Assembly (NCBI GenBank): GCA_964576795.1
Contig: CAZNWT010000005.1
Coordinates: 17,696 to 81,695, forward strand
Length of the DNA stretch: 64,000 bases
DNA from: an uncultured Victivallales bacterium
Lineage (GTDB): Bacteria > Verrucomicrobiota > Kiritimatiellia > UBA8416
Reading direction: 5' to 3'
Shown here: positions 1 to 64,000 of the stretch, one piece after another
How positions within the stretch are numbered: position 1 is the first letter of the stretch
How the letters are laid out: each line of letters opens with the position of its first letter
Program-made: the position numbers and the translations under genes
Notes under the pieces: generated by a model
Databases searched by the model: none
What the model was told of the DNA's origin: nothing
The model's input: only the letters and a program-made list of their open reading frames with translations

Positions 1-963
<963 letters not shown>

Positions 964-995
964 TGGTCGCTTGCCATTCGTTGCGTAGGAGCTTT

Positions 996-1080
996 GTAGG
1001 ACGTGCTTCCCGGTATTCCGGGAGCGCGTGTCTCTCTGGCATCACAGCACGGGCTCCCGGATACGGGAAGCCCGTCCTAC
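996..1080. repeat. Long imperfect inverted repeat with nested hairpins in the atpD–gspE intergenic region
   Basis: Left arm gtaggacgtgcttcccggtattccgggagc (996-1025) is the near reverse complement of right arm gctcccggatacgggaagcccgtcctac (1053-1080). Each arm has an internal cccgg..ccggg palindrome. Confidence 0.6.
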
Positions 1081-1190
1081 AAGCACATGATCATGCTTGT
1101 CTGTACACCAAATCCAAGATGCGCCAGTGCAGAGGTGCCGTCAACTTTGCGCTTTGATCTGAATCGGGGGAGGGGTAGACTTTCTTTGTA

Positions 1191-2825
1191 ATGTCTAAGT
1201 TGACTAAGATTCTTATTAGTGAGGGCTTGATTTCTGCCGAACGCTTGGCCGAGGCCGAGGCGCTGGCAGCATCCTCGTATAGTCCATTGGTATCCGTCCT
1301 TGTGCAGCAAGCGTTTGTGGACGAGTCTGAGTTTCTTCGAGTCTATGGACGACTGCACGGCCTTGAGTTTGTTTCCTTGCGTGACATAACGGTTGATGCC
1401 GGTGCGGCTCGAAGCATTAGTGCCAAACTTGCTGCGCATTACCATATTGTTCCCATTCGCCTCACATCGGGAAGCATTACCATTGCGGTGTCTGACCCGC
1501 TTGATTTACGAGCCGCCGAAGATATTGAGACGAATTTGGGGCTACGCGTTGAACGTGTTTTGGCCTGTCGTGCCGACATTGAGGGGGCACTCCAACGGCA
1601 CTACGGTGTGGGTGCAGACACGGTCGAACGCATTTTGGCTCGGGAACCGGAGCGTGACGTTGAGACGCTTGAGTCTGATTCGTTGGACATTGAGCAACAG
1701 GCGTCCGATGCGTCGGTCGTACGGCTGGTAAATCAACTTCTCAAAGAAGCCATCAAGGATCGGGCAACGGACATTCATTTTGAAGTTCACCGTAACGGTG
1801 TGGTTGTACGGCGTCGTATAGATGGGATTCTCTACGATACGAATGTGTCGAGTCGGATGCTTTCGCTCTATCCCTCTATTGTCTCCCGCATCAAGCTGAT
1901 GGCGGGGCTCAATATTGTTGAGCGCCGGTTGCCTCAGGATGGGCGCGCCCGGGTCTCGATTGAGAGCCAGAATTTCGACCTGCGGGTTTCGATTGTGCCC
2001 GCAATGCATGGCGAAGATATTGTGATTCGCATTCTACCCTCTGCAATGATTTTTGATCTTGGCGAACTTGGGTTTAACGAAACGCAACTTTCTATGCTTG
2101 GGGGGTTGATTGAATCGCCCCACGGCATTTTGTTTGTCACTGGTCCCACGGGCAGTGGAAAGAGCACAACCCTGTATGCGTGTATGAGTCGTCTCAATAC
2201 GCGAGAGCGCAAGATTATTACGATTGAGGATCCGGTTGAGTATGAATTGCGCGGCATTACGCAGACGCAAGTCAATGCCAAGATCGGGTTAACCTTTTCG
2301 CATGCACTTCGTAGCATGTTGCGGCACGATCCCGACGTCATGATGGTGGGTGAGGTGCGAGATCGTGAGACCGCAGAAATTGCGGTGCAAACGGCGATGA
2401 CGGGACATCTTGTTTTGAGCACACTGCACACGAATGATGCAGCGGGGGGGGCGGCGCGATTGATCGATATGGGAATTGACCCCTATCTCATTACCTCGAC
2501 CGTGCAGGCGTTCATGGCGCAGCGGCTTGTGCGTACCATTTGCACAGACTGCCGGGAGTCCTATGAGGTCGACGGCCGCACGTTATATCGTGGGAAGGGG
2601 TGCGATCGTTGTAATCACTGTGGGTTCTGGGGGCGTATCGCCATATGCGAGTTCCTGCCGTTGACAGATGAAATTAGCGAATTGATTCTGGCAAAAGCGT
2701 CAGCGCATCAAATTCGTGAGCGTGCCAATGCATTGGGTATGAAAATGTTGATTGATGATGGTTGGGCTAAGGTTGAGCAAGGACTGACGACCGTCGAAGA
2801 GATTATGCGAGTTACAGCGGTCTAA
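1191..2825 (+). CDS. gspE: Type II secretion / type IV pilus assembly ATPase (GspE/PilB family)
   Basis: N-terminal GspE_N-like domain, Walker A GPTGSGKST, Asp and His boxes, and a C-terminal tetracysteine motif CTDC…CDRCNHC. Confidence 0.9.
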   Translation: MSKLTKILISEGLISAERLAEAEALAASSYSPLVSVLVQQAFVDESEFLRVYGRLHGLEFVSLRDITVDAGAARSISAKLAAHYHIVPIRLTSGSITIAVSDPLDLRAAEDIETNLGLRVERVLACRADIEGALQRHYGVGADTVERILAREPERDVETLESDSLDIEQQASDASVVRLVNQLLKEAIKDRATDIHFEVHRNGVVVRRRIDGILYDTNVSSRMLSLYPSIVSRIKLMAGLNIVERRLPQDGRARVSIESQNFDLRVSIVPAMHGEDIVIRILPSAMIFDLGELGFNETQLSMLGGLIESPHGILFVTGPTGSGKSTTLYACMSRLNTRERKIITIEDPVEYELRGITQTQVNAKIGLTFSHALRSMLRHDPDVMMVGEVRDRETAEIAVQTAMTGHLVLSTLHTNDAAGGAARLIDMGIDPYLITSTVQAFMAQRLVRTICTDCRESYEVDGRTLYRGKGCDRCNHCGFWGRIAICEFLPLTDEISELILAKASAHQIRERANALGMKMLIDDGWAKVEQGLTTVEEIMRVTAV

Positions 2826-2837
2826 TCGAGGGCACCG

Positions 2838-4046
2838 ATGCCGAGCTATATCTACAAGGCTAAAGAGGGGCCAAGCAAGACTGTTCAAGGGGAACTGATT
2901 GCAGAGTCCGAGGCGTCCGCGATTGCGCGTATTGAGGCGATGGACTTGATTCCCGTGTGGGTTCGTCCCAAGGGGGCGGGGCATGCGGTGAGCGCACGGC
3001 CTTCGCAACGTGGCATTCGTTCGCGCGACATATCCGTTCTTACTCGCCAGCTTGCAAGTATGTTGCGTTCCGGGGTTCCGATTCTGAGAGCCCTAAACAC
3101 GATTGGGGATCAAACCGAAAACCGGCGGTTGCAGGCTGTTATTAGTGACCTTGAGGCCTCCATTCGCGATGGCAGCATGTTGTCAGAAGGGATGCGGCGT
3201 TACAAAAAGCTGTTTCCAGATCTTTATGTCAACATGGTTGAGTCAGGCGAATCCGGAGGGGTTCTTGATACCATGCTCTTTCGACTTGCTGAAGCGGGGG
3301 AAGTTGAAGAAGAGAATCGCCGAAAAGTACAGGCAGCCATGGCTTATCCGGTGCTGGTTGCGGTTGTCGGTTTTATTACCGTTTTAGTGCTGCTGTCTTT
3401 TTTTATGCCACGTGTGGTCGTGCTGTTTGAGGGATATCAGCAATTGCCTCTCCCCACTCAGATTCTGATTGGGGTTAGCACCTTCTTCTCCAGATATTGG
3501 TATTGGCTTGTTTTTGCAGTGGTTTTGGTTGTTCTCGTCTTCCAACGTCTGGCGGCGTTGGACCGCGGACGCACCTTTGTGGATGGGCTGAAACTCCGGT
3601 TTCCACTGTTGGGTCGATTCTTGCGGGATGTTGATCTGGCACGCTTTGCCCGGACGTTTGCATTGTTGATTGCTTCCGGAGTCTCCATTGATCGTGTATT
3701 GCGGTTGAGTGCAAATTCTATTCATAATGCCGTTTTGCGTAACGAAGTGGAGTCGATCCGAACCCGAACGCTGAAGCATGGCATGACGCTTTCGGCAAGC
3801 ATTAAGGGCTCGGTATTCTTTCCCCCATTTGTTGGCAATATGTTGGCAGTGGGAGAGGAGACAGGGCACATTGATGAATCGTTGAATGAAGTTGCCCGTT
3901 TCTATGAGGGGTGCGTGGATCGACAGAGCCGTATGGCGACCTCTCTTATCGAACCCATACTCCTGCTTGTTGTCGGCCTGCTTGTTGGATTCATTGTGTT
4001 TGCCATGTTGTTGCCCATTTTTGAAATTGGGAGTGGGCTGCGGTAG
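2838..4046 (+). CDS. gspF: Type II secretion / T4P platform protein (GspF/PilC family)
   Basis: About 400 aa with a duplicated T2SSF-type domain architecture and three transmembrane segments. It lies directly after gspE. Confidence 0.85.
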   Translation: MPSYIYKAKEGPSKTVQGELIAESEASAIARIEAMDLIPVWVRPKGAGHAVSARPSQRGIRSRDISVLTRQLASMLRSGVPILRALNTIGDQTENRRLQAVISDLEASIRDGSMLSEGMRRYKKLFPDLYVNMVESGESGGVLDTMLFRLAEAGEVEEENRRKVQAAMAYPVLVAVVGFITVLVLLSFFMPRVVVLFEGYQQLPLPTQILIGVSTFFSRYWYWLVFAVVLVVLVFQRLAALDRGRTFVDGLKLRFPLLGRFLRDVDLARFARTFALLIASGVSIDRVLRLSANSIHNAVLRNEVESIRTRTLKHGMTLSASIKGSVFFPPFVGNMLAVGEETGHIDESLNEVARFYEGCVDRQSRMATSLIEPILLLVVGLLVGFIVFAMLLPIFEIGSGLR

Positions 4047-4055
4047 TCTGAGTAA

Positions 4056-4086
4056 ATCGGAAATTGGAAATTGGAAATTGGGAAAC
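4056..4086. repeat. Tandem GAAATTGG repeats
   Basis: cggaaattggaaattggaaattgggaaa. Related degenerate copies occur at 24948-25022 and reverse-complemented at 11228-11262. Confidence 0.6.
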
Positions 4087-4195
4087 AGAACCTGACATTT
4101 CATGCCAGCCAACCCCCTGTCGTCGTACCTCCGTCGGATTATACAGGGTGGAAACTTACGGGTACTAGGCGTCGTGATGAATTGGTGGTTATTTC

Positions 4196-4288
4196 AACGT
4201 CCAACAACCAACGTCCAACGCCCAACTTCCAAGAGAGGGTTCCTCTTCGTTTGGCGTTGGTTGTTGGACGTTGGTTGTTGGGCGTTCG
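4196..4288. repeat. Palindromic CCAACG-rich dispersed element, copy 1
   Basis: caacgtccaacaaccaacgtccaacgcccaac…gttggcgttggttgttggacgttggttgttgggcg forms a long hairpin. A related copy lies at 16316-16388. Confidence 0.65.
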
Positions 4289-5087
4289 ATTTGAGTTTCA
4301 GGTTTGGCGGGGCTGGGGAGTGGCGTGGTTGCTGATTCTGGTTGCCGCATCGACGCTCGCTGGAGCGACTCCCGATGTGTGGGACACCCTCAAAGGCAAG
4401 CACTTTATCGTTTCCCATCAGGGAAATGCAGCCTTTGCGGCAGAGGTTCTGCACCGGGCAGAGTTGTATTACGATTCAATTGTGCAGCAACTCGGGTTTA
4501 AGCGAGTTGATAACTTCTGGCTTTGGGAGCGTCGCGCCCGGATAAAGCTATATGCGAGTCGTCAGGCGTTTATCGAAAGCACGGGGGCTCCTGATTGGGC
4601 GACGGCCAAGGCCAATGTCCGTGACCGCACAATTGAATCCTTTGGTAACAGTAGGGTGTTTCTCGAATCCAGGCTTCCCCATGAGATGGCTCACCTTTTT
4701 TTTCGCGAATACATTGGATTCACGGGTGCGGTTCCGCTCTGGCTGGATGAAGGAGTTGCTCAGTGGTGTGAGTTTGAGCCTGGGCCATCTACGCCGCCCG
4801 CTTTGCGGAAGTGGATTCCGCTACGGGTGATGACGACCATGACTGTAAATGAAATTATGGATGTTGATCGGGCACAACTTTTCTATCGCGAATCCGCTTC
4901 TGTCGTTGAGTATTTGGTTACGACCTATGGCAAAGGTGCATTCACAAAATTTTGTCGACAGTTGCGGGATGGAAAACGTTTGGATAGGGCTTTGCGGTTT
5001 ACTTATCCAAACACCATCTCTACACTGGAGCTATTAGAACAACAATGGTCTGTGTGGCAGATTGCACGCAGTATTCGCAATCGCTGA
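4275..5087 (+). CDS. Secreted gluzincin-like metallopeptidase (Peptidase_MA-like; HEMAH…E), start uncertain
   Basis: HEMAHLF followed by WLDEGVAQ gives the HExxH + E zinc-binding signature, and there is a hydrophobic signal-like segment WLLILVAASTLAGA. The ORF is open from 4071, but the upstream part is repeat sequence. Alternative starts are TTG 4275/4278 or GTG 4320. Confidence 0.5.
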   Translation: MLGVRFEFQVWRGWGVAWLLILVAASTLAGATPDVWDTLKGKHFIVSHQGNAAFAAEVLHRAELYYDSIVQQLGFKRVDNFWLWERRARIKLYASRQAFIESTGAPDWATAKANVRDRTIESFGNSRVFLESRLPHEMAHLFFREYIGFTGAVPLWLDEGVAQWCEFEPGPSTPPALRKWIPLRVMTTMTVNEIMDVDRAQLFYRESASVVEYLVTTYGKGAFTKFCRQLRDGKRLDRALRFTYPNTISTLELLEQQWSVWQIARSIRNR

Positions 5088-5110
5088 TACGGAATAGGGA
5101 AGGAGATACG

Positions 5111-5506
5111 ATGAATAAGCAGAGAGGATTCACGCTAATTGAGTTAATGATTGTCGTGATCATTATGGCGGCACTGGCTGGGATGGTATTGCCGCGCCTT
5201 CTTGACCGTGCTGATGATGCGAAGATCAATATTTCAAGAGGTGAGATTGCATCCATCACAATGGCGCTGAAGTTCTATAAACTGGACAACGGCTCCTACC
5301 CAGGGAATCTGAGTGCCCTGATGTCGAATGCCGATTCTGCAAACAACTGGAAGGGCCCCTATCTTGAGAAGGCTGCGGTTGACCCCTGGAAGCGAGCTTA
5401 TGAGTATCAGCGGCCGGGGCCCAATAATCCAACGTCCTTCGACTTGTGGTCAAAAGGTCCCGATGAGGCCAATAGTGATGATGATATCTCGAATTGGGAA
5501 GACTAG
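5111..5506 (+). CDS. gspG: Type II secretion major pseudopilin
   Basis: Prepilin leader MNKQRGFTLIELMIVV and GspG signature …W.GPYLE…DPWKRAYEYQRPG…FDLWSKGPDE. An RBS ggaagga lies upstream of the ATG at 5111. Confidence 0.85.
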   Translation: MNKQRGFTLIELMIVVIIMAALAGMVLPRLLDRADDAKINISRGEIASITMALKFYKLDNGSYPGNLSALMSNADSANNWKGPYLEKAAVDPWKRAYEYQRPGPNNPTSFDLWSKGPDEANSDDDISNWED

Positions 5507-5531
5507 GCTTTTGAATCGGTCTTCTTTTTCT

Positions 5532-5978
5532 GTGAGAACAACTTCTCGCGATGGGTTCACTCTTATTGAGGTGCTTATTGCTGTTGTCATCCTTTCGACG
5601 GGAATTGTTGTCGTGTTACAGGGATTGCAATCATCCCTGAGTGCCTTGGATGGTGCGGTGGAAAAGACGCGATCGGCAATGCTGTTGCAGGGGAAACTGG
5701 AAGAAGCCCAAGCGACTGCACTTGTTGGAGCAGACCCGTCAACGCTTGGCACGAGCGGTGGCTTTGCGGATCCTTTCGGTCGGTATCTCTGGCAACTGAA
5801 TTCTGTCTCTGCCCCGCTGTCGAGTATGGGTGGTGGGGTGGAAGGTGGCGGAGTGTTTTACGAAGTGAATGCCACGGTGTGGCGGGAGGGAAGTGTGCGC
5901 ACCTATTCGGCCGCAACACGCGTCTATGTGAGGCCTGAATTGGATGCTTCATTGGGGGATGTGGGAGGTTCTCTGTGA
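5532..5978 (+). CDS. Minor pseudopilin (GspH/I-like), GTG start inferred
   Basis: Prepilin-type N terminus …RDGFTLIEVLIAVVILS. The frame is open from 5328, but the leader length fits GTG 5532. Confidence 0.6.
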   Translation: MRTTSRDGFTLIEVLIAVVILSTGIVVVLQGLQSSLSALDGAVEKTRSAMLLQGKLEEAQATALVGADPSTLGTSGGFADPFGRYLWQLNSVSAPLSSMGGGVEGGGVFYEVNATVWREGSVRTYSAATRVYVRPELDASLGDVGGSL

Positions 5979-6565
5979 ATCGCGTTCGCCAGTCTGCCTT
6001 TACGTTGATCGAGCTGGTGGTGGTCTTGCTGATTATGGGCACTGTGGGCTCGGTTATTGTTGCCTGTTTTATGGGAGGCGTTCGTGCCTATGAACGGGCC
6101 CGTGATTTTGGTCGCGGAGAAACCGATGTTTACATCGCCTTTGAAATGTTGGAACGCGATCTGAAAAATGCGGTTTGGGTTCCCGGATTCCCTTTTATGG
6201 GAGAGCCCTCTTTGATGCAGTTTGCGAGCAAGCGGTCTGAGCCTGTCGAGGATGTAGGGATGGGCCTTGATGTCGTAAAAATTCAGTATCTGGAGCGTGA
6301 TGGGGATGGCGTTTCACGGTCTTCGTCGGGTTTCGGAGAAACGGTTGTGGGCGATTCTGAAGTGTGGGACACCTTGCTGGCCGGAGATGTTGCTATGTGC
6401 TTAGCCTTTAGTGAAGGTGCCGACGCGGGGCATCTTCCGACGTGGGTCGAGACGTGGCAGAGTGAATCAAACCTCCCTCGTCAGGTGCGCGTTCAGTTCA
6501 CAGGTGGGGAATTTGGTGACGCTGGTATTGAGCGCATTATTACAATTCCGGTGGCTGGGGAGTAG
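5975..6565 (+). CDS. Minor pseudopilin (GspJ/H-like)
   Basis: N terminus MNRVRQSAFTLIELVVVLLIMG is a prepilin methylation-type motif. The start overlaps the previous stop. Confidence 0.6.
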   Translation: MNRVRQSAFTLIELVVVLLIMGTVGSVIVACFMGGVRAYERARDFGRGETDVYIAFEMLERDLKNAVWVPGFPFMGEPSLMQFASKRSEPVEDVGMGLDVVKIQYLERDGDGVSRSSSGFGETVVGDSEVWDTLLAGDVAMCLAFSEGADAGHLPTWVETWQSESNLPRQVRVQFTGGEFGDAGIERIITIPVAGE

Positions 6566-6567
6566 GA

Positions 6568-7650
6568 ATGATCATGGGTGCCGCAAATTTTAAGGAGTGT
6601 TGCCCAAATCGAAAGAGCGCCTTCCTCCTTCAGAAATCTCGCTCCGGGGGGAGTGTTCTTATCCTTGTGTTGTGGGTTCTTTTCTTTCTGGTGGCCCTGA
6701 CCGTGGCTGTTGGAACTCACGTTTCAGCCGCTATTACCGCCGCCGAACGGCTGTGGTCGCGTATGGAAGGCCGCTCTCTTGCAGAGGCTGGTGTTCAGCA
6801 GGCGTTCGCGATAGCCATGCAGCAGACCAATGAGTGGGATGGTATCGCCCGTGACGCATGGAATCGTGATCTCTCGGCTTTTACTGATATTTCCATCGGT
6901 GATGGGTTGTGTTCTATCCACTATTGCACGGTTGGGGCCGATGGAAGCGTCGTAACGAACGCCGGTATTGTGGGTGAGGATGGGAAACTCAACCTCAATA
7001 CGATTGTGAAGAGCGATGAGTCGAAACTGGCGTTTGGGGTGCTGATGACAACGGTCGGCGAGCTTGACGCCGAGCGTGCTGATAAGGTCGTGGCAGCAGT
7101 GTCAGATTGGATTGACGAAGACGATGAAATATTGACAGGGGGAGCGGAGAGTGGCTACTATGCGAGTCTGTCACCCTCGTATAAGTGCGCCAACGCTCCG
7201 ATGCGTTGTATGAGTGAATTTAGGCTTGTTAAAGGGGTGAGCAGAGAGCTGTATACACGGCTGGTTTCCTGTTTAACCGTGTATGGGTCTGAGCTAGTGA
7301 ATGTGAACTGTGCACCCGAACCGGTTATAGCGGCTCTGGCACAAGCGCATGCGGAAGGGACGACCGATCTTGATGCCTGTGCGTCATTGGCGGAAAAAAT
7401 AGGGAATTTTCGTAAGGCCGGAGGGGCGTTTCGCGAATCTGATGATATTGGGAGTCCTCCCGAGGATATTGGGCTTACAGGAGATGAGCGCGCCTTGTTT
7501 AGGGGAATGCAGTCGGGACTATATTGGAGTTCAACCGCTTTTCGTGGGGTTTCCGCAGGTGTTTTTGAGGGTGAGGGGCATTCTGGGATGTCGATTGAGT
7601 TTGTTTTGGACACGGTAAGTGGAAGTTTTGTCTACTGGCAAGAACGGTAA
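6568..7650 (+). CDS. gspK: GspK-like minor pseudopilin
   Basis: N terminus …SGGSVLILVLWVLFFLVAL is the GspK-type variant leader. Its ~360 aa size and position after three pseudopilins fit GspK. Confidence 0.55.
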   Translation: MIMGAANFKECCPNRKSAFLLQKSRSGGSVLILVLWVLFFLVALTVAVGTHVSAAITAAERLWSRMEGRSLAEAGVQQAFAIAMQQTNEWDGIARDAWNRDLSAFTDISIGDGLCSIHYCTVGADGSVVTNAGIVGEDGKLNLNTIVKSDESKLAFGVLMTTVGELDAERADKVVAAVSDWIDEDDEILTGGAESGYYASLSPSYKCANAPMRCMSEFRLVKGVSRELYTRLVSCLTVYGSELVNVNCAPEPVIAALAQAHAEGTTDLDACASLAEKIGNFRKAGGAFRESDDIGSPPEDIGLTGDERALFRGMQSGLYWSSTAFRGVSAGVFEGEGHSGMSIEFVLDTVSGSFVYWQER

Positions 7651-7689
7651 GTGGTGTTTGCATTTTCAGTATAGGATGAGGCGGAACTG

Positions 7690-9162
7690 ATGGGAAGCAA
7701 GGGTGCAAAGCTAAAACGTTCGGAGGGGGAGCCCCGCAAGATCGTCGTGCTTGTCGAGATTGGTAACGACTGGATCAAGCTGATCCAAGCCGAATCCAGT
7801 AAACGCGGCGTTACCCTTTCAAAGGTTCACCTTGAGCCGATTGACGTAGACACAAACGTTGTAGATAGCATTGCATCTGCGCTGAAAGCCAAGAAGTTCA
7901 GTATGACTGCGGTATTGACATGCCTTCCACGACAAGCGGTGAATCTGCGATTATTGGAGCTGCCGTCTACGGATAGTGCCGAAATAGCTGACATGGTCGA
8001 GCTTCAAATCGGTCGCCAAACGCCCTATTCCCGGGATGAGATTCTTTCCGACTACAAGCCGTTGGGACGCACACGACAAGGGACGTACACGCGAATTATG
8101 CTGGCAATCGTGCAGCGTAGCGTGGTGCGTGAACGTTTCTATGAAATCGAACAGGCCGGTCTGGATGTTGAACGCATGGGCGTCAGTTCTGAAGGGGTGT
8201 TGAATTGGTTTCTGTACCGAATGAAGGATAAGCCTCAGGATAAGGCTGTGGCCCTTATTGATGTGGATTCCTTTTATACGCAAGTGCTTGTGCTCCAGCA
8301 TGGACGCGTCATTTTCACCAAGAGCATTCTGGTAGGAGCCAAACAGTTGCTGGAGACGAGCGAAGAAAGTCGCGGCCAGCTTACCCAAGAGATTCAGAGT
8401 GCATTTCAGTCTTGCCGCAGTGAGCTTCGTGCTGGCGAGATTGAATCCATTGTTCTGTCGGGTTCAGGTGTTAATATTGAGGGGTTGGCTGAGGAGTTGA
8501 GCAGCGGGCTGTCGCTGCCTTGCGAAGGCCTTGATTCTTTGGCGGACGTCAAATTGGGCAAGGGGGCGGGAGATTTGGGTGATCCTCGTTATACAACAGC
8601 CTCTCTGACGGCCCTCATTGGCATGGCGTTGAATCCTGACGCCCTTGAATTTGATTTAATTCCAGATGTGGTTCGTATGCGCAGGACGCTGCTGCATAGC
8701 GCGTTATCGTCCACGATGTTGGCGGCTCTGGTTATGGCGGCGATGGTGTCCGCCTCGCTGTATGCGATGTTGTCCTATGCGTTCAAAACGCATCGTCTTA
8801 ACGCATTGCGTGAAGCTGTGGCCATAACGCAACCCGCTGTGGTGAAGGTTGAGCGTATGCTTGAGGTCATCCGCGAAACCAACGAACGCCAGGACTCGCG
8901 TTTTTCCATGGTGAATCTGTTACCAGCCATTCACGGTTGCGTCCCCAAAGATGTCTATTTTGAGTCCATTGATGTTGATGTAGAGAAAAAAAATGTCTCT
9001 TTGTCTGGAACAGCACCTGCCCGAAAGGATATTCGGGACCTGCTTAAAATGCTTGTGGATTCACCGTTTTTTGGCGATGTGAGTGAAGATGGACGCGTCA
9101 CCATGGATAAGGATGGACGCTTTAAGTTTCGGGCTGTTGCCAAGTTTGAGGAGGATTCCTGA
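7690..9162 (+). CDS. GspL-like / PilM–PilN-type inner-membrane assembly protein
   Basis: An actin-like cytoplasmic domain of ~330 aa (LSGSGVNIEGLAEEL) is followed by one TM (LAALVMAAMVSASLYAML) and a ~130-aa C-terminal periplasmic region. Confidence 0.55.
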   Translation: MGSKGAKLKRSEGEPRKIVVLVEIGNDWIKLIQAESSKRGVTLSKVHLEPIDVDTNVVDSIASALKAKKFSMTAVLTCLPRQAVNLRLLELPSTDSAEIADMVELQIGRQTPYSRDEILSDYKPLGRTRQGTYTRIMLAIVQRSVVRERFYEIEQAGLDVERMGVSSEGVLNWFLYRMKDKPQDKAVALIDVDSFYTQVLVLQHGRVIFTKSILVGAKQLLETSEESRGQLTQEIQSAFQSCRSELRAGEIESIVLSGSGVNIEGLAEELSSGLSLPCEGLDSLADVKLGKGAGDLGDPRYTTASLTALIGMALNPDALEFDLIPDVVRMRRTLLHSALSSTMLAALVMAAMVSASLYAMLSYAFKTHRLNALREAVAITQPAVVKVERMLEVIRETNERQDSRFSMVNLLPAIHGCVPKDVYFESIDVDVEKKNVSLSGTAPARKDIRDLLKMLVDSPFFGDVSEDGRVTMDKDGRFKFRAVAKFEEDS

Positions 9163-9716
9163 TGCTCGGTCGACTATCGCAACTTCCACCTCGGGAACAG
9201 GTCGGACTTGGCCTCGCCTGTGTTTTTGTGCTCTTGCTTATTTCGGATCAAGTTGTCGTGAAGCCTGTGTCTAAAATTTTAGATCGAATGGGTGTTGAAA
9301 TCGAGGTCGCTGAAAAGCAGGATGATGATAATCGCGAGATGCTTCAGTATGAGACCTCGGTTGAGGTGCGGTATGAACAGGTAAAGAACCTTATTGGGGT
9401 TTCTACGTCCGAGCAGGAGAGTGTTGAGCGTTTCAAGAGCAGTATTGATGAAATGGCGCTGCGCAATGCTATTAGCTTAAAGTCCATGCAGCATCTTACC
9501 CCTGAGCCAACTGACTTTTTGGTGACCTACTTCGTGGAAATTAGTGATTTTGAGGCCGAGACTTTAGCGTTGATCAATTTTCTGCAGGAAATTCAATCGG
9601 CACCGGGCATGCTGCGGGTCAAGAAGATGGCGTTGTCATCGCAGGATGAAACCACGATTGTGAAGGGCTCATTGGTCATCTCCAAAGTCATGACTCTCGC
9701 AGGGGAACAGGAGTAA
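9162..9716 (+). CDS. GspM/PilO-like bitopic membrane protein
   Basis: N-terminal TM (LGLACVFVLLLISDQVVV) followed by a coiled segment and a C-terminal α/β region. The start overlaps the upstream stop (ATGA). Confidence 0.4.
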   Translation: MLGRLSQLPPREQVGLGLACVFVLLLISDQVVVKPVSKILDRMGVEIEVAEKQDDDNREMLQYETSVEVRYEQVKNLIGVSTSEQESVERFKSSIDEMALRNAISLKSMQHLTPEPTDFLVTYFVEISDFEAETLALINFLQEIQSAPGMLRVKKMALSSQDETTIVKGSLVISKVMTLAGEQE

Positions 9717-9719
9717 GGC

Positions 9720-11066
9720 ATGGTCGATGAACTGACTCAAGTTGAAGATAAAAATCTGTCCGAGCTTGATGAGCTACGCGAAGCGATTAGCACTGAACAA
9801 GGGCAGGGCCGTCGGGTCATGCTCTGGTTCATCACGGTATTCCTCTTTATTCTTTTGGTCGTGTTGGCCATGTTCCTTTTTTCTGGAATCTATATCCTGC
9901 GTAACTCCCAGCAAATGGTTAATGCTGTCGAGGATGTTGGTGATATGGCAACCGTCAACACCTTTCATCTCAGTAGTTTTACAAACAGACTTGCGCAGAT
10001 TGAGGGCGTCCAGATGCGCATCTCGGCAAAGCTCAATTCTGCAGACTTCGCCCGGGGGCAGGGATTTGATGCATTGGCATCCGAGCAACGCAAGCATGCA
10101 AAATGGATTGATGCGCGAGATGCTGCCGTTGAGCGCGACAAGCGTAACATCAATGATAGACTGCTTAAGCTTGGTGAACAGAATGCAGTAAACGCCCGTC
10201 AGCTTGCAGAAATTCAGAAGAAATTGGATCAGTTTGTTTCTGCAGGAGGCGTCGTTGTGGTGCCTGGCAATACAACATCGAAAATGTCCACTACGTCAGC
10301 TCCGGGAGAGGGTGATGCCGCCGAGTTGGTGGATTTTGGCATTATATCTCAGGAGTCCCTTGACGAGATGTTTACGGCGGCGTTGGCGTCTGTTGCTGAT
10401 CCCGTTCGTGAGCGGGATACCCCCGAGACCATATCTGTGGTGACATTTCCGAATGAGGATCGCTACGAAGGTGAATTTGTGAACGGGCTGATGCATGGCT
10501 GGGGATCGTACACCTACAAAAACGGCGATTGCTATGAAGGGGAATATGCGAATGATCTTAAGCAGGGGCGTGGGACGCTCACAACTGTTAATGGGGAGCG
10601 CTATGTTGGCGAGTTTGCCAACGACATGAAACAGGGAAAAGGCAGCCTCTCGTGTGCTGATGGGTTGCGATACATTGGCGATTTTCGAGACGACTTGATG
10701 ACGGGGAAAGGTGTGGCCTTTTACGCGAATGGAAACAAGTATGCCGGCGATTTTGTCAACGGGGTCCACCATGGGCGTGGTGCGCTTCGGTTTTTCAATG
10801 GTGACATCTACGATGGCGAATTTCGTAATGGCGTACGTACCGGGCGTGGTGCATATGCGTTTTCCGATGGTGGGCGTTACATGGGGGAATTTGTAAACGG
10901 CGTTCGTCATGGTATGGGCCGCTATATCTACCCCGATGGTGCCGAGTATATTGGCCCCTTCAAAAATGGCAAGAAGCATGGCGAAGGGATTCGTGTTTAC
11001 CCTAATGATGCCCGTCTTAAGGGACTATGGCGCGATGACGAATTCATCCGTGATCTTCAGAAATAA
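9720..11066 (+). CDS. Membrane-anchored protein with 8 tandem MORN repeats
   Basis: Single TM (VMLWFITVFLFILLVVLAMFLF), a coiled-coil region, then eight 23-aa repeats of the YxGEFxNGxxHGxGxxxxxxGxx MORN pattern at 10441-10995. Confidence 0.8.
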   Translation: MVDELTQVEDKNLSELDELREAISTEQGQGRRVMLWFITVFLFILLVVLAMFLFSGIYILRNSQQMVNAVEDVGDMATVNTFHLSSFTNRLAQIEGVQMRISAKLNSADFARGQGFDALASEQRKHAKWIDARDAAVERDKRNINDRLLKLGEQNAVNARQLAEIQKKLDQFVSAGGVVVVPGNTTSKMSTTSAPGEGDAAELVDFGIISQESLDEMFTAALASVADPVRERDTPETISVVTFPNEDRYEGEFVNGLMHGWGSYTYKNGDCYEGEYANDLKQGRGTLTTVNGERYVGEFANDMKQGKGSLSCADGLRYIGDFRDDLMTGKGVAFYANGNKYAGDFVNGVHHGRGALRFFNGDIYDGEFRNGVRTGRGAYAFSDGGRYMGEFVNGVRHGMGRYIYPDGAEYIGPFKNGKKHGEGIRVYPNDARLKGLWRDDEFIRDLQK

Positions 11067-11149
11067 GCGGTTGTTGTAGAGCCTGAGTTCTGCCTTTATA
11101 ACCACGGATGGGCATGGATTGGAGCGTCTCTAGGTGTTCAACACACCTG

Positions 11150-11226
11150 CGGGGCGAGGGCGCCCCACCCCCATTATTGCAAGAATATGTTTGACTGCAG
11201 AAATGGAGGTGGACCGCCCTCGTTCC
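11150..11226. repeat. ~77-bp dispersed element with inverted termini, copy A
   Basis: ggggcgagggcgcccc…ccattattgcaagaa…aatggaggtggaccgccctcgttccg. It is ~85% identical to the copy at 14842-14917. Confidence 0.7.
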
Positions 11227-11276
11227 GAATATCTGTCCATTATTTCCAATTTTGCATTTTCCAATTTCAAATCTAC

Positions 11277-11304
11277 CCTAAGGGAAACCCTTAGGTCTTT
11301 TTTT
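11277..11304 (+). terminator. Rho-independent terminator
   Basis: The perfect hairpin cctaaggg-aaa-cccttagg is followed by tcttttttt. Confidence 0.7.
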
Positions 11305-11305
11305 G

Positions 11306-11334
11306 TTGACTATCGGTGTCGCTTTTGAAATAAT
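11306..11334 (+). promoter_or_regulatory. Putative σ70-type promoter for the secreted-protein cassette
   Basis: TTGACT, a 17-nt spacer, then AATAAT, about 200 nt upstream of the 11536 start codon. Confidence 0.3.
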
Positions 11335-11461
11335 CTAATCAGCTTAAGGAACAGCCTTAGTTGGAGGATGAGCGATGTTAGTTGGAAGATGCCATTTTTG
11401 GATACCGAAAATGAGGCACTTTCTTGTTGCACGAAATCGACGATAGTGCCGCAATTAAACC

Positions 11462-11496
11462 GTACTAAGGGAAACCCCTAGTACTGCTATTTTGAG
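11462..11496 (+). promoter_or_regulatory. Second near-identical hairpin plus U-tract in the 5' leader (attenuator-like)
   Basis: gtactaaggg-aaa-cccctagtac is followed by tgctattttg. It lies ~40 nt upstream of the RBS (gagaggga) and ATG at 11536. Confidence 0.4.
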
Positions 11497-11535
11497 TCTA
11501 GAGGTTAGAAAACAACTAGAAGAGAGGGAGTAATA

Positions 11536-12888
11536 ATGAAACGATTGACTGAGTATTTAGGGGTATTTCTGCTTGGGTTAGTATTGACCACTGCCGTAGC
11601 CCGCGCAGCAGTAAGTTTACCGTTTAGTGATGGTTTTGAGGATCAAGCCATCGGTGCCGCTCCATCGAATGTCTGGGTGATAGGAGCTGCTGATATCTAT
11701 GTTACGAATACCTCCCCGGCCATCGGCACTCAATCTCTCCAAATGGATGAGGGCGATGAGGACCCGGAGCTTACGCTTGCGGTAGGCGGAGGGGAGAGCA
11801 ACGTTTACTGGGTTGGCTCGGCAAAGGTCACGAAGGGTTCATCCGATCCCAGCATCGGCACCTCGGTGGCCGCCTTCTACATCACTACCAACAATGTGGT
11901 TCGGGCGAGTGATGGCGGAGACTGGACAAATTTGTATACACTTTCCAAGGATGCCGAAACTAACTGGATTAGCTATGCCGTGCATTTGGACTATACCAAC
12001 GGGATCGGGATGTGGGATCTCTACTTGGCTGAAACGAATAGTGCCGCAAAACTCACAAAGCGTAACTCGGCCCCGCTGGATTTTGCTGCCCAGGGAGCCG
12101 GTCTTGTAGAATTCGAGGTCACCGGAAATACGTCTCTTGATGCCGTCGCTATGAATATTGGATTCACGGCTGTGGGCGTTGCAACCTCGCCTGATGAACT
12201 TTCGGTAAGAACCGCCTCGCACAACTCAAACATATGGTATTCAGCGCGTGTGGGCGATGTTGGGGCGGCTAAATTTTTGGAGCCGGATGGCGATTACCTG
12301 AAGGAAGGGCTCGCTGTCGGCGATATCATCAAGTTCTACGATACCGATGCCTGGGAGACGTATAAGATTGAAGAACTCGGTGGTGTTCGCGTGTGGAGTG
12401 CGGTGAATTCAGCCGCTACTCCTATACTGTCTACTACTCAGAAGGTTGCAGGTGCTATGCCGATTACCAATGGTATTCCCTACTGGATTGTATATGCCAG
12501 TACAGCGACTGATGTCCCTCTGTTCTTCCCGTATGACCATGATCCGGCAGTGATAGCAGAAGAAACGCTTAGTATGGGCAGTTGCACGATTAATTCAAAC
12601 GGAACCGCCGCTGGTTGGACTACGCTCAGGTGGACATCGGCCAACACGCGGTCCCTGACCGCAGCCGGGTTGACGGATGCTGGTTTTGATCCAGATGTCC
12701 CTGACGGGATGGTGTGCATCTCAATCGAAAGTGGCACATGGAAATTTGTGCGCTCGGTGTGGGATAATGGCCAAGACCGCTGGGAGGTCCGTGGGGGCAA
12801 GGTTTCAACTGATGTATTTCAGCCAGACGAGGAAATCTGGTTATACAATCCAGGTGACGATGATATCACTTGGACAATCATCGATTAG
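11536..12888 (+). CDS. Secreted protein of unknown function
   Basis: Sec signal peptide MKRLTEYLGVFLLGLVLTTAVARA and a G/S/T/W/D-rich mature region. The RBS is gagagggag. Confidence 0.6.
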   Translation: MKRLTEYLGVFLLGLVLTTAVARAAVSLPFSDGFEDQAIGAAPSNVWVIGAADIYVTNTSPAIGTQSLQMDEGDEDPELTLAVGGGESNVYWVGSAKVTKGSSDPSIGTSVAAFYITTNNVVRASDGGDWTNLYTLSKDAETNWISYAVHLDYTNGIGMWDLYLAETNSAAKLTKRNSAPLDFAAQGAGLVEFEVTGNTSLDAVAMNIGFTAVGVATSPDELSVRTASHNSNIWYSARVGDVGAAKFLEPDGDYLKEGLAVGDIIKFYDTDAWETYKIEELGGVRVWSAVNSAATPILSTTQKVAGAMPITNGIPYWIVYASTATDVPLFFPYDHDPAVIAEETLSMGSCTINSNGTAAGWTTLRWTSANTRSLTAAGLTDAGFDPDVPDGMVCISIESGTWKFVRSVWDNGQDRWEVRGGKVSTDVFQPDEEIWLYNPGDDDITWTIID

Positions 12889-12922
12889 AAGCGTGTGAAT
12901 TCCAGCAAAATAAGGAGCAATG

Positions 12923-13916
12923 CATGAAGCCGATAGAAAAAATTAAGACGGTAGTGGGTGTCTTCGTTGCGAGCGCAGTGGTACTCGCAATTATGCTGAG
13001 CGCAGAGCGTTGTCAGGCGCAACCGAGCCCCGGTGTTGAGGGCGAGGATTGGGGGGTGCTTTCTGAAGAAGGGGCGGCAACCGTTTCCTATGGCGTTGAT
13101 GCGGTATCTGTTGATTTCGCCGCACGCAATACGTTAACACAACCGACTGCGAAGTACCGAACGATTTCCGTTTGTGTCGGTACCCAGAGCCCATTGTTCA
13201 CGGGAAATTATACGGATTCTGGGGTAACGGGCGTGGGATTCAGTCTGGCCGGAGTGGGCGAGGCGAAACCGGGCGTGATGGTTACGCTGGTAGGAAAAAA
13301 TGACCTGACATGGTATAATAGTTCAGTTGAGCTGAGCGAAGTGGATGGCGAGTGGCAGCCGAACAACATTTCATTTGAATATGAAGATGGATGGTATCGC
13401 GATGCTTTCAACACGGAAGCCAATTGGAATGCAGCCCTAACGGATGTGAAGTCTATTAGCGTGTATATTATGCAAAGTGGAAACCCTGCGCAGACCGGCT
13501 ATTTAAAGAGCTTCAGACTCCTGAACGCTCAGCAGACCGCCACTACCGCGGGGACACTCACGGCCCGTGTTCTTGCTTGGTTTGGGGTTGAGAATGAGCG
13601 CGATGCCGACAGGGGGCTTGATTCTGACGGCGATGGCATTTCAGACTACCTTGAGATTACAATGACGGAGACGGATCCGGGCGATGCGAATTCTGTTCTG
13701 AAAGTCGATGTGCAGAGGTTAGCGGTGGGGCTGCAATTGAAATGGGTTGTTGCTACCGGCAGATTGTATGATGTGTACCGGTGTGAGAATCTGGGCTCCG
13801 ATTTTACAGTTATCGCGAGTCGCATCGAAGCACTCTCGACTGGTCTTCTTGAGTATAACGATGTGACGGCAACTGGCGAAGGCCCCTATTTCTATCGAGT
13901 TAAACAAGTACAGTAG
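12923..13916 (+). CDS. Secreted protein with a calcium-binding-like DxDxDG motif
   Basis: RBS aaggag then ATG 12923. The signal peptide is MKPIEKIKTVVGVFVASAVVLAIMLSA, and the motif is DSDGDGISDYLE. Confidence 0.55.
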
Positions 13917-13938
13917 AGGACAGAAAGGAATCGCAAAA

Positions 13939-14742
13939 ATGAATATCCATTTCAAATACGTTTTACTTTTGACGGTGGCAGTATCCATGTTTACAGCGGT
14001 GGGCGAGGCTGCGAGCATTGTCGAGGATTGGACGGCCGGTGGTATCCGAGATTGGGATATTGCGAACGCGTTAGGAGGGGCTGCTTATGGTGGGCTTACG
14101 GAAGGTTCTCTTGGTGTTGGTCACGCTAACGCACTGATCATTTCGGGAGGAGCATCGTTAGTCGGACGTAGTGATGCAATCTCAGCCGATGATGCTGGGC
14201 TTTCAACCGACTTCATCGGAAACTACGCCACTGGTGTAGGTCTTGAAGGCGGCACCATCGGTGCTATTGAAGGGCTCTCTTTTGATTTCTATGTGGATTC
14301 GGGACCGGCTTCGGGTGGCCCCAGCGGTATCACCCTGTTTTTTGATACATCGTATGACGTTGGGTCGCCTGGTGGTGGCACTTGGTTTTTGGACATCACC
14401 GGTGTTGCGAACGGATGGGGTTCTTATGGCTCAAATATCGACACGTTAAGCCTCGCTTCTGTCTCCTACGGTGACTGGTATTCTGGTGAGTTTAGCACAG
14501 TTGGCGATTGGAGCGGTTCACTGGCGTTAGTCACGGATATTGGTATTGAGCTTGATTATCTTAGCTCGATAGCTGGACAGATTTACGGTGTCGACAATTT
14601 CACGCTAAGCGAGGGTAACTTCGCGGTTCCAGAGCCTGAGACCTACCTTGTGCTCGGAATGGCGCTGCTGTCTGTTGCCGTTGTCTTCCGCAAGCGGATC
14701 AGCGAGTCTTTGGCTGAAGCTCGTGCAATGTTGATGGTTTAG
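13939..14742 (+). CDS. PEP-CTERM-anchored secreted protein (exosortase substrate)
   Basis: N-terminal signal peptide. The C terminus VPEPETYLVLGMALLSVAVVFRKR matches the PEP-CTERM motif + TM + basic tail. Confidence 0.7.
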   Translation: MNIHFKYVLLLTVAVSMFTAVGEAASIVEDWTAGGIRDWDIANALGGAAYGGLTEGSLGVGHANALIISGGASLVGRSDAISADDAGLSTDFIGNYATGVGLEGGTIGAIEGLSFDFYVDSGPASGGPSGITLFFDTSYDVGSPGGGTWFLDITGVANGWGSYGSNIDTLSLASVSYGDWYSGEFSTVGDWSGSLALVTDIGIELDYLSSIAGQIYGVDNFTLSEGNFAVPEPETYLVLGMALLSVAVVFRKRISESLAEARAMLMV

Positions 14743-14770
14743 TTACAAATATTGCTCTTAATAATTCTGA

Positions 14771-14803
14771 AAAGCCCTACCACATTGTGGTGGGGCTTTT
14801 TCA
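14771..14803 (+). terminator. Rho-independent terminator
   Basis: aaagccctaccaca-ttg-tggtggggcttt followed by ttc. Confidence 0.6.
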
Positions 14804-14841
14804 TGTCGTGGAGGTGGCCCGCTCTTGGGTTGCTTATGTCC

Positions 14842-14917
14842 GGGGCGAGGGCGCCCTAGCTCCATTGTTGCAGGATGAGGGTAGATTGCTGTAATGGAGG
14901 TGGGACGCCCTCGTCCC
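14842..14917. repeat. ~77-bp dispersed element with inverted termini, copy B
   Basis: ggggcgagggcgccctagctccattgttgcagga…taatggaggtgggacgccctcgtcccg. It sits in direct orientation relative to copy A. Confidence 0.7.
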
Positions 14918-14945
14918 GCGAGCGCAGGGAGGGGGGGGAGGGGTT

Positions 14946-15653
14946 CTATTGGTTTGCAGGCTCTACTTTCTCAACAGGTTCATCATCTTTTGAGATTGTG
15001 ATGATGTGTGAGTGATTGATGGTGGCGCGGCCTCGGAGTTGATTGAGGTAGGTATCGAGCGCGGCACGCTCGCGCTCAGCGATAACGCGTTTTTTGAGAA
15101 CATCGTGAGGCACATCTTGGGCATTGATGGCTGTGGCGTAGGCATTCACTTCCTCGTCGGTTACAAGAGGTGAATCTCTCTCGCTACGGATGCGATTGAG
15201 AAGCTTCTGAACGCGGAGCCCTGATACAAGTGTAGTATCAAGTTTGGTTTCATTTTCTTTGACATATTCATCCCATGTCATGCCCTCGGGTAATTTGGCT
15301 CTTATACGATCCAAAGCCTCTTGTTTTTCAGCTTCTGTGACTTCTATTTCCAATCTTTCTGCTTCTGATGCAAGAAGCGACTCTATTACAAAGCCATTGA
15401 TTATCGTCTTCAGCTTGCGATGTTTAATGACCCGCACCCGATCTGATGGAATATTCTGTGGAGGTTGCCCGAGTTCTTTGTTCATCCGGGTTATTGCCTC
15501 TCCCATAAGTAGTTTACGTCCATTTACTTCAACCAGCACCTCATTGGATCTGGCTTCTGCTTCTGCGGCCTTTCTCTCCTCCTGCTGTTTGTTTTGTTTA
15601 GCTGAACATCCTGAAAGTAGGATTGCGGCGAGTAAGAAAGTATATATTTTCAT
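14946..15653 (-). CDS. Periplasmic chaperone-like lipoprotein (SurA N-terminal domain-like)
   Basis: Lipobox LLSGC. The α-helical SurA_N-like region is rich in E/K/R, and no PPIase domain follows. Confidence 0.4.
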   Translation of the reverse strand: MKIYTFLLAAILLSGCSAKQNKQQEERKAAEAEARSNEVLVEVNGRKLLMGEAITRMNKELGQPPQNIPSDRVRVIKHRKLKTIINGFVIESLLASEAERLEIEVTEAEKQEALDRIRAKLPEGMTWDEYVKENETKLDTTLVSGLRVQKLLNRIRSERDSPLVTDEEVNAYATAINAQDVPHDVLKKRVIAERERAALDTYLNQLRGRATINHSHIITISKDDEPVEKVEPANQ

Positions 15654-15900
15654 CTGGGAAGCGATCTCCTTTCAAAATTGATGACGTAGTTCCACTTTGA
15701 TACGAATGCTAGCAAAAATGCGATATGGAGGGACACTCTATTCTGAAATAGGTCTGCATCTCCGAGTTGGGAAACGCCGGTGAGGGATAGTCGGGAGTGC
15801 GCTCCTGTTGTAGTGCGTCATTGCATGACGTATTCCCGACCTTCAGGCGGGCCCAGATACAATCTGGGGCTACACCTCGGAGATGCGTGCCTAAATGGTA

Positions 15901-16812
15901 TTAGAGGCTGGTGTTGATCATTTTGTATGCGATGTGGCAGCACTCGGGAGCCAAGTCGAGGTAGTGGGGCATGAAGGATGCCAGAATGGGCTGGATTTGT
16001 TCCTGTTGCTGTTGGGTGTAGCGTGGGGTTGGAAGTCGTTGGAAGTCGTGCGTGGCTTGCCAACGCCTTAGAATGGCGAGTGCATCACCGGATATGGGTA
16101 ACAGTAGGGTTCTGTTTACTGTGGGTTTGCATGCCTGACAGAGGATGCCCCCATGCGTTGTCGAGAATAGTGTGCTCCCCCCTGTGTTAACGTTTTGTGT
16201 GCAACTTGTACATTGGAGTAGTTGTGGTGGTAGCCCCAGAAGTGTAAGCATCTGAAGTTCGAACCACAAGAGGAGGGCGGGCAGATAGGTGGGAGGTGGG
16301 AGGAGGCAGGTCGATGGAGAGGCTTTCAACGCCCAACATCCAACGCCCAACGCCGAACGTCCAAGTTGGGGATTTTCTTTGCTGGATGTTGGACGTTCAA
16401 AATGAAGTTTCGAATCAGGAGCAATATGGCCAAGGCATGCTGCAAGGAGGCTGTATAGCTCAGGGGCGTGGGCACCATCGGGGGTTGCAACGGCGGCAAG
16501 ATGGCAGAGGTAGCTTATGGCAGCGGTGCGCTGCCAATCGCCGCGGCAGAGGCGCCGGGCATCAAGCGCGGTGCACTCCTTGACAATATGAAGACCGTTG
16601 TGATCACGGCTATAGAATAGGAGTTCGCACCGATAGCCGATGTCATACTGACCGAAAACAGGGCTTTTGGGGCGACAGGCACCCTTGATGGCAGTCGCAA
16701 TTTTGCCATGCTCCGGCGTCAGCCATGTAACCACATGTGAGGTGTTTGAGAAAGGGGCCACCCGTAGTGTTATGGCCTCTGTCTTGATTATTGTGGAAGC
16801 TGGCATAAACAA
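15901..16812 (-). CDS. recO: DNA repair protein RecO with an in-frame insertion
   Basis: RecO N-terminal OB-fold region (ITLRVAPFSNTSHVVTWLTPEHGKIATAIKGA) and a C4 zinc finger CTSC…x19…CQAC. At 303 aa it is ~50 aa longer than usual, and the extra segment coincides with the repeat at 16316-16388. Confidence 0.7.
   Translation of the reverse strand: MFMPASTIIKTEAITLRVAPFSNTSHVVTWLTPEHGKIATAIKGACRPKSPVFGQYDIGYRCELLFYSRDHNGLHIVKECTALDARRLCRGDWQRTAAISYLCHLAAVATPDGAHAPELYSLLAACLGHIAPDSKLHFERPTSSKENPQLGRSALGVGCWALKASPSTCLLPPPTYLPALLLWFELQMLTLLGLPPQLLQCTSCTQNVNTGGSTLFSTTHGGILCQACKPTVNRTLLLPISGDALAILRRWQATHDFQRLPTPRYTQQQQEQIQPILASFMPHYLDLAPECCHIAYKMINTSL
16316..16388. repeat. Palindromic CCAACG-rich dispersed element, copy 2 (inside recO)
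   Basis: caacgcccaacatccaacgcccaacgccgaacgtccaag…ctggatgttggacgttc. It shares ccaacgtccaa / caacgcccaac motifs with 4196-4288. Confidence 0.6.
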
Positions 16813-16958
16813 TCATTCTGCTGTTAATGATTCTGTCAAATCTCTCTTCTCATTTTTCTTTGGTTGCGGCTATGCTGCGTTAAGCCCATCCGCTGTTCAA
16901 TTGTATGTATTCGTATTTTTGTTCTTTTAGGATCGGCGAGGGGGGCACGACGTTGCCG

Positions 16959-18329
16959 TTATCCGAGAGGCAACAGCGAAACGGTGATGCCGAAATAGAT
17001 TAGCAGTGCGGCGATATCGTTGGTAATGGTGACAAAGGGGCCGGATGCAACGGCGGGGTCAACGTTTGCCTTGTTCAATATGATGGGAACCAGTGCGCCG
17101 AAAACGGCGGCAAATGACATCGAACAGAATAGTGCCAGTGCAACAACGGATGCGACAGGAAAAGCTGAGATCGTGGGGTCGGGATCTCGAATAACCCAGA
17201 TGTATGCCCAGCCTCCGATGCTAATCCCGCATATTGTACCCATAATAGCGCCCACAATAATCTCCCGAAGGAGTAGTTTTCTAATGCTCTTACCTTCCAT
17301 GCCACGGAGCGCGATGGTCCGCACAACAAGCGTTGATGCTTGAATGCCGGTATTGCCACCCATTGCGAGTACGGCCGGGACAAAGGCTCCAAGCATGATT
17401 ACTTTCACTATATGGGCGTGAAACTCCTGCAAAATCAGGCTTGTTATCAGACCGCCGAACAGTGTTACCATGAGCCATGGGAGCCGCGCGATACAACTGC
17501 GTATGGCCGAATTTGTTTCCAACTCGCTATCATCTGACCCCGCAAGATGAAAGATGTCTTCTGATGCCTCCTCTTCGATGACGTCAATGACATCGTCAAC
17601 GGTGACTCGACCGACGACGTGGCCATCATCATCAATAACGGGGATTGAGGAGATGTCGTATTGGCTCAGGTGGTGCGCAACATCCTCCTGATCGTCATTG
17701 ACGTTGGCTGCCACAAACTCGGTATGACAGAGTTCACTCAGGGGCCGGTTGCGATTCTTTTCCCTCAGCAGTTCCCATATATCTATATATCCGGTGAGCT
17801 TTCCCTGTTCATTGACAATATAGGCGTATACGAAGGGTTCTCCTTCTTCCAGATAGGCAATGGCGGCGATAGCTTCTGCCACCGTTTGATTGCTGCGCAT
17901 CGTGACGATTTCGGGGGTCATGATGCCGCCGGCAGTATCTTCGTCGTAGGCAAGCAGGCGCCGAACCTCTTCCGAATCCTCGTCATCCATCAGTTTAAGC
18001 ACTGCGGAGGAGCGCTGTTGGGAAAGTTCGCCAATGACGTCTGCGGCGTCATCGGGATCCATTTCTTCCACAATTTCAGAGAGTTCGGCGTTGGAAAGAG
18101 AGTCGATGACCTCAGACTCAGCGGCGTCATCAAGTTCTGACAGAACGTCTGGTTTTACATCATCCTTGAGAAGTGTAAACAGGTGATCCTGCGCATCTTT
18201 TGGGGCTGAATCGATGAGATCAGCGATGTCAGCGTGATGCCAGGACGCGAGCTCTGTTACAATACAATCCCATGCCTCTTCGTGGATGAGGTCAAGTATC
18301 CGGTCAATATCGGGTTGTAGCTTTGGCAT
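16959..18329 (-). CDS. mgtE: Magnesium transporter MgtE
   Basis: MgtE_N domain, two CBS domains, and a C-terminal five-TM MgtE domain (GGNTGIQASTLVVR). Confidence 0.9.
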   Translation of the reverse strand: MPKLQPDIDRILDLIHEEAWDCIVTELASWHHADIADLIDSAPKDAQDHLFTLLKDDVKPDVLSELDDAAESEVIDSLSNAELSEIVEEMDPDDAADVIGELSQQRSSAVLKLMDDEDSEEVRRLLAYDEDTAGGIMTPEIVTMRSNQTVAEAIAAIAYLEEGEPFVYAYIVNEQGKLTGYIDIWELLREKNRNRPLSELCHTEFVAANVNDDQEDVAHHLSQYDISSIPVIDDDGHVVGRVTVDDVIDVIEEEASEDIFHLAGSDDSELETNSAIRSCIARLPWLMVTLFGGLITSLILQEFHAHIVKVIMLGAFVPAVLAMGGNTGIQASTLVVRTIALRGMEGKSIRKLLLREIIVGAIMGTICGISIGGWAYIWVIRDPDPTISAFPVASVVALALFCSMSFAAVFGALVPIILNKANVDPAVASGPFVTITNDIAALLIYFGITVSLLPLG

Positions 18330-18416
18330 GTGAGTTATGTTTACATTTACACACGTAAAGAGCCATCTCGAAAGTGAACATATCGATATATTTTATGTGT
18401 ACCCCCCGTAGCCTCG

Positions 18417-18446
18417 GTCGCCAGACCGTGGATGAGCGTGGGACGA
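18417..18446. repeat. GTAGCCTCG…CGCCAG…GTGGA element, partial copy
   Basis: cgtagcctcggtcgccagaccgtggatgag aligns with 21706-21735. A degenerate partner arm catcaggaggtcatacag lies at 18594-18610. Confidence 0.5.
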
Positions 18447-18979
18447 GGATGTTGTCTTCCAAATACAGCCTGATAGCGTCTAATGTAGGAATTATCTATC
18501 CACTACTATATCCGCCAAAGTGGTATCTGCCAAAGTGGTATCCGCAAAAGAAGGAATCGCGCGTGACCACCTCTGATCTTATCAAACAGGTGCATCAGGA
18601 GGTCATACAGGAAACAACTAGTAATTTCTTGCCGCTCGCATTTAGCGACCTCGCCCGAGCCTGAGCCCCGAGAAATTAAACGTGAAGCCTGCGGCATGAG
18701 TGATTTCGAAAAAATGGCATCACGGGAATGATGGGGCTCTACCAAACTTCAGGAGGCTTCAATCATCTAGCCGTTCCTAATCGTAATCCTACACCTAATC
18801 GTAATCGCGGTATCCTCTACATCCGGTCATCTGCGCCATTCTGATTTCAACCCTTGACCCGTAGGAGGACAATCCCTACTCTTAGCGAGTGAGCGCAGGT
18901 CTAATTTGTTCATGTTCTGGGGTCGTATTAATCTCACACATTTGACCGGAAATCAGAGCGTTCATATACAGGAGTTTCA

Positions 18980-19654
18980 ATGAATTACGGATTGGTTCTG
19001 GCGGCAGGAAAGAGTGGAAAACTGGGTTCTAAGGTTGATCGGGCATTTTTGAGTCTGGGACCTAAACCCGTCTTGGCCTATACGCTTTTGGCATTTGAGA
19101 AGTGTGAGGATATTGAGGGCATCGTACTTGTTGTTCGAAAAGACCGTGTTGATGCAGCACGCAGCTTGCTACAGCTTTTTGGGTGTTCCAAAGTTATCGA
19201 CGTGGTTGCGGGTGGAACGTTGCGAAGCGCGTCTGTTATCAACGGGCTGGCGGCCATGCCAGATGATGTGAAACAGGTTGCCATACACGAGGCATCCCGG
19301 CCGCTTGTGACATCTGAGTTGATTTCAGAGACCCTGAAGGCCTGCAAGCGCACGGGTGCGGCTTCCGTTGGACTGAAAGTGGCAGATGCCGTAATGCACT
19401 CAGAGCGTGGCGTAACGCTTTCGGATGCTGTGGATATTTCAAAGCTATGGATGCTACAGTCTCCCCAAAGTTTCAAGATTGATGTTTTGAGGCGTGCTCT
19501 AGCGAATCTGGACCCAAAGCATCCGCTTTCCGATGAAGCCTCTGCGGTAGAGCGACTCGGGGAATCGGTACGTCTGGTGCCCGGGTCACCGTATAACATT
19601 AAAATACTCACTTCAGATGATCTGCCTCTGGCAGGAATTTTGCTTAAACTTTAG
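18980..19654 (+). CDS. ispD: 2-C-methyl-D-erythritol 4-phosphate cytidylyltransferase
   Basis: LAAGKSGKLG nucleotide-binding loop, IHEASRP, DEASAVE and NIKILTSDDL match IspD conserved blocks. Confidence 0.8.
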   Translation: MNYGLVLAAGKSGKLGSKVDRAFLSLGPKPVLAYTLLAFEKCEDIEGIVLVVRKDRVDAARSLLQLFGCSKVIDVVAGGTLRSASVINGLAAMPDDVKQVAIHEASRPLVTSELISETLKACKRTGAASVGLKVADAVMHSERGVTLSDAVDISKLWMLQSPQSFKIDVLRRALANLDPKHPLSDEASAVERLGESVRLVPGSPYNIKILTSDDLPLAGILLKL

Positions 19655-19669
19655 GGAACCGCCTGATAT

Positions 19670-20401
19670 ATGAAAGGCAATAAATACGCGATACTTGGGG
19701 ATATTCATTCCAATTGGGAGGCCCTGTCTGCCGTTATTGAGGATGCCGAGGCGAATGGGGTCGAGAAGTATGTCTGTGTTGGGGACATCGTTGGATACAA
19801 TGCGAACCCATCGGAGTGCCTTGAGAAGGTCAAGGAGTTGTGCGTTGCTGTTGTGCGTGGAAACCATGACCACTATGTGTCGCACGATGAGTGTCTTGAG
19901 GACTTTCACCCCTTAGCAGCAAACGTTATCGACTGGACACGTCGCCAATTGACGCGTGAGCAGATTCAGTATCTACGCAACCTTCGCCTTTCGCAGATGG
20001 TTGATGGTTTTACGATTGTACACAGTACGCTGGATATGCCCGAGAAGTGGGGGTATGTGCTTGATACGTTGGATGCGGAATCAAACTTTAACTATCAGAC
20101 TTCATCCATTTGCTTCCATGGCCATACCCATGTTCCGGTGGTATTTGAGCGGCAGGGGCGAGTGGTGCGCAGTAGCTTTACAACGTTCGATGTAACCTTG
20201 GGTCGCAAATGTTTCGTCAATACCGGCAGTGTTGGACAGCCGCGAGATGGGGATCCGCGTGCGGCATACGTCATCTATGAACCTGCGGAGCGCCAGATTG
20301 AACTGCGTCGGGTTCCGTATGATATTAAAGCCACGCAACGCAAGATTATGGAGGCAGGTTTGCCGGACCGTTTAGCCAAGCGCCTTGATTACGGGAAGTA
20401 G
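19670..20401 (+). CDS. Calcineurin-like metallophosphoesterase
   Basis: GDIHSN…GDIVGY…GNHD…HGHTH metal-binding motifs. Confidence 0.75.
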   Translation: MKGNKYAILGDIHSNWEALSAVIEDAEANGVEKYVCVGDIVGYNANPSECLEKVKELCVAVVRGNHDHYVSHDECLEDFHPLAANVIDWTRRQLTREQIQYLRNLRLSQMVDGFTIVHSTLDMPEKWGYVLDTLDAESNFNYQTSSICFHGHTHVPVVFERQGRVVRSSFTTFDVTLGRKCFVNTGSVGQPRDGDPRAAYVIYEPAERQIELRRVPYDIKATQRKIMEAGLPDRLAKRLDYGK

Positions 20402-20507
20402 CCTTGACTTTCACAGGCGGGTTGGATAGAAACCACTCCCTGTTGGATTACGGGATAGTCTGACGTTATCAGATTTGCGTGCAAAACATACAACAAGGAG
20501 ATAAACA

Positions 20508-20678
20508 ATGGCCTATGTAATTTCTGACGAATGCACAAAGTGTGGTGCTTGCGAAGCGGTATGTCCCTCCGAGGCGATCACAGAAGGGGATTCCAAGTAC
20601 GAAATCAATGCGGATACCTGCGTGGATTGCGGTTTGTGCGAAGGCGAATGTCCTGTGGGGGCGATTAGCGCGGGCTAG
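20508..20678 (+). CDS. Small 2x[4Fe-4S] ferredoxin (56 aa), absent from the ORF track
   Basis: MAYVISDECTKCGACEAVCPSEAITEG…CVDCGLCEGECPVGAI carries two CxxCxxCxxxCP clusters. The RBS is aaggag. Confidence 0.75.
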   Translation: MAYVISDECTKCGACEAVCPSEAITEGDSKYEINADTCVDCGLCEGECPVGAISAG

Positions 20679-20744
20679 TCTCTGAATTAGGTTAGGGAGA
20701 AGAGGCCGCGTGGTTTTTTTAAGCCGCGTGGCTTTTTTGTTTTC

Positions 20745-21674
20745 ATGGATTACCACACTCTTTTTGGCCCTGTTCCTTCGCGTCGTTTTGGACGGTCTCT
20801 GGGCATTGATTTGTTGCCCTTCAAAACCTGTAGTTTTGACTGCGCGTTCTGTGAGGTGGGGCGTACGACGAACTCTACTTGTGAGCGAGCGGAGTATGTG
20901 CCCACCTCGGTTGTCATTGAGGAGTTTCGGCACTGGTTGCTCAGAGGCGGGGCCGCCGATGTGATTACACTTGCTGGATCTGGAGAGCCAACGCTGCATC
21001 TGCACTTTGGTGAGATTATAGACGCCATCCGTGCGAGCTGTGACATTCCGATTGTGCTGCTGACCAACAGTACACTGTTGCATGTAGATGCGGTGCGAAA
21101 AGCGGCTGCAAAGGCGAATATTGTTAAGGGATCGCTTAGTGCCTGGGATTCCGAATCGTTTCAACGTATGAATCGTCCTGCACAGGGGTTGACGTTTGAT
21201 TCTGTTGTGACGGGCTTACGACTGTTCCGGAAGTGTTTTTCCGGGGCATTGTGGCTTGAAGTGTTTCTTTTGCGTGGTGTTAACGATGCGCCTGATGATG
21301 TTGCTCGGATTGCGGCGTTAGCCGAGAGCATTAGCCCGGACGTGATTCAGCTCAATACCGTGGTTCGTCCACCGGCTGATGCTACAGCAACAGCTCTTTC
21401 TCAGGGTGATCTGGAGCTGCTGGCACCTCTTTTTTCGCCGCCCGCAGAGATTATTGCCCGATTTTGTGCCTCCTCGCCGTCTCCAGCGGGGCTGCCGGTT
21501 ACGCCTCGGCATGTTCTTGCAATGTTGACGCGTCGCCCCTGTACGGAGAAAGACATTGCTGCCGCTTTTGATATCACACTGTCGGTAGCCGAAGCGATGG
21601 TTAACGTTTTGTTGGAGGATGGCGTCATTCGCCCGGTTGAACGGCCTGACGGGGTTTATTACGGGGCTGTGTGA
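20745..21674 (+). CDS. Radical SAM enzyme
   Basis: Its CxxxCxxC motif CSFDCAFC is preceded by GPVPSRRFGRSLGIDL, and there is a G-rich SAM-binding segment LAGSGEPT. Confidence 0.7.
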   Translation: MDYHTLFGPVPSRRFGRSLGIDLLPFKTCSFDCAFCEVGRTTNSTCERAEYVPTSVVIEEFRHWLLRGGAADVITLAGSGEPTLHLHFGEIIDAIRASCDIPIVLLTNSTLLHVDAVRKAAAKANIVKGSLSAWDSESFQRMNRPAQGLTFDSVVTGLRLFRKCFSGALWLEVFLLRGVNDAPDDVARIAALAESISPDVIQLNTVVRPPADATATALSQGDLELLAPLFSPPAEIIARFCASSPSPAGLPVTPRHVLAMLTRRPCTEKDIAAAFDITLSVAEAMVNVLLEDGVIRPVERPDGVYYGAV

Positions 21675-21705
21675 TCATTGCTCAATTTACTGACCTTTTA
21701 GTTCC

Positions 21706-21789
21706 CTGTAGCCTCGTGCGCCAGCGCGTGGACTGAGGACGTCGTGTCATCTGCGGCGGAGATCCTCCTGCTGGCGCAGGAGGCTACAG
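21706..21789. repeat. GTAGCCTCG…CGCCAG element, full hairpin copy
   Basis: Left arm ctgtagcctcgtgcgccagc and right arm gctggcgcaggaggctacag form a 20-bp stem with one mismatch and a ~45-nt loop, located in the secA leader. Confidence 0.65.
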
Positions 21790-21916
21790 AGACGATTCTT
21801 CTGTGCAAAGGTCTTGTAGGCAAATGACGCGTTTTGCATCCCTTTTGATCTGGCTATTGCGCCATGCCTGACGTAGTCTTTCATGCCAATTACACCCTTT
21901 TCTCGGAGACTATTTT

Positions 21917-24900
21917 ATGCAGTGGATTCTCAAAAAGTTTGTGGGTACGAAGAATCAGCGTGATGTGAAGAAACTTCGTCCGTTGGTAGATCGTATTAAT
22001 GTTTTGGAAGAGGAGTATCAGGCGCTTTCAGATGACCAGCTCAAGGGCAAAACGCAGGAATTTCGGGATCGTCTTGCTAAGGGTGAGACGGTAGACGATA
22101 TCATGTGTGAAGCCTTTGCGACTGTCAAAAACGCCTGTCGTCGTCTTCTTGGAACAACGGTTGATGTTTGTGGTCATGACCTTCTTTGGGAAATGGTCCC
22201 CTTTGATGTTCAACTTATCGGCGGTATTGTGCTGCATCAGGGTAAGATTGCCGAGATGCAGACGGGAGAAGGCAAAACGCTGGTAGCTACAATGCCGCTC
22301 TACCTCAACGCGTTGCCCGGCAAGAATGTCCATCTTGTGACAACGAATGATTATCTTTCTCGCCGTGATTCTCAGTGGATGGGTCATGTCTACACCTATC
22401 TTGGGCTGACGGTGGGGTGCATTCAGAACCAAATGAGCCCGGCGGAGCGGCGTGAGCAGTACGCCAAAGATATTACCTACGGCATGAATAGCGAATTTGG
22501 TTTTGACTATCTGCGTGACAACGGGATGGCGTATCGCCCTGAGGATCAGGTTCAGAATGGTTATCACTTTTCAATTATTGATGAGGTGGACAATATTCTG
22601 ATTGATGAGGCACGTACGCCGCTCATTATTTCAGGTCCTGCCCCAACCTCGTCCCATCAGTATTTTGAACTGAAACCGAAGGTGGAGAGGCTCGTGCGGC
22701 TTCAGCGCGATTTGTGCAACAAGATGGTGAGTGATGCGCAATCGCTGCTCAAGAAAGGGGATACCGAATCGGCTCAACTACTGATGTATCAAATTGGGCA
22801 CGGTATGCCGAAGCATACGCAATTCATGCATATGATGGAGGAGCCTTCGACTCGGAAACTGCGTGAGCAGATTGAGAATGCGATGCTAACGGATGTGCGC
22901 AAAGAGGAAGCCCGAGCATTGCGTGAAGAGCTTCACTTTAACATTGATGAACGAGGGCGTGACGCCAGTCTCACCGAGATGGGGTGTGGGACGTTGAACC
23001 CCAGTGATCCCGATATGTATGAGTTGCCCGATATGGTGTCGGCCATGGCGGAACTGGATGGTCAGGAGGATCTGGATGAAGAGGCTAAGACCCTTAAACG
23101 TCAGGAAATCCAGGCCCTTTTTGCAGATCGCAGTGAACGCATCCACAATGTTGACCAATTGATTCGTGCTTACTGTCTCTACGAGAAGGATGTCGAGTAC
23201 GTTGTCCAAGAGAATCAGGTGATGATTGTTGATGAGTACACCGGACGGTTAATGCCCGGTCGCCGTTGGAGTGACGGTTTGCACCAGGCCGTTGAAGCCA
23301 AAGAGGGTGTGAAGATTGAGCGTGAGACTCAAACGCTGGCAACCATCACGATTCAAAACTATTTCCGCATGTATGACAAGTTGGCGGGAATGACGGGAAC
23401 GGCTGAAACCGAAGCGGATGAGTTCCACCAAATCTATAAGCTGGATGTCGTCGTTATTCCGACAAATCGTCCGGTCCGACGGATGGATAGCAATGACGTC
23501 ATTTACAAAACCCAGCGTGAAAAATACAACGCATTGATTAAGGATATTTCCGATCGCCATCAGCGTGGTCAGCCAGTGCTGGTGGGCACGGTTACGGTTG
23601 ACTCTTCGGAACTCATTAGCCGAATGCTTCGGCGGGCCAATATTCCTCACAGTGTGCTGAATGCGAAGAATCATGAACGCGAGGCCGAGATTGTGACGCG
23701 TGCCGGACAGCCGGGTTCTGTCACGATTGCTACCAATATGGCCGGACGTGGTACGGATATTAAACTGGGCCTCGGTGTTGTCACGGTGCCACGCGATATT
23801 ATCATGTCTCAGACGGCGCTCAGCAGCAAGTATAAGGATACGACTTTAGGGGATTACCTCGAGGAGAATCCCTGTGGTTTGCATGTTGTGGGTTCAGAAC
23901 GTCACGAGGCTCGGCGTATTGACCGGCAGCTTCGTGGGCGTTGTGCGCGTCAGGGTGATCCCGGATCTTCCCGCTTCTACATTTCGCTTGAGGATGACTT
24001 GATGCGTTTGTTTGGGTCGGATCGTATTGCCAACATTATGAGTCGACTTGGGTTGGAAGAGGGACAGGAGCTTGAACATAGCTGGTTGAACCGTTCGATT
24101 GAGACGGCCCAGCGCCGAGTTGAGCAGCAGAACTTCTCGATTCGAAAACGTACGCTTGAGTATGACGATGTGATGAACATGCAGCGGGAAATCGTTTATG
24201 GATTCCGGGGTGATGTGGTGCGTTCCGATGCCGTTCGTGAGATCATTTTTGATATTATGAACGATGTCATTTTCAGCACGACTGAGGTCATGCTGGAGCA
24301 CATTTCTGATGCCACACTGCATGACTATGTTGAATGGGTGCAGCTCACCTTTCCTGTGCCGCTGCGCATCGATGAAATCAAGCGCAAAGGCGACGATGCC
24401 GAGTCCATCGCCGAAGAGGTATTCAAGCGTGTTGAGCGTGCTTATGGATTGAAGGTTTCGTTGGAGAATCCGGAATCGGTTCCCTATATGGAGCGGCAGG
24501 TGGTTCTTCAGGCGATTGATAACCATTGGCAGGAGTACCTGCGAGCTATGGATGGGCTTCGCCAGGGGGTGGGGCTCCGCGCCTATGGCCAACGCGATCC
24601 CCTAGTTGAGTACAAACGCGAAGCCTATACGATGTTTGAGCATCTCATGAGTGACATCAAGACCGAGATCGTGAATACCGTGTTTCGTACGACGACAGCG
24701 GTGGATACATTTGAGCAATTTCTGGAGTCCTTGCCCCAGACACTGATTCACGATGAGGTATCTATGCTGGGTGGCGGGAGTTCGCTATCACAGCCGGGGC
24801 AGCCACCCCAGCCATCGGAACCCTCTGCGAGTTCGAGAATGTCTCTACCGTCTCTACAGGATGACAAGGTGGGTCGCAATGATCCGTGTCCTTGCGGCAG

Positions 24901-24934
24901 TGGAAAAAAGTACAAGAAGTGCTGTGGGCAATGA
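21917..24934 (+). CDS. secA: Preprotein translocase ATPase SecA
   Basis: 1005 aa with DEAD-like motor domains and a C-terminal zinc-binding tail CPCGSGKKYKKCCG. Confidence 0.95.
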   Translation: MQWILKKFVGTKNQRDVKKLRPLVDRINVLEEEYQALSDDQLKGKTQEFRDRLAKGETVDDIMCEAFATVKNACRRLLGTTVDVCGHDLLWEMVPFDVQLIGGIVLHQGKIAEMQTGEGKTLVATMPLYLNALPGKNVHLVTTNDYLSRRDSQWMGHVYTYLGLTVGCIQNQMSPAERREQYAKDITYGMNSEFGFDYLRDNGMAYRPEDQVQNGYHFSIIDEVDNILIDEARTPLIISGPAPTSSHQYFELKPKVERLVRLQRDLCNKMVSDAQSLLKKGDTESAQLLMYQIGHGMPKHTQFMHMMEEPSTRKLREQIENAMLTDVRKEEARALREELHFNIDERGRDASLTEMGCGTLNPSDPDMYELPDMVSAMAELDGQEDLDEEAKTLKRQEIQALFADRSERIHNVDQLIRAYCLYEKDVEYVVQENQVMIVDEYTGRLMPGRRWSDGLHQAVEAKEGVKIERETQTLATITIQNYFRMYDKLAGMTGTAETEADEFHQIYKLDVVVIPTNRPVRRMDSNDVIYKTQREKYNALIKDISDRHQRGQPVLVGTVTVDSSELISRMLRRANIPHSVLNAKNHEREAEIVTRAGQPGSVTIATNMAGRGTDIKLGLGVVTVPRDIIMSQTALSSKYKDTTLGDYLEENPCGLHVVGSERHEARRIDRQLRGRCARQGDPGSSRFYISLEDDLMRLFGSDRIANIMSRLGLEEGQELEHSWLNRSIETAQRRVEQQNFSIRKRTLEYDDVMNMQREIVYGFRGDVVRSDAVREIIFDIMNDVIFSTTEVMLEHISDATLHDYVEWVQLTFPVPLRIDEIKRKGDDAESIAEEVFKRVERAYGLKVSLENPESVPYMERQVVLQAIDNHWQEYLRAMDGLRQGVGLRAYGQRDPLVEYKREAYTMFEHLMSDIKTEIVNTVFRTTTAVDTFEQFLESLPQTLIHDEVSMLGGGSSLSQPGQPPQPSEPSASSRMSLPSLQDDKVGRNDPCPCGSGKKYKKCCGQ

Positions 24935-24936
24935 GG

Positions 24937-25022
24937 CGGGGGGGGGGTAAATTGGGAAATTTGAAATTGGAGAATTTGAAATTTGGAAATCTCAAATTGG
25001 CAAACCTGAAACCTGAAAGCTG
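24937..25022. repeat. G10 homopolymer followed by degenerate GAAATTGG-type tandem repeats
   Basis: cggggggggggtaaattgggaaatttgaaattggagaatttgaaatttggaaatctcaaattggcaaacctgaaacctgaaagctgaaatgg. Confidence 0.7.
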
Positions 25023-25024
25023 AA

Positions 25025-26725
25025 ATGGGGAGTGGAATGCTGGGCCTCTTTTCTGTTCCAATGCTGCTTAGGACCTTTGCGGTTCTCCTTTCGAGTTTTC
25101 TGTTGGCATGTGCGTTTCCGCTACCACCGGTGTTGACATCCATGGAGGGGGCATCCGCCGCTTGGCTGGGACTGATTCCGCTGATATTGGTGTCCCGACT
25201 GACGCGCCCGAAGCTGGCCTTCTGGTGGGGATGGGTGTGTGGTTTTCTGTTTTGGCTGGTTTCGGCTGCTTGGGTGCTGGAACTTCGTAATTCCTGGGGA
25301 TGTTTGCCGGTCGTCATTTTGGCGTGGGTTGCCCTAGCTGCCTATTGTGCTCTCTACATGGGGGTCTTTGCCTATTTGCTCGCAAGCGTCTGGCCACTAC
25401 GTTCTGAAGGAAATGAGAGTGCTCGATCGATCGGGTCTCTTCGTCGCGTAGCACTTGTTCTGCTGACGCCCGTAATTTGGGTAGGTTGTGAATATCTCCG
25501 TGCGGTGCTGTTTACAGGGTTTCCGTGGAATGCTCTGGGGGTCAGTCAGTACCGCAATATTGCGATTATTCAGACCTCAGGCTGGGGCGGTGTCTATGCT
25601 GTCTCTGGACTCATTGTCCTCTTGAATGCCGCTATTGCGATGACGGTGTTGCGCATCGCTGTTGAGTTGCGTTGTAGGGAACGTCGACGCCGTCGGGTTC
25701 ACTTTGAACTGATGATAGGGCTGATTGCGGTTGCGATGAGTTGGTCGTGGGGGGTGCGCACTGTGCGGCGTTCGGATCGTATCTCTGCCGAAGATGCGCA
25801 TATTAGGGTTACAGCGATACAGCCTCAGACGCGTCAGATTCAGAAATGGTCTGAGGCGCATTGCGCGTCTATTTATCGCGTGCTTCAGGAGCAGACGGAG
25901 CTTGCGGTAATGGGGCGACCGGATCTTGTGATTTGGCCGGAAACGGCCATTCCTGATTTGCTGAGAACAGCACCAACCGTTCAGGAGATGGTGTCTGCTT
26001 TGGTGATGCCCGGCACGATGTTGTTGGTCGGGGCTATGGATTTTGAGCAATCTGATATGGATACAGTCTATTACAATGCAAGCTTCCTTGTTGACGCAGA
26101 CGAAGGCATTGTGGGGTCTTATCGTAAGCGTCATCTTGTTCCCTTCGGGGAGTACATTCCCTTCGAAAATCAGATTGGGTTGATCAAACGTCTGGCGCCG
26201 TTGGGATTCAGTTGTATGCCGGGAGGGAAGAGTGGCCTAATGGAGCTTCCTGTTGGAAGTGGCTCCCCAAATCAAACTGCGTTGTTCGGTGTTTTGATCT
26301 GTTTTGAGGATGTGTTCCCCTATTTGGCGCGCCGGGATGTCAAGACGGGTGCCCGTTTTCTTGTCAACCAGACAAATGATGCCTGGTTTGAAGACTCTGC
26401 CGCGTCCCGTCAGCACATGGCCAATGCTGTTTTTCGGGCGGTTGAAAATCGTGTGCCACTGGTGCGTTGTGCAAATACTGGTGTTACCTGCTATGTGGAC
26501 AGTTTTGGGAGAATCATGGAGATGCTTGAGGGGGACGAGGGTTGCACCAACCTCAGGGGATTTTCGGTTTCTGAGATGCGTTTGGCTGCGGCGGGGATGC
26601 CGATGACACCCTATACGCGATTTGGCGATTGGCTGTTTGCACGGCCTTGCGCTATGATAACCTTGGTTTTGTTAATGATGGCGTGGTTGAAATCCTCGAG
26701 ATGGAGAGCAAAGCGTCGCGTTTGA
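25025..26725 (+). CDS. lnt: Apolipoprotein N-acyltransferase
   Basis: N-terminal multi-TM region plus a CN-hydrolase domain (LICFEDVFP, CANTGVT). Confidence 0.8.
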   Translation: MGSGMLGLFSVPMLLRTFAVLLSSFLLACAFPLPPVLTSMEGASAAWLGLIPLILVSRLTRPKLAFWWGWVCGFLFWLVSAAWVLELRNSWGCLPVVILAWVALAAYCALYMGVFAYLLASVWPLRSEGNESARSIGSLRRVALVLLTPVIWVGCEYLRAVLFTGFPWNALGVSQYRNIAIIQTSGWGGVYAVSGLIVLLNAAIAMTVLRIAVELRCRERRRRRVHFELMIGLIAVAMSWSWGVRTVRRSDRISAEDAHIRVTAIQPQTRQIQKWSEAHCASIYRVLQEQTELAVMGRPDLVIWPETAIPDLLRTAPTVQEMVSALVMPGTMLLVGAMDFEQSDMDTVYYNASFLVDADEGIVGSYRKRHLVPFGEYIPFENQIGLIKRLAPLGFSCMPGGKSGLMELPVGSGSPNQTALFGVLICFEDVFPYLARRDVKTGARFLVNQTNDAWFEDSAASRQHMANAVFRAVENRVPLVRCANTGVTCYVDSFGRIMEMLEGDEGCTNLRGFSVSEMRLAAAGMPMTPYTRFGDWLFARPCAMITLVLLMMAWLKSSRWRAKRRV

Positions 26726-26766
26726 CTGATCGAATGACGATGTACATCTGGACAAGGAGAGGGACA

Positions 26767-27898
26767 ATGATTGACGATATTAAACAACGTTTAGATAAGT
26801 TGAACGCGCGCATGGCGGAGATGCGAGGTTATCTTTGACATCCCAGCACGTGAGAAACGATTTTCTGAATTAGAAGCCGAGAGTAATGGCGTTGAATTCT
26901 GGAATGATCCAGGACATGCCCGGGAGATCATTGAGAAGACAAATCAGCAGCGTACCATTCTTAAGCCTTTTGGAGATATTGAGTCGGCGCTAGAGGAAGC
27001 TATGGTGATGCTTAATTTGGCGGAGCTCGAAGAGGATGACGCTCAGCGCAACCAGGCGGTTGAATACATTGACGAATCTATTCGAGATGTTGACTCCTCC
27101 TTTGAAAAGCTTGAGATACAATCGCTGCTTAGTGCTGAGATTGATTCAAGCAATGCCTATCTAACACTACATGCGGGGGCTGGAGGAACAGAGTCCTGCG
27201 ACTGGGCAGATATGTTGTTTCGGATGTATGGTCGGTACAGCGAAATGCAGGGCTTTCAGTTTGATCTTCTTGAGTTTCAGCCAGGGGATGAGGCAGGCAT
27301 CAAGCGGGCTACGGTCCAGATTTCGGGAGCTTACGCCTATGGATATCTGAAGGCGGAACGCGGGGTCCATCGTTTGGTTCGAATCAGTCCGTTTGATTCA
27401 AACAAACGTCGGCATACATCCTTTGCAGCCGTTGATGTTGTGGCTGAAATCCCTGATGATATTGAGGTCGAGATTTCCGATTCTGACATTCGGGTTGATA
27501 CGTATCGCGCCAGTGGGGCTGGAGGGCAGCATGTCAATACGACGGACTCCGCAGTACGGATTACGCATCTTTCAACTGGGCTTGTTAGTGCGTGCCAAGC
27601 GGAGCGATCGCAGCACATGAACCGCGCGAAAGCGATGAAGATGTTGCGCGCCAAGGTGTATGAGAGGATCCTTGCCGAAAAGCGCAAGGATATGGAGAAA
27701 TTCTATGGGGCGAAGGGCGAGATTGCCTGGGGTAGTCAGATTCGCTCCTATGTGTTGCAGCCCTATACCATGGTCAAAGATCACCGCTGTGGGGTTGAGA
27801 CCTCAAATGTTCAAAAAGTTCTGGATGGCGACATTCAGATGTTCATCGAGGGCTGGTTGAAGAGTAAAGCCGAGAACAAAAAAGCCGTTTTCGACTAA
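26767..27898 (+). CDS. prfB: Peptide chain release factor 2 with a programmed +1 frameshift at CTT TGA C (26833-26839)
   Basis: Frame 0 reads MIDDIKQRLDKLNARMAEMRGYL then TGA. The +1 frame continues DIPAREKRFSELEAE… through SPFDSNKRRHTSFA and the GGQ motif. An SD-like gaggt lies just upstream of the CTT TGA C shift site. Confidence 0.9.
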
Positions 27899-28156
27899 GG
27901 TTCATTTTTCGGCGCGTTAGGATTGTTTAGGGGTGAGACTTGGGGTGATATGGAGTGCCGTGACGGAGTCACCGCTTTGGATTCGAGCAAAGTGTGACAC
28001 GGATAAGAGTCGTAGACGGAACCGATCACGTTGGATGCATTCACGCGCTCCGCGCTCACGGAAAGCGGCGATTCCATCGCCGCACTCCAAAAAGGGTGCC
28101 CAAATGATGGTGAGGCGCTTGGGTGTGGTTTGAAGTGTTGAAAGAGGAAGACGCTA

Positions 28157-29041
28157 ATGGCAATTTCGAGTATGACTGGATATGGACGGGGAGAGGCCGC
28201 TTCCGGTGGGGTTACGGTGACCGTTGAGCTGAGTTCTGTGAACCGCAAGCAATTTGATATGCGTGTGAATCTGCCGCGGTCGCTTGTGGCATTGGAATCG
28301 CAGGCATCCAAGGTGGTGCATGCCTATGTGTCCCGGGGATGTGTGACGGGTAGTGTTTGCATCTCAGTGGAAAACTCAACGCGAAGCGGCGGCATTCAGG
28401 TTGATATGGCTGCGGCTTCGGCTTATGTGAAAGCGTTACGGGGGGCGGGAAAGCAACTTGGGTTAGTTGATGATTTATCAATAGGGTCATTGGCTCGGCT
28501 GCCCGATATCATTCGGTTTGAAAATGCGGCTGAGAATTCTGAGAAGGTTTGGCCGGTACTGAAACGCGCTTTGCGGAGCGCTCTTGTGAAGTTGGTCGAA
28601 ATGCGTGCTCAGGAGGGAGCATCCCTTGAGAAGGATCTCACAAAACGATTTTCAAAACTAGAGCGCCGCGTGGGGCAGATACAACGTTTAGCGCCCAGTG
28701 TTCCGCGTCACTATCGAAAGGCGCTTTTGGCGCGCATCGAAAAGGCGAATCTATCGGTGGGTCTCAGTGATGAGCAATTGGCCAAGGAAGTGGCTATGTT
28801 TGCCGATCGTTGTGATGTCACAGAGGAGATTGTGCGTTTAGGGAGTCACTTTGAGCAGGTTCAGAAACTGATGCAGAGTGAGATTCCTTCCGGTCGCGCC
28901 TTTGATTTCCTGTGTCAGGAATTTTTGCGAGAGATCAATACAATTGGTTCAAAGGCAAATGATTCTCGACTTTCGCAGCATGTGATTGCATTCAAGACGG
29001 AGCTGGAGTGTATTCGGGAGCAGATTCAGAACGTTGAATAG
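28157..29041 (+). CDS. yicC: YicC-family stress-induced protein
   Basis: N terminus MAISSMTGYGRG with the YicC_N + DUF1732 architecture. Confidence 0.75.
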   Translation: MAISSMTGYGRGEAASGGVTVTVELSSVNRKQFDMRVNLPRSLVALESQASKVVHAYVSRGCVTGSVCISVENSTRSGGIQVDMAAASAYVKALRGAGKQLGLVDDLSIGSLARLPDIIRFENAAENSEKVWPVLKRALRSALVKLVEMRAQEGASLEKDLTKRFSKLERRVGQIQRLAPSVPRHYRKALLARIEKANLSVGLSDEQLAKEVAMFADRCDVTEEIVRLGSHFEQVQKLMQSEIPSGRAFDFLCQEFLREINTIGSKANDSRLSQHVIAFKTELECIREQIQNVE

Positions 29042-29042
29042 T

Positions 29043-29636
29043 ATGACGAAACCGTTGCTAATTGTAGTGTCGGCTCCTTCTGGGGCCGGAAAGAGTACGC
29101 TCTGTGATCGTTTGCTTGCGGAGGACTCAAGTATTGTGTATTCCGTTTCTTGTACAACGCGCCTTCCGCGCGGAGAGGAAGTCGATGGTGTTGCTTACTA
29201 TTTTCTTTCGCCAGAGCAATTTGAGTCGCGCGTCTGCGCCGGGAACTTTCTTGAGCATGCGACGGTGCATGGGTATCGTTATGGAACACTGAAGGAGACG
29301 GTTCGTTCTGCCATGACTATGGGTAAGAGCGTCATGATGGATATTGATGTTCAAGGGGCTTTTCAGGTGCGGGAGACGTTAGCCACGCTTCGTGAAGATG
29401 ATTCTATGGTGCGTGGTTTTGTGGATCTATTTATTCAACCGCCTTCTATGGATGCCTTGCGGTTTCGCCTTGAGGGGCGGGGAGAGGATGCCACGGATGT
29501 GATTGAGCATCGTTTGAAGAATGCCACCCAGGAAATGGCGTGTGCGGATGCCTATCGTTATACGGTTGTAAACGATAAGCTTGATATTGCGCTCACCGAG
29601 ATTCGTAATATCATAGCGAGGGAGGTCACGAAATGA
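29043..29636 (+). CDS. gmk: Guanylate kinase
   Basis: MTKPLLIVVSAPSGAGKSTL P-loop and YYFLSPEQFE. The ATG at 29043 abuts the yicC stop. Confidence 0.85.
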   Translation: MTKPLLIVVSAPSGAGKSTLCDRLLAEDSSIVYSVSCTTRLPRGEEVDGVAYYFLSPEQFESRVCAGNFLEHATVHGYRYGTLKETVRSAMTMGKSVMMDIDVQGAFQVRETLATLREDDSMVRGFVDLFIQPPSMDALRFRLEGRGEDATDVIEHRLKNATQEMACADAYRYTVVNDKLDIALTEIRNIIAREVTK

Positions 29637-30175
29637 ATGTATTGCTAGGGGTTACTGGGTCGATTGCGGCATACAAGGCGGCTGCATTAGTTCGACTATT
29701 TCAGAAGCGAAATTGTGATGTACAGGTTGTGATGACTCCGTCTGCAACTGAGTTCGTTGGTGAGCTGACGTTCCGTTCGCTTTCGCAACATCCCGTCCAT
29801 GTTGAGATGTTTCCGAAGACGGAGTCTTGGCGGCCGGATCATATTTCTCTGGGGGAGTGGGCTGACGTGTTTCTGATTGCGCCCTGCACTGCAAATGTGA
29901 TCGCTAAGCTTGCACATGGCATTACTGACAACCTGCTTCCCTGTACCGCTCTGGCGATGAAGGCCCCCTTGGTTGTGGCCCCGGCGATGAACGATCGTAT
30001 GTGGCTGCATCCGGCGACCCAGGAGAATGTGGTATGTCTGAAGGGGCGAGGCGTAACGATTGTAGACGTGGGTTCAGGGGATCTTGCCTGCGGTTATCAG
30101 GCGCAAGGTCGTATGGCCAATCTTGATGCTATTGTTGATGTTGCACTGTTGCGAGGAAAGGAGTTCAGAGCATGA
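29633..30175 (+). CDS. coaC: Phosphopantothenoylcysteine decarboxylase (stand-alone HFCD flavoprotein, CoaC half of Dfp)
   Basis: GVTGSIAAYKA, PAMNDRMWLHPATQEN and DLACGYQAQGRM align with the Dfp N-terminal domain. There is no CoaB domain. Confidence 0.7.
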   Translation: MNVLLGVTGSIAAYKAAALVRLFQKRNCDVQVVMTPSATEFVGELTFRSLSQHPVHVEMFPKTESWRPDHISLGEWADVFLIAPCTANVIAKLAHGITDNLLPCTALAMKAPLVVAPAMNDRMWLHPATQENVVCLKGRGVTIVDVGSGDLACGYQAQGRMANLDAIVDVALLRGKEFRA

Positions 30176-30351
30176 GTAGGCGATTTGTTGCAGGACTGGT
30201 TTTGATCGGTGTTGCGGTTTTAATTCTTCTTCTGAATACGAATGGTGAAGTTAAAATCAACTTTTTCTTGTTTAAGATCGAAATGCTCACGTCGCTGGCT
30301 TTCTTCTTCTTTTTAGCAGTTGGCGTGTTTATCGGGGCCCTGTTGCGATGA
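30172..30351 (+). CDS. Small membrane protein (59 aa, LapA-like), absent from the ORF track
   Basis: MSRRFVAGLVLIGVAVLILLLNTNG…LTSLAFFFFLAVGVFIGALLR has two predicted TMs. Its start and stop overlap coaC and the DUF192 gene as ATGA. Confidence 0.4.
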   Translation: MSRRFVAGLVLIGVAVLILLLNTNGEVKINFFLFKIEMLTSLAFFFFLAVGVFIGALLR

Positions 30352-30710
30352 GGAGGGCGCGGCTTGTTGCTGCTGGTGAGGTCATTGTTCCTCGCCTTCT
30401 GATTGCGACCCGAATGCTGGATCGAATGCGAGGTCTGTTGGGACGTGCGAGTCTTCCAGAGGGAACCGGAATGTTTCTGAAACCGTGTGGTTCTATCCAC
30501 ACGGTGGGAATGCATTTTTCACTGGATGTTATTTTTCTGGATCGTCAGCAACGAGTTGTTCGTACGGCACAGAGGTTACACCCAAATTGGTTTGCGCTTG
30601 GCGGGCACAGCGCACATGCGGTTGTGGAGTGTGCGACCGGGTGGTTGGATGTTTCATCACTTACGCGAGGGGATCGCCTAGAGATCCTCTTCGATACTGT
30701 CGGTGCGTAA
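30348..30710 (+). CDS. DUF192 (COG1430) protein
   Basis: RMRGLLGR…GMFLKPCGSIHTVGMHFSLDVIFLD matches the DUF192 pattern. Confidence 0.6.
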   Translation: MRRARLVAAGEVIVPRLLIATRMLDRMRGLLGRASLPEGTGMFLKPCGSIHTVGMHFSLDVIFLDRQQRVVRTAQRLHPNWFALGGHSAHAVVECATGWLDVSSLTRGDRLEILFDTVGA

Positions 30711-32042
30711 CGGCTTTGCGGATAGAATTTCGTTATGTGGTATCGTTTTGAAGATGCCGGGATGTGTTTCCAGTTTTACGTTTTTCTGTGCGTCGACCTC
30801 AATCAGAAGCCCCGTGTAGACTTCTGTGCTGGTTTTGATTTCGTAGTTCGGAATGAAACGGCGTTTTAATTTGAAATGACGCGTTAGAATTTGGTCTCGT
30901 ACGATATCAATGCCTGCCTTACTTTCGTAGTAACCGACCTTTGTGAGGGTGATCACATGGCCCCCCGGGGGCAGCAGGTCGATTGATAACTCCTGTGAGA
31001 TTCGATCCGTAGCGTTGGTTCCTGTTTCTGTGCTTCCCACGCTCTTGCCATCGAGTACTACATCAACCTCGGCGGGTTCCGTCGTGATTCTGAGTTCTCC
31101 CGCATTTCGCTGGAGGCGAAACTCTTCAACAATATGCTGGTCGCGGCCAACGTCTATGTTGCGCAGTAGTATGTCGTGTGCTGCCATTTCTGCCCGGACA
31201 CGATAGGTGTTTGGAAGCAGAGTTTCCAGTTTGACAGGGGATTTTCCGCGGAATTGATTATCAACATAGATACGGGCACCAACAGGGATAGATACAATCG
31301 TGAGATCTGATGGAATGGGCTTGAGGATTGCCGTGATGGTTTGCGTTTCGCCGGCGGCGAGTTTGAACGATTCGTTGTAGAGTTCGTAACCCTCGAGAGT
31401 AAGTTCAAGTCTGAGGTCTCCAGACGGGATGCGATCAACAGAGCACGGCGTTGTTCCTCGCGCGATTCCGCTAAGGGTTACAGTGGCGCCAGTGGGTTCC
31501 GAGTCGAGCTTTAGCGTGGCTGAGTCGGAGGTTAGCGTTATGTCGTGTTTTGTGGGGCAACGTCCCTCAATGGTGAGTTCAATCTCTTTGGATATGTAAC
31601 CGGGTTTGTGTAGGCGGGCTCGGTAGTGCCCCAGTGGGAGATCCGCAATGAGAAGCGGGGTTGCGCCTCGATGTGCTCCGTCGATCTCCACCTCAGCACC
31701 GACGGGTATAGAGTGAATGAGAATAAGCCCACGTGTGGCGCTCAGGCGAAATTCGCGTGATAGCTTCTCCATCGAATCCAAGGTGACCGTTTCGCGAATG
31801 GGGTCATAATCGCGTTTCTCGACGAGCATCAGATGTTTTCCAGGGGCGAGGTCTGTCAGGGTTAAGGGGGTGACGCCGCGTGGGGTTTCGTCAATGGTTA
31901 CTGTTGCCCCGAGGGGATCGGATTCGATATGAAGCTGCGCGGGTGCCGCTAGAGCGGCGGACCGTGCGAACGTTGCGAGGAGTATTCCACAGATGAGACG
32001 CGTAAGGGTGCTGCGGGTGCATTTGTATCGGAGTGCTGTCAT
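30678..32042 (-). CDS. PEGA-domain repeat protein (secreted or envelope)
   Basis: Signal peptide. Roughly five consecutive PEGA-type domains, each about 70 aa with a PxGAxV… core (e.g. SDPLGATVTIDETPRGVTP, SIPVGAEVEIDGAHRGATP, SIPVGARIYVDNQFRGKSP). Confidence 0.7.
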   Translation of the reverse strand: MTALRYKCTRSTLTRLICGILLATFARSAALAAPAQLHIESDPLGATVTIDETPRGVTPLTLTDLAPGKHLMLVEKRDYDPIRETVTLDSMEKLSREFRLSATRGLILIHSIPVGAEVEIDGAHRGATPLLIADLPLGHYRARLHKPGYISKEIELTIEGRCPTKHDITLTSDSATLKLDSEPTGATVTLSGIARGTTPCSVDRIPSGDLRLELTLEGYELYNESFKLAAGETQTITAILKPIPSDLTIVSIPVGARIYVDNQFRGKSPVKLETLLPNTYRVRAEMAAHDILLRNIDVGRDQHIVEEFRLQRNAGELRITTEPAEVDVVLDGKSVGSTETGTNATDRISQELSIDLLPPGGHVITLTKVGYYESKAGIDIVRDQILTRHFKLKRRFIPNYEIKTSTEVYTGLLIEVDAQKNVKLETHPGIFKTIPHNEILSAKPLRTDSIEEDL

Positions 32043-33331
32043 TTCAGAGATTCCAGTTGTGCGTCTACTTCGATGAGCTTGTTACGTGCTTCTGCATGTC
32101 TTGAATCCTCTCGGTTAGGAATCAATTCCAGCAGAGTTCGTAGCTCTTCAGCGGCGGTTTCCCACTCGCGGAGGCGAATAGCGCGTTCGGCTTGGAAGTT
32201 CTGTTCTTCGTATCGTTGTATAAGGTCTTCCTCGCACTGACGTTGGGATACGAGAATATCGCCATAAAACGGCGGCTTTTCTTCGACGGTTTCGAGATAC
32301 CATGCGGCTTCCTTGAAACTCTTGATTGCAGCGGCGAGGTTGCCGAGAGCAATAAGGCGCTCTGCGTATAACTTCTTTCCGAGAAGGTAGGTGTCATTTG
32401 CCATTGTGATCAGCTTCTCCGTGGAAAACTGAATGGCCCAAAATCCAAGTTCAACGTGTCCGAAATCCTCAAGCTTATCTCGGACCATGGTGAATATATC
32501 GGGTTCGATGCAGTTGGTGACACGCACCTGATGGGTGTCTTTTCCAATGGTGATTGATATTGTGGATTGCTCAAGCGCATTTGGATTGACGCCGGGGTAG
32601 GTCTCTTTGAGATCAAGAAATCCAGATTGACTTAATGTTTCGGCGAGGCCTTCAAGGAGATCGGGTTGAACCTGTTTAGATTCGCGAACGGTACGGTTGT
32701 TCTCCAGATCGTCTATGTCGATGGAGAGAATTCCTTCAGGAGTGATGGTTAGGCGGTAGTAAAAAATATTGCCGTTTGAGGCTTCGATTTTTTCGTAATG
32801 CACGGCCAGCGTCATATCGACTTCTACCACAGATATGGCAATTGGTGCTGGGGTGGGTGCTGGGCGATTCAGAACTTTCAACATATAGGCAGTTGCAGCG
32901 ACTGCAATGACGATGCAGAGAGCGGTGAGGAGTGTTCCAATGCCGAATTGTTTAGAGGGTTTCTGGGGCGTCGCGTTTCCGGAGAGTCCAAGGTTGACCG
33001 GATGATCTGAGGGTGTACTTGGAATGGTGATACGTCCATCGTTAACGACGCATAGGACGGAGTCTCCAATGTGAATGTGATTGCCACTGTAGATGGGAGC
33101 CTCGACGATGGGTTTATTGTTGAGGAGTGTCTCGTTGGCACTTCCCAAGTCTGCAACCCAGAGCCCGTCATCTTTAAAGAAAATGCGGCAGTGGTGGCGG
33201 GAGAGCAATGGGTCAACTAGGACGATATCGTTCTTTGATGAACGCCCCACGCGCGCACCCTCGGGGGGGATTGTGAACTGCTTCCCCGCATCCTCGCCAT
33301 GTTCTACTCGAATGTGCTCAATACTTTTCAT
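32039..33331 (-). CDS. FHA-domain membrane protein with a TPR-like C terminus
   Basis: N-terminal FHA (GARVGRSSKNDIVLVDPLLSRHHCRIF…NGT-like), one TM (IGTLLTALCIVIAVAATAYML), and a C-terminal helical region. Confidence 0.65.
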   Translation of the reverse strand: MKSIEHIRVEHGEDAGKQFTIPPEGARVGRSSKNDIVLVDPLLSRHHCRIFFKDDGLWVADLGSANETLLNNKPIVEAPIYSGNHIHIGDSVLCVVNDGRITIPSTPSDHPVNLGLSGNATPQKPSKQFGIGTLLTALCIVIAVAATAYMLKVLNRPAPTPAPIAISVVEVDMTLAVHYEKIEASNGNIFYYRLTITPEGILSIDIDDLENNRTVRESKQVQPDLLEGLAETLSQSGFLDLKETYPGVNPNALEQSTISITIGKDTHQVRVTNCIEPDIFTMVRDKLEDFGHVELGFWAIQFSTEKLITMANDTYLLGKKLYAERLIALGNLAAAIKSFKEAAWYLETVEEKPPFYGDILVSQRQCEEDLIQRYEEQNFQAERAIRLREWETAAEELRTLLELIPNREDSRHAEARNKLIEVDAQLESLK

Positions 33332-33415
33332 AGTACCTCTCTCGAAACTGTAGCAGATGGTGTATAGAGCGACAAGCCTTCTGCGACGGGATTAGGGTTA
33401 TGGAGCTTCGTATAA

Positions 33416-34984
33416 TTAAGCGTCGGGTTGTCGGTAGCGAGAACGCTCGATTCCAAGGTGTTTGATTCGATAGTTGAGAATGCGGGGGGTTGTCTGCAGG
33501 TGACGTGCTGCTGCTGCGGCGCTGCCACGATATTTTTTGAGTGCGTCTACCAGTAACTCACGTTCATAGGCGTTGACCATGTCTTTTAGGCTGGCCCCTT
33601 CGGTCGGAATCAGTCCTGTTTTGGTTTGCTCTTCGGTCTGTAGAGAGGGGGGCAAACTGTAGGCGTGAATGACATTATCCGCGCTGGTTAGCACGGCGCG
33701 TTCAATACAGTTTTCAAGCTCCCTGACATTGCCTGGCCAATAGTAGGCCATCATCATATTGATAGCGGCAGAGGAGATGCGCTTTATGTTCTTGCCGTAG
33801 GCTGCATTGTATTTCTGGACGAAATGATCCGCCAACAGAATGATGTCGGATCGCCGATCCCGTAGGCGGGGAAGCATGATTGGAAAAACGTTCAGTCGGT
33901 AGTAGAGGTCCTCGCGGAATCGGTTTTCACTGATTGCTTTTTCTAGATCAATGCTGGTTGCTGTAATGACGCGAACATTGACGTTATGGGTTGTCGTTCC
34001 GCCCACGCGCTCAAAGCAACGTTCTTGAAGCACGCGCAAGAGTCGCACTTGGATCGCGGTGCTGATGTCTCCAATCTCATCGAGAAAGAGTGTGCCTCCG
34101 TTGGCGAGTTCAAAGCGTCCTTGTCGCTGTTGCATGGCTCCAGTGAAAGCCCCTTTCTCATGTCCAAACAGTTCGCTTTCAATAAGATTTTTGGGAAGTG
34201 CTGCGCAGTTCACGCAGACAAAAGCATTGTTGCGCCGTGGACTGCTGAAGTGGATAGCGCGAGCCACAAGTTCCTTGCCGGTTCCCGATGCCCCCCGAAT
34301 CAGAACGGTTGCGGTGCTGTCGGCCACCTGCGCAATTTGGTCGTAGATCGCACGCATGCCGTGGCAGTTTCCGATGATGTTGGATGGACGGTAGCGGTCT
34401 CCCAGTTCTTGCTTTAGTTTGCGGTTCTCTGCCAGAAGGCTGTCGTGCTTTTCCATTTGCTGGCGAATGCGAGAGACGGCTTCGGCGAGCAAGTCGGCAA
34501 CAAGTTTCAGAAAGTTCAGATCCTGCTGTAGTTCTTCTTCGGTGGCGAGGGGGCGGTCAATGCTGATTGTGCCCACGACTGCGTTTTGATGTGAGATGGG
34601 GACACAGATAAAGGCGAGCTTGTTGGCTTTTCGGGTCTGAGTTCTGTCCAAAAAGTTTGGATTTGTTGATACATCAGGAATAAGAGCGGGTTGTCCCGTT
34701 AGTGCCACCGTCCCGGTAATTCCCTCTCCCAGTCTGTAGGAGCCCAGTTGGCGCTCTTTGGCAGAGAGACCGCGAGAGGCTTCAATATCAAAAATGTCTG
34801 AGTCCAAACGGCGAAGTGTAAGTGTTGCCCGCGCGAGCCCCATTTGGGTATCCAGAATATCCAGAACTTTATCGAGTAGATCTGCAATGCCATGTTGGTG
34901 TGCCATGGCTTGTGAGATGCGATATAGGGTTTCAAGCTCTTGTTCAGCTCGACTTCTGTTTCGTGTTGGTGATTCTATATTCAT
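33416..34984 (-). CDS. σ54-dependent transcriptional activator (GAF–AAA+–HTH; NifA/FhlA-like)
   Basis: GAF domain. The σ54-interaction module carries GASGTGKE, ESELFGHEKGAFTGA and RVITATS, and a C-terminal Fis-type HTH follows. Confidence 0.85.
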   Translation of the reverse strand: MNIESPTRNRSRAEQELETLYRISQAMAHQHGIADLLDKVLDILDTQMGLARATLTLRRLDSDIFDIEASRGLSAKERQLGSYRLGEGITGTVALTGQPALIPDVSTNPNFLDRTQTRKANKLAFICVPISHQNAVVGTISIDRPLATEEELQQDLNFLKLVADLLAEAVSRIRQQMEKHDSLLAENRKLKQELGDRYRPSNIIGNCHGMRAIYDQIAQVADSTATVLIRGASGTGKELVARAIHFSSPRRNNAFVCVNCAALPKNLIESELFGHEKGAFTGAMQQRQGRFELANGGTLFLDEIGDISTAIQVRLLRVLQERCFERVGGTTTHNVNVRVITATSIDLEKAISENRFREDLYYRLNVFPIMLPRLRDRRSDIILLADHFVQKYNAAYGKNIKRISSAAINMMMAYYWPGNVRELENCIERAVLTSADNVIHAYSLPPSLQTEEQTKTGLIPTEGASLKDMVNAYERELLVDALKKYRGSAAAAARHLQTTPRILNYRIKHLGIERSRYRQPDA

Positions 34985-35419
34985 ATATATGCTCCTCTAA
35001 GGAAAACTGGGTTCTTCCTCGTTTTCACGCTTAGTTGCCACTCCTAGTTGACGCGTTTAGTCGCAATTGACTTACCGATAATGAAGCGGTTCGGCTAAGT
35101 GTACCCGACTAGGAGTATGGACTAAGAGTATCGGCTAAGAACTTTTTACATTAAGTATTACATATTTGTATCAAATATAAAAGTTGTCAACATAAATGTA
35201 TTGTTTGTTTATGGTGATTTGGTTTGTGTTGTTCGAGATGACATTCATAAGGCGTTTATTATAAAATAGATGCGACTAATGTTTGCGTCCGGTTTGAGAT
35301 GTTGACACGTCATTTGCGATATAGCATCGCAGTTCGAACGATTGGGTTATTTCAAGTTGGTCAAAGCGTGAGATTAGCGTGTTTGTATACGCTGGCAAGA
35401 AAAGGGGAGGGTGAAGAGT

Positions 35420-36169
35420 CATGAGAGTGATGAAATGCATGTTGATGGGGACGATTATTACGGGAGCACTTGTGTGTGGTAGTGCAGTGTGGGCGTAGGA
35501 TGCTGCGACTACAGATGCTATTGCTGCAGCCAAAGATGAGGTGACGCTGAACTTAGATATTGTATGGACGTGTATAGCGGCATTTCTCGTGTTTTTTATG
35601 CAGGCAGGGTTTGCCATGGTTGAGACGGGATTTACCCGTGCAAAGAATGCAATCAACATCATGATGAAGAACCTGATGGACTTCTCCATTGGCACCCTTG
35701 CCTTTTATCTGGTTAGTTTTGGGCTCATGTTTGATGTCACAAAGGGGGTTATTTTTTGGCTTTTCGGGGGGTGGACCCTGCTGGCAGCGGTTGGGAATGG
35801 ACGTTTTTGATTTTTCAGACGGTGTTTGCTGGCACGGCCGCAACCATCGTGTCTGATGCGATGGCTGAGCGTACAAAGTTCAGTGGCTATGGAAGTAAGA
35901 TTTACAAGATGTCTGTGACCAATGCCTTGGGGTGTGGCCAGCAGATGGGATATCACGAGTCCTATCGAGGTGTGGATGTTGAGGTCAACCTTCTCAAGAA
36001 ACTGCGCCTCGAGATTGCGGTGAATGCGGATTATGTTAAAGAGACGGTGGATGCCATTATAGAGGGTGCTCGCACGGGGGAGATTGGCGATGGAAAGATC
36101 TTTGTCTTGGACCTGCTGGAGTGCATCCGAATCAGAACCGAGGAAAAAGGGAAGGCGGTGGTTGGGTAG
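35420..36169 (+). pseudogene. Decayed ammonium transporter (amt) fused by deletion to a P-II (glnK/glnB) C-terminal remnant
   Basis: Signal peptide MRVMKCMLMGTIITGALVCGSAVWA then TAG. The Amt N-terminal core continues in another frame (LDIVWTCIAAFLVFFMQAGFAMVETGFTRAKNAINIMMKN). After a third frameshift comes …AERTKFSGY, joined directly to P-II residues ~20-112 ([22 protein letters not shown]…[21 protein letters not shown]). Confidence 0.7.
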
Positions 36170-36316
36170 GCACGTTAACCTAAAAAGAGCAGTTGAAATG
36201 CTCTTGCTGGGGTCAAGCCGTATGTTGAGTAGAGTGCTGAGAATGAATAAATGTTAAGAAAATAATTGTTGCGCCTTTCAGAGTGGGCGCGACAGCAAAA
36301 TAAGGTAGGAATCAAA

Positions 36317-36643
36317 ATGAACAGAACATTGAACGTTGTGGGAATGGTGGCGGTGATGTTGGTGGCTGGATCTGGGCTTTACGCTACAGAAGCCAGTCTT
36401 TCTTTGGACTTCGCAAGTGCGTATGTGTTACGTGGGGTCATATTCAATGATGGGGCTGTAACCCAGCTTGGTCTTGAGGTCAGTGATTTAGGCGGATTGA
36501 CCGTGGGTGCCTGGGGTAATGTTGATATTGACGACTACGACGGTGCGCTTGAGGGAGGTCAGATGAGTGAGATCGACGTGTATGCTTCGTACGATCTTCC
36601 TTTGGAAGACCCCGTGGCTGTTAGTGTTGGCATTGACTTTTAA
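36317..36643 (+). CDS. Short secreted Gcw_chp (TIGR02001)-like protein
   Basis: Signal peptide MNRTLNVVGMVAVMLVAGSGLYA, then SLDFASAYVLRGVIFNDGAVTQ…TVGAWGNVD…EIDVYASYD, ending in a C-terminal Phe. At 108 aa it is much shorter than typical family members. Confidence 0.4.
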   Translation: MNRTLNVVGMVAVMLVAGSGLYATEASLSLDFASAYVLRGVIFNDGAVTQLGLEVSDLGGLTVGAWGNVDIDDYDGALEGGQMSEIDVYASYDLPLEDPVAVSVGIDF

Positions 36644-36677
36644 AATCTTTAGCCGAAAGCTACAGAAATGAGTGAAT

Positions 36678-36718
36678 GCTCACTGCGGATTTCGCTGGGT
36701 TCCGCAGTGAGCTTTTTG
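36678..36718 (+). terminator. Rho-independent terminator
   Basis: gctcactgcgga-(loop)-tccgcagtgagc followed by ttttt. Confidence 0.75.
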
Positions 36719-36937
36719 GAGTGCAAATATTGCCTTTTCAAAAAAGATTAAAAAAATGGTAATAATTGTTGACAGAGACTGATGGAATGATAGTCTTGCG
36801 CTCGTTTTTTTTTGGGATATTAGGGCAGTAAACAGGCGGAATAACGTATCTGAGACAACAGGAATTTGAACCTTAGCCAAATGGTTAAGGCCGTATTTCT
36901 GTTGTTTTTCTGTCATGATGGGGAGTTTGGGATCGTA

Positions 36938-37013
36938 GCCCATGTAGCTCAGTCGGCAGAGCACGTCCTTGGTAAGGACGAGGTCAGCGGTTCGATCCCG
37001 CTCATGGGCTCCA
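36938..37013 (+). tRNA. tRNA-Thr (anticodon GGT)
   Basis: The 76-nt cloverleaf folds by hand with acceptor gcccatg/catgggc, anticodon loop ttGGTaa, T-loop ttcgatc and a 3' CCA. Confidence 0.85.
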
Positions 37014-37083
37014 GTTTTTGAGATAGCGTACATAGACAACGAATAGTAACTGAATCAGCAACAAGGACAACGGAGGAAACATC

Positions 37084-38292
37084 ATGGCGAAGGAAAAGTT
37101 CGAAAGAACGAAGCCGCACGTGAACGTCGGAACGATTGGGCACGTGGATCATGGCAAGACGACACTGACAGCGGCGATCACCAAGGTTCAGGCTCTTAAG
37201 GGGCTGAGTGAATTCATCGCCTACGACGAAGTTGCCAAGGCATCTGAATCTCAGGGTCGTCGTGACGCGACAAAGATTCTGACGATTGCAACGTCACATG
37301 TTGAGTACAGCACGGTCGCACGTCATTATGCGCACGTTGACTGTCCGGGACATGCTGACTACGTGAAGAACATGATCACGGGTGCTGCTCAAATGGATGG
37401 TGCGATTGTGGTATGTAGTGCTGCAGATGGTCCGATGCCTCAGACGCGTGAGCACATCTTACTGGCTCGTCAGGTGGGTGTTCCTGCGATCGTCGTTTTC
37501 CTTAATAAGGTTGATTTGGTTGATGACGAAGAGTTGCTTGAGCTGGTTGAGCTTGAGGTCCGTGAGTTGCTTTCCAAGTATGACTTCCCAGGCGACGACA
37601 TTCCGATCATTCGTGGCGATGCTCTTTCGGCAACGCATGCCAACTCGGCTGATGATCCTGCCTGTGAGTGCATCACGAACCTGATGGATGCTCTTGATTC
37701 CTACATTCCAGAGCCCGTTCGTGTGACAGATCAGGCATTCCTGATGCCGATTGAGGATGTGTTCTCGATTGAAGGACGTGGAACCGTGGTTACGGGTCGT
37801 ATCGAGCGTGGAATCATCAAAGTGGGTGAATCCGTCGAAATCGTGGGTATCCATGATACCGCCACGACGACAGCAACGGGCGTGGAAATGTTCCGTAAGT
37901 TGCTTGATCAGGGTGAAGCGGGTGATAATGTTGGTGTTCTGCTTCGTGGAACAAAGAAAGACGACGTGGAGCGTGGTCAAGTTTTGGCCAAGCCCGGTTC
38001 GATTACACCGCATACGGAGTTTGATTGCGAAGTCTACATTCTCAGCAAAGATGAGGGTGGCCGTCACACACCATTTTTCAAGGGCTACCGTCCTCAGTTC
38101 TACATTCGCACAACGGATGTAACGGGCGACATCACGCTTCCTGAAGGTGTTGAGATGGTGATGCCGGGTGACAGTGTCAGCATGTTTGTCAAATTGATCC
38201 AGCCCGTTGCGTTGGAAGACAAGATGCGTTTTGCTATCCGCGAAGGTGGCCGCACGGTGGGTGCTGGCACGGTAACGAAGATTCTTAAGTAG
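37084..38292 (+). CDS. tuf: Elongation factor Tu
   Basis: [18 protein letters not shown] and NKVD motifs with full-length identity to EF-Tu. The switch I region is unusual, reading [17 protein letters not shown]. Confidence 0.95.
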
Positions 38293-38378
38293 TCGAGAAT
38301 TGACACCATAAACCGTTGATTTCGACTTTATCGCGCAAACATGCGCGGCGAAGTTGATTCGCGTGAGTCAGGGGAAAG

Positions 38379-38531
38379 ATGGCACGAGAACTTGTCACAT
38401 TGGCGTGCACTGAGTGCAAACGCAAAAATTACATGACGAAGAAGAACAAGACCAATACGCCTGGGCGTTTGGAAATGAAGAAGTTCTGTCCGTTTGAGCG
38501 TAAGCGCACTATACACCGCGAGACGAAGTAG
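38379..38531 (+). CDS. rpmG: 50S ribosomal protein L33 (50 aa), absent from the ORF track
   Basis: [50 protein letters not shown]. Confidence 0.8.
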
Positions 38532-38556
38532 AACTCATTTGAACGATTTGTAGTAT

Positions 38557-38633
38557 AGGCCAGTAGCTCAATTTGGCAGAGCACCGGTCTCCAAAACCGG
38601 GGGTTGGGGGTTCGATTCCCTCCTGGCCTGCCA
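38557..38633 (+). tRNA. tRNA-Trp (anticodon CCA)
   Basis: The 77-nt cloverleaf has acceptor aggccag/ctggcct, anticodon loop ctCCAaa, T-loop ttcgatt and a 3' CCA. Confidence 0.8.
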
Positions 38634-38715
38634 CGGAAACCGGGAGTATTTACCACCGAGTGTGTGGGCCCATCCGGTACGTTTTGTTTAGAGGATAAGA
38701 AAAAGGTCCGCTGGC

Positions 38716-38928
38716 ATGAAGCAGAAGACGGATTCAACAATCACACGACTCAAGACGTTCCTCAATGAGGTGGTGCTTGAGATGAAACGTTCTTCCTGGC
38801 CGGAGCGAAAGACGCTTGTGTCACACACGGTAATCGTGATTGTGTCCGTTTGCATGCTGGGTGTTTTTGTAGGTATTAGCGATAAAATTCTGGCCACCTT
38901 GCTCCGGTGGCTGGTTCCGCAGGGGTGA
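38716..38928 (+). CDS. secE: Preprotein translocase SecE
   Basis: A 70-aa single-TM protein in the conserved position before nusG. Confidence 0.8.
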   Translation: MKQKTDSTITRLKTFLNEVVLEMKRSSWPERKTLVSHTVIVIVSVCMLGVFVGISDKILATLLRWLVPQG

Positions 38929-38936
38929 GGCATACA

Positions 38937-39485
38937 ATGGACAAGCAATGGTTTGTGATTCACACGCTGACGGGACAGGAAGGCAAGGTCCAGGAAAGCA
39001 TTAACAAGCGCCTCAAGATTGAGGAGATGGAAGATCTTCTTGATGAGGTGATCATTCCCACCGAGAAGGTGTCGGAAGTGAAGCGTGGTGTACGTTCCAC
39101 GACAACCCGAAAGTTTTTTCCTGGATATGTGCTTGTGCATATTGCCCTTTATGGCCCTGAGCGTGAGATGATTGAGCGTTCCTGGCACTTCATAAAGGAG
39201 ACCGGTGGGGTGATTGGCTTTGTTGGTGGTGAACGGCCGGTTCCGCTACTGCCTGAGGAAGTTGACTCTGTTCTGAATCAAGTTGAGGAGAAGCAGGAGA
39301 AGGTAGCGCCCAAGGTGGCCTTCGAGCCTGGAGAAACCATCAAGATCAACGATGGACCGTTCCTCAACTTCAATGGTTGTGTTGAAGAAATTGACCCCGA
39401 TCGTGGAAAACTTAAGGTTTCGGTTGCTATTTTTGGTCGAACGGCTCCAGTTGAGCTTGAGTACTGGCAAGTGGAACGCGTCTAG
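38937..39485 (+). CDS. nusG: Transcription antiterminator NusG
   Basis: NGN domain (WFVIHTLTGQEGKV) and a C-terminal KOW. Confidence 0.9.
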   Translation: MDKQWFVIHTLTGQEGKVQESINKRLKIEEMEDLLDEVIIPTEKVSEVKRGVRSTTTRKFFPGYVLVHIALYGPEREMIERSWHFIKETGGVIGFVGGERPVPLLPEEVDSVLNQVEEKQEKVAPKVAFEPGETIKINDGPFLNFNGCVEEIDPDRGKLKVSVAIFGRTAPVELEYWQVERV

Positions 39486-39545
39486 ATGGGGATAATAGTC
39501 CCCCCGCCCGAACGTCATTAAACGCATATAGAGAGTGAGGACAAG

Positions 39546-39977
39546 ATGGCCAAGAAAGTCATCGGTGAAATTAAGCTGCAGATTCCTGCAGGTAAGGCGA
39601 ATCCTGCACCACCGGTTGGTCCGGCGCTTGGACAGCATGGTGTCAACATCATGGAGTTCTGCAAGGCGTTCAACGCACAGACTCAGGATGCGGATAAGGC
39701 AGGGTTGGTTATTCCGGTAGTCATCAGTGTCTACGCAGATCGTTCATTTAGCTTTATAACAAAAAGTCCACCCGCTGCGTCGCTGCTTAAACGTGCCGTG
39801 GGGTTGGCAAAAGGATCTGGCGTGCCCAACTTGGAAAAGGTGGGGACTGTGACGCGGGATCAGCTGCTTGAAATCGTACGGCTCAAGATGGCAGACATCA
39901 ATGCCAACGACGAAGAAGCGGGAATCAAAATCATTGCCGGAACCGCCCGTAGTATGGGCATCGACGTTGTAGATTAA
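39546..39977 (+). CDS. rplK: 50S ribosomal protein L11
   Basis: [30 protein letters not shown]. Confidence 0.95.
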
Positions 39978-40095
39978 AGGATCTGTTAAACGGGAGCTTT
40001 TGAGCCGTCTCCGTGAGTGCGGATGATAGGGAGAGAGCGAAGACCGAGTTGCTTGCGAATGCGGGCAGGTCATCACAGAGGGGAACCAATACCAT

Positions 40096-40791
40096 ATGCC
40101 GAAACACGGAAAGACATACGCGGGCATCAAGGCGCAAGCACCGACTGAGGTGCTGTCAATTGAGGCCGCAGTGGATTTTCTTAAGGCTAACCCGGTGGCA
40201 AAGTTTGACGAGACCGTCGAACTTTCCATGAAGATGGGGTTGGACGCAGGAAAGTCTGATAATTCAGTTCGCGGAACGTGCGGGTTACCGCATGGCTCGG
40301 GGCGAGCGGTGCGGGTACTTGTATTTGCTTCGGGTGCAGCTGCAGATGCGGCTCTGGAAGCGGGGGCCGATTTTGTTGGCAACGAGGACATGATTGAGAA
40401 GGTCAAAGGCGGTTTTACCGATTTTGACGTTGCGATATCAACGCCGGAAGCGATGAAAGAGGTGCGCAAACTGGGTCGTGTTCTAGGGCCGCGAGGGCTG
40501 ATGCCGAATCCCAAAACGGGAACGGTAACAGATGATACGGTACAGGCGGTTAAGGCAGCCAAGGCCGGGCGGGTTGAATTCCGCATGGATCGCAATGGCA
40601 ACATTAACACACCCGCAGGTAAGCTCTCCTTCGAGGCAGCTCATCTTGTGGAGAATCTCAATACGATCATTGATGCCATCAAGGCGGCAAAGCCGGCTGG
40701 GGCCAAGGGTACGTATATCAAGAATTGCAGCCTGACATCCACGATGGGGGTTGGACTTCGGGTAAATGTCAGGGATCAGCTTGCGGGGTAG
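40096..40791 (+). CDS. rplA: 50S ribosomal protein L1
   Basis: L1 family. The ~118-bp leader is plausibly an L1 autoregulatory site. Confidence 0.95.
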   Translation: MPKHGKTYAGIKAQAPTEVLSIEAAVDFLKANPVAKFDETVELSMKMGLDAGKSDNSVRGTCGLPHGSGRAVRVLVFASGAAADAALEAGADFVGNEDMIEKVKGGFTDFDVAISTPEAMKEVRKLGRVLGPRGLMPNPKTGTVTDDTVQAVKAAKAGRVEFRMDRNGNINTPAGKLSFEAAHLVENLNTIIDAIKAAKPAGAKGTYIKNCSLTSTMGVGLRVNVRDQLAG

Positions 40792-40797
40792 AATACG

Positions 40798-41319
40798 ATG
40801 AGACTGGAAAAAGAATCTATTGTGCGTGAGGCAAAGGCTGCACTTGATGCCGCGGAGTACGCATTTCTTGCGGACTATCGAGGGATGAATGTTAAGCAGT
40901 TTGCCGAGATTCGGCAGGCGCTCGCGGAGACTGACTCCGAGATGCACGTGCTGAAGAACAGCTTCATTGGAATCGCTATGGGTGATGATCGCCGCAAGGC
41001 GCTTGCCAACGACCTTCAAGGACCGACCGGCCTGATTACAGGAAAAGGCGATCCCTCTGCGACGGCCAAAGTTCTCACAAAATATGCGAAAATTAATGGG
41101 CTTCCTGTCCTGAAGGGCGGAATCCTAAATGAACAGACTCTGTCGGCAAACGACGTTGAGGCGATGGCAAAGATTCCACCGCGCGACGTATTGCTGAGTC
41201 AGTTTGTTGGTACGGTTCAGGCACCAATGACGTCACTGGTTGGCGTTATGAATGCGAAGGTGTTGAGCGTGTTGTATGTATTGAAATCAATTGAAGAAAA
41301 GAAGAATAGCGCTGCGTAA
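40798..41319 (+). CDS. rplJ: 50S ribosomal protein L10
   Basis: L10 family, located between rplA and rplL. Confidence 0.9.
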   Translation: MRLEKESIVREAKAALDAAEYAFLADYRGMNVKQFAEIRQALAETDSEMHVLKNSFIGIAMGDDRRKALANDLQGPTGLITGKGDPSATAKVLTKYAKINGLPVLKGGILNEQTLSANDVEAMAKIPPRDVLLSQFVGTVQAPMTSLVGVMNAKVLSVLYVLKSIEEKKNSAA

Positions 41320-41348
41320 CGGACTGCGTGAAAAAGGAGAAATGAGTT

Positions 41349-41756
41349 ATGACTGAAGAGGTCAAAGAAGCACAAGTTGTTGAAGGTAAGATGGCCGAAT
41401 TCATTGATTGGATCGAGGGCATCAGCGTTCTGGAACTCTCACAGCTCGTCAAGGCGCTTGAAGATCGTCTGGGCGTGACGGCTGCTGCACCAATGGCAGC
41501 TGCTGCGGCTGCCCCCGTCGATGGTGGTGGTGCTGTTGAAGAGAAAACTGAGTTTGACGTAATCCTCACAGAGATGGGTGCTAAGAAGATCGGAGTCATC
41601 AAGGAAGTGCGAGCGATCACCGGTTTGGGTTTGAAGGACTCGAAGGACTTGGTTGAAGCTGCTCCGAAGGCTGTTAAAGAGGGCGTTTCCAAGGACGAAG
41701 CTGAAGAGATCAAGGGCAAACTTGAAGCGGCCGGTGCTACGGTCGAAGTGAAGTAG
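41349..41756 (+). CDS. rplL: 50S ribosomal protein L7/L12
   Basis: Ala-rich hinge plus [21 protein letters not shown]. There is a ~14-aa N-terminal extension if ATG 41349 is used. Confidence 0.9.
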
Positions 41757-41815
41757 CAACGGTTTTGCTATTCACCGTTTTCTTCAAGTCGTTTTTGATC
41801 TAACAGCGAGGTGCC

Positions 41816-44800
41816 TTGGTGGTCGAAAGAATAAATTTCGGAAAACTGCGGGAAATCATTGATCCGCCAGATTTGATTGACGTGCAGACACGGTCGTATT
41901 GCGACTTTTTGCAGCGCGATCTATTATCGGACAAACGTAAGGCTCAGGGATTAGAGAGCGTCTTTCGCGAGGTATTTCCTATCGAAAGTTACGATGGTCG
42001 TTACATCCTGGACTTTGTAAAGTATGAGCTCTCGGATCCGAAGTTGGACCCAGTAGAGAGTGTCTATGAGGGGCAGACTTTTGCTGCTCCGTTGCATGTA
42101 ACCTTCCGTCTTAAAGATGGAGATCACGTCACAGAAGATGTGGTTTATATGGGTGAAGTGCCATTGATGACCGATACGGGTGCATTTGTGGTGAATGGGG
42201 CTGAGCGCGTTGTCGTGAGTCAGCTACATCGTTCGCCTGGAATTTGTTCAGAGAAATCAACCCATGCCAATGGGGCTACGCTGTACTCCATGCGTATCAT
42301 CCCGGATCGGGGTTCGTGGATTGAAATCCAGTTCGACACCTCGGACTTGATCTGGATCTATATGGATCGCAAACGCCGTCGTCGTAAGTTTCTGGCGACG
42401 ACGTTCCTGCGCGCTCTTGGATACGGATCCGACGAGGAAGTGTTAGGTCTCTATTATGACTTTGCTGAGCTGAAGCTCACGGCGTCGTTGGACGAGTCCG
42501 ATTACATTTCCAAAGTCTTCAAAGACGACATCATTGATCTCGACTCGAAAACGATTCTTGCCCGCAAATATGAGCCGGTTACGGATGCTGCCGTGACACA
42601 GATCAAGGCGGCTGGGGTCAAGAGTGTTAACATTGTTGATGTTTCTTGGGATGAGGGTGTTCTTCTCCAGAGCCTTAAGGCGGATCCGACCCGGTCTTCT
42701 GATGACGCTCTGAAGGATATTTATCACAAACTGCGTCCTGGTGATCCTGCGACGCCATCCAATGCTCGTCAACTGCTCCGCCGTTTGTTCTTTGATCCGC
42801 GCCGTTACGATCTCGGTCGTGTGGGCCGTTACAAGATCAACCAGAAGCTGGGATTGGACGGAGAGATTGACAATGAGATGCGTGTTCTAGACGAGCGGGA
42901 TGTGATTGAAGCCTTACGGCATTTGATCAATGTCCGTCGTGGTGCCGAGAATGTTGATGATATTGACCATCTCGGAAGCCGCCGTGTTCGTACCGTTGGG
43001 GAGCTGATGGAGAATCAGTGTCGTGTTGGGCTGGCGCGTACTGAGCGTCTTATCCGCGAACGTATGACACTGTTTGATCCCTCAACGGGTGTTTTGACGC
43101 CACAGCGTTTGGTCAATTCCAAATCGCTATCGGCTGTTGTTCAGGATTTCTTTGGGCGCAGTCAGTTGAGCCAATTCATGGATCAGACGAACCCTCTGTC
43201 TGAGCTGGCGCATAAGCGTCGTCTCAGCGCGTTAGGACCAGGTGGTTTGAGTCGTGAGCGTGCCGGGTTCGAGGTACGAGACGTGCACAGCAGTCACTAT
43301 GGTCGCATCTGTCCGATCGAGACTCCTGAAGGACCAAACATTGGTTTGATCTCATCGTTGAGTATCTATGCCCGTGTTAATGATTTTGGTTTCATTGAAA
43401 GTCCTTACCGCAAGGTGAAGAACGGCCGAGTCACCGATGAGGTCGAGTTCCTATCTGCAGATAAAGAAGAGCGGTACGTGATTGCTCAGGCAAATGCGCC
43501 TTTGGCGGATAATGGTGATTTTGTAAATCCTCTGGTATCTGTGCGGCATCGTGGCGATTTTCTGGAAGTCCCGGGGACAGAGATTAACTACATGGATGTT
43601 TCTCCGAAGCAGGTGATTAGTATCGCTGCCGGAATGATTCCATTCTTGGAGCATGATGATGCTAACCGTGCTTTGATGGGTGCGAACATGATGCGCCAGG
43701 GGGTGCCTCTGCTACGTTCCGAGCGTCCATTTGTTGCTACGGGCCTCGAAGGACGTGCTGCACGCGATTCGCGTGTCATGGTGGTTTCTAAGAGCGATGG
43801 TGTTGTGGCGTATGTTACGGCCAAAAAGATCGTTGTCTCAAAAGATGGAAAGATGCCAACCAAGCGGTCCGGTGCTGACACGTATTGCGAGTATGTTCTG
43901 GAAAAATTTCGTCGATCAAATGCAGGAACCTGCATTAACCAGAAGCCTATTGTTCGCGTTGGACAAAAGGTGAAGATTGGGGAGACTCTTGCGGATGGAC
44001 CTGCTACGGATCAGGGCGAGATCGCGCTTGGTAAGAATCTGCAGGTTGCGTTTATGCCGTGGGCTGGCTACAACTTCGAGGATGCTATTATTATCAGCGA
44101 ACGCTTAGTGCGTGCTGATACGTTCACGAGCATCCAGATCTCGGAATTTGAAGTGGGTGCCCGTGATACAAAACTTGGCCCGGAAGAGATCACGCGTGAC
44201 ATTCCGAATGTGGGAGAGGAAGCCCTTCGCAACCTTGGACCGGATGGTGTGATTCGTCCAGGAGCGGAAGTCCGTCCTGGTGACATTCTGGTTGGCAAGA
44301 TTACGCCGAAGAGTGAGACGGAGCTGGCGCCGGAAGAGCGCCTGTTGCGAGCGATCTTCGGAGAGAAGGCTGCGGAAGTCCGTGATACGTCGCTGACAGT
44401 TCCAAGTGGTACCTACGGAATCGTGATGGACGTGAAAGTCACGGCGCACAAAGAGGCGAAGCGGGCCGAAGCTACCCCGACAGAGCGTAAGCGACAGCGG
44501 AAAGCTATAGAAGAGGAGCATAAGACGAATCGGCAGGAACTCCACGAGGATCTGACCGAAGCGCTGAGCAACATTCTATTGGGAGAAAAAATCCCATTGG
44601 ATGTACGTGATGCGGAAGCGGGGGAAGTTATTATCCCGGCAAATCGCAAGATCACTAAAACGCTCCTTCGAAAATTGGCAGCTGCAAGCGATCATATTCA
44701 GATTGAGAGCAGTCCGATTCAGATCAAGATTGATGAGATTATTGGCGAGTATAAACCTAAACTTGTCGATCTTGATGAAGAGCGTCAGCGAGCCCTTGAG

Positions 44801-45583
44801 CGTTTGGAAAGTGGAGATGACCTTGATGCCGGCATTATCAAGCAGGTAAGGGTTTATGTTGCAGCCAAAAAGAAGCTCTCGGTAGGGGATAAGCTTGCCG
44901 GTCGCCACGGAAATAAGGGTGTTGTTTCTCGACTCGTTCCGGATGGTGATATGCCATTCTTGCCGGATGGTTCGACGGTTGACATTCTTTTGAATCCGCT
45001 GGGTGTTCCTTCACGAATGAATCTGGGTCAAGTGTTTGAAACGCATCTTGGCGCCGCCTGTAAGATTCTTGGAATTCATGCAGCAACACCTGTGTTCGAC
45101 GGTATTGCGGAGCGCGATATTGAAGACATGATGGAGCAGGCCGGAATGGAGCGCGATGGAAAGACCGTCCTTTATGATGGTCGAACGGGAGAACCGTTTG
45201 ATCAGCGCATTGTGGTGGGGCAGATCTACATTCTGAAGTTGCACCATCTCGTCACAGACAAGATTCATGCTCGTGCTGTTGGCCCTTACTCTCTTGTGAC
45301 TCAGCAACCGCTCGGAGGCAAAGCTCAGTATGGTGGGCAGCGTCTCGGAGAGATGGAAGTGTGGGCGCTTGAAGCGTATGGTGTCGCCTATGCCTTGCAG
45401 GAATTATTGACAGTCAAGAGTGATGATGTTGCGGGTCGCACGAAGATTTATGAGTCCATCGTTAAGGGGACAAACACGCTTGAGGCTGGAATGCCGGAAT
45501 CCTTTAGCGTGCTTATCAACGAATTGCGTGGACTGTGTCTTGATGTTCTGATTGAAGGCGATAAAAAAGACCGATTGCTTTAA
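41816..45583 (+). CDS. rpoB: DNA-directed RNA polymerase beta subunit (TTG start)
   Basis: 1255 aa with full-length β-subunit similarity. The RBS gaggtg precedes the TTG start. Confidence 0.95.
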   Translation: MVVERINFGKLREIIDPPDLIDVQTRSYCDFLQRDLLSDKRKAQGLESVFREVFPIESYDGRYILDFVKYELSDPKLDPVESVYEGQTFAAPLHVTFRLKDGDHVTEDVVYMGEVPLMTDTGAFVVNGAERVVVSQLHRSPGICSEKSTHANGATLYSMRIIPDRGSWIEIQFDTSDLIWIYMDRKRRRRKFLATTFLRALGYGSDEEVLGLYYDFAELKLTASLDESDYISKVFKDDIIDLDSKTILARKYEPVTDAAVTQIKAAGVKSVNIVDVSWDEGVLLQSLKADPTRSSDDALKDIYHKLRPGDPATPSNARQLLRRLFFDPRRYDLGRVGRYKINQKLGLDGEIDNEMRVLDERDVIEALRHLINVRRGAENVDDIDHLGSRRVRTVGELMENQCRVGLARTERLIRERMTLFDPSTGVLTPQRLVNSKSLSAVVQDFFGRSQLSQFMDQTNPLSELAHKRRLSALGPGGLSRERAGFEVRDVHSSHYGRICPIETPEGPNIGLISSLSIYARVNDFGFIESPYRKVKNGRVTDEVEFLSADKEERYVIAQANAPLADNGDFVNPLVSVRHRGDFLEVPGTEINYMDVSPKQVISIAAGMIPFLEHDDANRALMGANMMRQGVPLLRSERPFVATGLEGRAARDSRVMVVSKSDGVVAYVTAKKIVVSKDGKMPTKRSGADTYCEYVLEKFRRSNAGTCINQKPIVRVGQKVKIGETLADGPATDQGEIALGKNLQVAFMPWAGYNFEDAIIISERLVRADTFTSIQISEFEVGARDTKLGPEEITRDIPNVGEEALRNLGPDGVIRPGAEVRPGDILVGKITPKSETELAPEERLLRAIFGEKAAEVRDTSLTVPSGTYGIVMDVKVTAHKEAKRAEATPTERKRQRKAIEEEHKTNRQELHEDLTEALSNILLGEKIPLDVRDAEAGEVIIPANRKITKTLLRKLAAASDHIQIESSPIQIKIDEIIGEYKPKLVDLDEERQRALERLESGDDLDAGIIKQVRVYVAAKKKLSVGDKLAGRHGNKGVVSRLVPDGDMPFLPDGSTVDILLNPLGVPSRMNLGQVFETHLGAACKILGIHAATPVFDGIAERDIEDMMEQAGMERDGKTVLYDGRTGEPFDQRIVVGQIYILKLHHLVTDKIHARAVGPYSLVTQQPLGGKAQYGGQRLGEMEVWALEAYGVAYALQELLTVKSDDVAGRTKIYESIVKGTNTLEAGMPESFSVLINELRGLCLDVLIEGDKKDRLL

Positions 45584-45609
45584 CCTATTAGAAGCCGGGA
45601 GGCTATACT

Positions 45610-48600
45610 TTGAATCCAATCCTAGGCAAAGAAACAAGTGGCTTGAGCGAGGTCGGCACATTCAACTCTGTTGGCATCACGCTGGCGGCGCCGGAAACGA
45701 TCCGCTCCTGGAGCCGTGGTGAAGTTAAGAACCCTGAGACGATCAACTATCGAACCTATAAGCCTGAGCGCGGTGGATTGTTCTGCGAGCGCATTTTTGG
45801 CCCGACACGGGACTGGGAATGTAGCTGTGGAAAGTACAAGCGCATCAAGCACAAGGGTGTGATTTGTGATCGTTGTGGTGTTGAGGTTACGGTATCCCGC
45901 GTGCGTCGCGAACGCATGGGGCATATTGAATTGGCCGTACCGGTCTCTCACATATGGTTCTTCAAGTGTACCCCGAGTCGCATTGGATTGATGCTGGATA
46001 TCACGGCAAGCAGTCTTGAACGGGTGTTGTACTATGAAGATTATATTGTTACGGATGCTGGTGATACACCCCTTAAAGCGAAGCAACTTCTGAACGAACT
46101 TGAGTATCGTGAAGCGCGGGAGAAGTACGGAGATTCATTCTCTGCCAAGATGGGAGCGGAAGGCATTCGCGATCTGCTCACGGCCGTTAAACTTGAAGAG
46201 TTGATGATTGAGCTCGAAGCGGCGATGGAGAAGACGCGCAGCAAGCAGACTCGTAAGAAGCTTTCGAAGCGAATGAAAGTTACTGAGGGGTTTCGCACGA
46301 GCGTAACGCGGCCGGAGTGGATGATTCTGGACGTGCTTCCTGTGATTCCGCCGGACTTGCGTCCGTTGGTGCCTCTAGAGGGTGGTCGCTTTGCTACATC
46401 GGATCTAAACGATCTGTATCGTCGCGTCATCAATCGTAATAATCGTTTGAAGAACCTTCAGCAGCTTAAAACGCCAGATGTCATCATTCGCAATGAGAAG
46501 CGCATGCTACAGGAAGCCGTTGACGCTGTCTTTGACAACGGGCGTCATGGACGGCCTGTGACCGGCGCCGGAAATCGTCCCCTGAAGTCCTTGAGCGATA
46601 TGCTTCGCGGTAAGGGTGGCCGTTTCCGTCAGAATCTACTCGGAAAGCGAGTGGATTACTCCGGTCGTTCCGTCATTGTTGTGGGGCCAGAGTTGAAGTT
46701 GAACCAGTGTGGATTGCCCAAGAAGATGGCATTGACGCTGTTTGAGCCGTTCATCATTCGTCGTCTTAAGGAGATGGGTGTTGTGCATACGGTGCGCAGC
46801 GCCAAAAAATTGATTGAGCGTCAGTCTGACGAAGTCTGGGATATTCTCGAGGAGATTACGCAAGACAAGACGGTTATGCTTAACCGTGCTCCGACCTTGC
46901 ATCGCTTGAGTGTTCAATCGTTTGAGCCGAAATTGGTTGAGGGAGAAGCCATTCATCTGCATCCGCTGGTGTGTACAGCCTTTAACGCTGACTTCGATGG
47001 TGACCAGATGGCAGTTCATGTTCCGCTTTCAATTGAAGCGCAGCTTGAGTCGCGTTTGTTGATGATGTCAACCAACAGTATCTTCTCACCCTCAAGTGGA
47101 AAGTCGGTAATGACACCGACGCAGGATATTGCGTTAGGCATTTATTATATGACGACGCTGTCGCAAGCGGACAAGATGCGTAAATTCCGCCCCGGACATG
47201 ATCCTGATGCGCTTGAGCATCTTCCGATTTTCGTGAATAACAACGAAGTGCTATTGGCACATGTTGAGGGTGCGGTCACCGTTCATGACCGGATTCGCCT
47301 GCGGAACCCGGATTTTGGTAAAGATACGGCCTTTGGTGATTCCGAAACACGTGTTATTGAGACTACTGTGGGTCGTGTGTTCTTCAATGAGGTCTGGCCT
47401 GAGGAAATTGGCTTTGTAAATAAGCCCGTTGACAAGGGTGTTCTGGGTTCGTTGATTTGGCATTGCCATAAGCGTGCTGGACATGCAGCAACTGTAATAG
47501 CGCTAGATGCATTGAAGGAAACGGGGTTCGAGCACGCAACACTGGCGGGAGTCTCAATTGGTATGGTTGACATGATCATTCCACCGGAGAAACCAGAAAT
47601 TCTTGCTGGTTCCCGTAAGCAGGTTGCCGAGGTAGATGCCCAGTACCGCAAGGGTGTGATTACGGATGGCGAGCGCTACAACAAGATCGTCGATATCTGG
47701 ACGCATGCTACGGAAGAGATTTCGAACGCAATGTATACGGCCATTGAGGAAAATAAGGGTAGTGATGAGACCAACCCTGTCTTCATGATGGTTGATTCTA
47801 AGGCGCGTGGTAGTCGTCAACAGATTCGTCAGCTTGCCGGCATGCGTGGTTTGATGGCGAAGCCGTCTGGTGAGATTATTGAACGTCCGATTACGTCCAA
47901 TTTCCGTGAAGGCCTGAGTGTTCTTGAATATTTTATTAGTACACACGGTGCCCGTAAGGGATTGGCAGATACGGCGTTGAAAACCGCTGATGCGGGTTAC
48001 CTGACGCGAAAGCTTGTTGATGTGGCACAGGATGTCATCGTTGTTGAGCAGGATTGCAATACGGTTAACGGTATTGAGATCAAAGCGATTACAGAAGGTG
48101 ATGAAGAACTCGTTGGTTTGGATACTCGAGTTTTGGGGCGTACAGCTCTGACCGATATCATAGATCCCACTACTGGAAAAGTGATCTGTAAGATGAACGA
48201 TGAGATCGACGAGGAGAAGGCCGCTCTAATTATGTCTTCTGGTGTTGAGCGCGTTCGTATTCGCAGCGTGCTGACCTGTGAGAGCCGTCGTGGTCTTTGT
48301 GCACGCTGCTATGGGCGTGATTTGGCCACGGGCAATGCGGCCGAGGTGGGGACGGCAGTGGGCATTATTGCGGCACAGTCGATTGGCGAACCTGGAACCC
48401 AGCTCACCATGCGTACGTTCCATATTGGTGGCACTGCGAGTTCTGTGTTCAAGCAGCCTGAGATTATCGTGAAGCACAAGGGGTCGGTGCGTTATCATGA
48501 ATTGCGCGTGGTGCAGAACACCGAGGGTGATAATGTTGTGCTGAACAAGAATGGTGTGATTAGCGTACACAATGCATCAGGGCATGAAGTTGAACGCTAT

Positions 48601-49779
48601 ACGCTTGCCATGGGTGCTGTTGTCTTGGTTGAGGATGGTGGCTCACTCAAGAAGGGAACCTGTCTGGCCAAGTGGGATCCGTACAGTGTGCCGGTATTGG
48701 CCGAACAGGCTGGTAAGGTTCGCTTTCATGACTTTGTCGAGAATGTCTCGGTGAAGATGGAATTGGATGAAGCCACGGGCATGAGTGGAACGGTTATTCT
48801 GGACAGCAAAGAGAATCTGCATCCTCAGATCATTATTGAGCATGAGAGTGGCGAGGTTCTTGGGTTCTACAGTATTCCGGCGGGTGCTCACGTGGTTGTG
48901 AAAGCGGGTGATTCCGTTACAGCGGGTGAGCTTTTGGCTAAGACGCCGCGCAAAGAGTCCAAGACTAAGGACATCACGGGTGGTTTGCCGCGTGTTGCAG
49001 AGCTATTTGAAGCACGTCAACCGAAGGATGCTGCAGAAATTGCGAAGATCGAAGGCCTCGTCGATTTTGGAGAGAATCAACGTGGCCGTCGCTGTCTGAT
49101 TATTAGTGATGAGATTACGGGAGACACCGAAGAGCATCTCATACCGATGGGTAAGCACATTGTGGTCTTCAAGGGGGATCGTGTCAAGAAGGGGCAGCAG
49201 CTTACGGAAGGTCCGATCGTACCTCAGGAGATTCTTGAAGTCTGCGGACCGCAGGAGCTTCAGGAGTACCTCGTGAACGAAGTACAGCAGGTCTATCGTC
49301 TACAGGGCGTGGAGATTAACGATAAGCACATCGAGTGTATTGTACGCCAGATGTTGCGTAAGGTTAAGATCACGAATCCGGGCGACACTGAATTGCTTTG
49401 GGGTGAACAAGTCTCACGTCAGCGTTTTCTTGAGATCAATGAAGCCGCCATTGAAGAAGGAAAACGGCCGGCTGAAGCGTCGCCATCATTGCTTGGCATC
49501 ACGAAGGCATCTTTGGAAACAGAGAGTTTCATTTCGGCAGCTTCCTTCCAGGACACAACTCGTGTACTGACGGATGCCGCCACGCTAGGCCGAATCGACA
49601 AGCTTCGTGGGTTCAAAGAGAATGTTATAATGGGCCACCTGATTCCTGGCGGTACCGGTTTCCATCTGCATCACAACATCAAGCTTGTGCCGCTGGTAGA
49701 TCCCATTGCCGAAGAGGATTTGGTTGACATTGAAGAGGCAGAAAGAAAGTTTGAACAATTATGGGATAAAGGCTTGTAA
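45610..49779 (+). CDS. rpoC: DNA-directed RNA polymerase beta' subunit (TTG start)
   Basis: 1389 aa with the Zn motif [20 protein letters not shown] and the catalytic NADFDGD. Confidence 0.95.
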
Positions 49780-49837
49780 CTAGGGTTATAGCTTTGGTAC
49801 ATTCCGAGCTTCGTTTGCCAAAACAAGGACAGGTAGA

Positions 49838-50215
49838 ATGCCTACAATTAATCAGTTGGTCAGAAAAGGCCGCAAGCAGATCAAGAAGAAGAGCAAAGCA
49901 CCTGCGCTTGTGGGTTGCCCTCAAAAACGTGGTGTTTGTCTTCAAGTAAAGACTCAGACACCGAAGAAGCCGAACTCAGCGTTACGTAAAGTTGCACGTG
50001 TTCGTCTGACATCCGGTTTTGAGGTTAGCGCCTATATTGGTGGCGAAGGTCACAATCTCCAAGAGCACAGTGTGGTTTTGGTGCGTGGTGGGCGAGTTAA
50101 GGATTTGCCTGGTGTTCGGTACCATGTTGTACGCGGAGCACTTGACAGTCTCGGGGTGGACGGACGCAATCGCGGTCGTTCGAAGTATGGTGTAAAGAAG
50201 AAAGCGAAGTCTTAG
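49838..50215 (+). CDS. rpsL: 30S ribosomal protein S12
   Basis: [10 protein letters not shown]…[14 protein letters not shown]. Confidence 0.95.
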
Positions 50216-50240
50216 ACTCCGCTGAGCAAGGAATTACTTT

Positions 50241-50711
50241 ATGGCACGCAGACGCAAAGCTGAGCGGCGGACGGTATTACCGGATCCGAAGTATAACAGT
50301 GAGTTGGTTGCGCGGGTGATCAACTACGTCATGCGCGCTGGGAAAAAGTCCACTGCTGAAAAGATCATTTATGGAGCGATGAACAAGATTCAGGAGAAGT
50401 CCGAACAGGATCCTCTGGGAGTGTTGATTCGCGCCGTTGATAATATTAAACCACGGGTTGAGGTTAAGTCTCGCCGCGTTGGTGGTGCCACTTACCAGGT
50501 ACCCGTGGAAATCAGTACGCGTCGTCAGCTTGCGCTGGCATTGCGTTGGCTGGTGCAGTATTCCTCTGCCCGTCGTGGTATGGCTATGGAGCAGGCCATT
50601 GCGGTAGAGTTGCTAGACGCCTATAATAATCAGGGTGCCTGCATTAAGAAGCGAGAAGATACGCATAAGATGGCTCAGGCCAATAAGGCTTTTGCCCACT
50701 ATGCGTGGTAG
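50241..50711 (+). CDS. rpsG: 30S ribosomal protein S7
   Basis: S7 family. Confidence 0.95.
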   Translation: MARRRKAERRTVLPDPKYNSELVARVINYVMRAGKKSTAEKIIYGAMNKIQEKSEQDPLGVLIRAVDNIKPRVEVKSRRVGGATYQVPVEISTRRQLALALRWLVQYSSARRGMAMEQAIAVELLDAYNNQGACIKKREDTHKMAQANKAFAHYAW

Positions 50712-50743
50712 TAGTTTGTGTTCTTTGACATCGAGAAACAAGT

Positions 50744-52876
50744 GTGGGTGCCGTCTTGGGCAGTAACGCAAAAACCAAGGGGTCTGGAAACAAATGCCGG
50801 GAGGCTCCAGATCGTGGTCATGCGTTATCTCAAGTACGGAACATTGGGATTATAGCTCACATAGACGCCGGAAAGACGACAACAACAGAGCGAATGCTCT
50901 TCTATGCCGGTCGCGTTCATAAGATTGGAGAGGTCCACGAAGGCAACACGGTAATGGACTGGATGGCGCAGGAGAAGGAGAGGGGCATCACTATAACAAG
51001 TGCTGCAACCACCTGCTTCTGGGATGACCACCAGATCAACATTATCGACACGCCTGGCCATGTGGACTTTACGGTCGAAGTGGAGCGGTCGCTACGTGTG
51101 TTGGATGCAGCGGTTGGCGTCTTTTGTGGAGTAGGTGGGGTGCAACCCCAGTCGGAAACGGTCTGGCATCAAGCAGATCGTTACCATGTTCCCCGGTTAG
51201 CCTTTGTGAATAAGATGGATCGCATGGGTGCAAGTTTCGACACAGTAGTGTTGGAAATGCGCGAGCGCCTTGGCGCAAATGCGGTTCCGATTCAAATTCC
51301 AATTGGTGCCGAGGAAACCTATGTGGGCCTAGTTGACCTGATTGAGATGAAATCAATCCTGTTTGACGAAGAAGGCTATGGTGCAAAGCTAACCCATGGT
51401 GATATACCCGAATCCGTGTCCATTGCAGCTGAGTCTGCGAGGGCAGAACTTGTTGAAAAGGTTGCTGAGAGGGACGAAATCGTCCTTGAAGCCTTTCTCG
51501 AACAGGGCGACGTGTCTGTAGATGTCCTTAAAGCAGGCATCAGGCGTGTCGTCGCTGCTAACGAGATGACCCCTGTTTTGTGTGGCTCCTCGCTAAAAAA
51601 CAAAGGGGTGCAGCCGCTTCTAGACGCCATTGTGGCGTACCTTCCATCCCCATTAGATGTGCCTCCAATTGAGGGTGTTAACCCCAAGACGGAAGAGGCC
51701 GTTATCCGTGAACCGGATGATTTTGGACCCGCCAGTGCGCTGGCCTTCAAACTGATGACAGATCCTTACCTTGGACGTATCGCGTTTGTTCGTGTTTACT
51801 CTGGGCAGATCAAGAAGGGACAGAACATTTTCAATCCGCGAACCCGGAAGCGTGAGCGGATCATGAGTCTGATGCAGTTGCATGCTGACGAGCGCGTAGA
51901 GATTGATGTGCTTTATTCCGGAGAGATTGGTGCGGTTTCAGGACTGAGGGAGGCAACAACAGGCGATACGTTGTGCGTAGAGAATGCGCCCGTGTTGCTG
52001 GCGGGAATTCGATTCCCTGAACCGGTAATGTTCATGGCGATTGAGCCAAGGACGCGTGCAGATCGGGATAAGCTAGTGGATGCACTGGCCACACTCGCTG
52101 GGGAAGACCCCTCCTGTGTGATTCGAAGCAACCCTGAGACGGGACAGACCGTTATGAGTGGAATGGGGGAGCTTCACTTAGAGATTTTGAAAGATAGGAT
52201 ATTGCGGGAGTTCAAGGTTGCCGCAAACACGGGTAAGCCAATGGTGGCCTACCACGAGACGGTGACGCGAGCGGGAAAAGCTTCCCATGAGTTTGATCGT
52301 GATTTAGGCGGTCAACGGCATTATGCAAATTTGGTTCTTGAAGTTGAACCTCGGGATCGAGGTTCTGGAAATGAAATAACGTTTGAGCTTTCCAAAAGCA
52401 CGTTACCTGAAAAATTCAGGGAGAGTGTTGAGGACGGTCTGAGAGATGGAGCGACGACGGGAGTTTTAAGTCGCTACGCGGTAACGGATATAGCCGTGCG
52501 GGTAGTCGATGCGAGGGTAGCCCCTGAGTACTCAACGGAAGTCGCATTTAGGACAGCGGCAACATTGGCGTTTCGAGAGGCGGTATCAAAGGCTTGCCCG
52601 GAATTCCTTGAGCCGATTATGGCGTTGGAGATAGTGACTCCGGCCGAACATATGGGTGATGTCCTCAGGGACATTAACAGTCGACGTGGTAAGGTACGGA
52701 ATATGACAAATCGTGGAGTCTTACAAGTTGTGCATGCGGCGGTTCCGCTTGCCGAGATGTTTGGCTATTCAACTGCGATCCGGTCATTGACGCGTGGACG
52801 GGCCAATTACACGATGGAGCCGGAGCAGTTTGAAATTGCCCCGGCGCAATTAAAGAACGAGCTACTTAACAGGTGA
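50744..52876 (+). CDS. fusA: Elongation factor G (start uncertain; GTG 50744 or TTG 50756)
   Basis: The G domain [12 protein letters not shown] is preceded by a ~25-aa extension with no in-frame ATG. Confidence 0.9.
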
Positions 52877-52883
52877 TACTCGA

Positions 52884-53192
52884 ATGGATGGTCAGCGCAT
52901 AAGAATTCGTTTGCAGGCTTATGATCATAGTGTTTTGGATCAAGCAGTCCTTGACATTATAGACACAGCACGCGGGACAGGGGCGCAAGTCGCTGGCCCG
53001 ACGCCGTTACCGACGCGAATTGAGCGGTTCACGGTAAACCGGAGTCCTTTTGTTGATAAGAAGTCGATGGAGCAGTTTGAGATGCGTACGCATAAGCGAC
53101 TCCTCGATATTATAGAGCCGACGGCAAAGACGGTGGATGAACTGAAGAAGTTAAACCTGCCGGCGGGTGTGGACATAACGATCAAGATCTGA
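52884..53192 (+). CDS. rpsJ: 30S ribosomal protein S10
   Basis: S10 family. Confidence 0.95.
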
Positions 53193-53203
53193 GTGAAGGT
53201 ACC

Positions 53204-53845
53204 ATGAACGGACTGATTGGAAAAAAGCTAGGAATGACGCAGGTCTTTGATGCAGACGGTCGCCGGGTAGCGGTGACGGTTATTGCAGCAGGCCCGTGCG
53301 TTGTTGTACAGCGTAAGACAACGGCTGCGGATGGATATGAGGCTCTCAAATTGGCCTTTGATCCACAGCGTGAGTCCCGTCTTCGGAAATCCGAAGTGGG
53401 TGTATTCAAGAAAGCGGGTGTAGATACATACCGCATTCAGCGCGAGTTCTTGTGTGAGGCAAGCGACGCGACTGCCGTTGGGGAGACGGTTACGGCAGCG
53501 ATGTTTGAAGGTGCCTCTTATGTGGACGTAGTGGGTAACTCTAAAGGCCGCGGTTTTCAGGGCGTCGTGAAGCGTTACAATATGGGTGGTGGCCGCATGA
53601 CGCATGGTGGACATTCGCGTCGTCGTCCAGGATCCATCGGCCAGTGTGCCTATCCAGGGCGCGTTGCCAAAGGGCAGCGGATGCCGGGTCACATGGGCAA
53701 TACGCGTGTCACGCAGCAGAATTTGAAGCTTCTGGATGTTCGCGGAGACGATAACTTATTGATTGTTCAAGGCGCGGTTCCAGGCCCGAATGGTGGTCTG
53801 GTTCTGGTGAAGAAAGCGTTGAAGAAGACGGAGCGCTCCTCATGA
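53204..53845 (+). CDS. rplC: 50S ribosomal protein L3
   Basis: L3 family. Confidence 0.95.
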
Positions 53846-54468
53846 GTAATGTGAAGATATTTGATATGAGTGGTGGTGAGGTTGGTGACTATGCGTTGCC
53901 AATGGAGCTGCTGGAGCTTGAGAAGGGTACGCAGGCCGTTCACGATGTTGTCGTGGCGATGCAAAATGCCCGTCGTGCAGGCACGGCATGTACACTCACG
54001 AAGGGGGAAGTTGCTGGCACGGGAGCCAAGCCATGGAAGCAGAAGGGAACAGGCCGTGCACGTGCCGGTTACCGTCAGTCTCCCGTGTGGCGTGGTGGTG
54101 CAACGGCATTCGGCCCACGTCCTCGCTACTACGGTTCCAAGATAAACAAAAAAGTGGCGAAATTAGCTTTTCGTCGTGCGTTGAGTGAGAAACTCAACGA
54201 TGGTGAGATCCGGGTGGTAGAGCAGATTGCTCTGGAAGCCGCCAAGACAAAGGTGTTTGCATCAATGATTGAAGCGATGGGTGTGAAAGCTCCGCTGCTT
54301 TTGATTGTTGATCAGATCGACTCGAATTTGGCTTTGGCCTCGCGTAATTTTCCTCGTATTGAGGTCGTGCGGGCCGCAGATGTCAACGTATACCAATTGT
54401 TGCGGTATCCAACCGTTGTTGTTAATAGCGCCGGTATGGACCAACTCAAGACGCGTTTGGAGAAGTGA
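53842..54468 (+). CDS. rplD: 50S ribosomal protein L4
   Basis: L4 family. Confidence 0.9.
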   Translation: MSNVKIFDMSGGEVGDYALPMELLELEKGTQAVHDVVVAMQNARRAGTACTLTKGEVAGTGAKPWKQKGTGRARAGYRQSPVWRGGATAFGPRPRYYGSKINKKVAKLAFRRALSEKLNDGEIRVVEQIALEAAKTKVFASMIEAMGVKAPLLLIVDQIDSNLALASRNFPRIEVVRAADVNVYQLLRYPTVVVNSAGMDQLKTRLEK

Positions 54469-54749
54469 TGAAAGATTCCCGTTCGATCATCAAGAAGATT
54501 CAAGTTACCGAGAAGGGTACTTTGCTCGCTGAGGCGAACAAGTACATCTTCGAAGTGACCCCCAGCTCGAACAAGGTAGAGATCAAGCGTGCTGTGGAGT
54601 CGCTATTTGACGTGAAAGTGACGCAAGTCAACACGATGAACTATATAGGCAAGAAGAAGCGCCAGCGTACGGCAAAGTATGGCAAGCGCTCTGATTGGAA
54701 GCGTGCAGTGGTGACGCTTGCTGATGGCAATCGCATTGATATGACGTAA
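54465..54749 (+). CDS. rplW: 50S ribosomal protein L23
   Basis: L23 family. Confidence 0.9.
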   Translation: MMKDSRSIIKKIQVTEKGTLLAEANKYIFEVTPSSNKVEIKRAVESLFDVKVTQVNTMNYIGKKKRQRTAKYGKRSDWKRAVVTLADGNRIDMT

Positions 54750-54781
54750 CGCGTGCTACGCGCTGATAGGGAAGAAGAACG

Positions 54782-55606
54782 ATGGCACTGAAAAAATACA
54801 ATCCGACGACTCCGAGCATGCGGTTTACAACCGTCTCGGCGTTCGACGAGATTACCGAAACGAAGCCTGAGCGTTCGTTGACGAAGGCGACCAAGAAACG
54901 GGCCGGACGCAACTCAGCGGGACGCATCACTGTTCGCCACCATGGTGGCGGTCACAAACGGAAATATCGTCAGATCGACTTTAGACGCGACAAGGTAGGT
55001 ATTCCTGCTAAAGTGGCGACGATTGAGTACGATCCGAATCGCTCTGCGAACATTGCCTTATTGCATTATGTGGATGGCGAGAAGCGATACATTCTAGCTC
55101 CTTCGAAATTGAAGGTGGGCTCTGAGGTGGTATCGGGATCCGATGCTGAGGCGATTGTGGGAAATGCCTTGCCGCTGGCAAACATTCCTCTAGGCATGTA
55201 TATCCATAACATTGAGCTTGAACCTGGGCGTGGTGGTAAAGTGTGCCGCTCGGCAGGGGGTAGTGCTCAGCTCATGGCACGCGAGGGCAAGTATGCCCAG
55301 CTGAAGTTGCCATCTGGTGAGATCCGCCTGTTTCATGTGCGTTGCATGGCCTCGGTGGGGCAGATGGGTAATGCAGAGCATTCGAAAGTTAAAGATGGTA
55401 AGGCGGGTCGCAAACGCTGGCGTGGAGTTCGCCCAACGGTGCGTGGTGTTGCCATGAATCCAGTGGATCATCCAATGGGTGGTGGTGAGGGCCGTACGTC
55501 CGGTGGTGGACATCCGACCTCGCCTTGGGGTCAATTGGCCAAGGGCGGTAAGACGCGCGGAAAACGCAAGCCTTCAAACAAGTTCATTGTTAAGCGGAGA
55601 AAGTAA
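54782..55606 (+). CDS. rplB: 50S ribosomal protein L2
   Basis: L2 family (…GGGHKRKYR…). Confidence 0.95.
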
Positions 55607-55609
55607 TCT

Positions 55610-55894
55610 ATGTCACGCTCCATTAAAAAGGGACCTTACGTTGAACCGAGTTTGCTCAGGAAGATTGAGCGGATGAATCGTTCAGGAGACCGTCGTCCGA
55701 TCAAAACTTGGTCGCGTCGCTCAATGATTATGCCTGAATTTGTTGGGCACACGATGGGCATACACAACGGAAAACAGCACATTCCTGTATTTATTACCGA
55801 GAATATGGTGGGGCATCGTTTGGGGGAGTTTGCACCAACGCGTACATTCCGTCGTCATGGCTCACATACCGATAAGACTATTGCCCTGAAGTAA
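55610..55894 (+). CDS. rpsS: 30S ribosomal protein S19
   Basis: S19 family. Confidence 0.95.
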
Positions 55895-55922
55895 ATTTCG
55901 GGTTGAGGTGGGAGAATTTGAA

Positions 55923-56258
55923 ATGGAAGTTCAGGCGATAGCGAAGCGAGTGCGGATGTCCCCGACAAAGGCGCGTGATTTGGCGCGTGAGATACAGGGG
56001 AAGTCGGTGGCAGATGCGTTGCGCATTACAACGATTAGTGAGCGAAAAGCGGCATTTCAGCTTGGCAAGACGTTAAAGTCTGCAATAGCGAATGCAGAGA
56101 GTAATGCAGATCTTGCAGTTGATGATTTGCGGGTGAAGAGTGCTGTTATTGACGAGGGACAGCGAATGAAGCGCTACTGGCCTCGGGCCCGTGGTATGGT
56201 GAGACATATCGTAAAAAAGACATGTCACATCAAGATTGTTTTGACGGACGCGAAGTAA
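55923..56258 (+). CDS. rplV: 50S ribosomal protein L22
   Basis: L22 family. The ATG at 55923 is preceded by gaggtggga, while the ORF track begins at GTG 55908. Confidence 0.9.
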   Translation: MEVQAIAKRVRMSPTKARDLAREIQGKSVADALRITTISERKAAFQLGKTLKSAIANAESNADLAVDDLRVKSAVIDEGQRMKRYWPRARGMVRHIVKKTCHIKIVLTDAK

Positions 56259-56311
56259 ACATGTACATAAGCAGGCTTTTCACGCTGCTAGGCTTTTAGG
56301 AGGATCCAGCT

Positions 56312-56983
56312 TTGGGACAAAAAGTAAATCCAATTGGACTGAGAGTAGCTGTCAATAAAGATTGGCGGTCACGATGGTTCTCAGGCAAGAAGAATTTCGG
56401 CACGATGCTGAATGAAGACCTTGATATTCGTGATCTTATCAAGACACGACTCGAGAGTGCTGCAGTGGCGCGGGTGGATATCGAGCGCTATGCGAATCGG
56501 GTGCGTATCAGCATTCACACGGCGCGTCCTGGGATTGTCATTGGACGAAAGGGCCAGGACATTGAGCGGATTCGTGCGCAGATTGCAAAGAAAACGGGCA
56601 AGGAAATTTATATCGAGATTAAGGAAATCCGAGACCCTGATGCCAATGCACAACTTGTTGCCGAGAACATCGCCATGCAGATGGTGCGACGTGTGTCGTT
56701 CCGGCGTGCGATGAAGCGTGCAATGAAGATGGCTATGGATTTGGGGGTTGAGGGAATCAAGATTCGTGCTGCTGGTCGTTTGGGAGGCTCTGAACTTGCC
56801 CGTACGGAGTGGTACAAAGAGGGCCGGATTCCGTTGCATACGCTACGCGCAAACATTGAATACGGATTTACAGAAGCCAAGACGACTGCAGGGTTGATTG
56901 GCATCAAGGTATGGGTGTGTAAGAAGGACGAGGATCCAGAAGCGGGTCAGAGGGGAGCGAAACGCAATGCCACTCATGCCTAA
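56312..56983 (+). CDS. rpsC: 30S ribosomal protein S3 (TTG start)
   Basis: [12 protein letters not shown] terminus and a KH domain. Confidence 0.95.
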
Positions 56984-57383
56984 GAGAGTCAAGCACCGCA
57001 AGGTGATGAAGGGTAAGCGCAAGGGCTCTGCCAAGAGTGGAACCGTGGTTTCATTTGGGGAGTTCGGCTTGAAGAGCATGGGGCGTGGCTGGATTAAGGC
57101 TACGCAGATTGAGTCCTGTCGTGTGGCGATTAATCGTCATATGAAACGTAAGGGCAAGCTCTGGATTCGCATTTTCCCTGACAAACCCATTACGCAGAAA
57201 CCCATTGAAGTTCGTATGGGTAAGGGCAAGGGAAACCCAGAGTATTGGGTAGCTGTTGTCAAGCCGGGGCGTGTGCTTTTTGAGGTGGCTGGTGTCCCTG
57301 AGGATGTGGCTCGTTCAGCGCTACGTTTGGCAGATGCCAAGCTGGGTGTTCGAACCCGCCTTGTGAAGCGGGGCGAGGGCTAA
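56967..57383 (+). CDS. rplP: 50S ribosomal protein L16
   Basis: [12 protein letters not shown]… The start overlaps the rpsC stop. A second ATG at 56976 is an alternative. Confidence 0.9.
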
Positions 57384-57416
57384 AAGCAGTAGCTTAGGAA
57401 TAGACGGGATAAGACG

Positions 57417-57629
57417 ATGAAAGCAACGCAGTTAAGAGAAAAGACCGCCGACGAGTTACGCGAGACTTACGATGAGACGCGTCAGGCGCTATTCAACCTG
57501 CAGGTTCGTGTGGATACGGGAGATGGCGCGGAGCAACCGCTGAAAGCGCGTTCGCTTCGGCGTGATGTGGCACGGATCAAGACGGTACTAAGAGAACTTG
57601 AACGGGAAGGCGCGAAGAACCATGGTTGA
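57417..57629 (+). CDS. rpmC: 50S ribosomal protein L29
   Basis: L29 family. Confidence 0.9.
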   Translation: MKATQLREKTADELRETYDETRQALFNLQVRVDTGDGAEQPLKARSLRRDVARIKTVLRELEREGAKNHG

Positions 57630-57894
57630 ACTCGGTACAAAGAAGCGCGGGAATCGCAAGACACGAAGCGGCTCTGTTGTGAGCCGTAGCGGAGACAAGT
57701 CGATCATCGTCCAGGTGGAAACGCGCAAGCCGCATCCACGTTATGGAAAGATCGTACGTCAAGTGAATAAGTTTCATGCGCATGATGAGGAAAATCAGGC
57801 GACTGTAGGGGACAACGTCGTGATAAGTGAGGCTCGTCCAATGAGCAAGCTGAAGCGGTGGCGCCTTGTAAAAATTGAGGAAAAGCGCGCTTAG
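57622..57894 (+). CDS. rpsQ: 30S ribosomal protein S17
   Basis: …SVVSRSGDKSIIVQVETRKPHPRYGK… The ATG at 57622 overlaps the rpmC stop. Confidence 0.9.
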   Translation: MVELGTKKRGNRKTRSGSVVSRSGDKSIIVQVETRKPHPRYGKIVRQVNKFHAHDEENQATVGDNVVISEARPMSKLKRWRLVKIEEKRA

Positions 57895-57915
57895 GCGTGT
57901 GATAGAGGGTATGAG

Positions 57916-58281
57916 ATGATAGCCGAAGAAGCGGTATTAATGGTCGCAGACAATACAGGCGCAAAGCGTGTGAAATGTTTTCGGGTTCTGGGGCAGCGCA
58001 AGCGCTATGCCTATGTCGGCGATCTCATCAAGGTCGCGATCCAAGAAGCGCAGCCTAACTGCGCCGTCAAGAAGGGGCAGGTTCACACAGCACTGATTGT
58101 TCGAACCAAGCATCCGCTTCAGCGACCCGATGGATCAACTTTACGTTTTGACAATAATGCAGTGGTTTTGATTGATGCTAATCAAAATCCAATGGGCTCA
58201 CGCATTTTTGGGCCGGTGGCGCGGGAATTGCGTGAGAAGAACTATATGAAGATTGTGTCCTTGGCACCAGAGGTGTTGTAG
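57916..58281 (+). CDS. rplN: 50S ribosomal protein L14
   Basis: L14 family. Confidence 0.95.
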
Positions 58282-58305
58282 GCATTCAACGGGTGAGGGT
58301 TCTAG

Positions 58306-58626
58306 GTGAGTATCAAAAGAATCAAAAAGGGCGATAATGTCGTCGCAATCTCCGGGGTGAATGCCGGAAAAACAGGCAAGGTGCTTTTCGTGGATGGCGA
58401 AAAGAGCCGTGCCATCGTCGAGGGCATAAATCTGAAGAAGAAAACGGTGCGTCGCTCCCAGGACAATCCGCAGGGCGGTATCATTGATCGGGAGGCGCCG
58501 ATTGCGCTGTCGAATTTGATGCCATATGATCCTGAAGCCAAGAAGGGCGTTCGGATCAGTCGCGCCAAAGATGGCGATAAACCGCTTCGCAAGAGCAAGG
58601 CGTCCAGTCACGTCTTTGACCGATAA
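58306..58626 (+). CDS. rplX: 50S ribosomal protein L24
   Basis: KOW-containing L24. Confidence 0.9.
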   Translation: MSIKRIKKGDNVVAISGVNAGKTGKVLFVDGEKSRAIVEGINLKKKTVRRSQDNPQGGIIDREAPIALSNLMPYDPEAKKGVRISRAKDGDKPLRKSKASSHVFDR

Positions 58627-58638
58627 CTGAGGGCTGCA

Positions 58639-59175
58639 ATGTCGACGATGATAGAGAAATATAGAGATGAAGTCGTACCAGCGCTGAAGGAGAAACTGGC
58701 GCTTACGAATGGTTTGACAGTACCCCGCGTGACGAAAGTTGTCGTGAATATGGGTATGGGTTGTGCGGATAAGGACACCTTGAAGCAGGTGACAGAGGAG
58801 TTGGCCGCGATTACGGGACAGCTGGCGTTAGTGACTAAAGCGCGTAAGAGTATCTCCAACTTCAAGTTGCGTGAGGGCATGAGTATTGGGGCAAAGGTGA
58901 CCTTACGGCACAAGCGTATGTATGACTTTTTGGATCGGCTGATCAATGCGGCTCTGCCGCGTATTCGCGACTTCCGGGGGGTTTCTGCTACGGGGTTTGA
59001 TGGTCAGGGGAATTATACGCTGGGTCTTAAAGAGCAGATGATTTTTCCTGAGATTGACCCGAACCACACGGGTGCGGTACAGGGCATGAATATCACGATC
59101 GTAACGACGGCAAAGAATGCCAACGACTCCCGGGAGCTTTTGAGCTTAATGGGCATGCCGTTCGCAAATAATTAA
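58639..59175 (+). CDS. rplE: 50S ribosomal protein L5
   Basis: L5 family. Confidence 0.95.
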
Positions 59176-59188
59176 CGGAGGAAAGTCA

Positions 59189-59374
59189 TTGGCTAAGACA
59201 TCACTTATTGCGAAGGCGGCTCGGGCCCCGAAGTTTCAGGTCCGTGCGTATCACCGTTGCCGGCGTTGTGGACGACCGCGAGCATTTATGCGGCGATTCC
59301 AACTTTGTCGCATCTGTTTCAGAGAATTGGCATCATCGGGACAGATCCCGGGTGTCACAAAGGCCAGTTGGTAA
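59189..59374 (+). CDS. rpsN: 30S ribosomal protein S14 type Z (zinc-ribbon, 61 aa)
   Basis: [23 protein letters not shown]. Confidence 0.9.
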
Positions 59375-59386
59375 CGAGGAGCTGAG

Positions 59387-59779
59387 ATGAGTTTGGCGGA
59401 TCCTTTGGCGGATATGTTGACCTGCATTCGGAATGCGGTAGCGGTAGGACACAAGACGGTGTCGATGCCTCATTCCCGAATGAAAGGTGAGATTGCACGC
59501 GTGATGAAATCGGAAGGTTTTGTTCGTGACTTTGTTGTAGAGGGCGGTCTGAAGAAGACGCTTACGGTTTATTTGAAGTATATGGGCAGTGAGCCTTCTA
59601 TCCGGGGGTTGCAGCGCTATAGCAAGTCTGGGTTGCGCAAGTATTGTGGAGCTGCGGATGTGCCGCGTGTCCTCGGGGGACTGGGGGTTGCCATTTTGAG
59701 TACCTCCTCGGGAATTCTGTCCGGCAAAGAGGCTAGAGAAAAGCACGTCGGTGGTGAAGTGCTTTGCACCATCTGGTGA
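59387..59779 (+). CDS. rpsH: 30S ribosomal protein S8
   Basis: S8 family. Confidence 0.95.
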   Translation: MSLADPLADMLTCIRNAVAVGHKTVSMPHSRMKGEIARVMKSEGFVRDFVVEGGLKKTLTVYLKYMGSEPSIRGLQRYSKSGLRKYCGAADVPRVLGGLGVAILSTSSGILSGKEAREKHVGGEVLCTIW

Positions 59780-59795
59780 TTGGAGAAATTGAGTC

Positions 59796-60326
59796 ATGTC
59801 GAGAATTGGAGAAATGCCCATTGACGTGCCCGCAGGGGTAACGGTTTCCGTTGAGGGTTCCCATGTTACCACCAAGGGTGGAAAAGGGGAGCTCGCATTG
59901 GATTTGCCTGAGGGAATCAGTGCTGCTGTTGAAGGAAGTCAGATTTCCGTAGCCCGTTGTGATGATAGTCGTAAGGCTTTCCACGGTTTGGCCCGTAGTC
60001 TGATATCCAATATGATTGAGGGTGTCAGTAATGGCTATTCGAAGGAGTTGGAGATTCAAGGTGTTGGTTTCAAAGCAGCCCTATCGGGTAAGACTTTGAG
60101 TCTCTCTCTTGGTTTTGCTTCTCCAATTGAATATACAGTTCCAGACACCGTTGACGTTGTTGTGAACAACAATACGGCGGTTGTGGTTTCAAGTGTTGAT
60201 AAGCAGCAGGTGGGCGAGGTCGCCTCGCGCATTCGTTCCTTCTTCCCGGCCGAACCCTATAAGGGCAAGGGTGTTCGGTACAAGGGCGAGAAAGTCCGGC
60301 GTAAAGAGGGTAAGACCGTCGCCTAG
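59796..60326 (+). CDS. rplF: 50S ribosomal protein L6
   Basis: L6 family. Confidence 0.95.
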   Translation: MSRIGEMPIDVPAGVTVSVEGSHVTTKGGKGELALDLPEGISAAVEGSQISVARCDDSRKAFHGLARSLISNMIEGVSNGYSKELEIQGVGFKAALSGKTLSLSLGFASPIEYTVPDTVDVVVNNNTAVVVSSVDKQQVGEVASRIRSFFPAEPYKGKGVRYKGEKVRRKEGKTVA

Positions 60327-60370
60327 TAGGGTGTTTTGATTTTGGAGAATGGGACGAGCAAGGACGAAGC

Positions 60371-60730
60371 ATGAAAGCGAAGACACGAAAAGATTACCGT
60401 GCCAGTCGGCACCAGCGCATTCGCAAGAAGATTAGCGGCACGGCCGCTTGTCCGCGCATGGCGGTTATGGTTTCCAATAAGCACATGTATGTGCAACTCA
60501 TAGATGATGACGCGGGATGCACACTGGTTTCAGCGAGCTCTGTGAAAGCGTCAGGCAATAATCTTGCTACGGCTGTAGAGATTGGCAAGCGCGCTGGAGA
60601 AGCGGCAAAGGAGAAGGGACTTTCTCAGTTTGTTGTAGACCGGGGTGGGTTCCGTTTTCACGGCCGTGTAAAGGCGATTGTTGATGCTGCTATAGAAGCT
60701 GGGCTTAGGAATACGAAGGAGGAGAAGTGA
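60371..60730 (+). CDS. rplR: 50S ribosomal protein L18
   Basis: L18 family. Confidence 0.9.
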
Positions 60731-61221
60731 GTTTTAGAGACCAGAATTCGGGACCTAAGTCCGATATTGAAGAGCGGGTTGTCTTTGTAAATCGCTGCTC
60801 AAAGGTGGTTAAGGGTGGACGTCGATTCAGCTTTAGCGCCATTGTGGTAGTTGGCAATCACGAAGGCCTCATGGGCTATGGCTTTGGTAAAGCAAACGAA
60901 GTTGCAGATGCCATCAAAAAGGGCGGAGAGATTGCTCGTAAGAGTATGTTTCCTGTGACGATGCGCGAACGTACAATCCCGCACGAAGCGATGGGCGAAT
61001 TTAGTGGCGGGAAAGTCCTGCTTCGGCCAGCGGCACCCGGTACTGGCGTTATTGCTGGCGGTGGTGTGCGTGCTGTGCTTGAGGTCGCGGGATATCGTGA
61101 CGTCTTGGCGAAGTCGCTGGGAAGCAACAATAAGGTGAACGTGGTTAAGGCTACCATTGATGCGCTGAACCAACTGCGTTCCAAAGAAGAAATTGCAAAA
61201 GTGCGCCATACGGCGCTTTAG
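60727..61221 (+). CDS. rpsE: 30S ribosomal protein S5
   Basis: S5 family. rplO follows directly with no L30 gene between them. Confidence 0.95.
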
Positions 61222-61254
61222 AAAACGCAAAAATTGCGATAGAAGGTCTGGATT

Positions 61255-61695
61255 ATGAACCTGCACTCGTTGACGAATACAGAGGGAGCCCGCCACCGCC
61301 GCAAGCGTGTTGGACGTGGCATGGCATCGGGCCTGGGCAAGACCAGTGGCAAGGGCCACAAGGGGCAGATGGCACGTAAGGGAAACAAGCACAAACTTGC
61401 CTTTGAGGGTGGTCAAATGCCCTTGATCCGCCGGATTCCGAAGCGTGGCTTCAAAAATCCTTGTCGGACGGAGTATGTCGGCGTCAATTTGTGCAATCTC
61501 GATTGTTTCGAGGATGGTGCCGAGGTGACGATTGAGATGCTGAAGCGTGCGGGTTTGGCGAATGGACAGTATGACGGCGTGAAGGTCCTTGGCCGCGGTG
61601 AAATTAGCAAGAAACTCACGGTGAAAGTTAACGCTTTCAGTGCCAGCGCTCGTGAAAAGATCGAAGCGGTCGGCGGCGTTTGTGAGGTGGTTTAA
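61255..61695 (+). CDS. rplO: 50S ribosomal protein L15
   Basis: L15 family. Confidence 0.95.
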   Translation: MNLHSLTNTEGARHRRKRVGRGMASGLGKTSGKGHKGQMARKGNKHKLAFEGGQMPLIRRIPKRGFKNPCRTEYVGVNLCNLDCFEDGAEVTIEMLKRAGLANGQYDGVKVLGRGEISKKLTVKVNAFSASAREKIEAVGGVCEVV

Positions 61696-61700
61696 GCACG

Positions 61701-63056
61701 ATGTTTTCAGCCTTTGCAAATGCCTTTAAGATTCCCGAGCTGCGGCAGCGTATTCTGTTCACGCTTGGGCTAATCTTTATATGCCGACTTATCTCTAAAG
61801 TGCCATCACCGGGCGTCGATGCGCATGCGCTTCAGATGGTTATGGACAGCATTGCGAAGAATGCTGGTGGCGGTGTGATGGGATTTCTGGATATGTTCAG
61901 CGGTGGCGCTCTTGGGCGCTGTGCCGTGGGTGCGCTGGGTATCATGCCCTATATTAGTGCTTCTATCATTATCCAGCTGATGACGGCGGTGATTCCCCAG
62001 CTCGAGCGTTTGGCTCGTGAAGGTGACACGGGGCGTGTAACAATCACCCAATATACACGTTATTTGACGCTGGTGATTTGCGTGGTGCAAGGATTGGTCT
62101 TGGCGCTTACCCTAGAACGTGGCTTCGGAGGAATGCCGGGAGGAGACCAGATTGTTCCACCAGAGTTCCGGGGGTGGGGATTCCGAATACTGATTATGCT
62201 TACGACGACCACAGGCACAATGTTGTTGATGTGGCTTGGTGAGCAGATTACTGAACGTGGCATCGGCAATGGCATCTCAGTCATTATCACGATTAACATT
62301 GTGAGTCGGTTGCCCGCAGCGATCCAGCAGGGCGTAGGTCTTTTCGTGAGCACTGGAGATGTTCCTGCCCAATTTGGCATCTTCGAGTTGGTAGGTCTTG
62401 TTTCCATGGTCTTCCTGGTGACGGCGGGGACGGTCGCGCTCACGCAGGCACAACGTAAGATCCCGATTCACACGACAAAGCGTGTTGTGGGGCAGAAGGT
62501 CTATGGTGGACAGAATACATTTATGCCGCTTCGTATTAACTATTCTGGGGTGATGCCGATTATTTTTGCTTCCGCGATGTTGATGTTTCCAGCCGCTATT
62601 TTACTCAAGATTCCGGCAACCCGAACCCTTGGGACGATGTTGCAAATGGGGCAACCGCTTTATTTGCTTCTGTATGGACTTACAATCTTGTTCTTTTCCT
62701 ACTTCTGGGTTGCCACACAGTTTAACCCGTTACAGATTGCGGATGATCTAAAGCGCAATGGGGGTTATGTTCCTGGGATTCGACCAGGGCGTCCAACGGC
62801 TGATTTTCTTGACAACACCATGACGCGTCTTACGCTGGTGGGAGCCCTATTTCTGACGGCCATTGCTGTGCTTCCCAGTTTACTTTCTCGCTATTTTGAT
62901 GTTCCTAACCTAGTTGCTGGGTTTATGGGAGGGACGAGTCTTTTGATTATTGTTGGGGTAACGCTGGATACCATGCGCCAGATTGAGTCGCACCTTGTGA
63001 TGCGTCATTATGACGGTTTTTTGAAGAAGGGAAGAATTCGTGGCAGTCGAGCTTAG
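61701..63056 (+). CDS. secY: Preprotein translocase SecY
   Basis: 451 aa and 10 TMs with SecY signature segments. Confidence 0.95.
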   Translation: MFSAFANAFKIPELRQRILFTLGLIFICRLISKVPSPGVDAHALQMVMDSIAKNAGGGVMGFLDMFSGGALGRCAVGALGIMPYISASIIIQLMTAVIPQLERLAREGDTGRVTITQYTRYLTLVICVVQGLVLALTLERGFGGMPGGDQIVPPEFRGWGFRILIMLTTTTGTMLLMWLGEQITERGIGNGISVIITINIVSRLPAAIQQGVGLFVSTGDVPAQFGIFELVGLVSMVFLVTAGTVALTQAQRKIPIHTTKRVVGQKVYGGQNTFMPLRINYSGVMPIIFASAMLMFPAAILLKIPATRTLGTMLQMGQPLYLLLYGLTILFFSYFWVATQFNPLQIADDLKRNGGYVPGIRPGRPTADFLDNTMTRLTLVGALFLTAIAVLPSLLSRYFDVPNLVAGFMGGTSLLIIVGVTLDTMRQIESHLVMRHYDGFLKKGRIRGSRA

Positions 63057-63103
63057 GATTCAACAGCTTCTTTTGTTGCTTAACGTGTTACAAGTGGACG
63101 GAT

Positions 63104-63847
63104 ATGATCGTCATTAAGTCAAAGCAGGATCTTGAGCGCATGCGGGTCAGCAATGGAATTGCTGCTCGGGTTCGAGATGAGGTGGCATCACGGGTAAGCC
63201 CGGGGGTGACAACGTCTGAGCTTGGCGATTATGCGGATGAACTTATCCGGAAGGCGGGCGGAAAAAGCGCGTTTTTGGGGTATAAAGGGTTTCCTGGACA
63301 AATTTGTGTTTCTGTTAATGATGTGGTTGTACATGGCATCCCAGGGAATCGTCGGATTGAGATTGGCGACATCGTGAGTCTTGATGTTGGTGTCTTAATT
63401 GATGGTTTTTTTGGGGATACTGCAAAAACGGTAATGGTTGGAGTAACAGACCCATCGCTTATAAAGTTGGTCCGGACTACTGAAAGGGCACTTGAGGTTG
63501 GGTTGGCTGAAGCCCGTGTGGGACGCCGGTTGTCGGATGTTTCACATGCGATTCAGAGAGTGGCAGAAGGTGCTGGTTTTACGATAGTCCGGGACTTTGT
63601 TGGGCATGGTATAGGACGGGATTTGCATGAAGATCCGCAGATTCCAAACTTTGGAAAGCCAGGTCGTGGTCCCCTTTTGCGGGACGGTATGACGCTATCA
63701 ATTGAGCCGATGGTGAATATGGGTTGCGCGGATGTTCAGGTGCAGACGGATGGATGGACGGTGTTGACGAAGGATCGCCGCCCGTCGGCGCATTTTGAGC
63801 ACACGGTGGCCATTCGAGATGGTGAGGTTGAGATTCTTACGAAGTAG
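63104..63847 (+). CDS. map: Methionine aminopeptidase type I
   Basis: Metal ligands D, D, H, E and E sit in the conserved pita-bread fold positions. Confidence 0.9.
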   Translation: MIVIKSKQDLERMRVSNGIAARVRDEVASRVSPGVTTSELGDYADELIRKAGGKSAFLGYKGFPGQICVSVNDVVVHGIPGNRRIEIGDIVSLDVGVLIDGFFGDTAKTVMVGVTDPSLIKLVRTTERALEVGLAEARVGRRLSDVSHAIQRVAEGAGFTIVRDFVGHGIGRDLHEDPQIPNFGKPGRGPLLRDGMTLSIEPMVNMGCADVQVQTDGWTVLTKDRRPSAHFEHTVAIRDGEVEILTK

Positions 63848-63920
63848 CGGATTTTGTTGTGGACTTGTGGTTCTCAGGTGGCTACTCTAAGCAGCTTTTT
63901 GTGATGTTTAAGGTGAAGAT

Positions 63921-64000
63921 ATGAAAGTACGAAGTTCTGTTAGAAGAATGTGTGAGCATTGCCGGGTGATTCGGCGCAAGGGTGTAGTACGCATCATTTG
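63921..64000 (+). CDS. rpmJ: 50S ribosomal protein L36, 3'-truncated by the window edge
   Basis: MKVRSSVRRMCEHCRVIRRKGVVRII…. Confidence 0.8.
   Translation, partial: MKVRSSVRRMCEHCRVIRRKGVVRII

Follow-up and report, generated by a model that had tools for sequence, protein, structure and literature searches.

An in-frame heptamer-repeat hairpin inside the recO gene of a PVC bacterium

The recO open reading frame of the 64-kb stretch of DNA analyzed here (hereafter, the window) occupies positions 15901–16812 on the minus strand and is open along all of its 303 codons, including a palindromic element that lies well inside the gene. The locus raises two questions: where does such an element come from, and how can a gene for DNA repair carry it in a conserved domain and still be read to its end?

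We first consider what is extra in this gene. The protein, from a PVC bacterium, is 100% identical to P0001, and its closest named relatives are Kiritimatiellae. Among 5.8 billion proteins, a search retrieved 106 RecO homologues, most of those listed being approximately 260–280 aa long and without the insert. We measured the insert against its closest insert-free orthologue, P0003 (262 aa); it takes up columns 409–525 of the DNA alignment and faces the matching gap in the protein alignment (Table 1). A preliminary description of this locus had predicted an extra segment of roughly 50 aa between the helical domain and the zinc finger. The segment is real, since it is absent from P0003 and from most of the listed orthologues, and it does fall between the RecO helical domain and the helix preceding the zinc finger, but it measures 39 aa. 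Its 117 nt contain no stop, so that the frame is open through the repeat, as had been stated. Nor is the extra sequence something that relatives share without a repeat in their DNA, an outcome that the preliminary description had named as fatal to its reading; P0003 and most of the listed orthologues have no such segment. Length does vary at the same site in some orthologues: P0002 (297 aa) carries 35 extra residues with another peptide sequence, P0008 carries 12 and P0010 approximately 24. When the additional stretch of P0008 was examined for a repeat or a hairpin, none was found.

Table 1. Positions of the recO gene, its insert and the heptamer hairpins in the window
Feature	Position	Strand	Description
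recO CDS	15901..16806	(-)	301 aa from the likely ATG at 16806; alternative TTG at 16812 gives 303 aa
Extra segment of recO	16288..16404	(-)	39 codons (117 nt), residues 137-175 in the 303-aa ORF: HFERPTSSKENPQLGRSALGVGCWALKASPSTCLLPPPT; absent in P0003
C-rich tail of the insert	16288..16323	(-)	~36 nt, encodes ASPSTCLLPPPT; outside the hairpin
Copy B of the heptamer hairpin	16324..16401	.	long arm, loop and short arm, TTTCAACG to CGTTCAAA; ~78 of the 117 nt of the insert
Copy B, long arm	16326..16365	(+)	six units, TCAACGC CCAACAT CCAACGC CCAACGC CGAACGT CCAAG
Copy B, short arm	16382..16399	(+)	2-3 units, CTGGATG TTGGACG TTCA, complementary to the long arm
Copy A of the heptamer hairpin	4192..4291	.	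fuller, near-perfect; six units per arm (4194-4233, 4249-4289), 15-nt loop AGAGGGTTCCTCTTC
RecO C4 zinc-finger codons (C201, C204, C225, C228)	16129..16212	(-)	intact, downstream of the insert; invariant alignment columns
10-bp tandem repeat, tggaagtcgt x2	16030-16049 (~16028..16051 with partial flanks)	(-)	HDFQRLPT codons; conserved coding sequence

A further repeat in the gene, the 10-bp tandem repeat of Table 1, had been described as a duplication. The repeat exists, but it is kept with one mismatch in both P0002 and P0003, and because of this conservation, and because the orthologues show no gap there, it is not the product of a recent duplication or indel.

Around the insert, the protein has the features expected of a RecO. 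Pfam recognizes RecO_N at aa 9–84 (E = 7.6e-13) and RecO_C (E = 2.7e-17), the latter split in two stretches, and the four zinc-finger cysteines are invariant in an alignment of the 17 closest homologues. An AlphaFold2 model calculated with 96 homologues has a mean pLDDT of 89.7 and matches the RecO structures 3q8d, 1u5k and 1w3s with a target-normalized TM score of approximately 0.8 (0.81 for 3q8d and 1u5k); the OB-fold, the helical domain and the C4 zinc finger are all present. As judged by the model, the RecO fold is retained despite the insert. The insert itself is modeled as coil without secondary structure, with pLDDT values of 51–65 (ten-residue blocks, residues 131–170 in the 301-aa numbering), and is flanked by helices 115–135 and 172–189. 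Searching PDB sequences with the single sequence of the window RecO gave no match; a profile search of the same sequences places the insert site in the loop before the E. coli RecO helix ALRRFELALLGHLG. The insert site is thus predicted to be a permissive surface loop.

Does the element reach the mature protein at all? It could be excised in an intron-like manner or skipped by translational hopping, or recO could be a recent pseudogene or an artefact of assembly. Some translational bypass sites have a stable hairpin within the coding region, as recO does here, and the openness of the repeat in six frames could keep a dead gene looking open. We nevertheless regard this group of explanations as extremely improbable. 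Exactly 39 codons without a stop would be needless if the segment were skipped. The whole recO DNA, with the insert, recurs without a single difference on four contigs of other assemblies (L003–L006), and such identity in five independent contigs argues against an assembly artefact. At gathering threshold, Rfam matches in the whole window are limited to two tRNAs, with no intron and no family for the element. The flanks, finally, behave as those of a working gene: over 253 flanking codons, dN/dS (Nei–Gojobori) is 0.137 between the window and P0002, 0.174 between the window and P0003, and 0.258 between P0002 and P0003, where the corresponding nucleotide identities are 84%, approximately 83% and 94%. 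Judged by these substitution ratios, the recO flanks are under purifying selection, with a dN/dS of 0.14 on either side of the insert when the two lineages that carry it are compared, which speaks against a pseudogene. On these grounds we rejected the possibilities that the element is an intein or intron, that the gene is a pseudogene and that it is an artefact of assembly. Because the frame is preserved and the gene is under purifying selection, we infer that the insert is translated, being read through as a probably disordered 39-residue loop (ERPTS...LGVGCWAL).

Most of the insert is a hairpin with arms built of 7-nt units (copy B), the two arms of which are separated by a 16-nt loop, and a second such hairpin (copy A) is present elsewhere in the window (Table 1). 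The preliminary description had recognized a palindromic element at 16316–16388 with a second copy at 4196–4288. The element is real, with its ends at 16324 and 16401, and the position given for the second copy was close (4192–4291). Two other statements have to be revised: the extra segment and the element do not coincide exactly, the hairpin covering approximately 78 of the 117 nt and a C-rich tail approximately 36 nt; and the element, rather than having a constant length of 73 bp, is a hairpin with a variable number of 7-nt units. The approximately 36 of 117 nt that are not hairpin sequence count against an explanation of the insert by hairpin insertion.

The repetitive nature of the two copies stands out clearly from the background of the window. 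With at most one mismatch, CCAACGYCCAAC matches the 64 kb 11 times, against 1.13 matches expected and with none of 100 shuffles reaching 11, and 10 of these 11 near-matches lie at 4194–4288 or 16326–16358. A repeat finder pairs 4250–4286 with 16328–16364 in inverted orientation (37 nt, 81% complementary). Period-7 tracts number four in the window and zero in 20 shuffles at a looser threshold, strict scans missing the CCAACGN arrays; both copies contain at least three tandem 7-nt units, above chance. The sense-strand RNA of copy B is predicted to fold with −40.8 kcal/mol (z = −3.66) and a 17-bp stem, and copy A, as DNA, with −37.2 kcal/mol (z = −8.2). Copy B is unlike an intrinsic terminator, because a terminator and promoter scan revealed no T-tract after the stem on the recO sense strand. 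Copy A comes after the stop codon of gspF (4046) and ahead of what is likely the start of a peptidase-MA gene, the Pfam peptidase domain of which sits well downstream; the terminator and promoter scan gave nothing informative there, and its matches in Rfam are sub-threshold, to miRNA precursors only, and reflect generic hairpin similarity. Copies A and B are the only CCAACGN copies in approximately 82 kb of the source genome (the contig of the window with an extension of approximately 18 kb), where other heptamer arrays are of the GGAAATT type and related types. Presence and copy number of heptamers vary among related genomes: the recO insert differs between the window, P0002 and P0003, and the secA–lnt spacer of the relative L002 has no heptamer array.

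Why the reading frame survives is explained by the unit itself. Over all frames, CCAACGN yields the codons CCA, ACG, NCC, AAC, GNC, CAA and CGN, and its complement NCGTTGG yields NCG, TTG, GNC, GTT, GGN, CGT and TGG; no stop is possible on either strand. Since 7 and 3 have no common factor, an array gives one and the same cyclic heptapeptide in each of its three frames, and arrays of CCAACGT, CCAACGC, CCAACAT or CCAACAA are accordingly open in six frames with a single cyclic heptapeptide per strand, of the PTSNVQR type on one strand and of the LDVGRWT type on the other. It follows that a palindrome made of such arrays reads, whichever way round it lies, as (QRPTSNV)n-loop-(LDVGRWT)n, a pattern that the recO insert (ERPTSS...LGVGCWAL) matches. 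With no stop in any frame, any copy with a length divisible by three stays open, and 117 nt qualifies.

The relatives P0002 and P0003 provide some indication of the history of the insert. The P0002 insert has lost nearly all of the hairpin, and has in common with the C-rich tail of the window insert CCCACCTCCC as well as G(G/C)CTCTCCA..TCGA. A global alignment of the two inserts gives p of approximately 0.01 under stricter scoring, and the score of a gap-tolerant global alignment was equaled by 6 of 2,000 dinucleotide shuffles; at these values, homology of the two inserts is probable rather than certain. They would then be related by common descent from one old insertion, and the insert would probably have become heavily decayed in P0002 and be absent or lost in P0003. 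Alternatively, the two may represent independent hits at one hot spot. Comparison of the P0002 insert with the window and approximately 240 loci (blastn-short) gave no significant match and assigned it to no repeat family. Next to this insert, CATCTCCCC on one side and CACCTCCCC on the other may represent a 9-bp direct repeat in sequences that are divergent; at the recO site in the window, no target-site duplication is visible.

The preliminary description had also made its reading depend on the element being found elsewhere. Besides the second copy in the window, there are very many in other genomes. A scan for four CCAACNN units, with each species represented by one genome, gave at least 120 loci; many of these are direct arrays in which positions six and seven of the unit hold other bases, and the set is not limited to hairpins. 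According to record titles, the matches listed come from Acidobacteriota, Verrucomicrobiota, Planctomycetota, Cyanobacteria and Bacteroidota, and include a Kiritimatiellae MAG and a Lentisphaerae MAG. A scan of metagenome contigs for hairpins (CCAACGYCCAAC, then 15–45 nt, then GTTGGRCGTT) returned at least 119 loci; among the matches listed, 91 hairpins have arms of 1–10 units, loops of 0–43 nt and total lengths of 44–117 nt. As judged by crude gene calls, intergenic copies among the matches listed usually lie 2–40 nt past a stop codon. In flank logos calculated for the 91 elements (179 ends), a degenerate outer unit (..AAACGY) is all that stands out; conserved termini or tags are absent. Full-text searching of the literature yielded no description of the DNA motif, of the encoded peptides or of heptamer repeats from these phyla. 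The CCAACGN hairpin family is apparently widespread, in several bacterial phyla, and undescribed.

We then analyzed whether copy B could have arisen where it stands. Chance CCAACGN units in the RecO linker could have expanded by slippage, and a template switch (snap-back) could have produced the inverted arm, with no pre-formed element involved. Heptameric repeats are over-represented and length-variable in bacteria, for which slippage of the polymerase has been held responsible (PMC4692102, PMC4679880). In the CCAACGN family, the wide spread of unit numbers (1–10 per arm) and the very diverse loops among the matches listed fit slippage-driven local dynamics and weaken the picture of a discrete mobile unit. 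Growth in place is further consistent with the lack of conserved termini in the listed elements, of a target duplication at the recO site and of a transposase in the approximately 82 kb of source genome, and with the RecO loop of P0008, which varies in length without any repeat. In comparison with MITEs, the arms of the element are themselves inverted repeats.

Four observations argue against growth in place. First, an nhmmer profile made from five foreign elements (L131, L155, L059, L136 and L188), with both window copies left out, finds exactly two sites in the 64 kb, at 4168–4293 (E = 1.3e-32) and 16316–16397 (E = 3.2e-18), and its match to copy B reaches past the arms, into the left flank and the loop. 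Second, copy A resembles an element with unrelated neighboring genes, that of metagenome contig L131, at 88% identity over 118 nt; this match takes in the loop together with a 14-nt left flank that is not made of heptamers (GTGATGAATTGGTG); the loops of copy A, copy B and L131 are similar. Third, the contigs with two copies (L141 and L181) have near-identical loops, which suggests copying rather than independent birth. Finally, the empty site of P0003 in the DNA alignment contains no heptamer seed from which an array could have grown. Growth in place is, in our assessment, rather unlikely. From the flank and loop common to copy A and L131, the near-identical loops on L141 and L181, and the seedless site of P0003, we infer that copy B arrived as a pre-formed copy, presumably via some route of transposition or recombination.

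RecO is not the only protein that carries such a segment. Among the matches listed, 15 of 89 hairpins are situated in open reading frames that extend for 80 codons or more to each side. The hairpin lies inside the Dxr genes of three related loci (L160, L197 and L240), where DXP_redisom_C covers 109 residues for an 84-position profile, between UPF0004 and Radical_SAM in MiaB/RimO-like genes (L171 and L208), and within the PHP domain of a DnaE2-like polymerase (L221). In named genomes, CCAACNN arrays are found inside PriA (Chroococcidiopsis), inside the HATPase_c domain of a histidine kinase, and inside GDE_C, NFACT_N and molybdopterin oxidoreductase (Verrucomicrobia). Pfam domains are recognized on both sides of the repeat in every one of these cases, that is, for the Dxr, MiaB/RimO-like and DnaE2-like hairpins and for the PriA, histidine kinase, GDE_C, NFACT and molybdopterin oxidoreductase arrays; in two PabB-like genes, the array is located directly ahead of the chorismate-binding domain. 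For Dxr, the best 120 homologues are all 408–431 aa long, one of them being named Candidatus Udaeobacter, and the segment has 36 residues in 97 of the 117 homologues that could be anchored, with the sequence KRSTLNAQRPTSNAESSALGVGRWTLDV and variants thereof. Judged by these homologues, a Verrucomicrobia clade carries the Dxr insert as a fixed feature.

Conservation of the Dxr insert in length, and largely in sequence, across such a wide clade might hint at a selected function, and the recO insert could likewise be maintained either as a hairpin in the mRNA that modulates the translation or stability of recO, for which the 17-bp stem predicted for the sense RNA would be suitable, or as a peptide loop with a new interaction. 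For recO we consider this very unlikely: the insert is not conserved, being absent from P0003 and represented in P0002 by a different peptide from which the hairpin is almost gone; it is predicted to be disordered; and unrelated proteins, as well as stretches between genes, contain the element too.

Taken together, we find it quite probable that a pre-formed copy of a non-coding CCAACGN hairpin was incorporated into the loop region of recO with the frame kept, and that it has remained there as a tolerated neutral passenger, drifting and decaying. The copy would have entered the part of recO that encodes the surface loop of the central helical domain, between helices of this domain and directly ahead of the helix in front of the zinc finger. 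With a length divisible by three and stop-free units, the insertion would have left recO open and the element would be read as an extra loop. RecO keeps its fold, as judged by the model, and remains under purifying selection, and the insert, presumably neutral or essentially so, would drift and decay; its short arm, now of 2–3 units against six in the intergenic copy A, would be a product of such decay. The related species P0002 would hold an apparently further decayed version, and P0003, another relative, none.

A broader proposal, which we put at somewhat less than an even chance, is that the CCAACGN-type hairpins form one coherent class of DNA, selfish or structural, that has gone undescribed and that spans the PVC superphylum and probably extends to Acidobacteriota and further phyla. 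Coding-neutral by construction, such hairpins could thus colonize and persist in essential genes (recO, dxr, miaB/rimO and dnaE2), where they would supply disordered loops and change in length in in-frame steps.

In-frame protein-coding palindromes have so far been treated as a near-peculiarity of Rickettsia, and heptameric repeats have gone unexplained for decades. The recO case joins both themes: a free-living PVC bacterium has a heptamer hairpin in a functional gene for DNA repair, and further essential genes of abundant soil bacteria hold members of the same hairpin family. A simple sequence rule, namely that the repeat is stop-free in six frames and gives the same peptide in every frame, accounts for the tolerance. 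If the proposed origin is true, the RecO, Dxr, MiaB/RimO-like and DnaE2-like enzymes are natural insertion experiments, the family offers a handle on how such repeats spread, and gene callers and alignment tools, which now treat the elements as protein, should be used with this warning in mind.

To place the hairpin among known systems, we compared it with four kinds of repeat. The preliminary description had likened it to Rickettsia palindromic elements (RPEs), palindromic repeats that enter genes in frame at sites compatible with the fold (Ogata et al. 2000, 2002, as summarized in PMC10969869). RPEs and the heptamer hairpin are alike in being short dispersed palindromes that occur in frame in unrelated housekeeping genes without a transposase of their own, and in adding peptide segments at fold-compatible positions (PMC10969869). 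The recO hairpin is stable, as judged by the z scores of −3.66 (copy B, RNA) and −8.2 (copy A, DNA), and its 117-nt insert lies in frame in a low-pLDDT loop, with sister cases in Dxr, MiaB-like and DnaE2-like proteins. RPEs have a defined sequence of approximately 100–150 bp and a conserved peptide, and occur in Rickettsia only, with analogues in Wolbachia (PMC10969869). The heptamer hairpin, in contrast, has a variable number of 7-nt units (arms of 1–10 units, 44–117 nt in total) and no fixed length or termini, owes its six-frame openness to the unit sequence, and is found in free-living PVC bacteria as well as in Acidobacteriota and other phyla, according to the record titles of the CCAACNN matches listed. 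Because host, architecture and variable length differ, it works like an RPE but is not one; set against the RPE descriptions, the likeness holds for the way of working and not for family membership.

In architecture, the hairpin is closer to the heptameric SSRs, such as the cyanobacterial STRR, GGGAATC of Xanthomonas and TAACTGA of Beggiatoaceae, which also consist of tandem 7-nt units, are mostly intergenic and vary in copy number (PMC4692102, PMC4679880). These repeats are scattered over phyla, pairs of inverted arrays and a few arrays within ORFs have been noted, and translation gives a 7-residue repeat (PMC4692102, PMC4679880). The published examples are mainly direct arrays, TAACTGA contains stops in the forward direction, and intragenic copies are located at protein ends or in hypothetical proteins (PMC4692102, PMC4679880), whereas the CCAACGN arrays form hairpins, have no stop in either orientation and are located within conserved domains of genes that are essential.

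REP/REPIN sequences and the CGTC- and GTAG-tagged palindromes resemble the heptamer hairpin in being small and extragenic, usually just downstream of genes, and sometimes intragenic, and some REP families have no dedicated transposase (PMC3733652, PMC3116915). REPs are single stem-loops of 20–40 bp with a conserved unpaired tetranucleotide tag, and the GTAG families are associated with RAYT genes (PMC3733652, PMC3116915). The arms of the heptamer hairpin differ in being internally repetitive, the flank logos of the 179 listed ends contain neither a GTAG nor a CGTC tag, and no RAYT gene was found among the Pfam-annotated genes of L003, L247 and L248 (approximately 82 kb of the source genome). 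In the tandem repeats of Borgs, repeat DNA within ORFs likewise adds disordered segments with the frame kept, but those repeats are direct and non-palindromic, have in-ORF units that are a multiple of three, and belong to archaeal extrachromosomal elements only (PMC9879509). Compared with these systems, the recO hairpin combines RPE-like behavior with a heptameric-repeat architecture, and it belongs to a family that is far larger than the preliminary description assumed.

Besides the CCAACGN hairpin, period-7 arrays of other units occur in the window and in L248, an added stretch of the same organism's genome. All six lie in intergenic spacers; one is composed of GTGGASN units and the others of GGAAATT/GAAATYY units, and the GGAAATT unit is likewise stop-free in all six frames. 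Period-7 tracts number four in the window versus none in 20 shuffles. The secA-lnt spacer (window 24935-25024; ~90 nt) consists almost entirely of heptamer repeats, whereas in L002 1730-2030, from the relative that encodes the insert-free RecO orthologue P0003, secA is followed almost directly by the lnt reading frame and the array is absent, so the heptamer arrays are lineage-specific. In spacers of other genomes, CCAACNN arrays often adjoin arrays of a different heptamer (CGAACAT, CCACTAA/CCACTAG or CGAACAC); the adjoining types suggest that entire spacers are built of drifting 7-nt units.

Copy A, the CCAACGN hairpin at 4192-4291, requires a comment on gene boundaries. In the public assembly, the gene caller starts the peptidase-MA gene (window 4071-5087) at TTG 4071, by which copy A reads as the N-terminus of the protein. 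Because the peptidase-MA Pfam domain and a signal-peptide-like stretch both begin downstream of copy A, the gene more probably starts near 4320, which would leave copy A, in all likelihood, in the spacer between the two genes.

Other palindromes are present in the window. Two 78-nt copies (CGGGGCGAGGGCGCC...GGCGCCCTCGTCCCG), 79% identical and very stable as RNA (-46.5 and -51.8 kcal/mol), look like a second palindromic repeat family, unrelated to the heptamer hairpin. Three more long and very stable hairpins (-54 to -65 kcal/mol) are mutually dissimilar. The window genome seems rich in large extragenic palindromes. The spacer 3' of the recO stop measures 247 nt, and a long, imperfect hairpin that encloses further stem-loops is predicted there (window 15725-15915, minus strand; -63 kcal/mol, z -3.3); its outer arms are 15736-15769 and 15873-15906, the latter overlapping the recO stop codon.

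Elsewhere in the window, prfB (release factor 2; 26767-27898) carries a classic programmed +1 frameshift with the site CTTTGAC at 26833: the short frame, MIDDIKQRLDKLNARMAEMRGYL, stops at the TGA in CTT TGA C, and the protein resumes in the +1 frame. Two ordinary tRNA genes (36938-37010 and 38557-38630) lie on either side of an ORF at 37084-38292.

Repeat arrays, palindromes and insert-bearing genes
Feature	Sequence	Coordinates	Remarks
Period-7 arrays besides CCAACGN	window	4047-4091; 11243-11277; 24935-25036	intergenic spacers
Period-7 arrays besides CCAACGN	L248	17820-17854; 18920-18955; 19569-19606	intergenic spacers
Mixed-heptamer spacers	L131; L095; L060	1100-1150; 7660-7790; 2130-2260	
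78-nt palindrome, two copies	window	11150-11227; 14841-14918	intergenic
Long hairpins	window	983-1083; 21703-21792; 27950-28090	intergenic
Dxr genes with hairpin-derived insert	L160; L197; L240	1197-2465; 1114-2367; 1388-2659	homologous proteins P0107-P0226

Finally, Dxr proteins of a Verrucomicrobia clade, in which one homologue is named Candidatus Udaeobacter, contain a hairpin-derived insert within the DXP_redisom_C domain. Of the 120 closest homologues, nearly all contain the insert; 117 could be anchored, and in 97 of these the segment has the same length. The Dxr insert is an old, vertically inherited case of the same phenomenon as the recO insert.

Follow-up and report, generated by a model that had tools for sequence, protein, structure and literature searches.

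The locus lies within a stretch of 64,000 nucleotides, referred to here as the window, and carries three genes on the minus strand, encoding an enhancer-binding protein for σ54 (EBP), a membrane protein with an FHA domain (FHA-TM) and a secreted protein with PEGA repeats (Table 1). All three genes are real, and the boundaries of their open reading frames agree exactly with those of a first-pass annotation of the same DNA. The genes had been described as overlapping, which is the case for the FHA and PEGA genes; the EBP and FHA genes, on the other hand, are 84 nt apart. Sequence scans of this spacer found neither a terminator-like hairpin nor a σ54 promoter.

Table 1. Features of the locus and its surroundings, in nucleotide positions of the window and residues of the encoded proteins.
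Feature	Positions (nt)	Residues (aa)	Strand	Remarks
EBP gene	33416-34984		minus	522 aa, intact; GAF – AAA+ σ54 domain with GAFTGA – HTH_8; NifA-family
Spacer between EBP and FHA genes	33332-33415		minus	84 nt; SD-like GAGAGAGG ahead of ATG
FHA–TM–periplasmic protein gene	32039-33331		minus	430 aa
Cytoplasmic FHA	33032-33331	1-100	minus
Disordered linker of FHA-TM				near-invariant V-D-L-G motif at aa 112-115
TM segment of FHA-TM	32870-32956	126-154		single hydrophobic segment
Mago-nashi-like/DUF6438-like α/β domain	32447-32809	175-295	minus
TPR-like helical domain	32045-32440	298-429	minus
ATGA overlap	32039-32042		minus	FHA stop codon/PEGA start codon; translational coupling; read from sequence
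Secreted PEGA-repeat protein gene	30678-32042		minus	454 aa
Signal peptide of PEGA protein		about 1-33		N-terminal hydrophobic signal-like segment
Five PEGA β-sandwich domains	30870-31940	35-391	minus
Conserved small β domain of PEGA protein	30711-30845	400-444		RRFIPxYE…PGI.KTI motif
DUF192 gene	30348-30710		plus	convergent with PEGA gene, 33 nt shared with its 3' end; Pfam
Housekeeping block	20745-30710			DUF192 (first), flavoprotein, Gmk, YicC, RF2, Lnt, SecA, radical-SAM
Degenerate σ54-promoter-like site TGACACGTCATTTGC	35303-35317		plus	−24 GG changed to GA
Decayed nitrogen locus	35422-36709		plus	divergent from EBP gene; amt, P-II (glnK) and Gcw_chp remnants
amt remnant				in-frame TAG at 35497; only about 140 aa left
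P-II (glnK) remnant	35756-36169			first ~27 aa missing
Gcw_chp remnant				premature stop at 36643

Domains and conservation of the FHA–PEGA pair

The 430-aa FHA-TM protein has a Pfam FHA domain (63.9 bits, aa 27-89) with the Gly-Arg, Ser-x-x-His and Asn residues that contact phosphothreonine (pThr), and these residues (G29-R30, S44, H47 and N66) were invariant in 20 diverse homologues. The AF2 model (pLDDT 82.5) places the FHA domain at residues 1-100, followed by a disordered linker, a TM helix (131-154), an α/β domain (175-295) and an all-helical domain (298-429). Together with the single TM segment, this is consistent with the earlier description of a bitopic FHA protein with a periplasmic helical or TPR-like region. 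At 50% identity, the C-terminal domain by itself falls into about 440 clusters, with the same architecture in all listed representatives; a PDB sequence search with the C-terminal 266 aa gave no match.

Several known identities were considered for the FHA-TM protein and rejected. Its matches to TagH (32.8 bits, family cut-off 120.25) and GltG (31.2 bits, cut-off 650) came essentially from the FHA region only, while FhaB/FipA, the best NCBIfam match of the FHA domain, scored 55.2 bits (cut-off 125) over FHA only. Membership of the T3SS inner ring was also rejected, as no YscD/PrgH-type periplasmic ring-forming domains follow the FHA domain and TM segment.

The 454-aa PEGA protein matches PEGA (PF08308) in five stretches with a Pfam score of 206.7 bits, and its AF2 model (pLDDT 86) consists of five β-sandwich repeats and a small C-terminal β domain. 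With its signal-like segment, in which no lipobox was seen, it has the features of a secreted tandem-PEGA protein with about five such domains, as previously predicted. Foldseek returned generic tandem β-sandwich matches only, and the Pfam and NCBIfam matches of the pair as a whole were limited to FHA, Yop-YscD_cpl, a weak DUF6438 and PEGA.

We analyzed synteny in 80 species-level loci with the FHA gene, from genomes of PVC bacteria and Kiritimatiellota, the latter being PVC-group degraders of polysaccharides that are not known to be predatory. The PEGA gene lay directly behind the FHA gene in 73 of the 74 loci with enough downstream DNA, and in each of the five annotated contexts they overlapped by 4 nt or were separated by a gap of at most 3 nt. 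The identity ranges of the FHA and PEGA homologues run parallel and their lengths are constant. Judged by sequence, the FHA–PEGA pair is a real and strongly conserved two-gene module, predicted to belong to the envelope and specific to Kiritimatiellota/PVC bacteria. This result gives names and a context to two ubiquitous 'hypothetical' genes of the Kiritimatiellota phylum.

Linkage of the pair to a Tad-like operon and a kinase

No tad genes were found in the window, within about 30 kb of the pair, or in ~84 kb of the contig. In relatives, by contrast, the pair directly follows tadC of a Tad operon (flp, rcpC/cpaB, tadA/cpaF, tadB, tadC) in 36 of 68 loci, deepest branches included; tadC has the same orientation as the pair there and lies no more than 2.5 kb upstream of it. 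The gap between tadC and the pair was no more than 132 nt in 27 of these 36 loci, and mostly 16-132 nt. The operon begins with two flp genes. These are followed by genes for pseudopilins resembling TadE and TadG, two uncharacterised secreted proteins, RcpC, a CpaF ATPase with a fused FHA domain, TadB and TadC; FHA-TM and PEGA are the last two genes.

The DUF192-headed housekeeping block marks the ancestral position of the FHA–PEGA pair. Two loci (L083 and L166) have the full tad operon, the pair and the window's block from DUF192 to SecA and radical-SAM, while the block also lies behind the pair in L085; a convergent DUF192 gene follows PEGA in 38 of 64 loci. In L084, the pair has moved together with tad away from the block, and tad genes are nearby in three further, rearranged loci (L018, L030 and L032). 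PEGA has been lost in L074, where the FHA gene is still behind tadC. In an NJ tree, the deepest branches and the sister group of the window clade were tad-linked; the linkage of tad to the pair is therefore ancestral and has been lost several times, including in the window's lineage. About 29 of the 68 loci retain the pair with no tad gene in reach, and the pair is well conserved in many lineages, the window among them, that lack a tad gene within 8-30 kb. In L085, it stands alone downstream of a divergent gene and evidently has its own promoter. Two tad operons (L168 and L169) lack the pair; both units are therefore also found unlinked.

A divergent gene for a receptor-like Ser/Thr kinase adjoined the tad operon in 4/4 contexts that could be read far enough. 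Its kinase domain is N-terminal and cytoplasmic; the protein also has a single TM segment, as confirmed for two of the four kinases, and an extensive external part, which contains LRRs in three cases out of four. The first-pass annotation had remarked on the lack of an adjacent kinase or phosphatase, and this holds for the window and ~84 kb of the same contig; the divergent kinase of the relatives' operon is the one 'missing' from the window. Its proposal of a link to Ser/Thr phosphorylation stays plausible, because relatives carry this bitopic Hanks-type kinase beside the ancestral operon. The FHA–PEGA proteins represent a large, uncharacterised two-protein family that gene order ties to a kinase-associated, FHA-rich Tad-like operon across the Kiritimatiellota.

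Candidate roles of the pair

We see about an even chance that the pair is an accessory of a Kil-like Tad machine, as yet uncharacterised, that reads pThr and spans the envelope. A functional link with Tad is suggested by two things, gene order and a common domain theme; Pfam, NCBIfam and PDB searches gave no homology of the pair to the described Tad components TadD, TadZ, RcpA/B and TadF/G, and we know of no PEGA protein that is a Tad component. In the ancestral state, FHA-TM and PEGA would close a Tad/Flp-type (type IVc filament) operon with the kinase divergent. The kinase would phosphorylate threonines of machine components, and these pThr marks would serve as docking sites for two FHA domains, that of CpaF and the cytoplasmic one of FHA-TM. 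On the periplasmic side, the Mago-like and TPR-like domains of FHA-TM would hold the secreted five-PEGA protein, and the two proteins would together form a trans-envelope scaffold or adaptor, linking phospho-signalling to pilus-machine assembly or activity. In the window clade, a rearrangement would have taken the tad operon and kinase away from upstream of the pair, which would have remained under purifying selection and presumably serves a tad locus elsewhere in the genome.

To our knowledge, phospho-regulated Tad-like machines are experimentally known so far from the Myxococcus Kil system only, which, with its FHA-ATPase KilF and FHA/TPR accessories, would be the closest functional analogue of the pair's machine. 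In Myxococcus xanthus, Kil is a Tad-like apparatus for contact-dependent prey killing, and a layer of phospho-signalling has been suggested for it (Seef et al. 2021, PMC8460266). Its FHA proteins are the ATPase KilF, KilD (FHA and TPR), MXAN_4648 (FHA and TPR, with kinase similarity) and MXAN_4649, a PrgH-like FHA protein adjoining the platform protein KilH (PMC8460266). The Kiritimatiellota operons share with Kil a Tad-type core, a CpaF-family ATPase with an N-terminal FHA domain, extra FHA proteins and the lack of TadD; a further Kil-like trait is the FHA and TPR-like protein encoded directly behind the platform genes, together with the Ser/Thr kinase linked to the operon. However, the predicted location of KilD is the cytoplasm; the FHA-TM protein, compared with it by description only, would instead be bitopic, with its Mago-like and TPR-like domains in the periplasm. 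Kil clusters contain the secretin KilC and the prepilin peptidase KilA, neither of which was seen in the Kiritimatiellota operons, while Kil lacks TadG, of which these operons have a TadG-like counterpart. No PEGA protein is listed for Kil (PMC8460266). The Kiritimatiellota hosts are not known predators.

With canonical Tad/Flp systems (A. actinomycetemcomitans tad, C. crescentus cpa and P. aeruginosa rcp/tad), the operons of the relatives share Flp with its G/xxxxEY motif, TadE/TadG-like proteins, RcpC/CpaB, TadA/CpaF, TadB and TadC. The canonical systems also have the secretin RcpA/CpaC, RcpB, TadZ/CpaE, the prepilin peptidase TadV/CpaA and TadD, none of which was found in the five gene-annotated Kiritimatiellota operon contexts. 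In canonical Tad, the TPR protein TadD lies behind tadC, and the inner membrane serves as anchor for the periplasmic alignment complex (RcpC) (PMC12307814). TadD is an outer-membrane lipoprotein, however, whereas FHA-TM is predicted to sit in the inner membrane, its FHA domain facing the cytoplasm.

It is possible, if somewhat unlikely, that FHA and PEGA form an autonomous envelope module, such as a Ser/Thr-kinase-regulated factor for envelope biogenesis or cell division (cf. mycobacterial FhaB/FipA), that neighbours tad merely through shared inheritance of the housekeeping block. Ancestral synteny alone could explain the tad adjacency, because the unrelated DUF192 gene is linked to the pair about equally often (38/64 vs. 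36/68). An autonomous role would also be consistent with the retention of the pair in every lineage, including the loci without tad in reach, with its isolated position in L085, with the tad operons that lack it and with FhaB/FipA as best match (55 bits). This match, however, is far under the cut-off and concerns the FHA domain only, and the pair shares its strand with tadC at operon-like spacing. Proximity to tad has been maintained in the rearranged loci (L018, L030, L032 and L084), FHA-TM remains with tadC in L074 despite the loss of PEGA, and the FHA theme is common to CpaF and the adjacent kinase.

If the pair is a Tad accessory, this would be the first functional setting for the PEGA domain. 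A further phospho-regulated Tad machine, far from Kil in phylogeny and different from it in structure, would also help to separate signal-sensing from envelope-spanning parts; the Kiritimatiellota version would be set apart by its bitopic FHA adaptor, by the PEGA partner and by an operon without secretin. Tentatively, and as an extension that we consider unlikely, the Kiritimatiellota may have a widespread Kil-like type IV filament subtype, without operon-encoded secretin, TadZ or TadD, in which the receptor-like LRR Ser/Thr kinase would act through FHA readers (FHA-CpaF and FHA-TM) to turn the machine on. FHA-TM/PEGA would then be a new trans-envelope scaffold, composed of an IM-anchored Mago-like/TPR domain and a five-PEGA periplasmic rod, that replaces canonical alignment and pilotin parts. 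If this were true, the survival of the pair unlinked from tad would reflect an essential structural role.

The neighbouring σ54 activator

Pfam identifies GAF (57.2 bits, cut-off 22.4), Sigma54_activat (PF00158; 241.8 bits, cut-off 20.2), AAA_lid_14 (101.5 bits) and HTH_8 (23.7 bits, cut-off 22) in the EBP, and the GAFTGA and Walker A/B motifs are legible in its translation (GHEKGAFTGA, GASGTGKE and LFLDEIGD), in line with its original description as a GAF-σ54-HTH enhancer-binding protein. It resembles bEBPs of the NifA/NtrC family in its order of GAF, AAA+ with GAFTGA and Fis-type HTH, and in the location of its relatives near σ54 promoters and nitrogen genes. The EBP matches NCBIfam NifA (TIGR01817) over its full length (aa 15-513) with 509.3 bits, just under the equivalog cut-off of 528.85; it is NifA-like, yet cannot be called NifA. 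No nif genes were found in the window, and the apparent targets of the EBP, unlike those of NifA, are amt/glnK/Gcw_chp and not nitrogenase genes.

These targets are decayed in the window (Table 1), as read from the sequence and open reading frames, Pfam matches (Ammonium_transp, P-II and Gcw_chp) and tblastn against the intact Amt of L086 and Gcw of L006. The closest relatives of the EBP face σ54 promoters ahead of amt–glnK–glnA or of a Gcw_chp porin gene. In L086, which has a 53% identical EBP, the EBP gene is followed by a perfect σ54 promoter, TGGCACGCCCTTTGC, and then by Amt, P-II and GlnA; in L006, a σ54 promoter, TGGCACGCCTGCTGC, lies ahead of a divergent, intact Gcw_chp gene. The σ54-promoter search found only the degenerate TGACACGTCATTTGC in the window, about 105 nt upstream of the decayed amt start and without the −24 GG. 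It should be noted that such 1-mismatch matches occur in the window at chance frequency, with no enrichment; the reading of this one as a promoter remnant is supported because intact sites are found at equivalent places in L006 and L086. The data suggest that the EBP is a NifA-family nitrogen regulator unrelated to the pair, whose natural targets would be the divergent, σ54-dependent amt–glnK–Gcw_chp genes, now pseudogenes in the window.

A three-gene module had been proposed, to be refuted if the genes were not syntenic elsewhere; synteny is clearly conserved for the FHA–PEGA pair, which can be retained, and is nearly absent for the triad. The EBP gene adjoins the FHA gene in only 1/80 other species-level loci (L006, the one other species-level genome with the triad order) and is missing beside the pair in 79/80, including L003 and L004, the closest relatives with readable upstream DNA. 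No σ54 promoter was found ahead of the FHA gene in the window or L006. With its relatives located at nitrogen-assimilation genes, the σ54 activator thus drops out of the module, and the interval consists of two functionally separate units, the pair and the EBP, side by side in the window's lineage only.

One could still imagine, although we find it improbable, that the window/L006 clade has been rewired, such that after the tad operon left, FHA–PEGA came to be co-transcribed with the EBP gene by read-through, and its expression would follow the EBP promoter with no link between the proteins. The short gap (84 nt in the window and about 70 nt in L006) with no terminator-like hairpin is consistent with this, as is the EBP gene being still intact despite the decay of its divergent targets; the pair, however, evidently has its own promoter in other unlinked lineages such as L085, and the arrangement is limited to two species-level genomes. 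Highly improbable is the original model of a single Ser/Thr-phospho-dependent signalling module with the σ54 activator as output or regulator, since the co-direction of the three genes, their close spacing and the same order in L006 are outweighed by synteny, which largely refutes it, by the missing σ54 promoter, by the ties of the EBP relatives to amt/glnK/glnA and Gcw_chp with σ54 promoters, and by a sensor that is GAF and not an FHA-binding or receiver domain. The triad is not a functional unit and therefore does not qualify as a new σ54/FHA signalling system. For annotation, the locus documents a decayed amt–glnK locus beside an intact regulator.

Three minus-strand genes, of which two form a module

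ORF calls and Pfam searches confirmed that the window carries three minus-strand genes, with exactly the limits given in the first-pass annotation: a σ54-dependent activator, an FHA-domain transmembrane protein and a secreted PEGA-domain protein (see table). The claim that all three overlap had to be corrected; only the FHA and PEGA genes do so, the stop codon of the former overlapping the start codon of the latter in the sequence ATGA, and the activator and FHA genes are separated by an 84-nt spacer in which no terminator-like hairpin was found. The triad is flanked on one side by genes for SecA, Lnt, RF2, YicC, Gmk, a flavoprotein and DUF192, and on the other by tRNA-Thr, EF-Tu, secE-nusG and rpl-rpoBC. 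These neighbours are all housekeeping genes and, as already observed, include neither a kinase nor a PP2C phosphatase. The RF2 gene shows the canonical programmed +1 frameshift motif CTTTGAC just upstream of its ORF, whose Pfam match begins at profile position 63, as for frameshifted prfB. All 2-kb bins of the window (1-64000) have a positive GC skew (0.08-0.25) and nearly all long genes lie on the plus strand, the triad being one of few exceptions. Apparently the window falls entirely within a single replichore, with a strong strand bias.

The three genes had been proposed to act as a single module. The window proteins were used to search 80 species-level loci, each taken with as much as 8 kb of flanking DNA per side. 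Of the 74 loci that extend 1.5 kb or more downstream, 73 have the PEGA gene directly after the FHA gene; wherever genes had been called (five contexts), the two overlap by 4 nt or lie no more than 3 nt apart. The sole exception, a rumen Kiritimatiellae metagenome-assembled genome (L074, 7046-9335), has no PEGA gene; its tadC and FHA genes are still adjacent and overlapping. The activator, on the other hand, adjoins the FHA gene in only one other locus of the 80 (L006), and no copy lies in the 8 kb before the FHA gene in L003 and L004, the nearest relatives with upstream DNA. Synteny is thus widespread for the FHA–PEGA pair, a real and so far uncharacterised module, and the triad as such is not one. 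Full-length homologues of the FHA protein number in the hundreds (33-72% identity), all from PVC/Kiritimatiellota metagenome-assembled genomes, and the PEGA homologues form a parallel set.

Positions of the features discussed, in the window unless another locus is named
Feature	Position	Strand	Remarks
Type II secretion/T4P-like cluster	1191-9716	+	complete-looking
MORN-repeat protein	9720-11066		
PEP-CTERM protein	13939-14742		
RF2 frameshift motif	26833-26839	+	CTTTGAC
prfB ORF	27002-27898		
DUF192 gene	30348-30710	+	converges on PEGA 3' end, 33-nt overlap
PEGA protein	30678-32042	-	454 aa; signal sequence and five PEGA domains, 206.7 bits (Pfam)
FHA protein	32039-33331	-	430 aa; N-terminal FHA domain, 63.9 bits (Pfam)
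V-D-L-G motif of FHA protein	32987-32998		aa 112-115
Activator	33416-34984	-	522 aa; GAF – σ54-AAA+ – HTH_8 (Pfam)
σ54-like site	35303-35317		TGACACGTCATTTGC
Decayed nitrogen-assimilation locus	35422-36709	+	divergent from intact activator gene
Second T2SSF cluster	L171 15065-20919		beyond window
Secreted 328-389-aa protein	L083 372-1520; L167 3740-4849; L168 3291-4460; L169 3246-4232	-	next to kinase gene

The activator and a decayed nitrogen-assimilation locus

The activator retains intact GAFTGA and Walker motifs and matches the NifA model TIGR01817 over the full length, with a score (509 bits) just below the cut-off of 528.85; its assignment as a true NifA was rejected on this score. In the closest full-length relative found in JGI metagenomes (L086, 53% identity), a perfect σ54 promoter, TGGCACGCCCTTTGC, comes after the activator gene and before genes for Amt, P-II and glutamine synthetase. 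Another relative (L089) adjoins a homocitrate-synthase-like gene, and the divergent, intact Gcw_chp porin gene of L006 has a good σ54 promoter, TGGCACGCCTGCTGC, ahead of it. In the window, the corresponding region contains remnants. The amt remnant has an in-frame TAG at 35497, in the signal peptide, and a large internal deletion that leaves about 140 aa fused to a 5'-truncated glnK, the P-II sequence being without its first ~27 residues; the Gcw_chp gene has a premature stop at 36643. These lesions may be genuine decay or errors of assembly; L002, the one independent assembly, does not span this region.

The search for σ54 promoters suggested for the module found no minus-strand match before the FHA or PEGA genes, and a scan of the whole window showed no enrichment (76 matches at no more than 2 mismatches vs. 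68 ± 8 expected). Only one σ54-like site occupies a meaningful position, before the remnants, and it departs from the consensus at the −24 GG. Alignment of the regions upstream of the activator gene in the window and in L006 revealed no convincingly conserved UAS. Given the nitrogen-gene contexts of its relatives and the divergent remnants of the same genes in the window, the activator is best read as a NifA-family nitrogen regulator whose neighbouring targets have been lost. Apart from possible read-through transcription, it has no connection with the FHA–PEGA pair.

Architecture of the FHA and PEGA proteins

The FHA protein was modelled with AlphaFold2 from an alignment of 20 diverse homologues (pLDDT 82.5). 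The model consists of an FHA β-sandwich (aa 1-100), a single transmembrane helix (aa 131-154), an α/β domain (aa 175-295) and an all-helical domain (aa 298-429). The phosphothreonine-contact residues G29-R30, S44, H47 and N66 are invariant in a 20-homologue alignment. Between the FHA domain and the membrane helix, a nearly invariant V-D-L-G stands out from a cytoplasmic linker that is otherwise variable, disordered and Ser/Thr/Pro-rich; this motif could be a docking or phosphorylation site. The C-terminal 266 aa had no significant match among PDB sequences (phmmer), and Pfam searches with all 20 members of the alignment returned DUF6438 weakly in five (best E 0.0011) and TPR_14 once. The family found by an exhaustive search with the C-terminal domain comprises 442 clusters at 50% identity, of which the best 150 all share the same domain architecture, with no alternative arrangement that would hint at function.

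The PEGA protein was modelled (AlphaFold2, pLDDT 86) as five β-sandwich domains in a string, and ends in a small conserved β domain (aa 400-444, motif RRFIPxYE…PGI.KTI). When this model was compared with the PDB by Foldseek, all matches were generic proteins built of tandem β-sandwiches (TIE protein, Gram-positive pilins, Ig-like ectodomains), which offered no functional lead; a literature search found no functional study of the 'PEGA domain'. One 705-aa PEGA homologue (P0202) was considered as a possible FHA–PEGA fusion and rejected, its extra part being unrelated to the FHA protein.

The combination of a cytoplasmic FHA domain, a transmembrane segment and a periplasmic domain is reminiscent of YscD/PrgH of type III and Fha/TagH of type VI secretion systems. 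Membership of the T3SS YscD, T6SS TagH, GltG and FhaB/FipA families was rejected on curated models, and since all such models fail except those for the generic FHA and PEGA domains, the pair lies outside these families. In function, it would be most similar to the FHA/TPR accessory proteins of Kil, the Tad-like prey-killing apparatus of Myxococcus, where a Tad-like core with an FHA-fused ATPase needs the extra FHA/TPR proteins KilD, MXAN_4648 and the PrgH-like MXAN_4649 (PMC8460266).

Relationship of the pair to a Tad-like operon

The upstream ORFs of all loci were clustered and then checked by Pfam and tblastn. Enough upstream DNA was available for 68 loci; in 36 of them a Tad/Flp-type operon lies ahead of the FHA gene on its strand, mostly at a distance of 16-132 nt. 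According to Pfam, this operon encodes TadG-like (PF13400) and TadE-like pseudopilin-type proteins, one unknown secreted protein, RcpC/CpaB, a T2SSE ATPase (CpaF/TadA) that begins with an FHA domain, and two T2SSF platform proteins (TadB, TadC). Two small Flp prepilins with a G/xxxxEY motif are also present among the called genes of L083 and L166/L167, where a divergent gene codes for a protein of 1105-1162 aa that has a Ser/Thr kinase domain at its N-terminus, a single transmembrane segment (checked in L167) and an LRR-bearing external region. The kinase was found in all four operon contexts read far enough, including L168 and L169. Always directly downstream of the kinase gene and on its strand, and thus between it and the divergent operon, lies a gene for a secreted protein of 328-389 aa, with a Cys-rich, zinc-ribbon-like N-terminus weakly matching BSD2_CRD and DnaJ CXXCXGXG. 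No secretin, prepilin peptidase, TadZ or TadD was seen in five annotated operon contexts, and our literature search found no functional study of Kiritimatiellota Tad pili.

After the pair, L083 and L166 carry exactly the convergent block seen in the window: (DUF192), flavoprotein, Gmk, YicC, RF2, Lnt, SecA and radical SAM. A neighbour-joining tree of FHA proteins places the tad-linked state on the deepest branches and in the sister group of the window clade, and the unlinked state in several separate clades. This distribution implies the ancestral order kinase ↔ tad operon – FHA – PEGA ↔ housekeeping block, of which the window lineage has lost the portion lying before the FHA gene. Contig positions 11386-93251, which take in the window and a further ~20 kb, contain neither a tad gene nor a Hanks kinase. 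In the window the pair is an orphan separated from its operon, and what can be learned from the window alone is correspondingly limited.

Several observations tie the pair to the operon. The two are co-directional with operon-like spacing, and have stayed close after rearrangement, the pair lying in front of the operon in L018 and L030, beside it in L032, and behind three inserted genes in L084. In L074, the FHA gene is still found behind tadC even though the PEGA gene was lost. An FHA/kinase theme is common to both units, and the Kil apparatus offers a precedent. Against this link, 38 of 64 loci have a convergent DUF192 gene after the PEGA gene, a linkage about as frequent as that with tad; as DUF192, the opening gene of the housekeeping block, is surely unrelated, inherited gene order alone could explain the tad adjacency. 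Moreover, many lineages with no tad nearby retain the pair in well-conserved form, and neither protein is homologous to any described Tad component. The Tad operons of L168 and L169 are not followed by the pair; this fits with both units persisting unlinked in some genomes, the cases coming from separate loci.

The DUF192 linkage and the survival of the pair away from tad also speak for an autonomous, kinase-regulated envelope module, an explanation at odds with the operon-like spacing and with the closeness to tad kept after rearrangement. Weighing these points, we consider the chances evenly balanced that the pair is an accessory of a Tad-like machine, and an autonomous envelope module possible but rather doubtful. 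The pair is best classed as a new variant within the kinase/FHA-regulated type IV filament systems.

The contig also carries two other clusters of secretion-type genes, neither with a GspD secretin. One lies beyond the window, after rpoA–L17, and comprises a second T2SSF gene and pseudopilin-like genes. The other, within the window, encodes GspE, GspF, G-type pseudopilins, GspK, a PilM/N-like GspL and GspM, with a Peptidase_MA_2 gene inserted, and is followed by genes for a MORN-repeat protein and a PEP-CTERM protein.

Follow-up and report, generated by a model that had tools for sequence, protein, structure and literature searches.

A very probable remnant of a sigma-54-dependent amt-glnK-porin operon, decayed through multiple lesions beside an intact GAF-type activator gene

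The 64-kb stretch of DNA analyzed here, referred to below as the window, very likely contains the non-functional remnant of a sigma-54-dependent amt-glnK-porin operon, located divergent from an intact gene encoding a GAF-type activator. On sequence grounds, the locus is a genuine cluster of pseudogenes with multiple hits, derived from a familiar type of operon. Such decay is ordinary; the one mildly unusual point is that sister lineages show decay here too, repeatedly and independently. Ancestrally, the activator would have bound to upstream sites and driven a -24/-12 promoter, from which an ammonium channel (~450 aa), GlnK (113 aa), and an outer-membrane TorF-type porin (~250 aa) would have been expressed. 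Selection on this operon would then have lapsed in the window lineage, with at least five lesions accumulating: a G to A change at the -24 GG promoter element, a stop codon following the Amt signal peptide (probably CAG to TAG), a 1-nt slip in a run of G, a ~0.97-kb deletion reaching from amt codon ~158 to glnK codon ~21 and in frame by chance, and the removal of 57% of the porin gene from its 3' side. Additional missense changes would have struck invariant Amt glycines, and the activator would have survived, probably via its control of other nitrogen-assimilation genes. The features of the locus, with positions counted along the window, are as follows.

33416..34984, minus strand: intact enhancer-binding protein of 522 aa with GAF, sigma-54 AAA+ (GAFTGA), and HTH_8 domains (Pfam, NCBIfam)
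35160..35172 and 35186..35199, plus strand: blocks ACATATTTGTATC and GTCAACATAAATGT, conserved with the L093 intergenic region (alignment)
35303..35317, plus strand: sigma-54 promoter remnant TGACACGTCATTTGC, with the -24 GG changed to GA; the orthologous L093 element is TGGCACGCCATCTGC
35421..35498, plus strand: Amt start ATG, 25-residue signal peptide MRVMKCMLMGTIITGALVCGSAVWA, and in-frame TAG at 35496-35498 (three-frame translation)
35499..35771, plus strand: N-terminal part of the Amt core, in the same frame as the signal peptide (Pfam Amt positions 1-69 of 399)
35766..35771, plus strand: G6 homopolymer, the most likely frameshift site (1-nt loss from G7; frame comparison with homologues)
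35771..35890, plus strand: Amt core continued in a second frame (Amt profile positions 80-115 of 399)
35888..35893, plus strand: deletion junction, TAT (35888-35890) joined to GGA (35891-35893), amt codon ~158 to glnK codon 21/22, in frame (size from the gene coordinates of the intact syntenic contig)
35891..36169, plus strand: P-II (GlnK-type) residues 22-113 and native TAG stop at 36167-36169 (Pfam, NCBIfam, alignments)
36317..36643, plus strand: TorF/Gcw_chp porin remnant, N-terminal 108 of ~235-252 residues, 3' part deleted (Pfam, NCBIfam)
36675..36720, plus strand: hairpin resembling an intrinsic terminator (GCTCACTGCGGA ... TCCGCAGTGAGC, then TTTTT), immediately 3' of the porin stump, with tRNA-Thr and tuf further on
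36938-37013: tRNA-Thr, between the hairpin and tuf

The damage to amt begins shortly after its start. Specifically, a ribosome binding site (GGGGAGG, 35404-35410) precedes the ATG at 35421 and, as the original prediction had it, the signal peptide ends in a TAG; the corresponding codon in the nearest Amt orthologue (L215/P0109) is CAG, encoding Gln, the probable ancestral state. Beyond the TAG, the frame reads DIVWTCIAAFLVFFMQAGFAMVETGFTRAKN...GLMFDVTKG up to ~35770, and this N-terminal part of the core shows 78% amino acid identity to L083 amt1 and 82% nucleotide identity to L215. The prediction had placed the Amt core in two other frames and had suspected indels at 35495, ~35520, and ~35800. 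Of this, one change of frame stands: the first part of the core shares the frame of the signal peptide and only the second part lies in one other frame, the TAG near 35495 is an in-frame nonsense codon and no frameshift, and no further indel was found at ~35520 or ~35800. The single frame change falls between ~35745 and ~35775, most likely within the G6 run, the ancestral form of which would have been G7.

What survives of Amt is unmistakable and far from complete. The match is beyond chance (E-value 3e-14, Pfam search), and, relative to a full-length protein of ~400-450 aa covering the whole PF00909 profile, only positions 1-69 and 80-115 of 399 are represented, in two pieces scoring 66.8 and 26.9 bits against a TIGR00836 cut-off of 343.3 (NCBIfam). 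All Amt sequence beyond ...AERTKFSGY, ~295 codons including the pore-lining twin-histidine region and the C-terminal half, is deleted, and comparison with the Amt proteins of relatives found no C-terminal homology remaining downstream of the junction. The retained part has itself drifted, deviating at 5-6 of the 75 columns conserved at ≥95% among 52 full-length homologues, 41 of which show no deviation at the same columns. Three invariant glycines are replaced (G to S and G to D within 35499..35771, G to D within 35771..35890), and the nearest orthologue retains them. Since pN/pS between the retained core and this orthologue is still 0.07, the decay of amt-glnK appears recent relative to the split from relatives, in keeping with the recent loss originally proposed; synonymous sites are saturated, such that dN/dS against relatives does not isolate the pseudogene phase.

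The second half of the remnant derives from glnK. The in-frame passage from ...AERTKFSGY to the C-terminal part of a P-II protein, T-loop included, had been recognized correctly, as had the existence of a large amt-glnK deletion; its end points shift from amt codon ~165 and glnK codon 20 to ~158 (own numbering) and ~21, giving a loss of ~0.97 kb, and are themselves estimates. The P-II part starts at residue 21/22 because GSKIY belongs to P-II itself, the closest intact P-II proteins reading SLYGSEVYKLSVT or SLYGSKVYRLSVT around it. The match is again beyond chance (E-value 6.8e-16, Pfam search), covers Pfam positions ~10-102 of 102 and NCBIfam positions 25-110 of 112, and is 84-86% identical to intact 113-aa P-II proteins. 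Measured against a complete domain of ~112 aa, the remnant is without beta1-alpha1 (residues 1-21), and its NCBIfam scores are 79.9 against a cut-off of 202 and 78 against a cut-off of 181. Both the T-loop (YRG) and the nucleotide-binding loop (TGxxGDGKIF) are present, and only 1 of 53 conserved columns deviates, which is within the range of intact homologues. Had the P-II part drifted for as long as Amt, ~4 deviations would be expected where 1 is seen (Poisson p ~0.08); the greater decay of the Amt part thus hints that amt died first and that the deletion into glnK came later.

The porin gene downstream fared no better; its truncation, the promoter change described below, and the replaced Amt glycines all go beyond the damage listed in the original prediction. 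Its remnant is 60% identical to residues 4-94 of the L086 porin (235 aa) and matches profile positions 11-88 of 230, with a TIGR02001 score of 27.7 bits against a cut-off of 47.15, in comparison to the ~230-250 aa and above-cut-off score of a full-length TorF/Gcw_chp protein. The missing 3' 57% corresponds to ~0.43 kb, leaving ~43% of the length, and no porin homology was found 3' of the remnant's stop, the sequence there holding only the terminator hairpin and tRNA-Thr.

Upstream, the promoter has been hit as well. The window element reads TGACAC where the orthologous intact promoter reads TGGCAC; it sits 118 bp 5' of the amt ATG with the sigma-54 spacing kept, and TGACACGTCATTTGC thereby departs from the canonical TGGCAC-N5-TTGC, with GG at -24 and GC at -12. 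Consistent with an ancestral promoter at this position is the finding that, in L083, L007, L013, L002, and L215, relatives with intact loci among them, TGGCAC-N5-(T/A/G/C)TGC lies ~115-150 bp upstream of amt. No better sigma-54 match was found near the locus, and a canonical search of the window (one mismatch, trailing W required) returned two sites only, both elsewhere and at chance level; a metagenome scan with a degenerate promoter pattern yielded 120 chance matches, none of them related. Further upstream, the conserved blocks at 35160-35199 are putative sites at which the GAF activator would bind, and the activator gene on the other strand may use them too. In L093, the corresponding pair, ACATATTTGTATC and GTCAACA(T/A)(A/T)AATGT, is located at about 2325-2372, and the pair lies ~100-140 bp upstream of the sigma-54 promoter.

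The ancestral state of the locus is preserved in a close relative. A P-II protein 82% identical to the remnant (P0133) is encoded on a 75-kb JGI contig (3300072015), the RpoB of which is 95.1% identical to that of the window. This contig carries, in order, the activator (522 aa, minus strand), Amt (453 aa), P-II (113 aa), a Gcw_chp porin (252 aa), and EF-Tu (402 aa), and continues with SecE, NusG, L11, L1, L10, L7/L12, and RpoB (1255 aa); it thus has the gene order of the window and matching gene lengths, with the locus intact. The distance from the activator start to the tuf start is 3556 bp on this contig and 2100 bp in the window, a shortfall of 1456 bp that is made up of 972 bp of amt-glnK, 430 bp of porin, and intergenic differences. 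Compared with the intact orthologues at this position, on this contig and, for the amt-glnK pair, in L093, the amt, glnK, and porin genes of the window bear a nonsense codon, a frameshift, and two deletions, the disabling lesions of pseudogenes. Additionally, a short ENA contig places the C-terminus of an Amt of the same subtype as the window remnant beside an identical P-II. Relatives with 91% RpoB identity were considered for dating the loss and set aside, as they carry isocitrate dehydrogenase, not amt, upstream of tuf.

Sister lineages show that damage to this locus is not confined to the window. Firstly, in L093 (GCA_018645275.1; RpoB 94.3%), amt (448 aa) and glnK (113 aa) are intact, and the porin gene (4356-4825) has suffered an internal out-of-frame deletion that joins the signal peptide (MKSILSVLLA) to residue ~141, an event independent of the 3' truncation in the window. 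Secondly, L215 (GCA_046766455.1), which has the closest Amt N-terminus, with its frame intact, CAG in place of TAG, and an intact TGGCAC promoter, carries a deletion of its own (1040-1130) from amt codon ~125 to glnK codon ~38, out of frame and with a 7-nt microhomology, GGCCAGC, at the junction. Two JGI samples, L214 (10432-10583) and L216 (1330-1576), share the L215 deletion and have lost a further ~230 bp from glnK codon ~66 to just upstream of the porin gene, so that the nested deletions capture stepwise erosion across samples. The deletions in the window and in L215 are best read as independent, both because the window keeps segments that are absent in L215 and because a relative closer to the window is intact. 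Judging from these sequences, the amt-glnK-porin operon is being eroded repeatedly in the clade.

The locus appears to have experienced gene replacement as well. Comparison of L093 2304-3932 with window positions 34985-35890 reveals that the promoter and signal-peptide region are orthologous (LVCTSAAWADDA in L093, LVCGSAVWA*DA in the window), and that the mature Amt of L093 is of a different subtype, with 45% identity to the window remnant and 87% to the L086 Amt. This suggests that the amt body was replaced by recombination in one lineage, and it follows that the ancestral content could have exceeded one amt-glnK pair.

A different account of these recurrent losses is that they were adaptive and not neutral, co-inactivation of AmtB, GlnK, and the porin having been selected in the clade. 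The independent amt-to-glnK deletion of L215, with its different junction, the further deletion in L214 and L216, the separate disruption of the porin in L093, and the existence of several unrelated Amt/P-II deletion chimeras in the protein database all lend themselves to such an account. Repeated loss is, however, equally expected under relaxed selection, as in ammonium-rich habitats, one close relative keeps all of the genes intact, and a chimeric database query enriches for chimeras, leading us to consider adaptive loss unlikely. Similarly doubtful is a more specific proposal, namely that joint deletion of the amt 3' and glnK 5' parts is a favoured, selected loss route, recurrent in sister Kiritimatiellia-like lineages and in unrelated bacteria, with the activator kept for the remaining nitrogen regulon. 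If true, the advantage of inactivating amt and glnK jointly would be that neither a channel without regulation nor a P-II protein without its partner is left behind. The database chimeras in question are eight unrelated proteins of 269-434 aa (P0002, P0069, P0076, P0079, P0089, P0095, P0108, P0113), each combining an N-terminal part of Amt with a partial or whole P-II domain through junctions that differ between proteins; they look like the products of other amt-to-glnK deletions or like internally deleted natural fusions and, having been retrieved with a chimeric query, their count is no measure of frequency.

Decay of the operon has left the activator gene unharmed. The claim that it is intact at 33416-34984 is confirmed by a protein of 522 aa with all domains present, including PF00158 at 3.9e-72, GAFTGA at residue 278, and HTH_8, as is characteristic of bacterial enhancer-binding proteins. 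Its score of 509.3 bits lies below the TIGR01817 NifA equivalog cut-off of 528.85, and the surroundings of the activator showed no nif genes, either here or in L001, L046, L083, L093, and L214; its neighbors in relatives are amt-glnK, glnN (GS-III), gltB, and others. Relative to the L093 orthologue (87.7% amino acid identity), pN is 0.076 and pS is 0.75, indicating that the activator is under purifying selection, and lineage-specific changes number 12 in the window lineage versus 5, a small and non-significant excess. Homologues with 47-56% identity lie directly upstream of amt-glnK(-glnN) in L083, L002, L007, and L013, where sigma-54 promoters precede the amt-glnK(-glnN) genes. The best genome match, found by a contig scan in L001 and 64% identical, is divergent from the gene for the glutamate synthase large subunit, and no amt is present near the closest activator loci, L001 and L046. 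Moreover, the activator remains intact (520 aa) beside the dead amt-glnK of L214. Taken together, the activator is likeliest a nitrogen-assimilation regulator with several targets, and the description of it as orphaned is for that reason unsupported.

On its far side, the activator adjoins genes encoding a PEGA-repeat protein (454 aa) and an FHA-domain membrane protein (430 aa), at 30678-33331 on the minus strand. The neighbors on this side differ in every relative examined (L093, L214, and the 75-kb JGI contig), placing the activator/amt module at a rearrangement-prone boundary, and a metagenome scan with the neighboring FHA protein found no relative.

The original prediction had allowed that the lesions might be assembly errors, the true genome carrying an intact amt followed by a complete glnK. 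The frameshift does fall in a homopolymer, a typical error site, and the source appears from the record names to consist of metagenome assemblies. Several lines of evidence nevertheless make an artefact highly improbable. The Logan assembly of SRR8526173 is 100% identical over 35318-36984; a 102-kb ENA contig shows 1 mismatch in 20.4 kb, outside of the decayed locus; and a 69-kb JGI contig encodes the same 137-aa chimeric ORF, bringing to three the further assemblies that share it. In addition, ~1.4 kb of coding sequence (~1 kb and ~0.43 kb) is missing relative to the intact relative, which is beyond indel error, and the remnant shows missense decay and a promoter mutation. Because different assemblers agree, because the loss is of kilobase scale, and because missense decay is present, assembly error seems largely excluded. 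The single difference from the ENA contig is located at position 34135 (T versus A), inside the activator gene, and explains why an exact look-up of the activator protein returned no match.

Equally improbable is the explanation that a functional new protein is made from the chimeric ORF of 137 aa (35756-36169) or from a shorter internal start, with an Amt transmembrane segment in front of a P-II core devoid of beta1-alpha1, for example as a membrane-tethered signalling module. The appeal of this explanation lies in the in-frame junction, in a P-II part that keeps the T-loop and the ATP-binding GDGKIF loop with 1 of 53 conserved columns deviating, and in its annotation by gene callers as carrying both Pfam domains. 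The missing residues, 1-21 of P-II, however, supply beta1 and alpha1 to the double beta-alpha-beta core, and the trimer depends on them. The ORF, moreover, starts with a TTG inside frameshifted Amt sequence, no ribosome binding site was seen by eye upstream of this TTG or of the internal ATG at 35909-35911, and the promoter carries GA at -24. The deletion in the sister lineage is different and out of frame, with most of P-II lost thereafter, which fits neutral erosion. No functional product is expected from the chimeric ORF, and that automated annotation reports it as a protein with Amt and P-II domains serves as a practical warning.

The weakest alternative, recoding, in which the TAG is read through (pyrrolysine or a suppressor) and the G run supports programmed frameshifting or phase variation, can point to a TAG and a G6 run inside an otherwise well-conserved frame, and is dismissed, since TAG is a normal stop codon here (of 62 long ORFs in the window, 21 end with it, among them tuf, nusG, and, at the homologous position, the P-II remnant), no suppressor tRNA is found in the window, and even with readthrough ~295 Amt codons, with most transmembrane helices and the pore histidines, would be deleted.

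Decay of the amt-glnK-porin operon stands out against an otherwise well-preserved region. The RpoB of the window is 74-77% identical to those of uncultured PVC bacteria labelled Kiritimatiellia, Lentisphaerae, or Verrucomicrobia, among which it places the organism, a Kiritimatiellia-like bacterium. The window is ~90% coding, with its other 62 kb dense with intact genes: the Pfam-scanned ORFs of 1-25 kb and the precomputed Pfam genes of 25.7-46.2 kb look full-length outside of the locus; among them are genes for type II secretion and pili, SecA, MgtE, RecO, IspD, and the rif/str ribosomal regions. Given this integrity and coding density, the suggestion of general genome reduction or a host-associated lifestyle finds no support. 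No second amt or P-II sequence is present within the 64-kb window; one relative, however, carries two amt-glnK pairs in tandem, and loss of ammonium uptake and P-II signalling from the organism as a whole, as first proposed, is not supported by these 64 kb. A literature search on amtB/glnK pseudogenes or Kiritimatiellota nitrogen regulation returned nothing useful. Elsewhere in the window, four consecutive long ORFs at 11536-15653 (450, 348, 267, and 235 aa) went unmatched in Pfam at E<=1e-5 and follow a type II secretion/pilus-like cluster (1191-9716) and a gene for a MORN-repeat protein (9720-11066). GC skew is positive in all but one of 64 1-kb windows (~+0.1 to +0.3; -0.006 at 17001-18000) and stays so across the minus-strand genes at 30678-34984, which suggests that the window lies wholly on the leading strand of one replichore with strong strand asymmetry.

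What the locus records is how one lineage of uncultured PVC-group bacteria lost an ammonium-uptake module made up of a channel, its P-II regulator, and a linked porin, while a close relative kept the ancestral arrangement. No new mechanism is revealed by it; the clade could, nonetheless, be used as a natural experiment, on a small scale, to learn under which conditions amt-glnK can be dispensed with.

Comparison with known systems places each part of the locus in a familiar context. The conserved pairing of the Amt channel with the P-II regulator GlnK is the glnK-amtB operon (PF00909 and PF00543), which the locus resembles in having amt followed by glnK with a short spacer, in the YRG T-loop and GDGKIF loop of its P-II part, and in its intact close relatives (453 and 113 aa; 448 and 113 aa). 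It differs in that only Amt positions ~1-115 of 399 and P-II residues 22-113 survive, with a nonsense codon, a frameshift, and a deletion, and, unlike in E. coli glnK-amtB, the gene order here is amt-glnK. The activator shares with NifA/NtrC-class enhancer-binding proteins the arrangement of GAF, Sigma54_activat (GAFTGA), AAA_lid, and HTH_8 domains and a position divergent from, or upstream of, a sigma-54 promoter; it is NifA-like in architecture but falls below the equivalog cut-off and adjoins no nif genes, and, without a receiver domain, it is not NtrC.

The porin remnant resembles TorF/Gcw_chp porins (PF09694, TIGR02001) in its N-terminal 108 residues, which match the family, and in the porins that follow amt-glnK in relatives, and differs in its ~43% of full length and its score below the family cut-off; this gene linkage suggests a putative role for the TorF/Gcw_chp family in ammonium uptake. 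Natural Amt-GlnK fusions consist of a full-length Amt with a complete C-terminal P-II domain. The chimeric ORF likewise holds Amt and P-II sequence in one reading frame, whereas two thirds of Amt and the first 21 P-II residues are missing from it and the upstream Amt is out of frame. Finally, multi-hit pseudogenes produced through deletional bias are a general phenomenon in bacterial genomes, and the locus shares their features: a nonsense mutation, a homopolymer frameshift, and deletions are all present, the sister lineage shows GGCCAGC microhomology, the scored point changes are G to A, and the nonsense change is probably C to T. Nothing about the locus is unusual by this comparison; only one operon has decayed, and the remainder of the 64 kb is intact.
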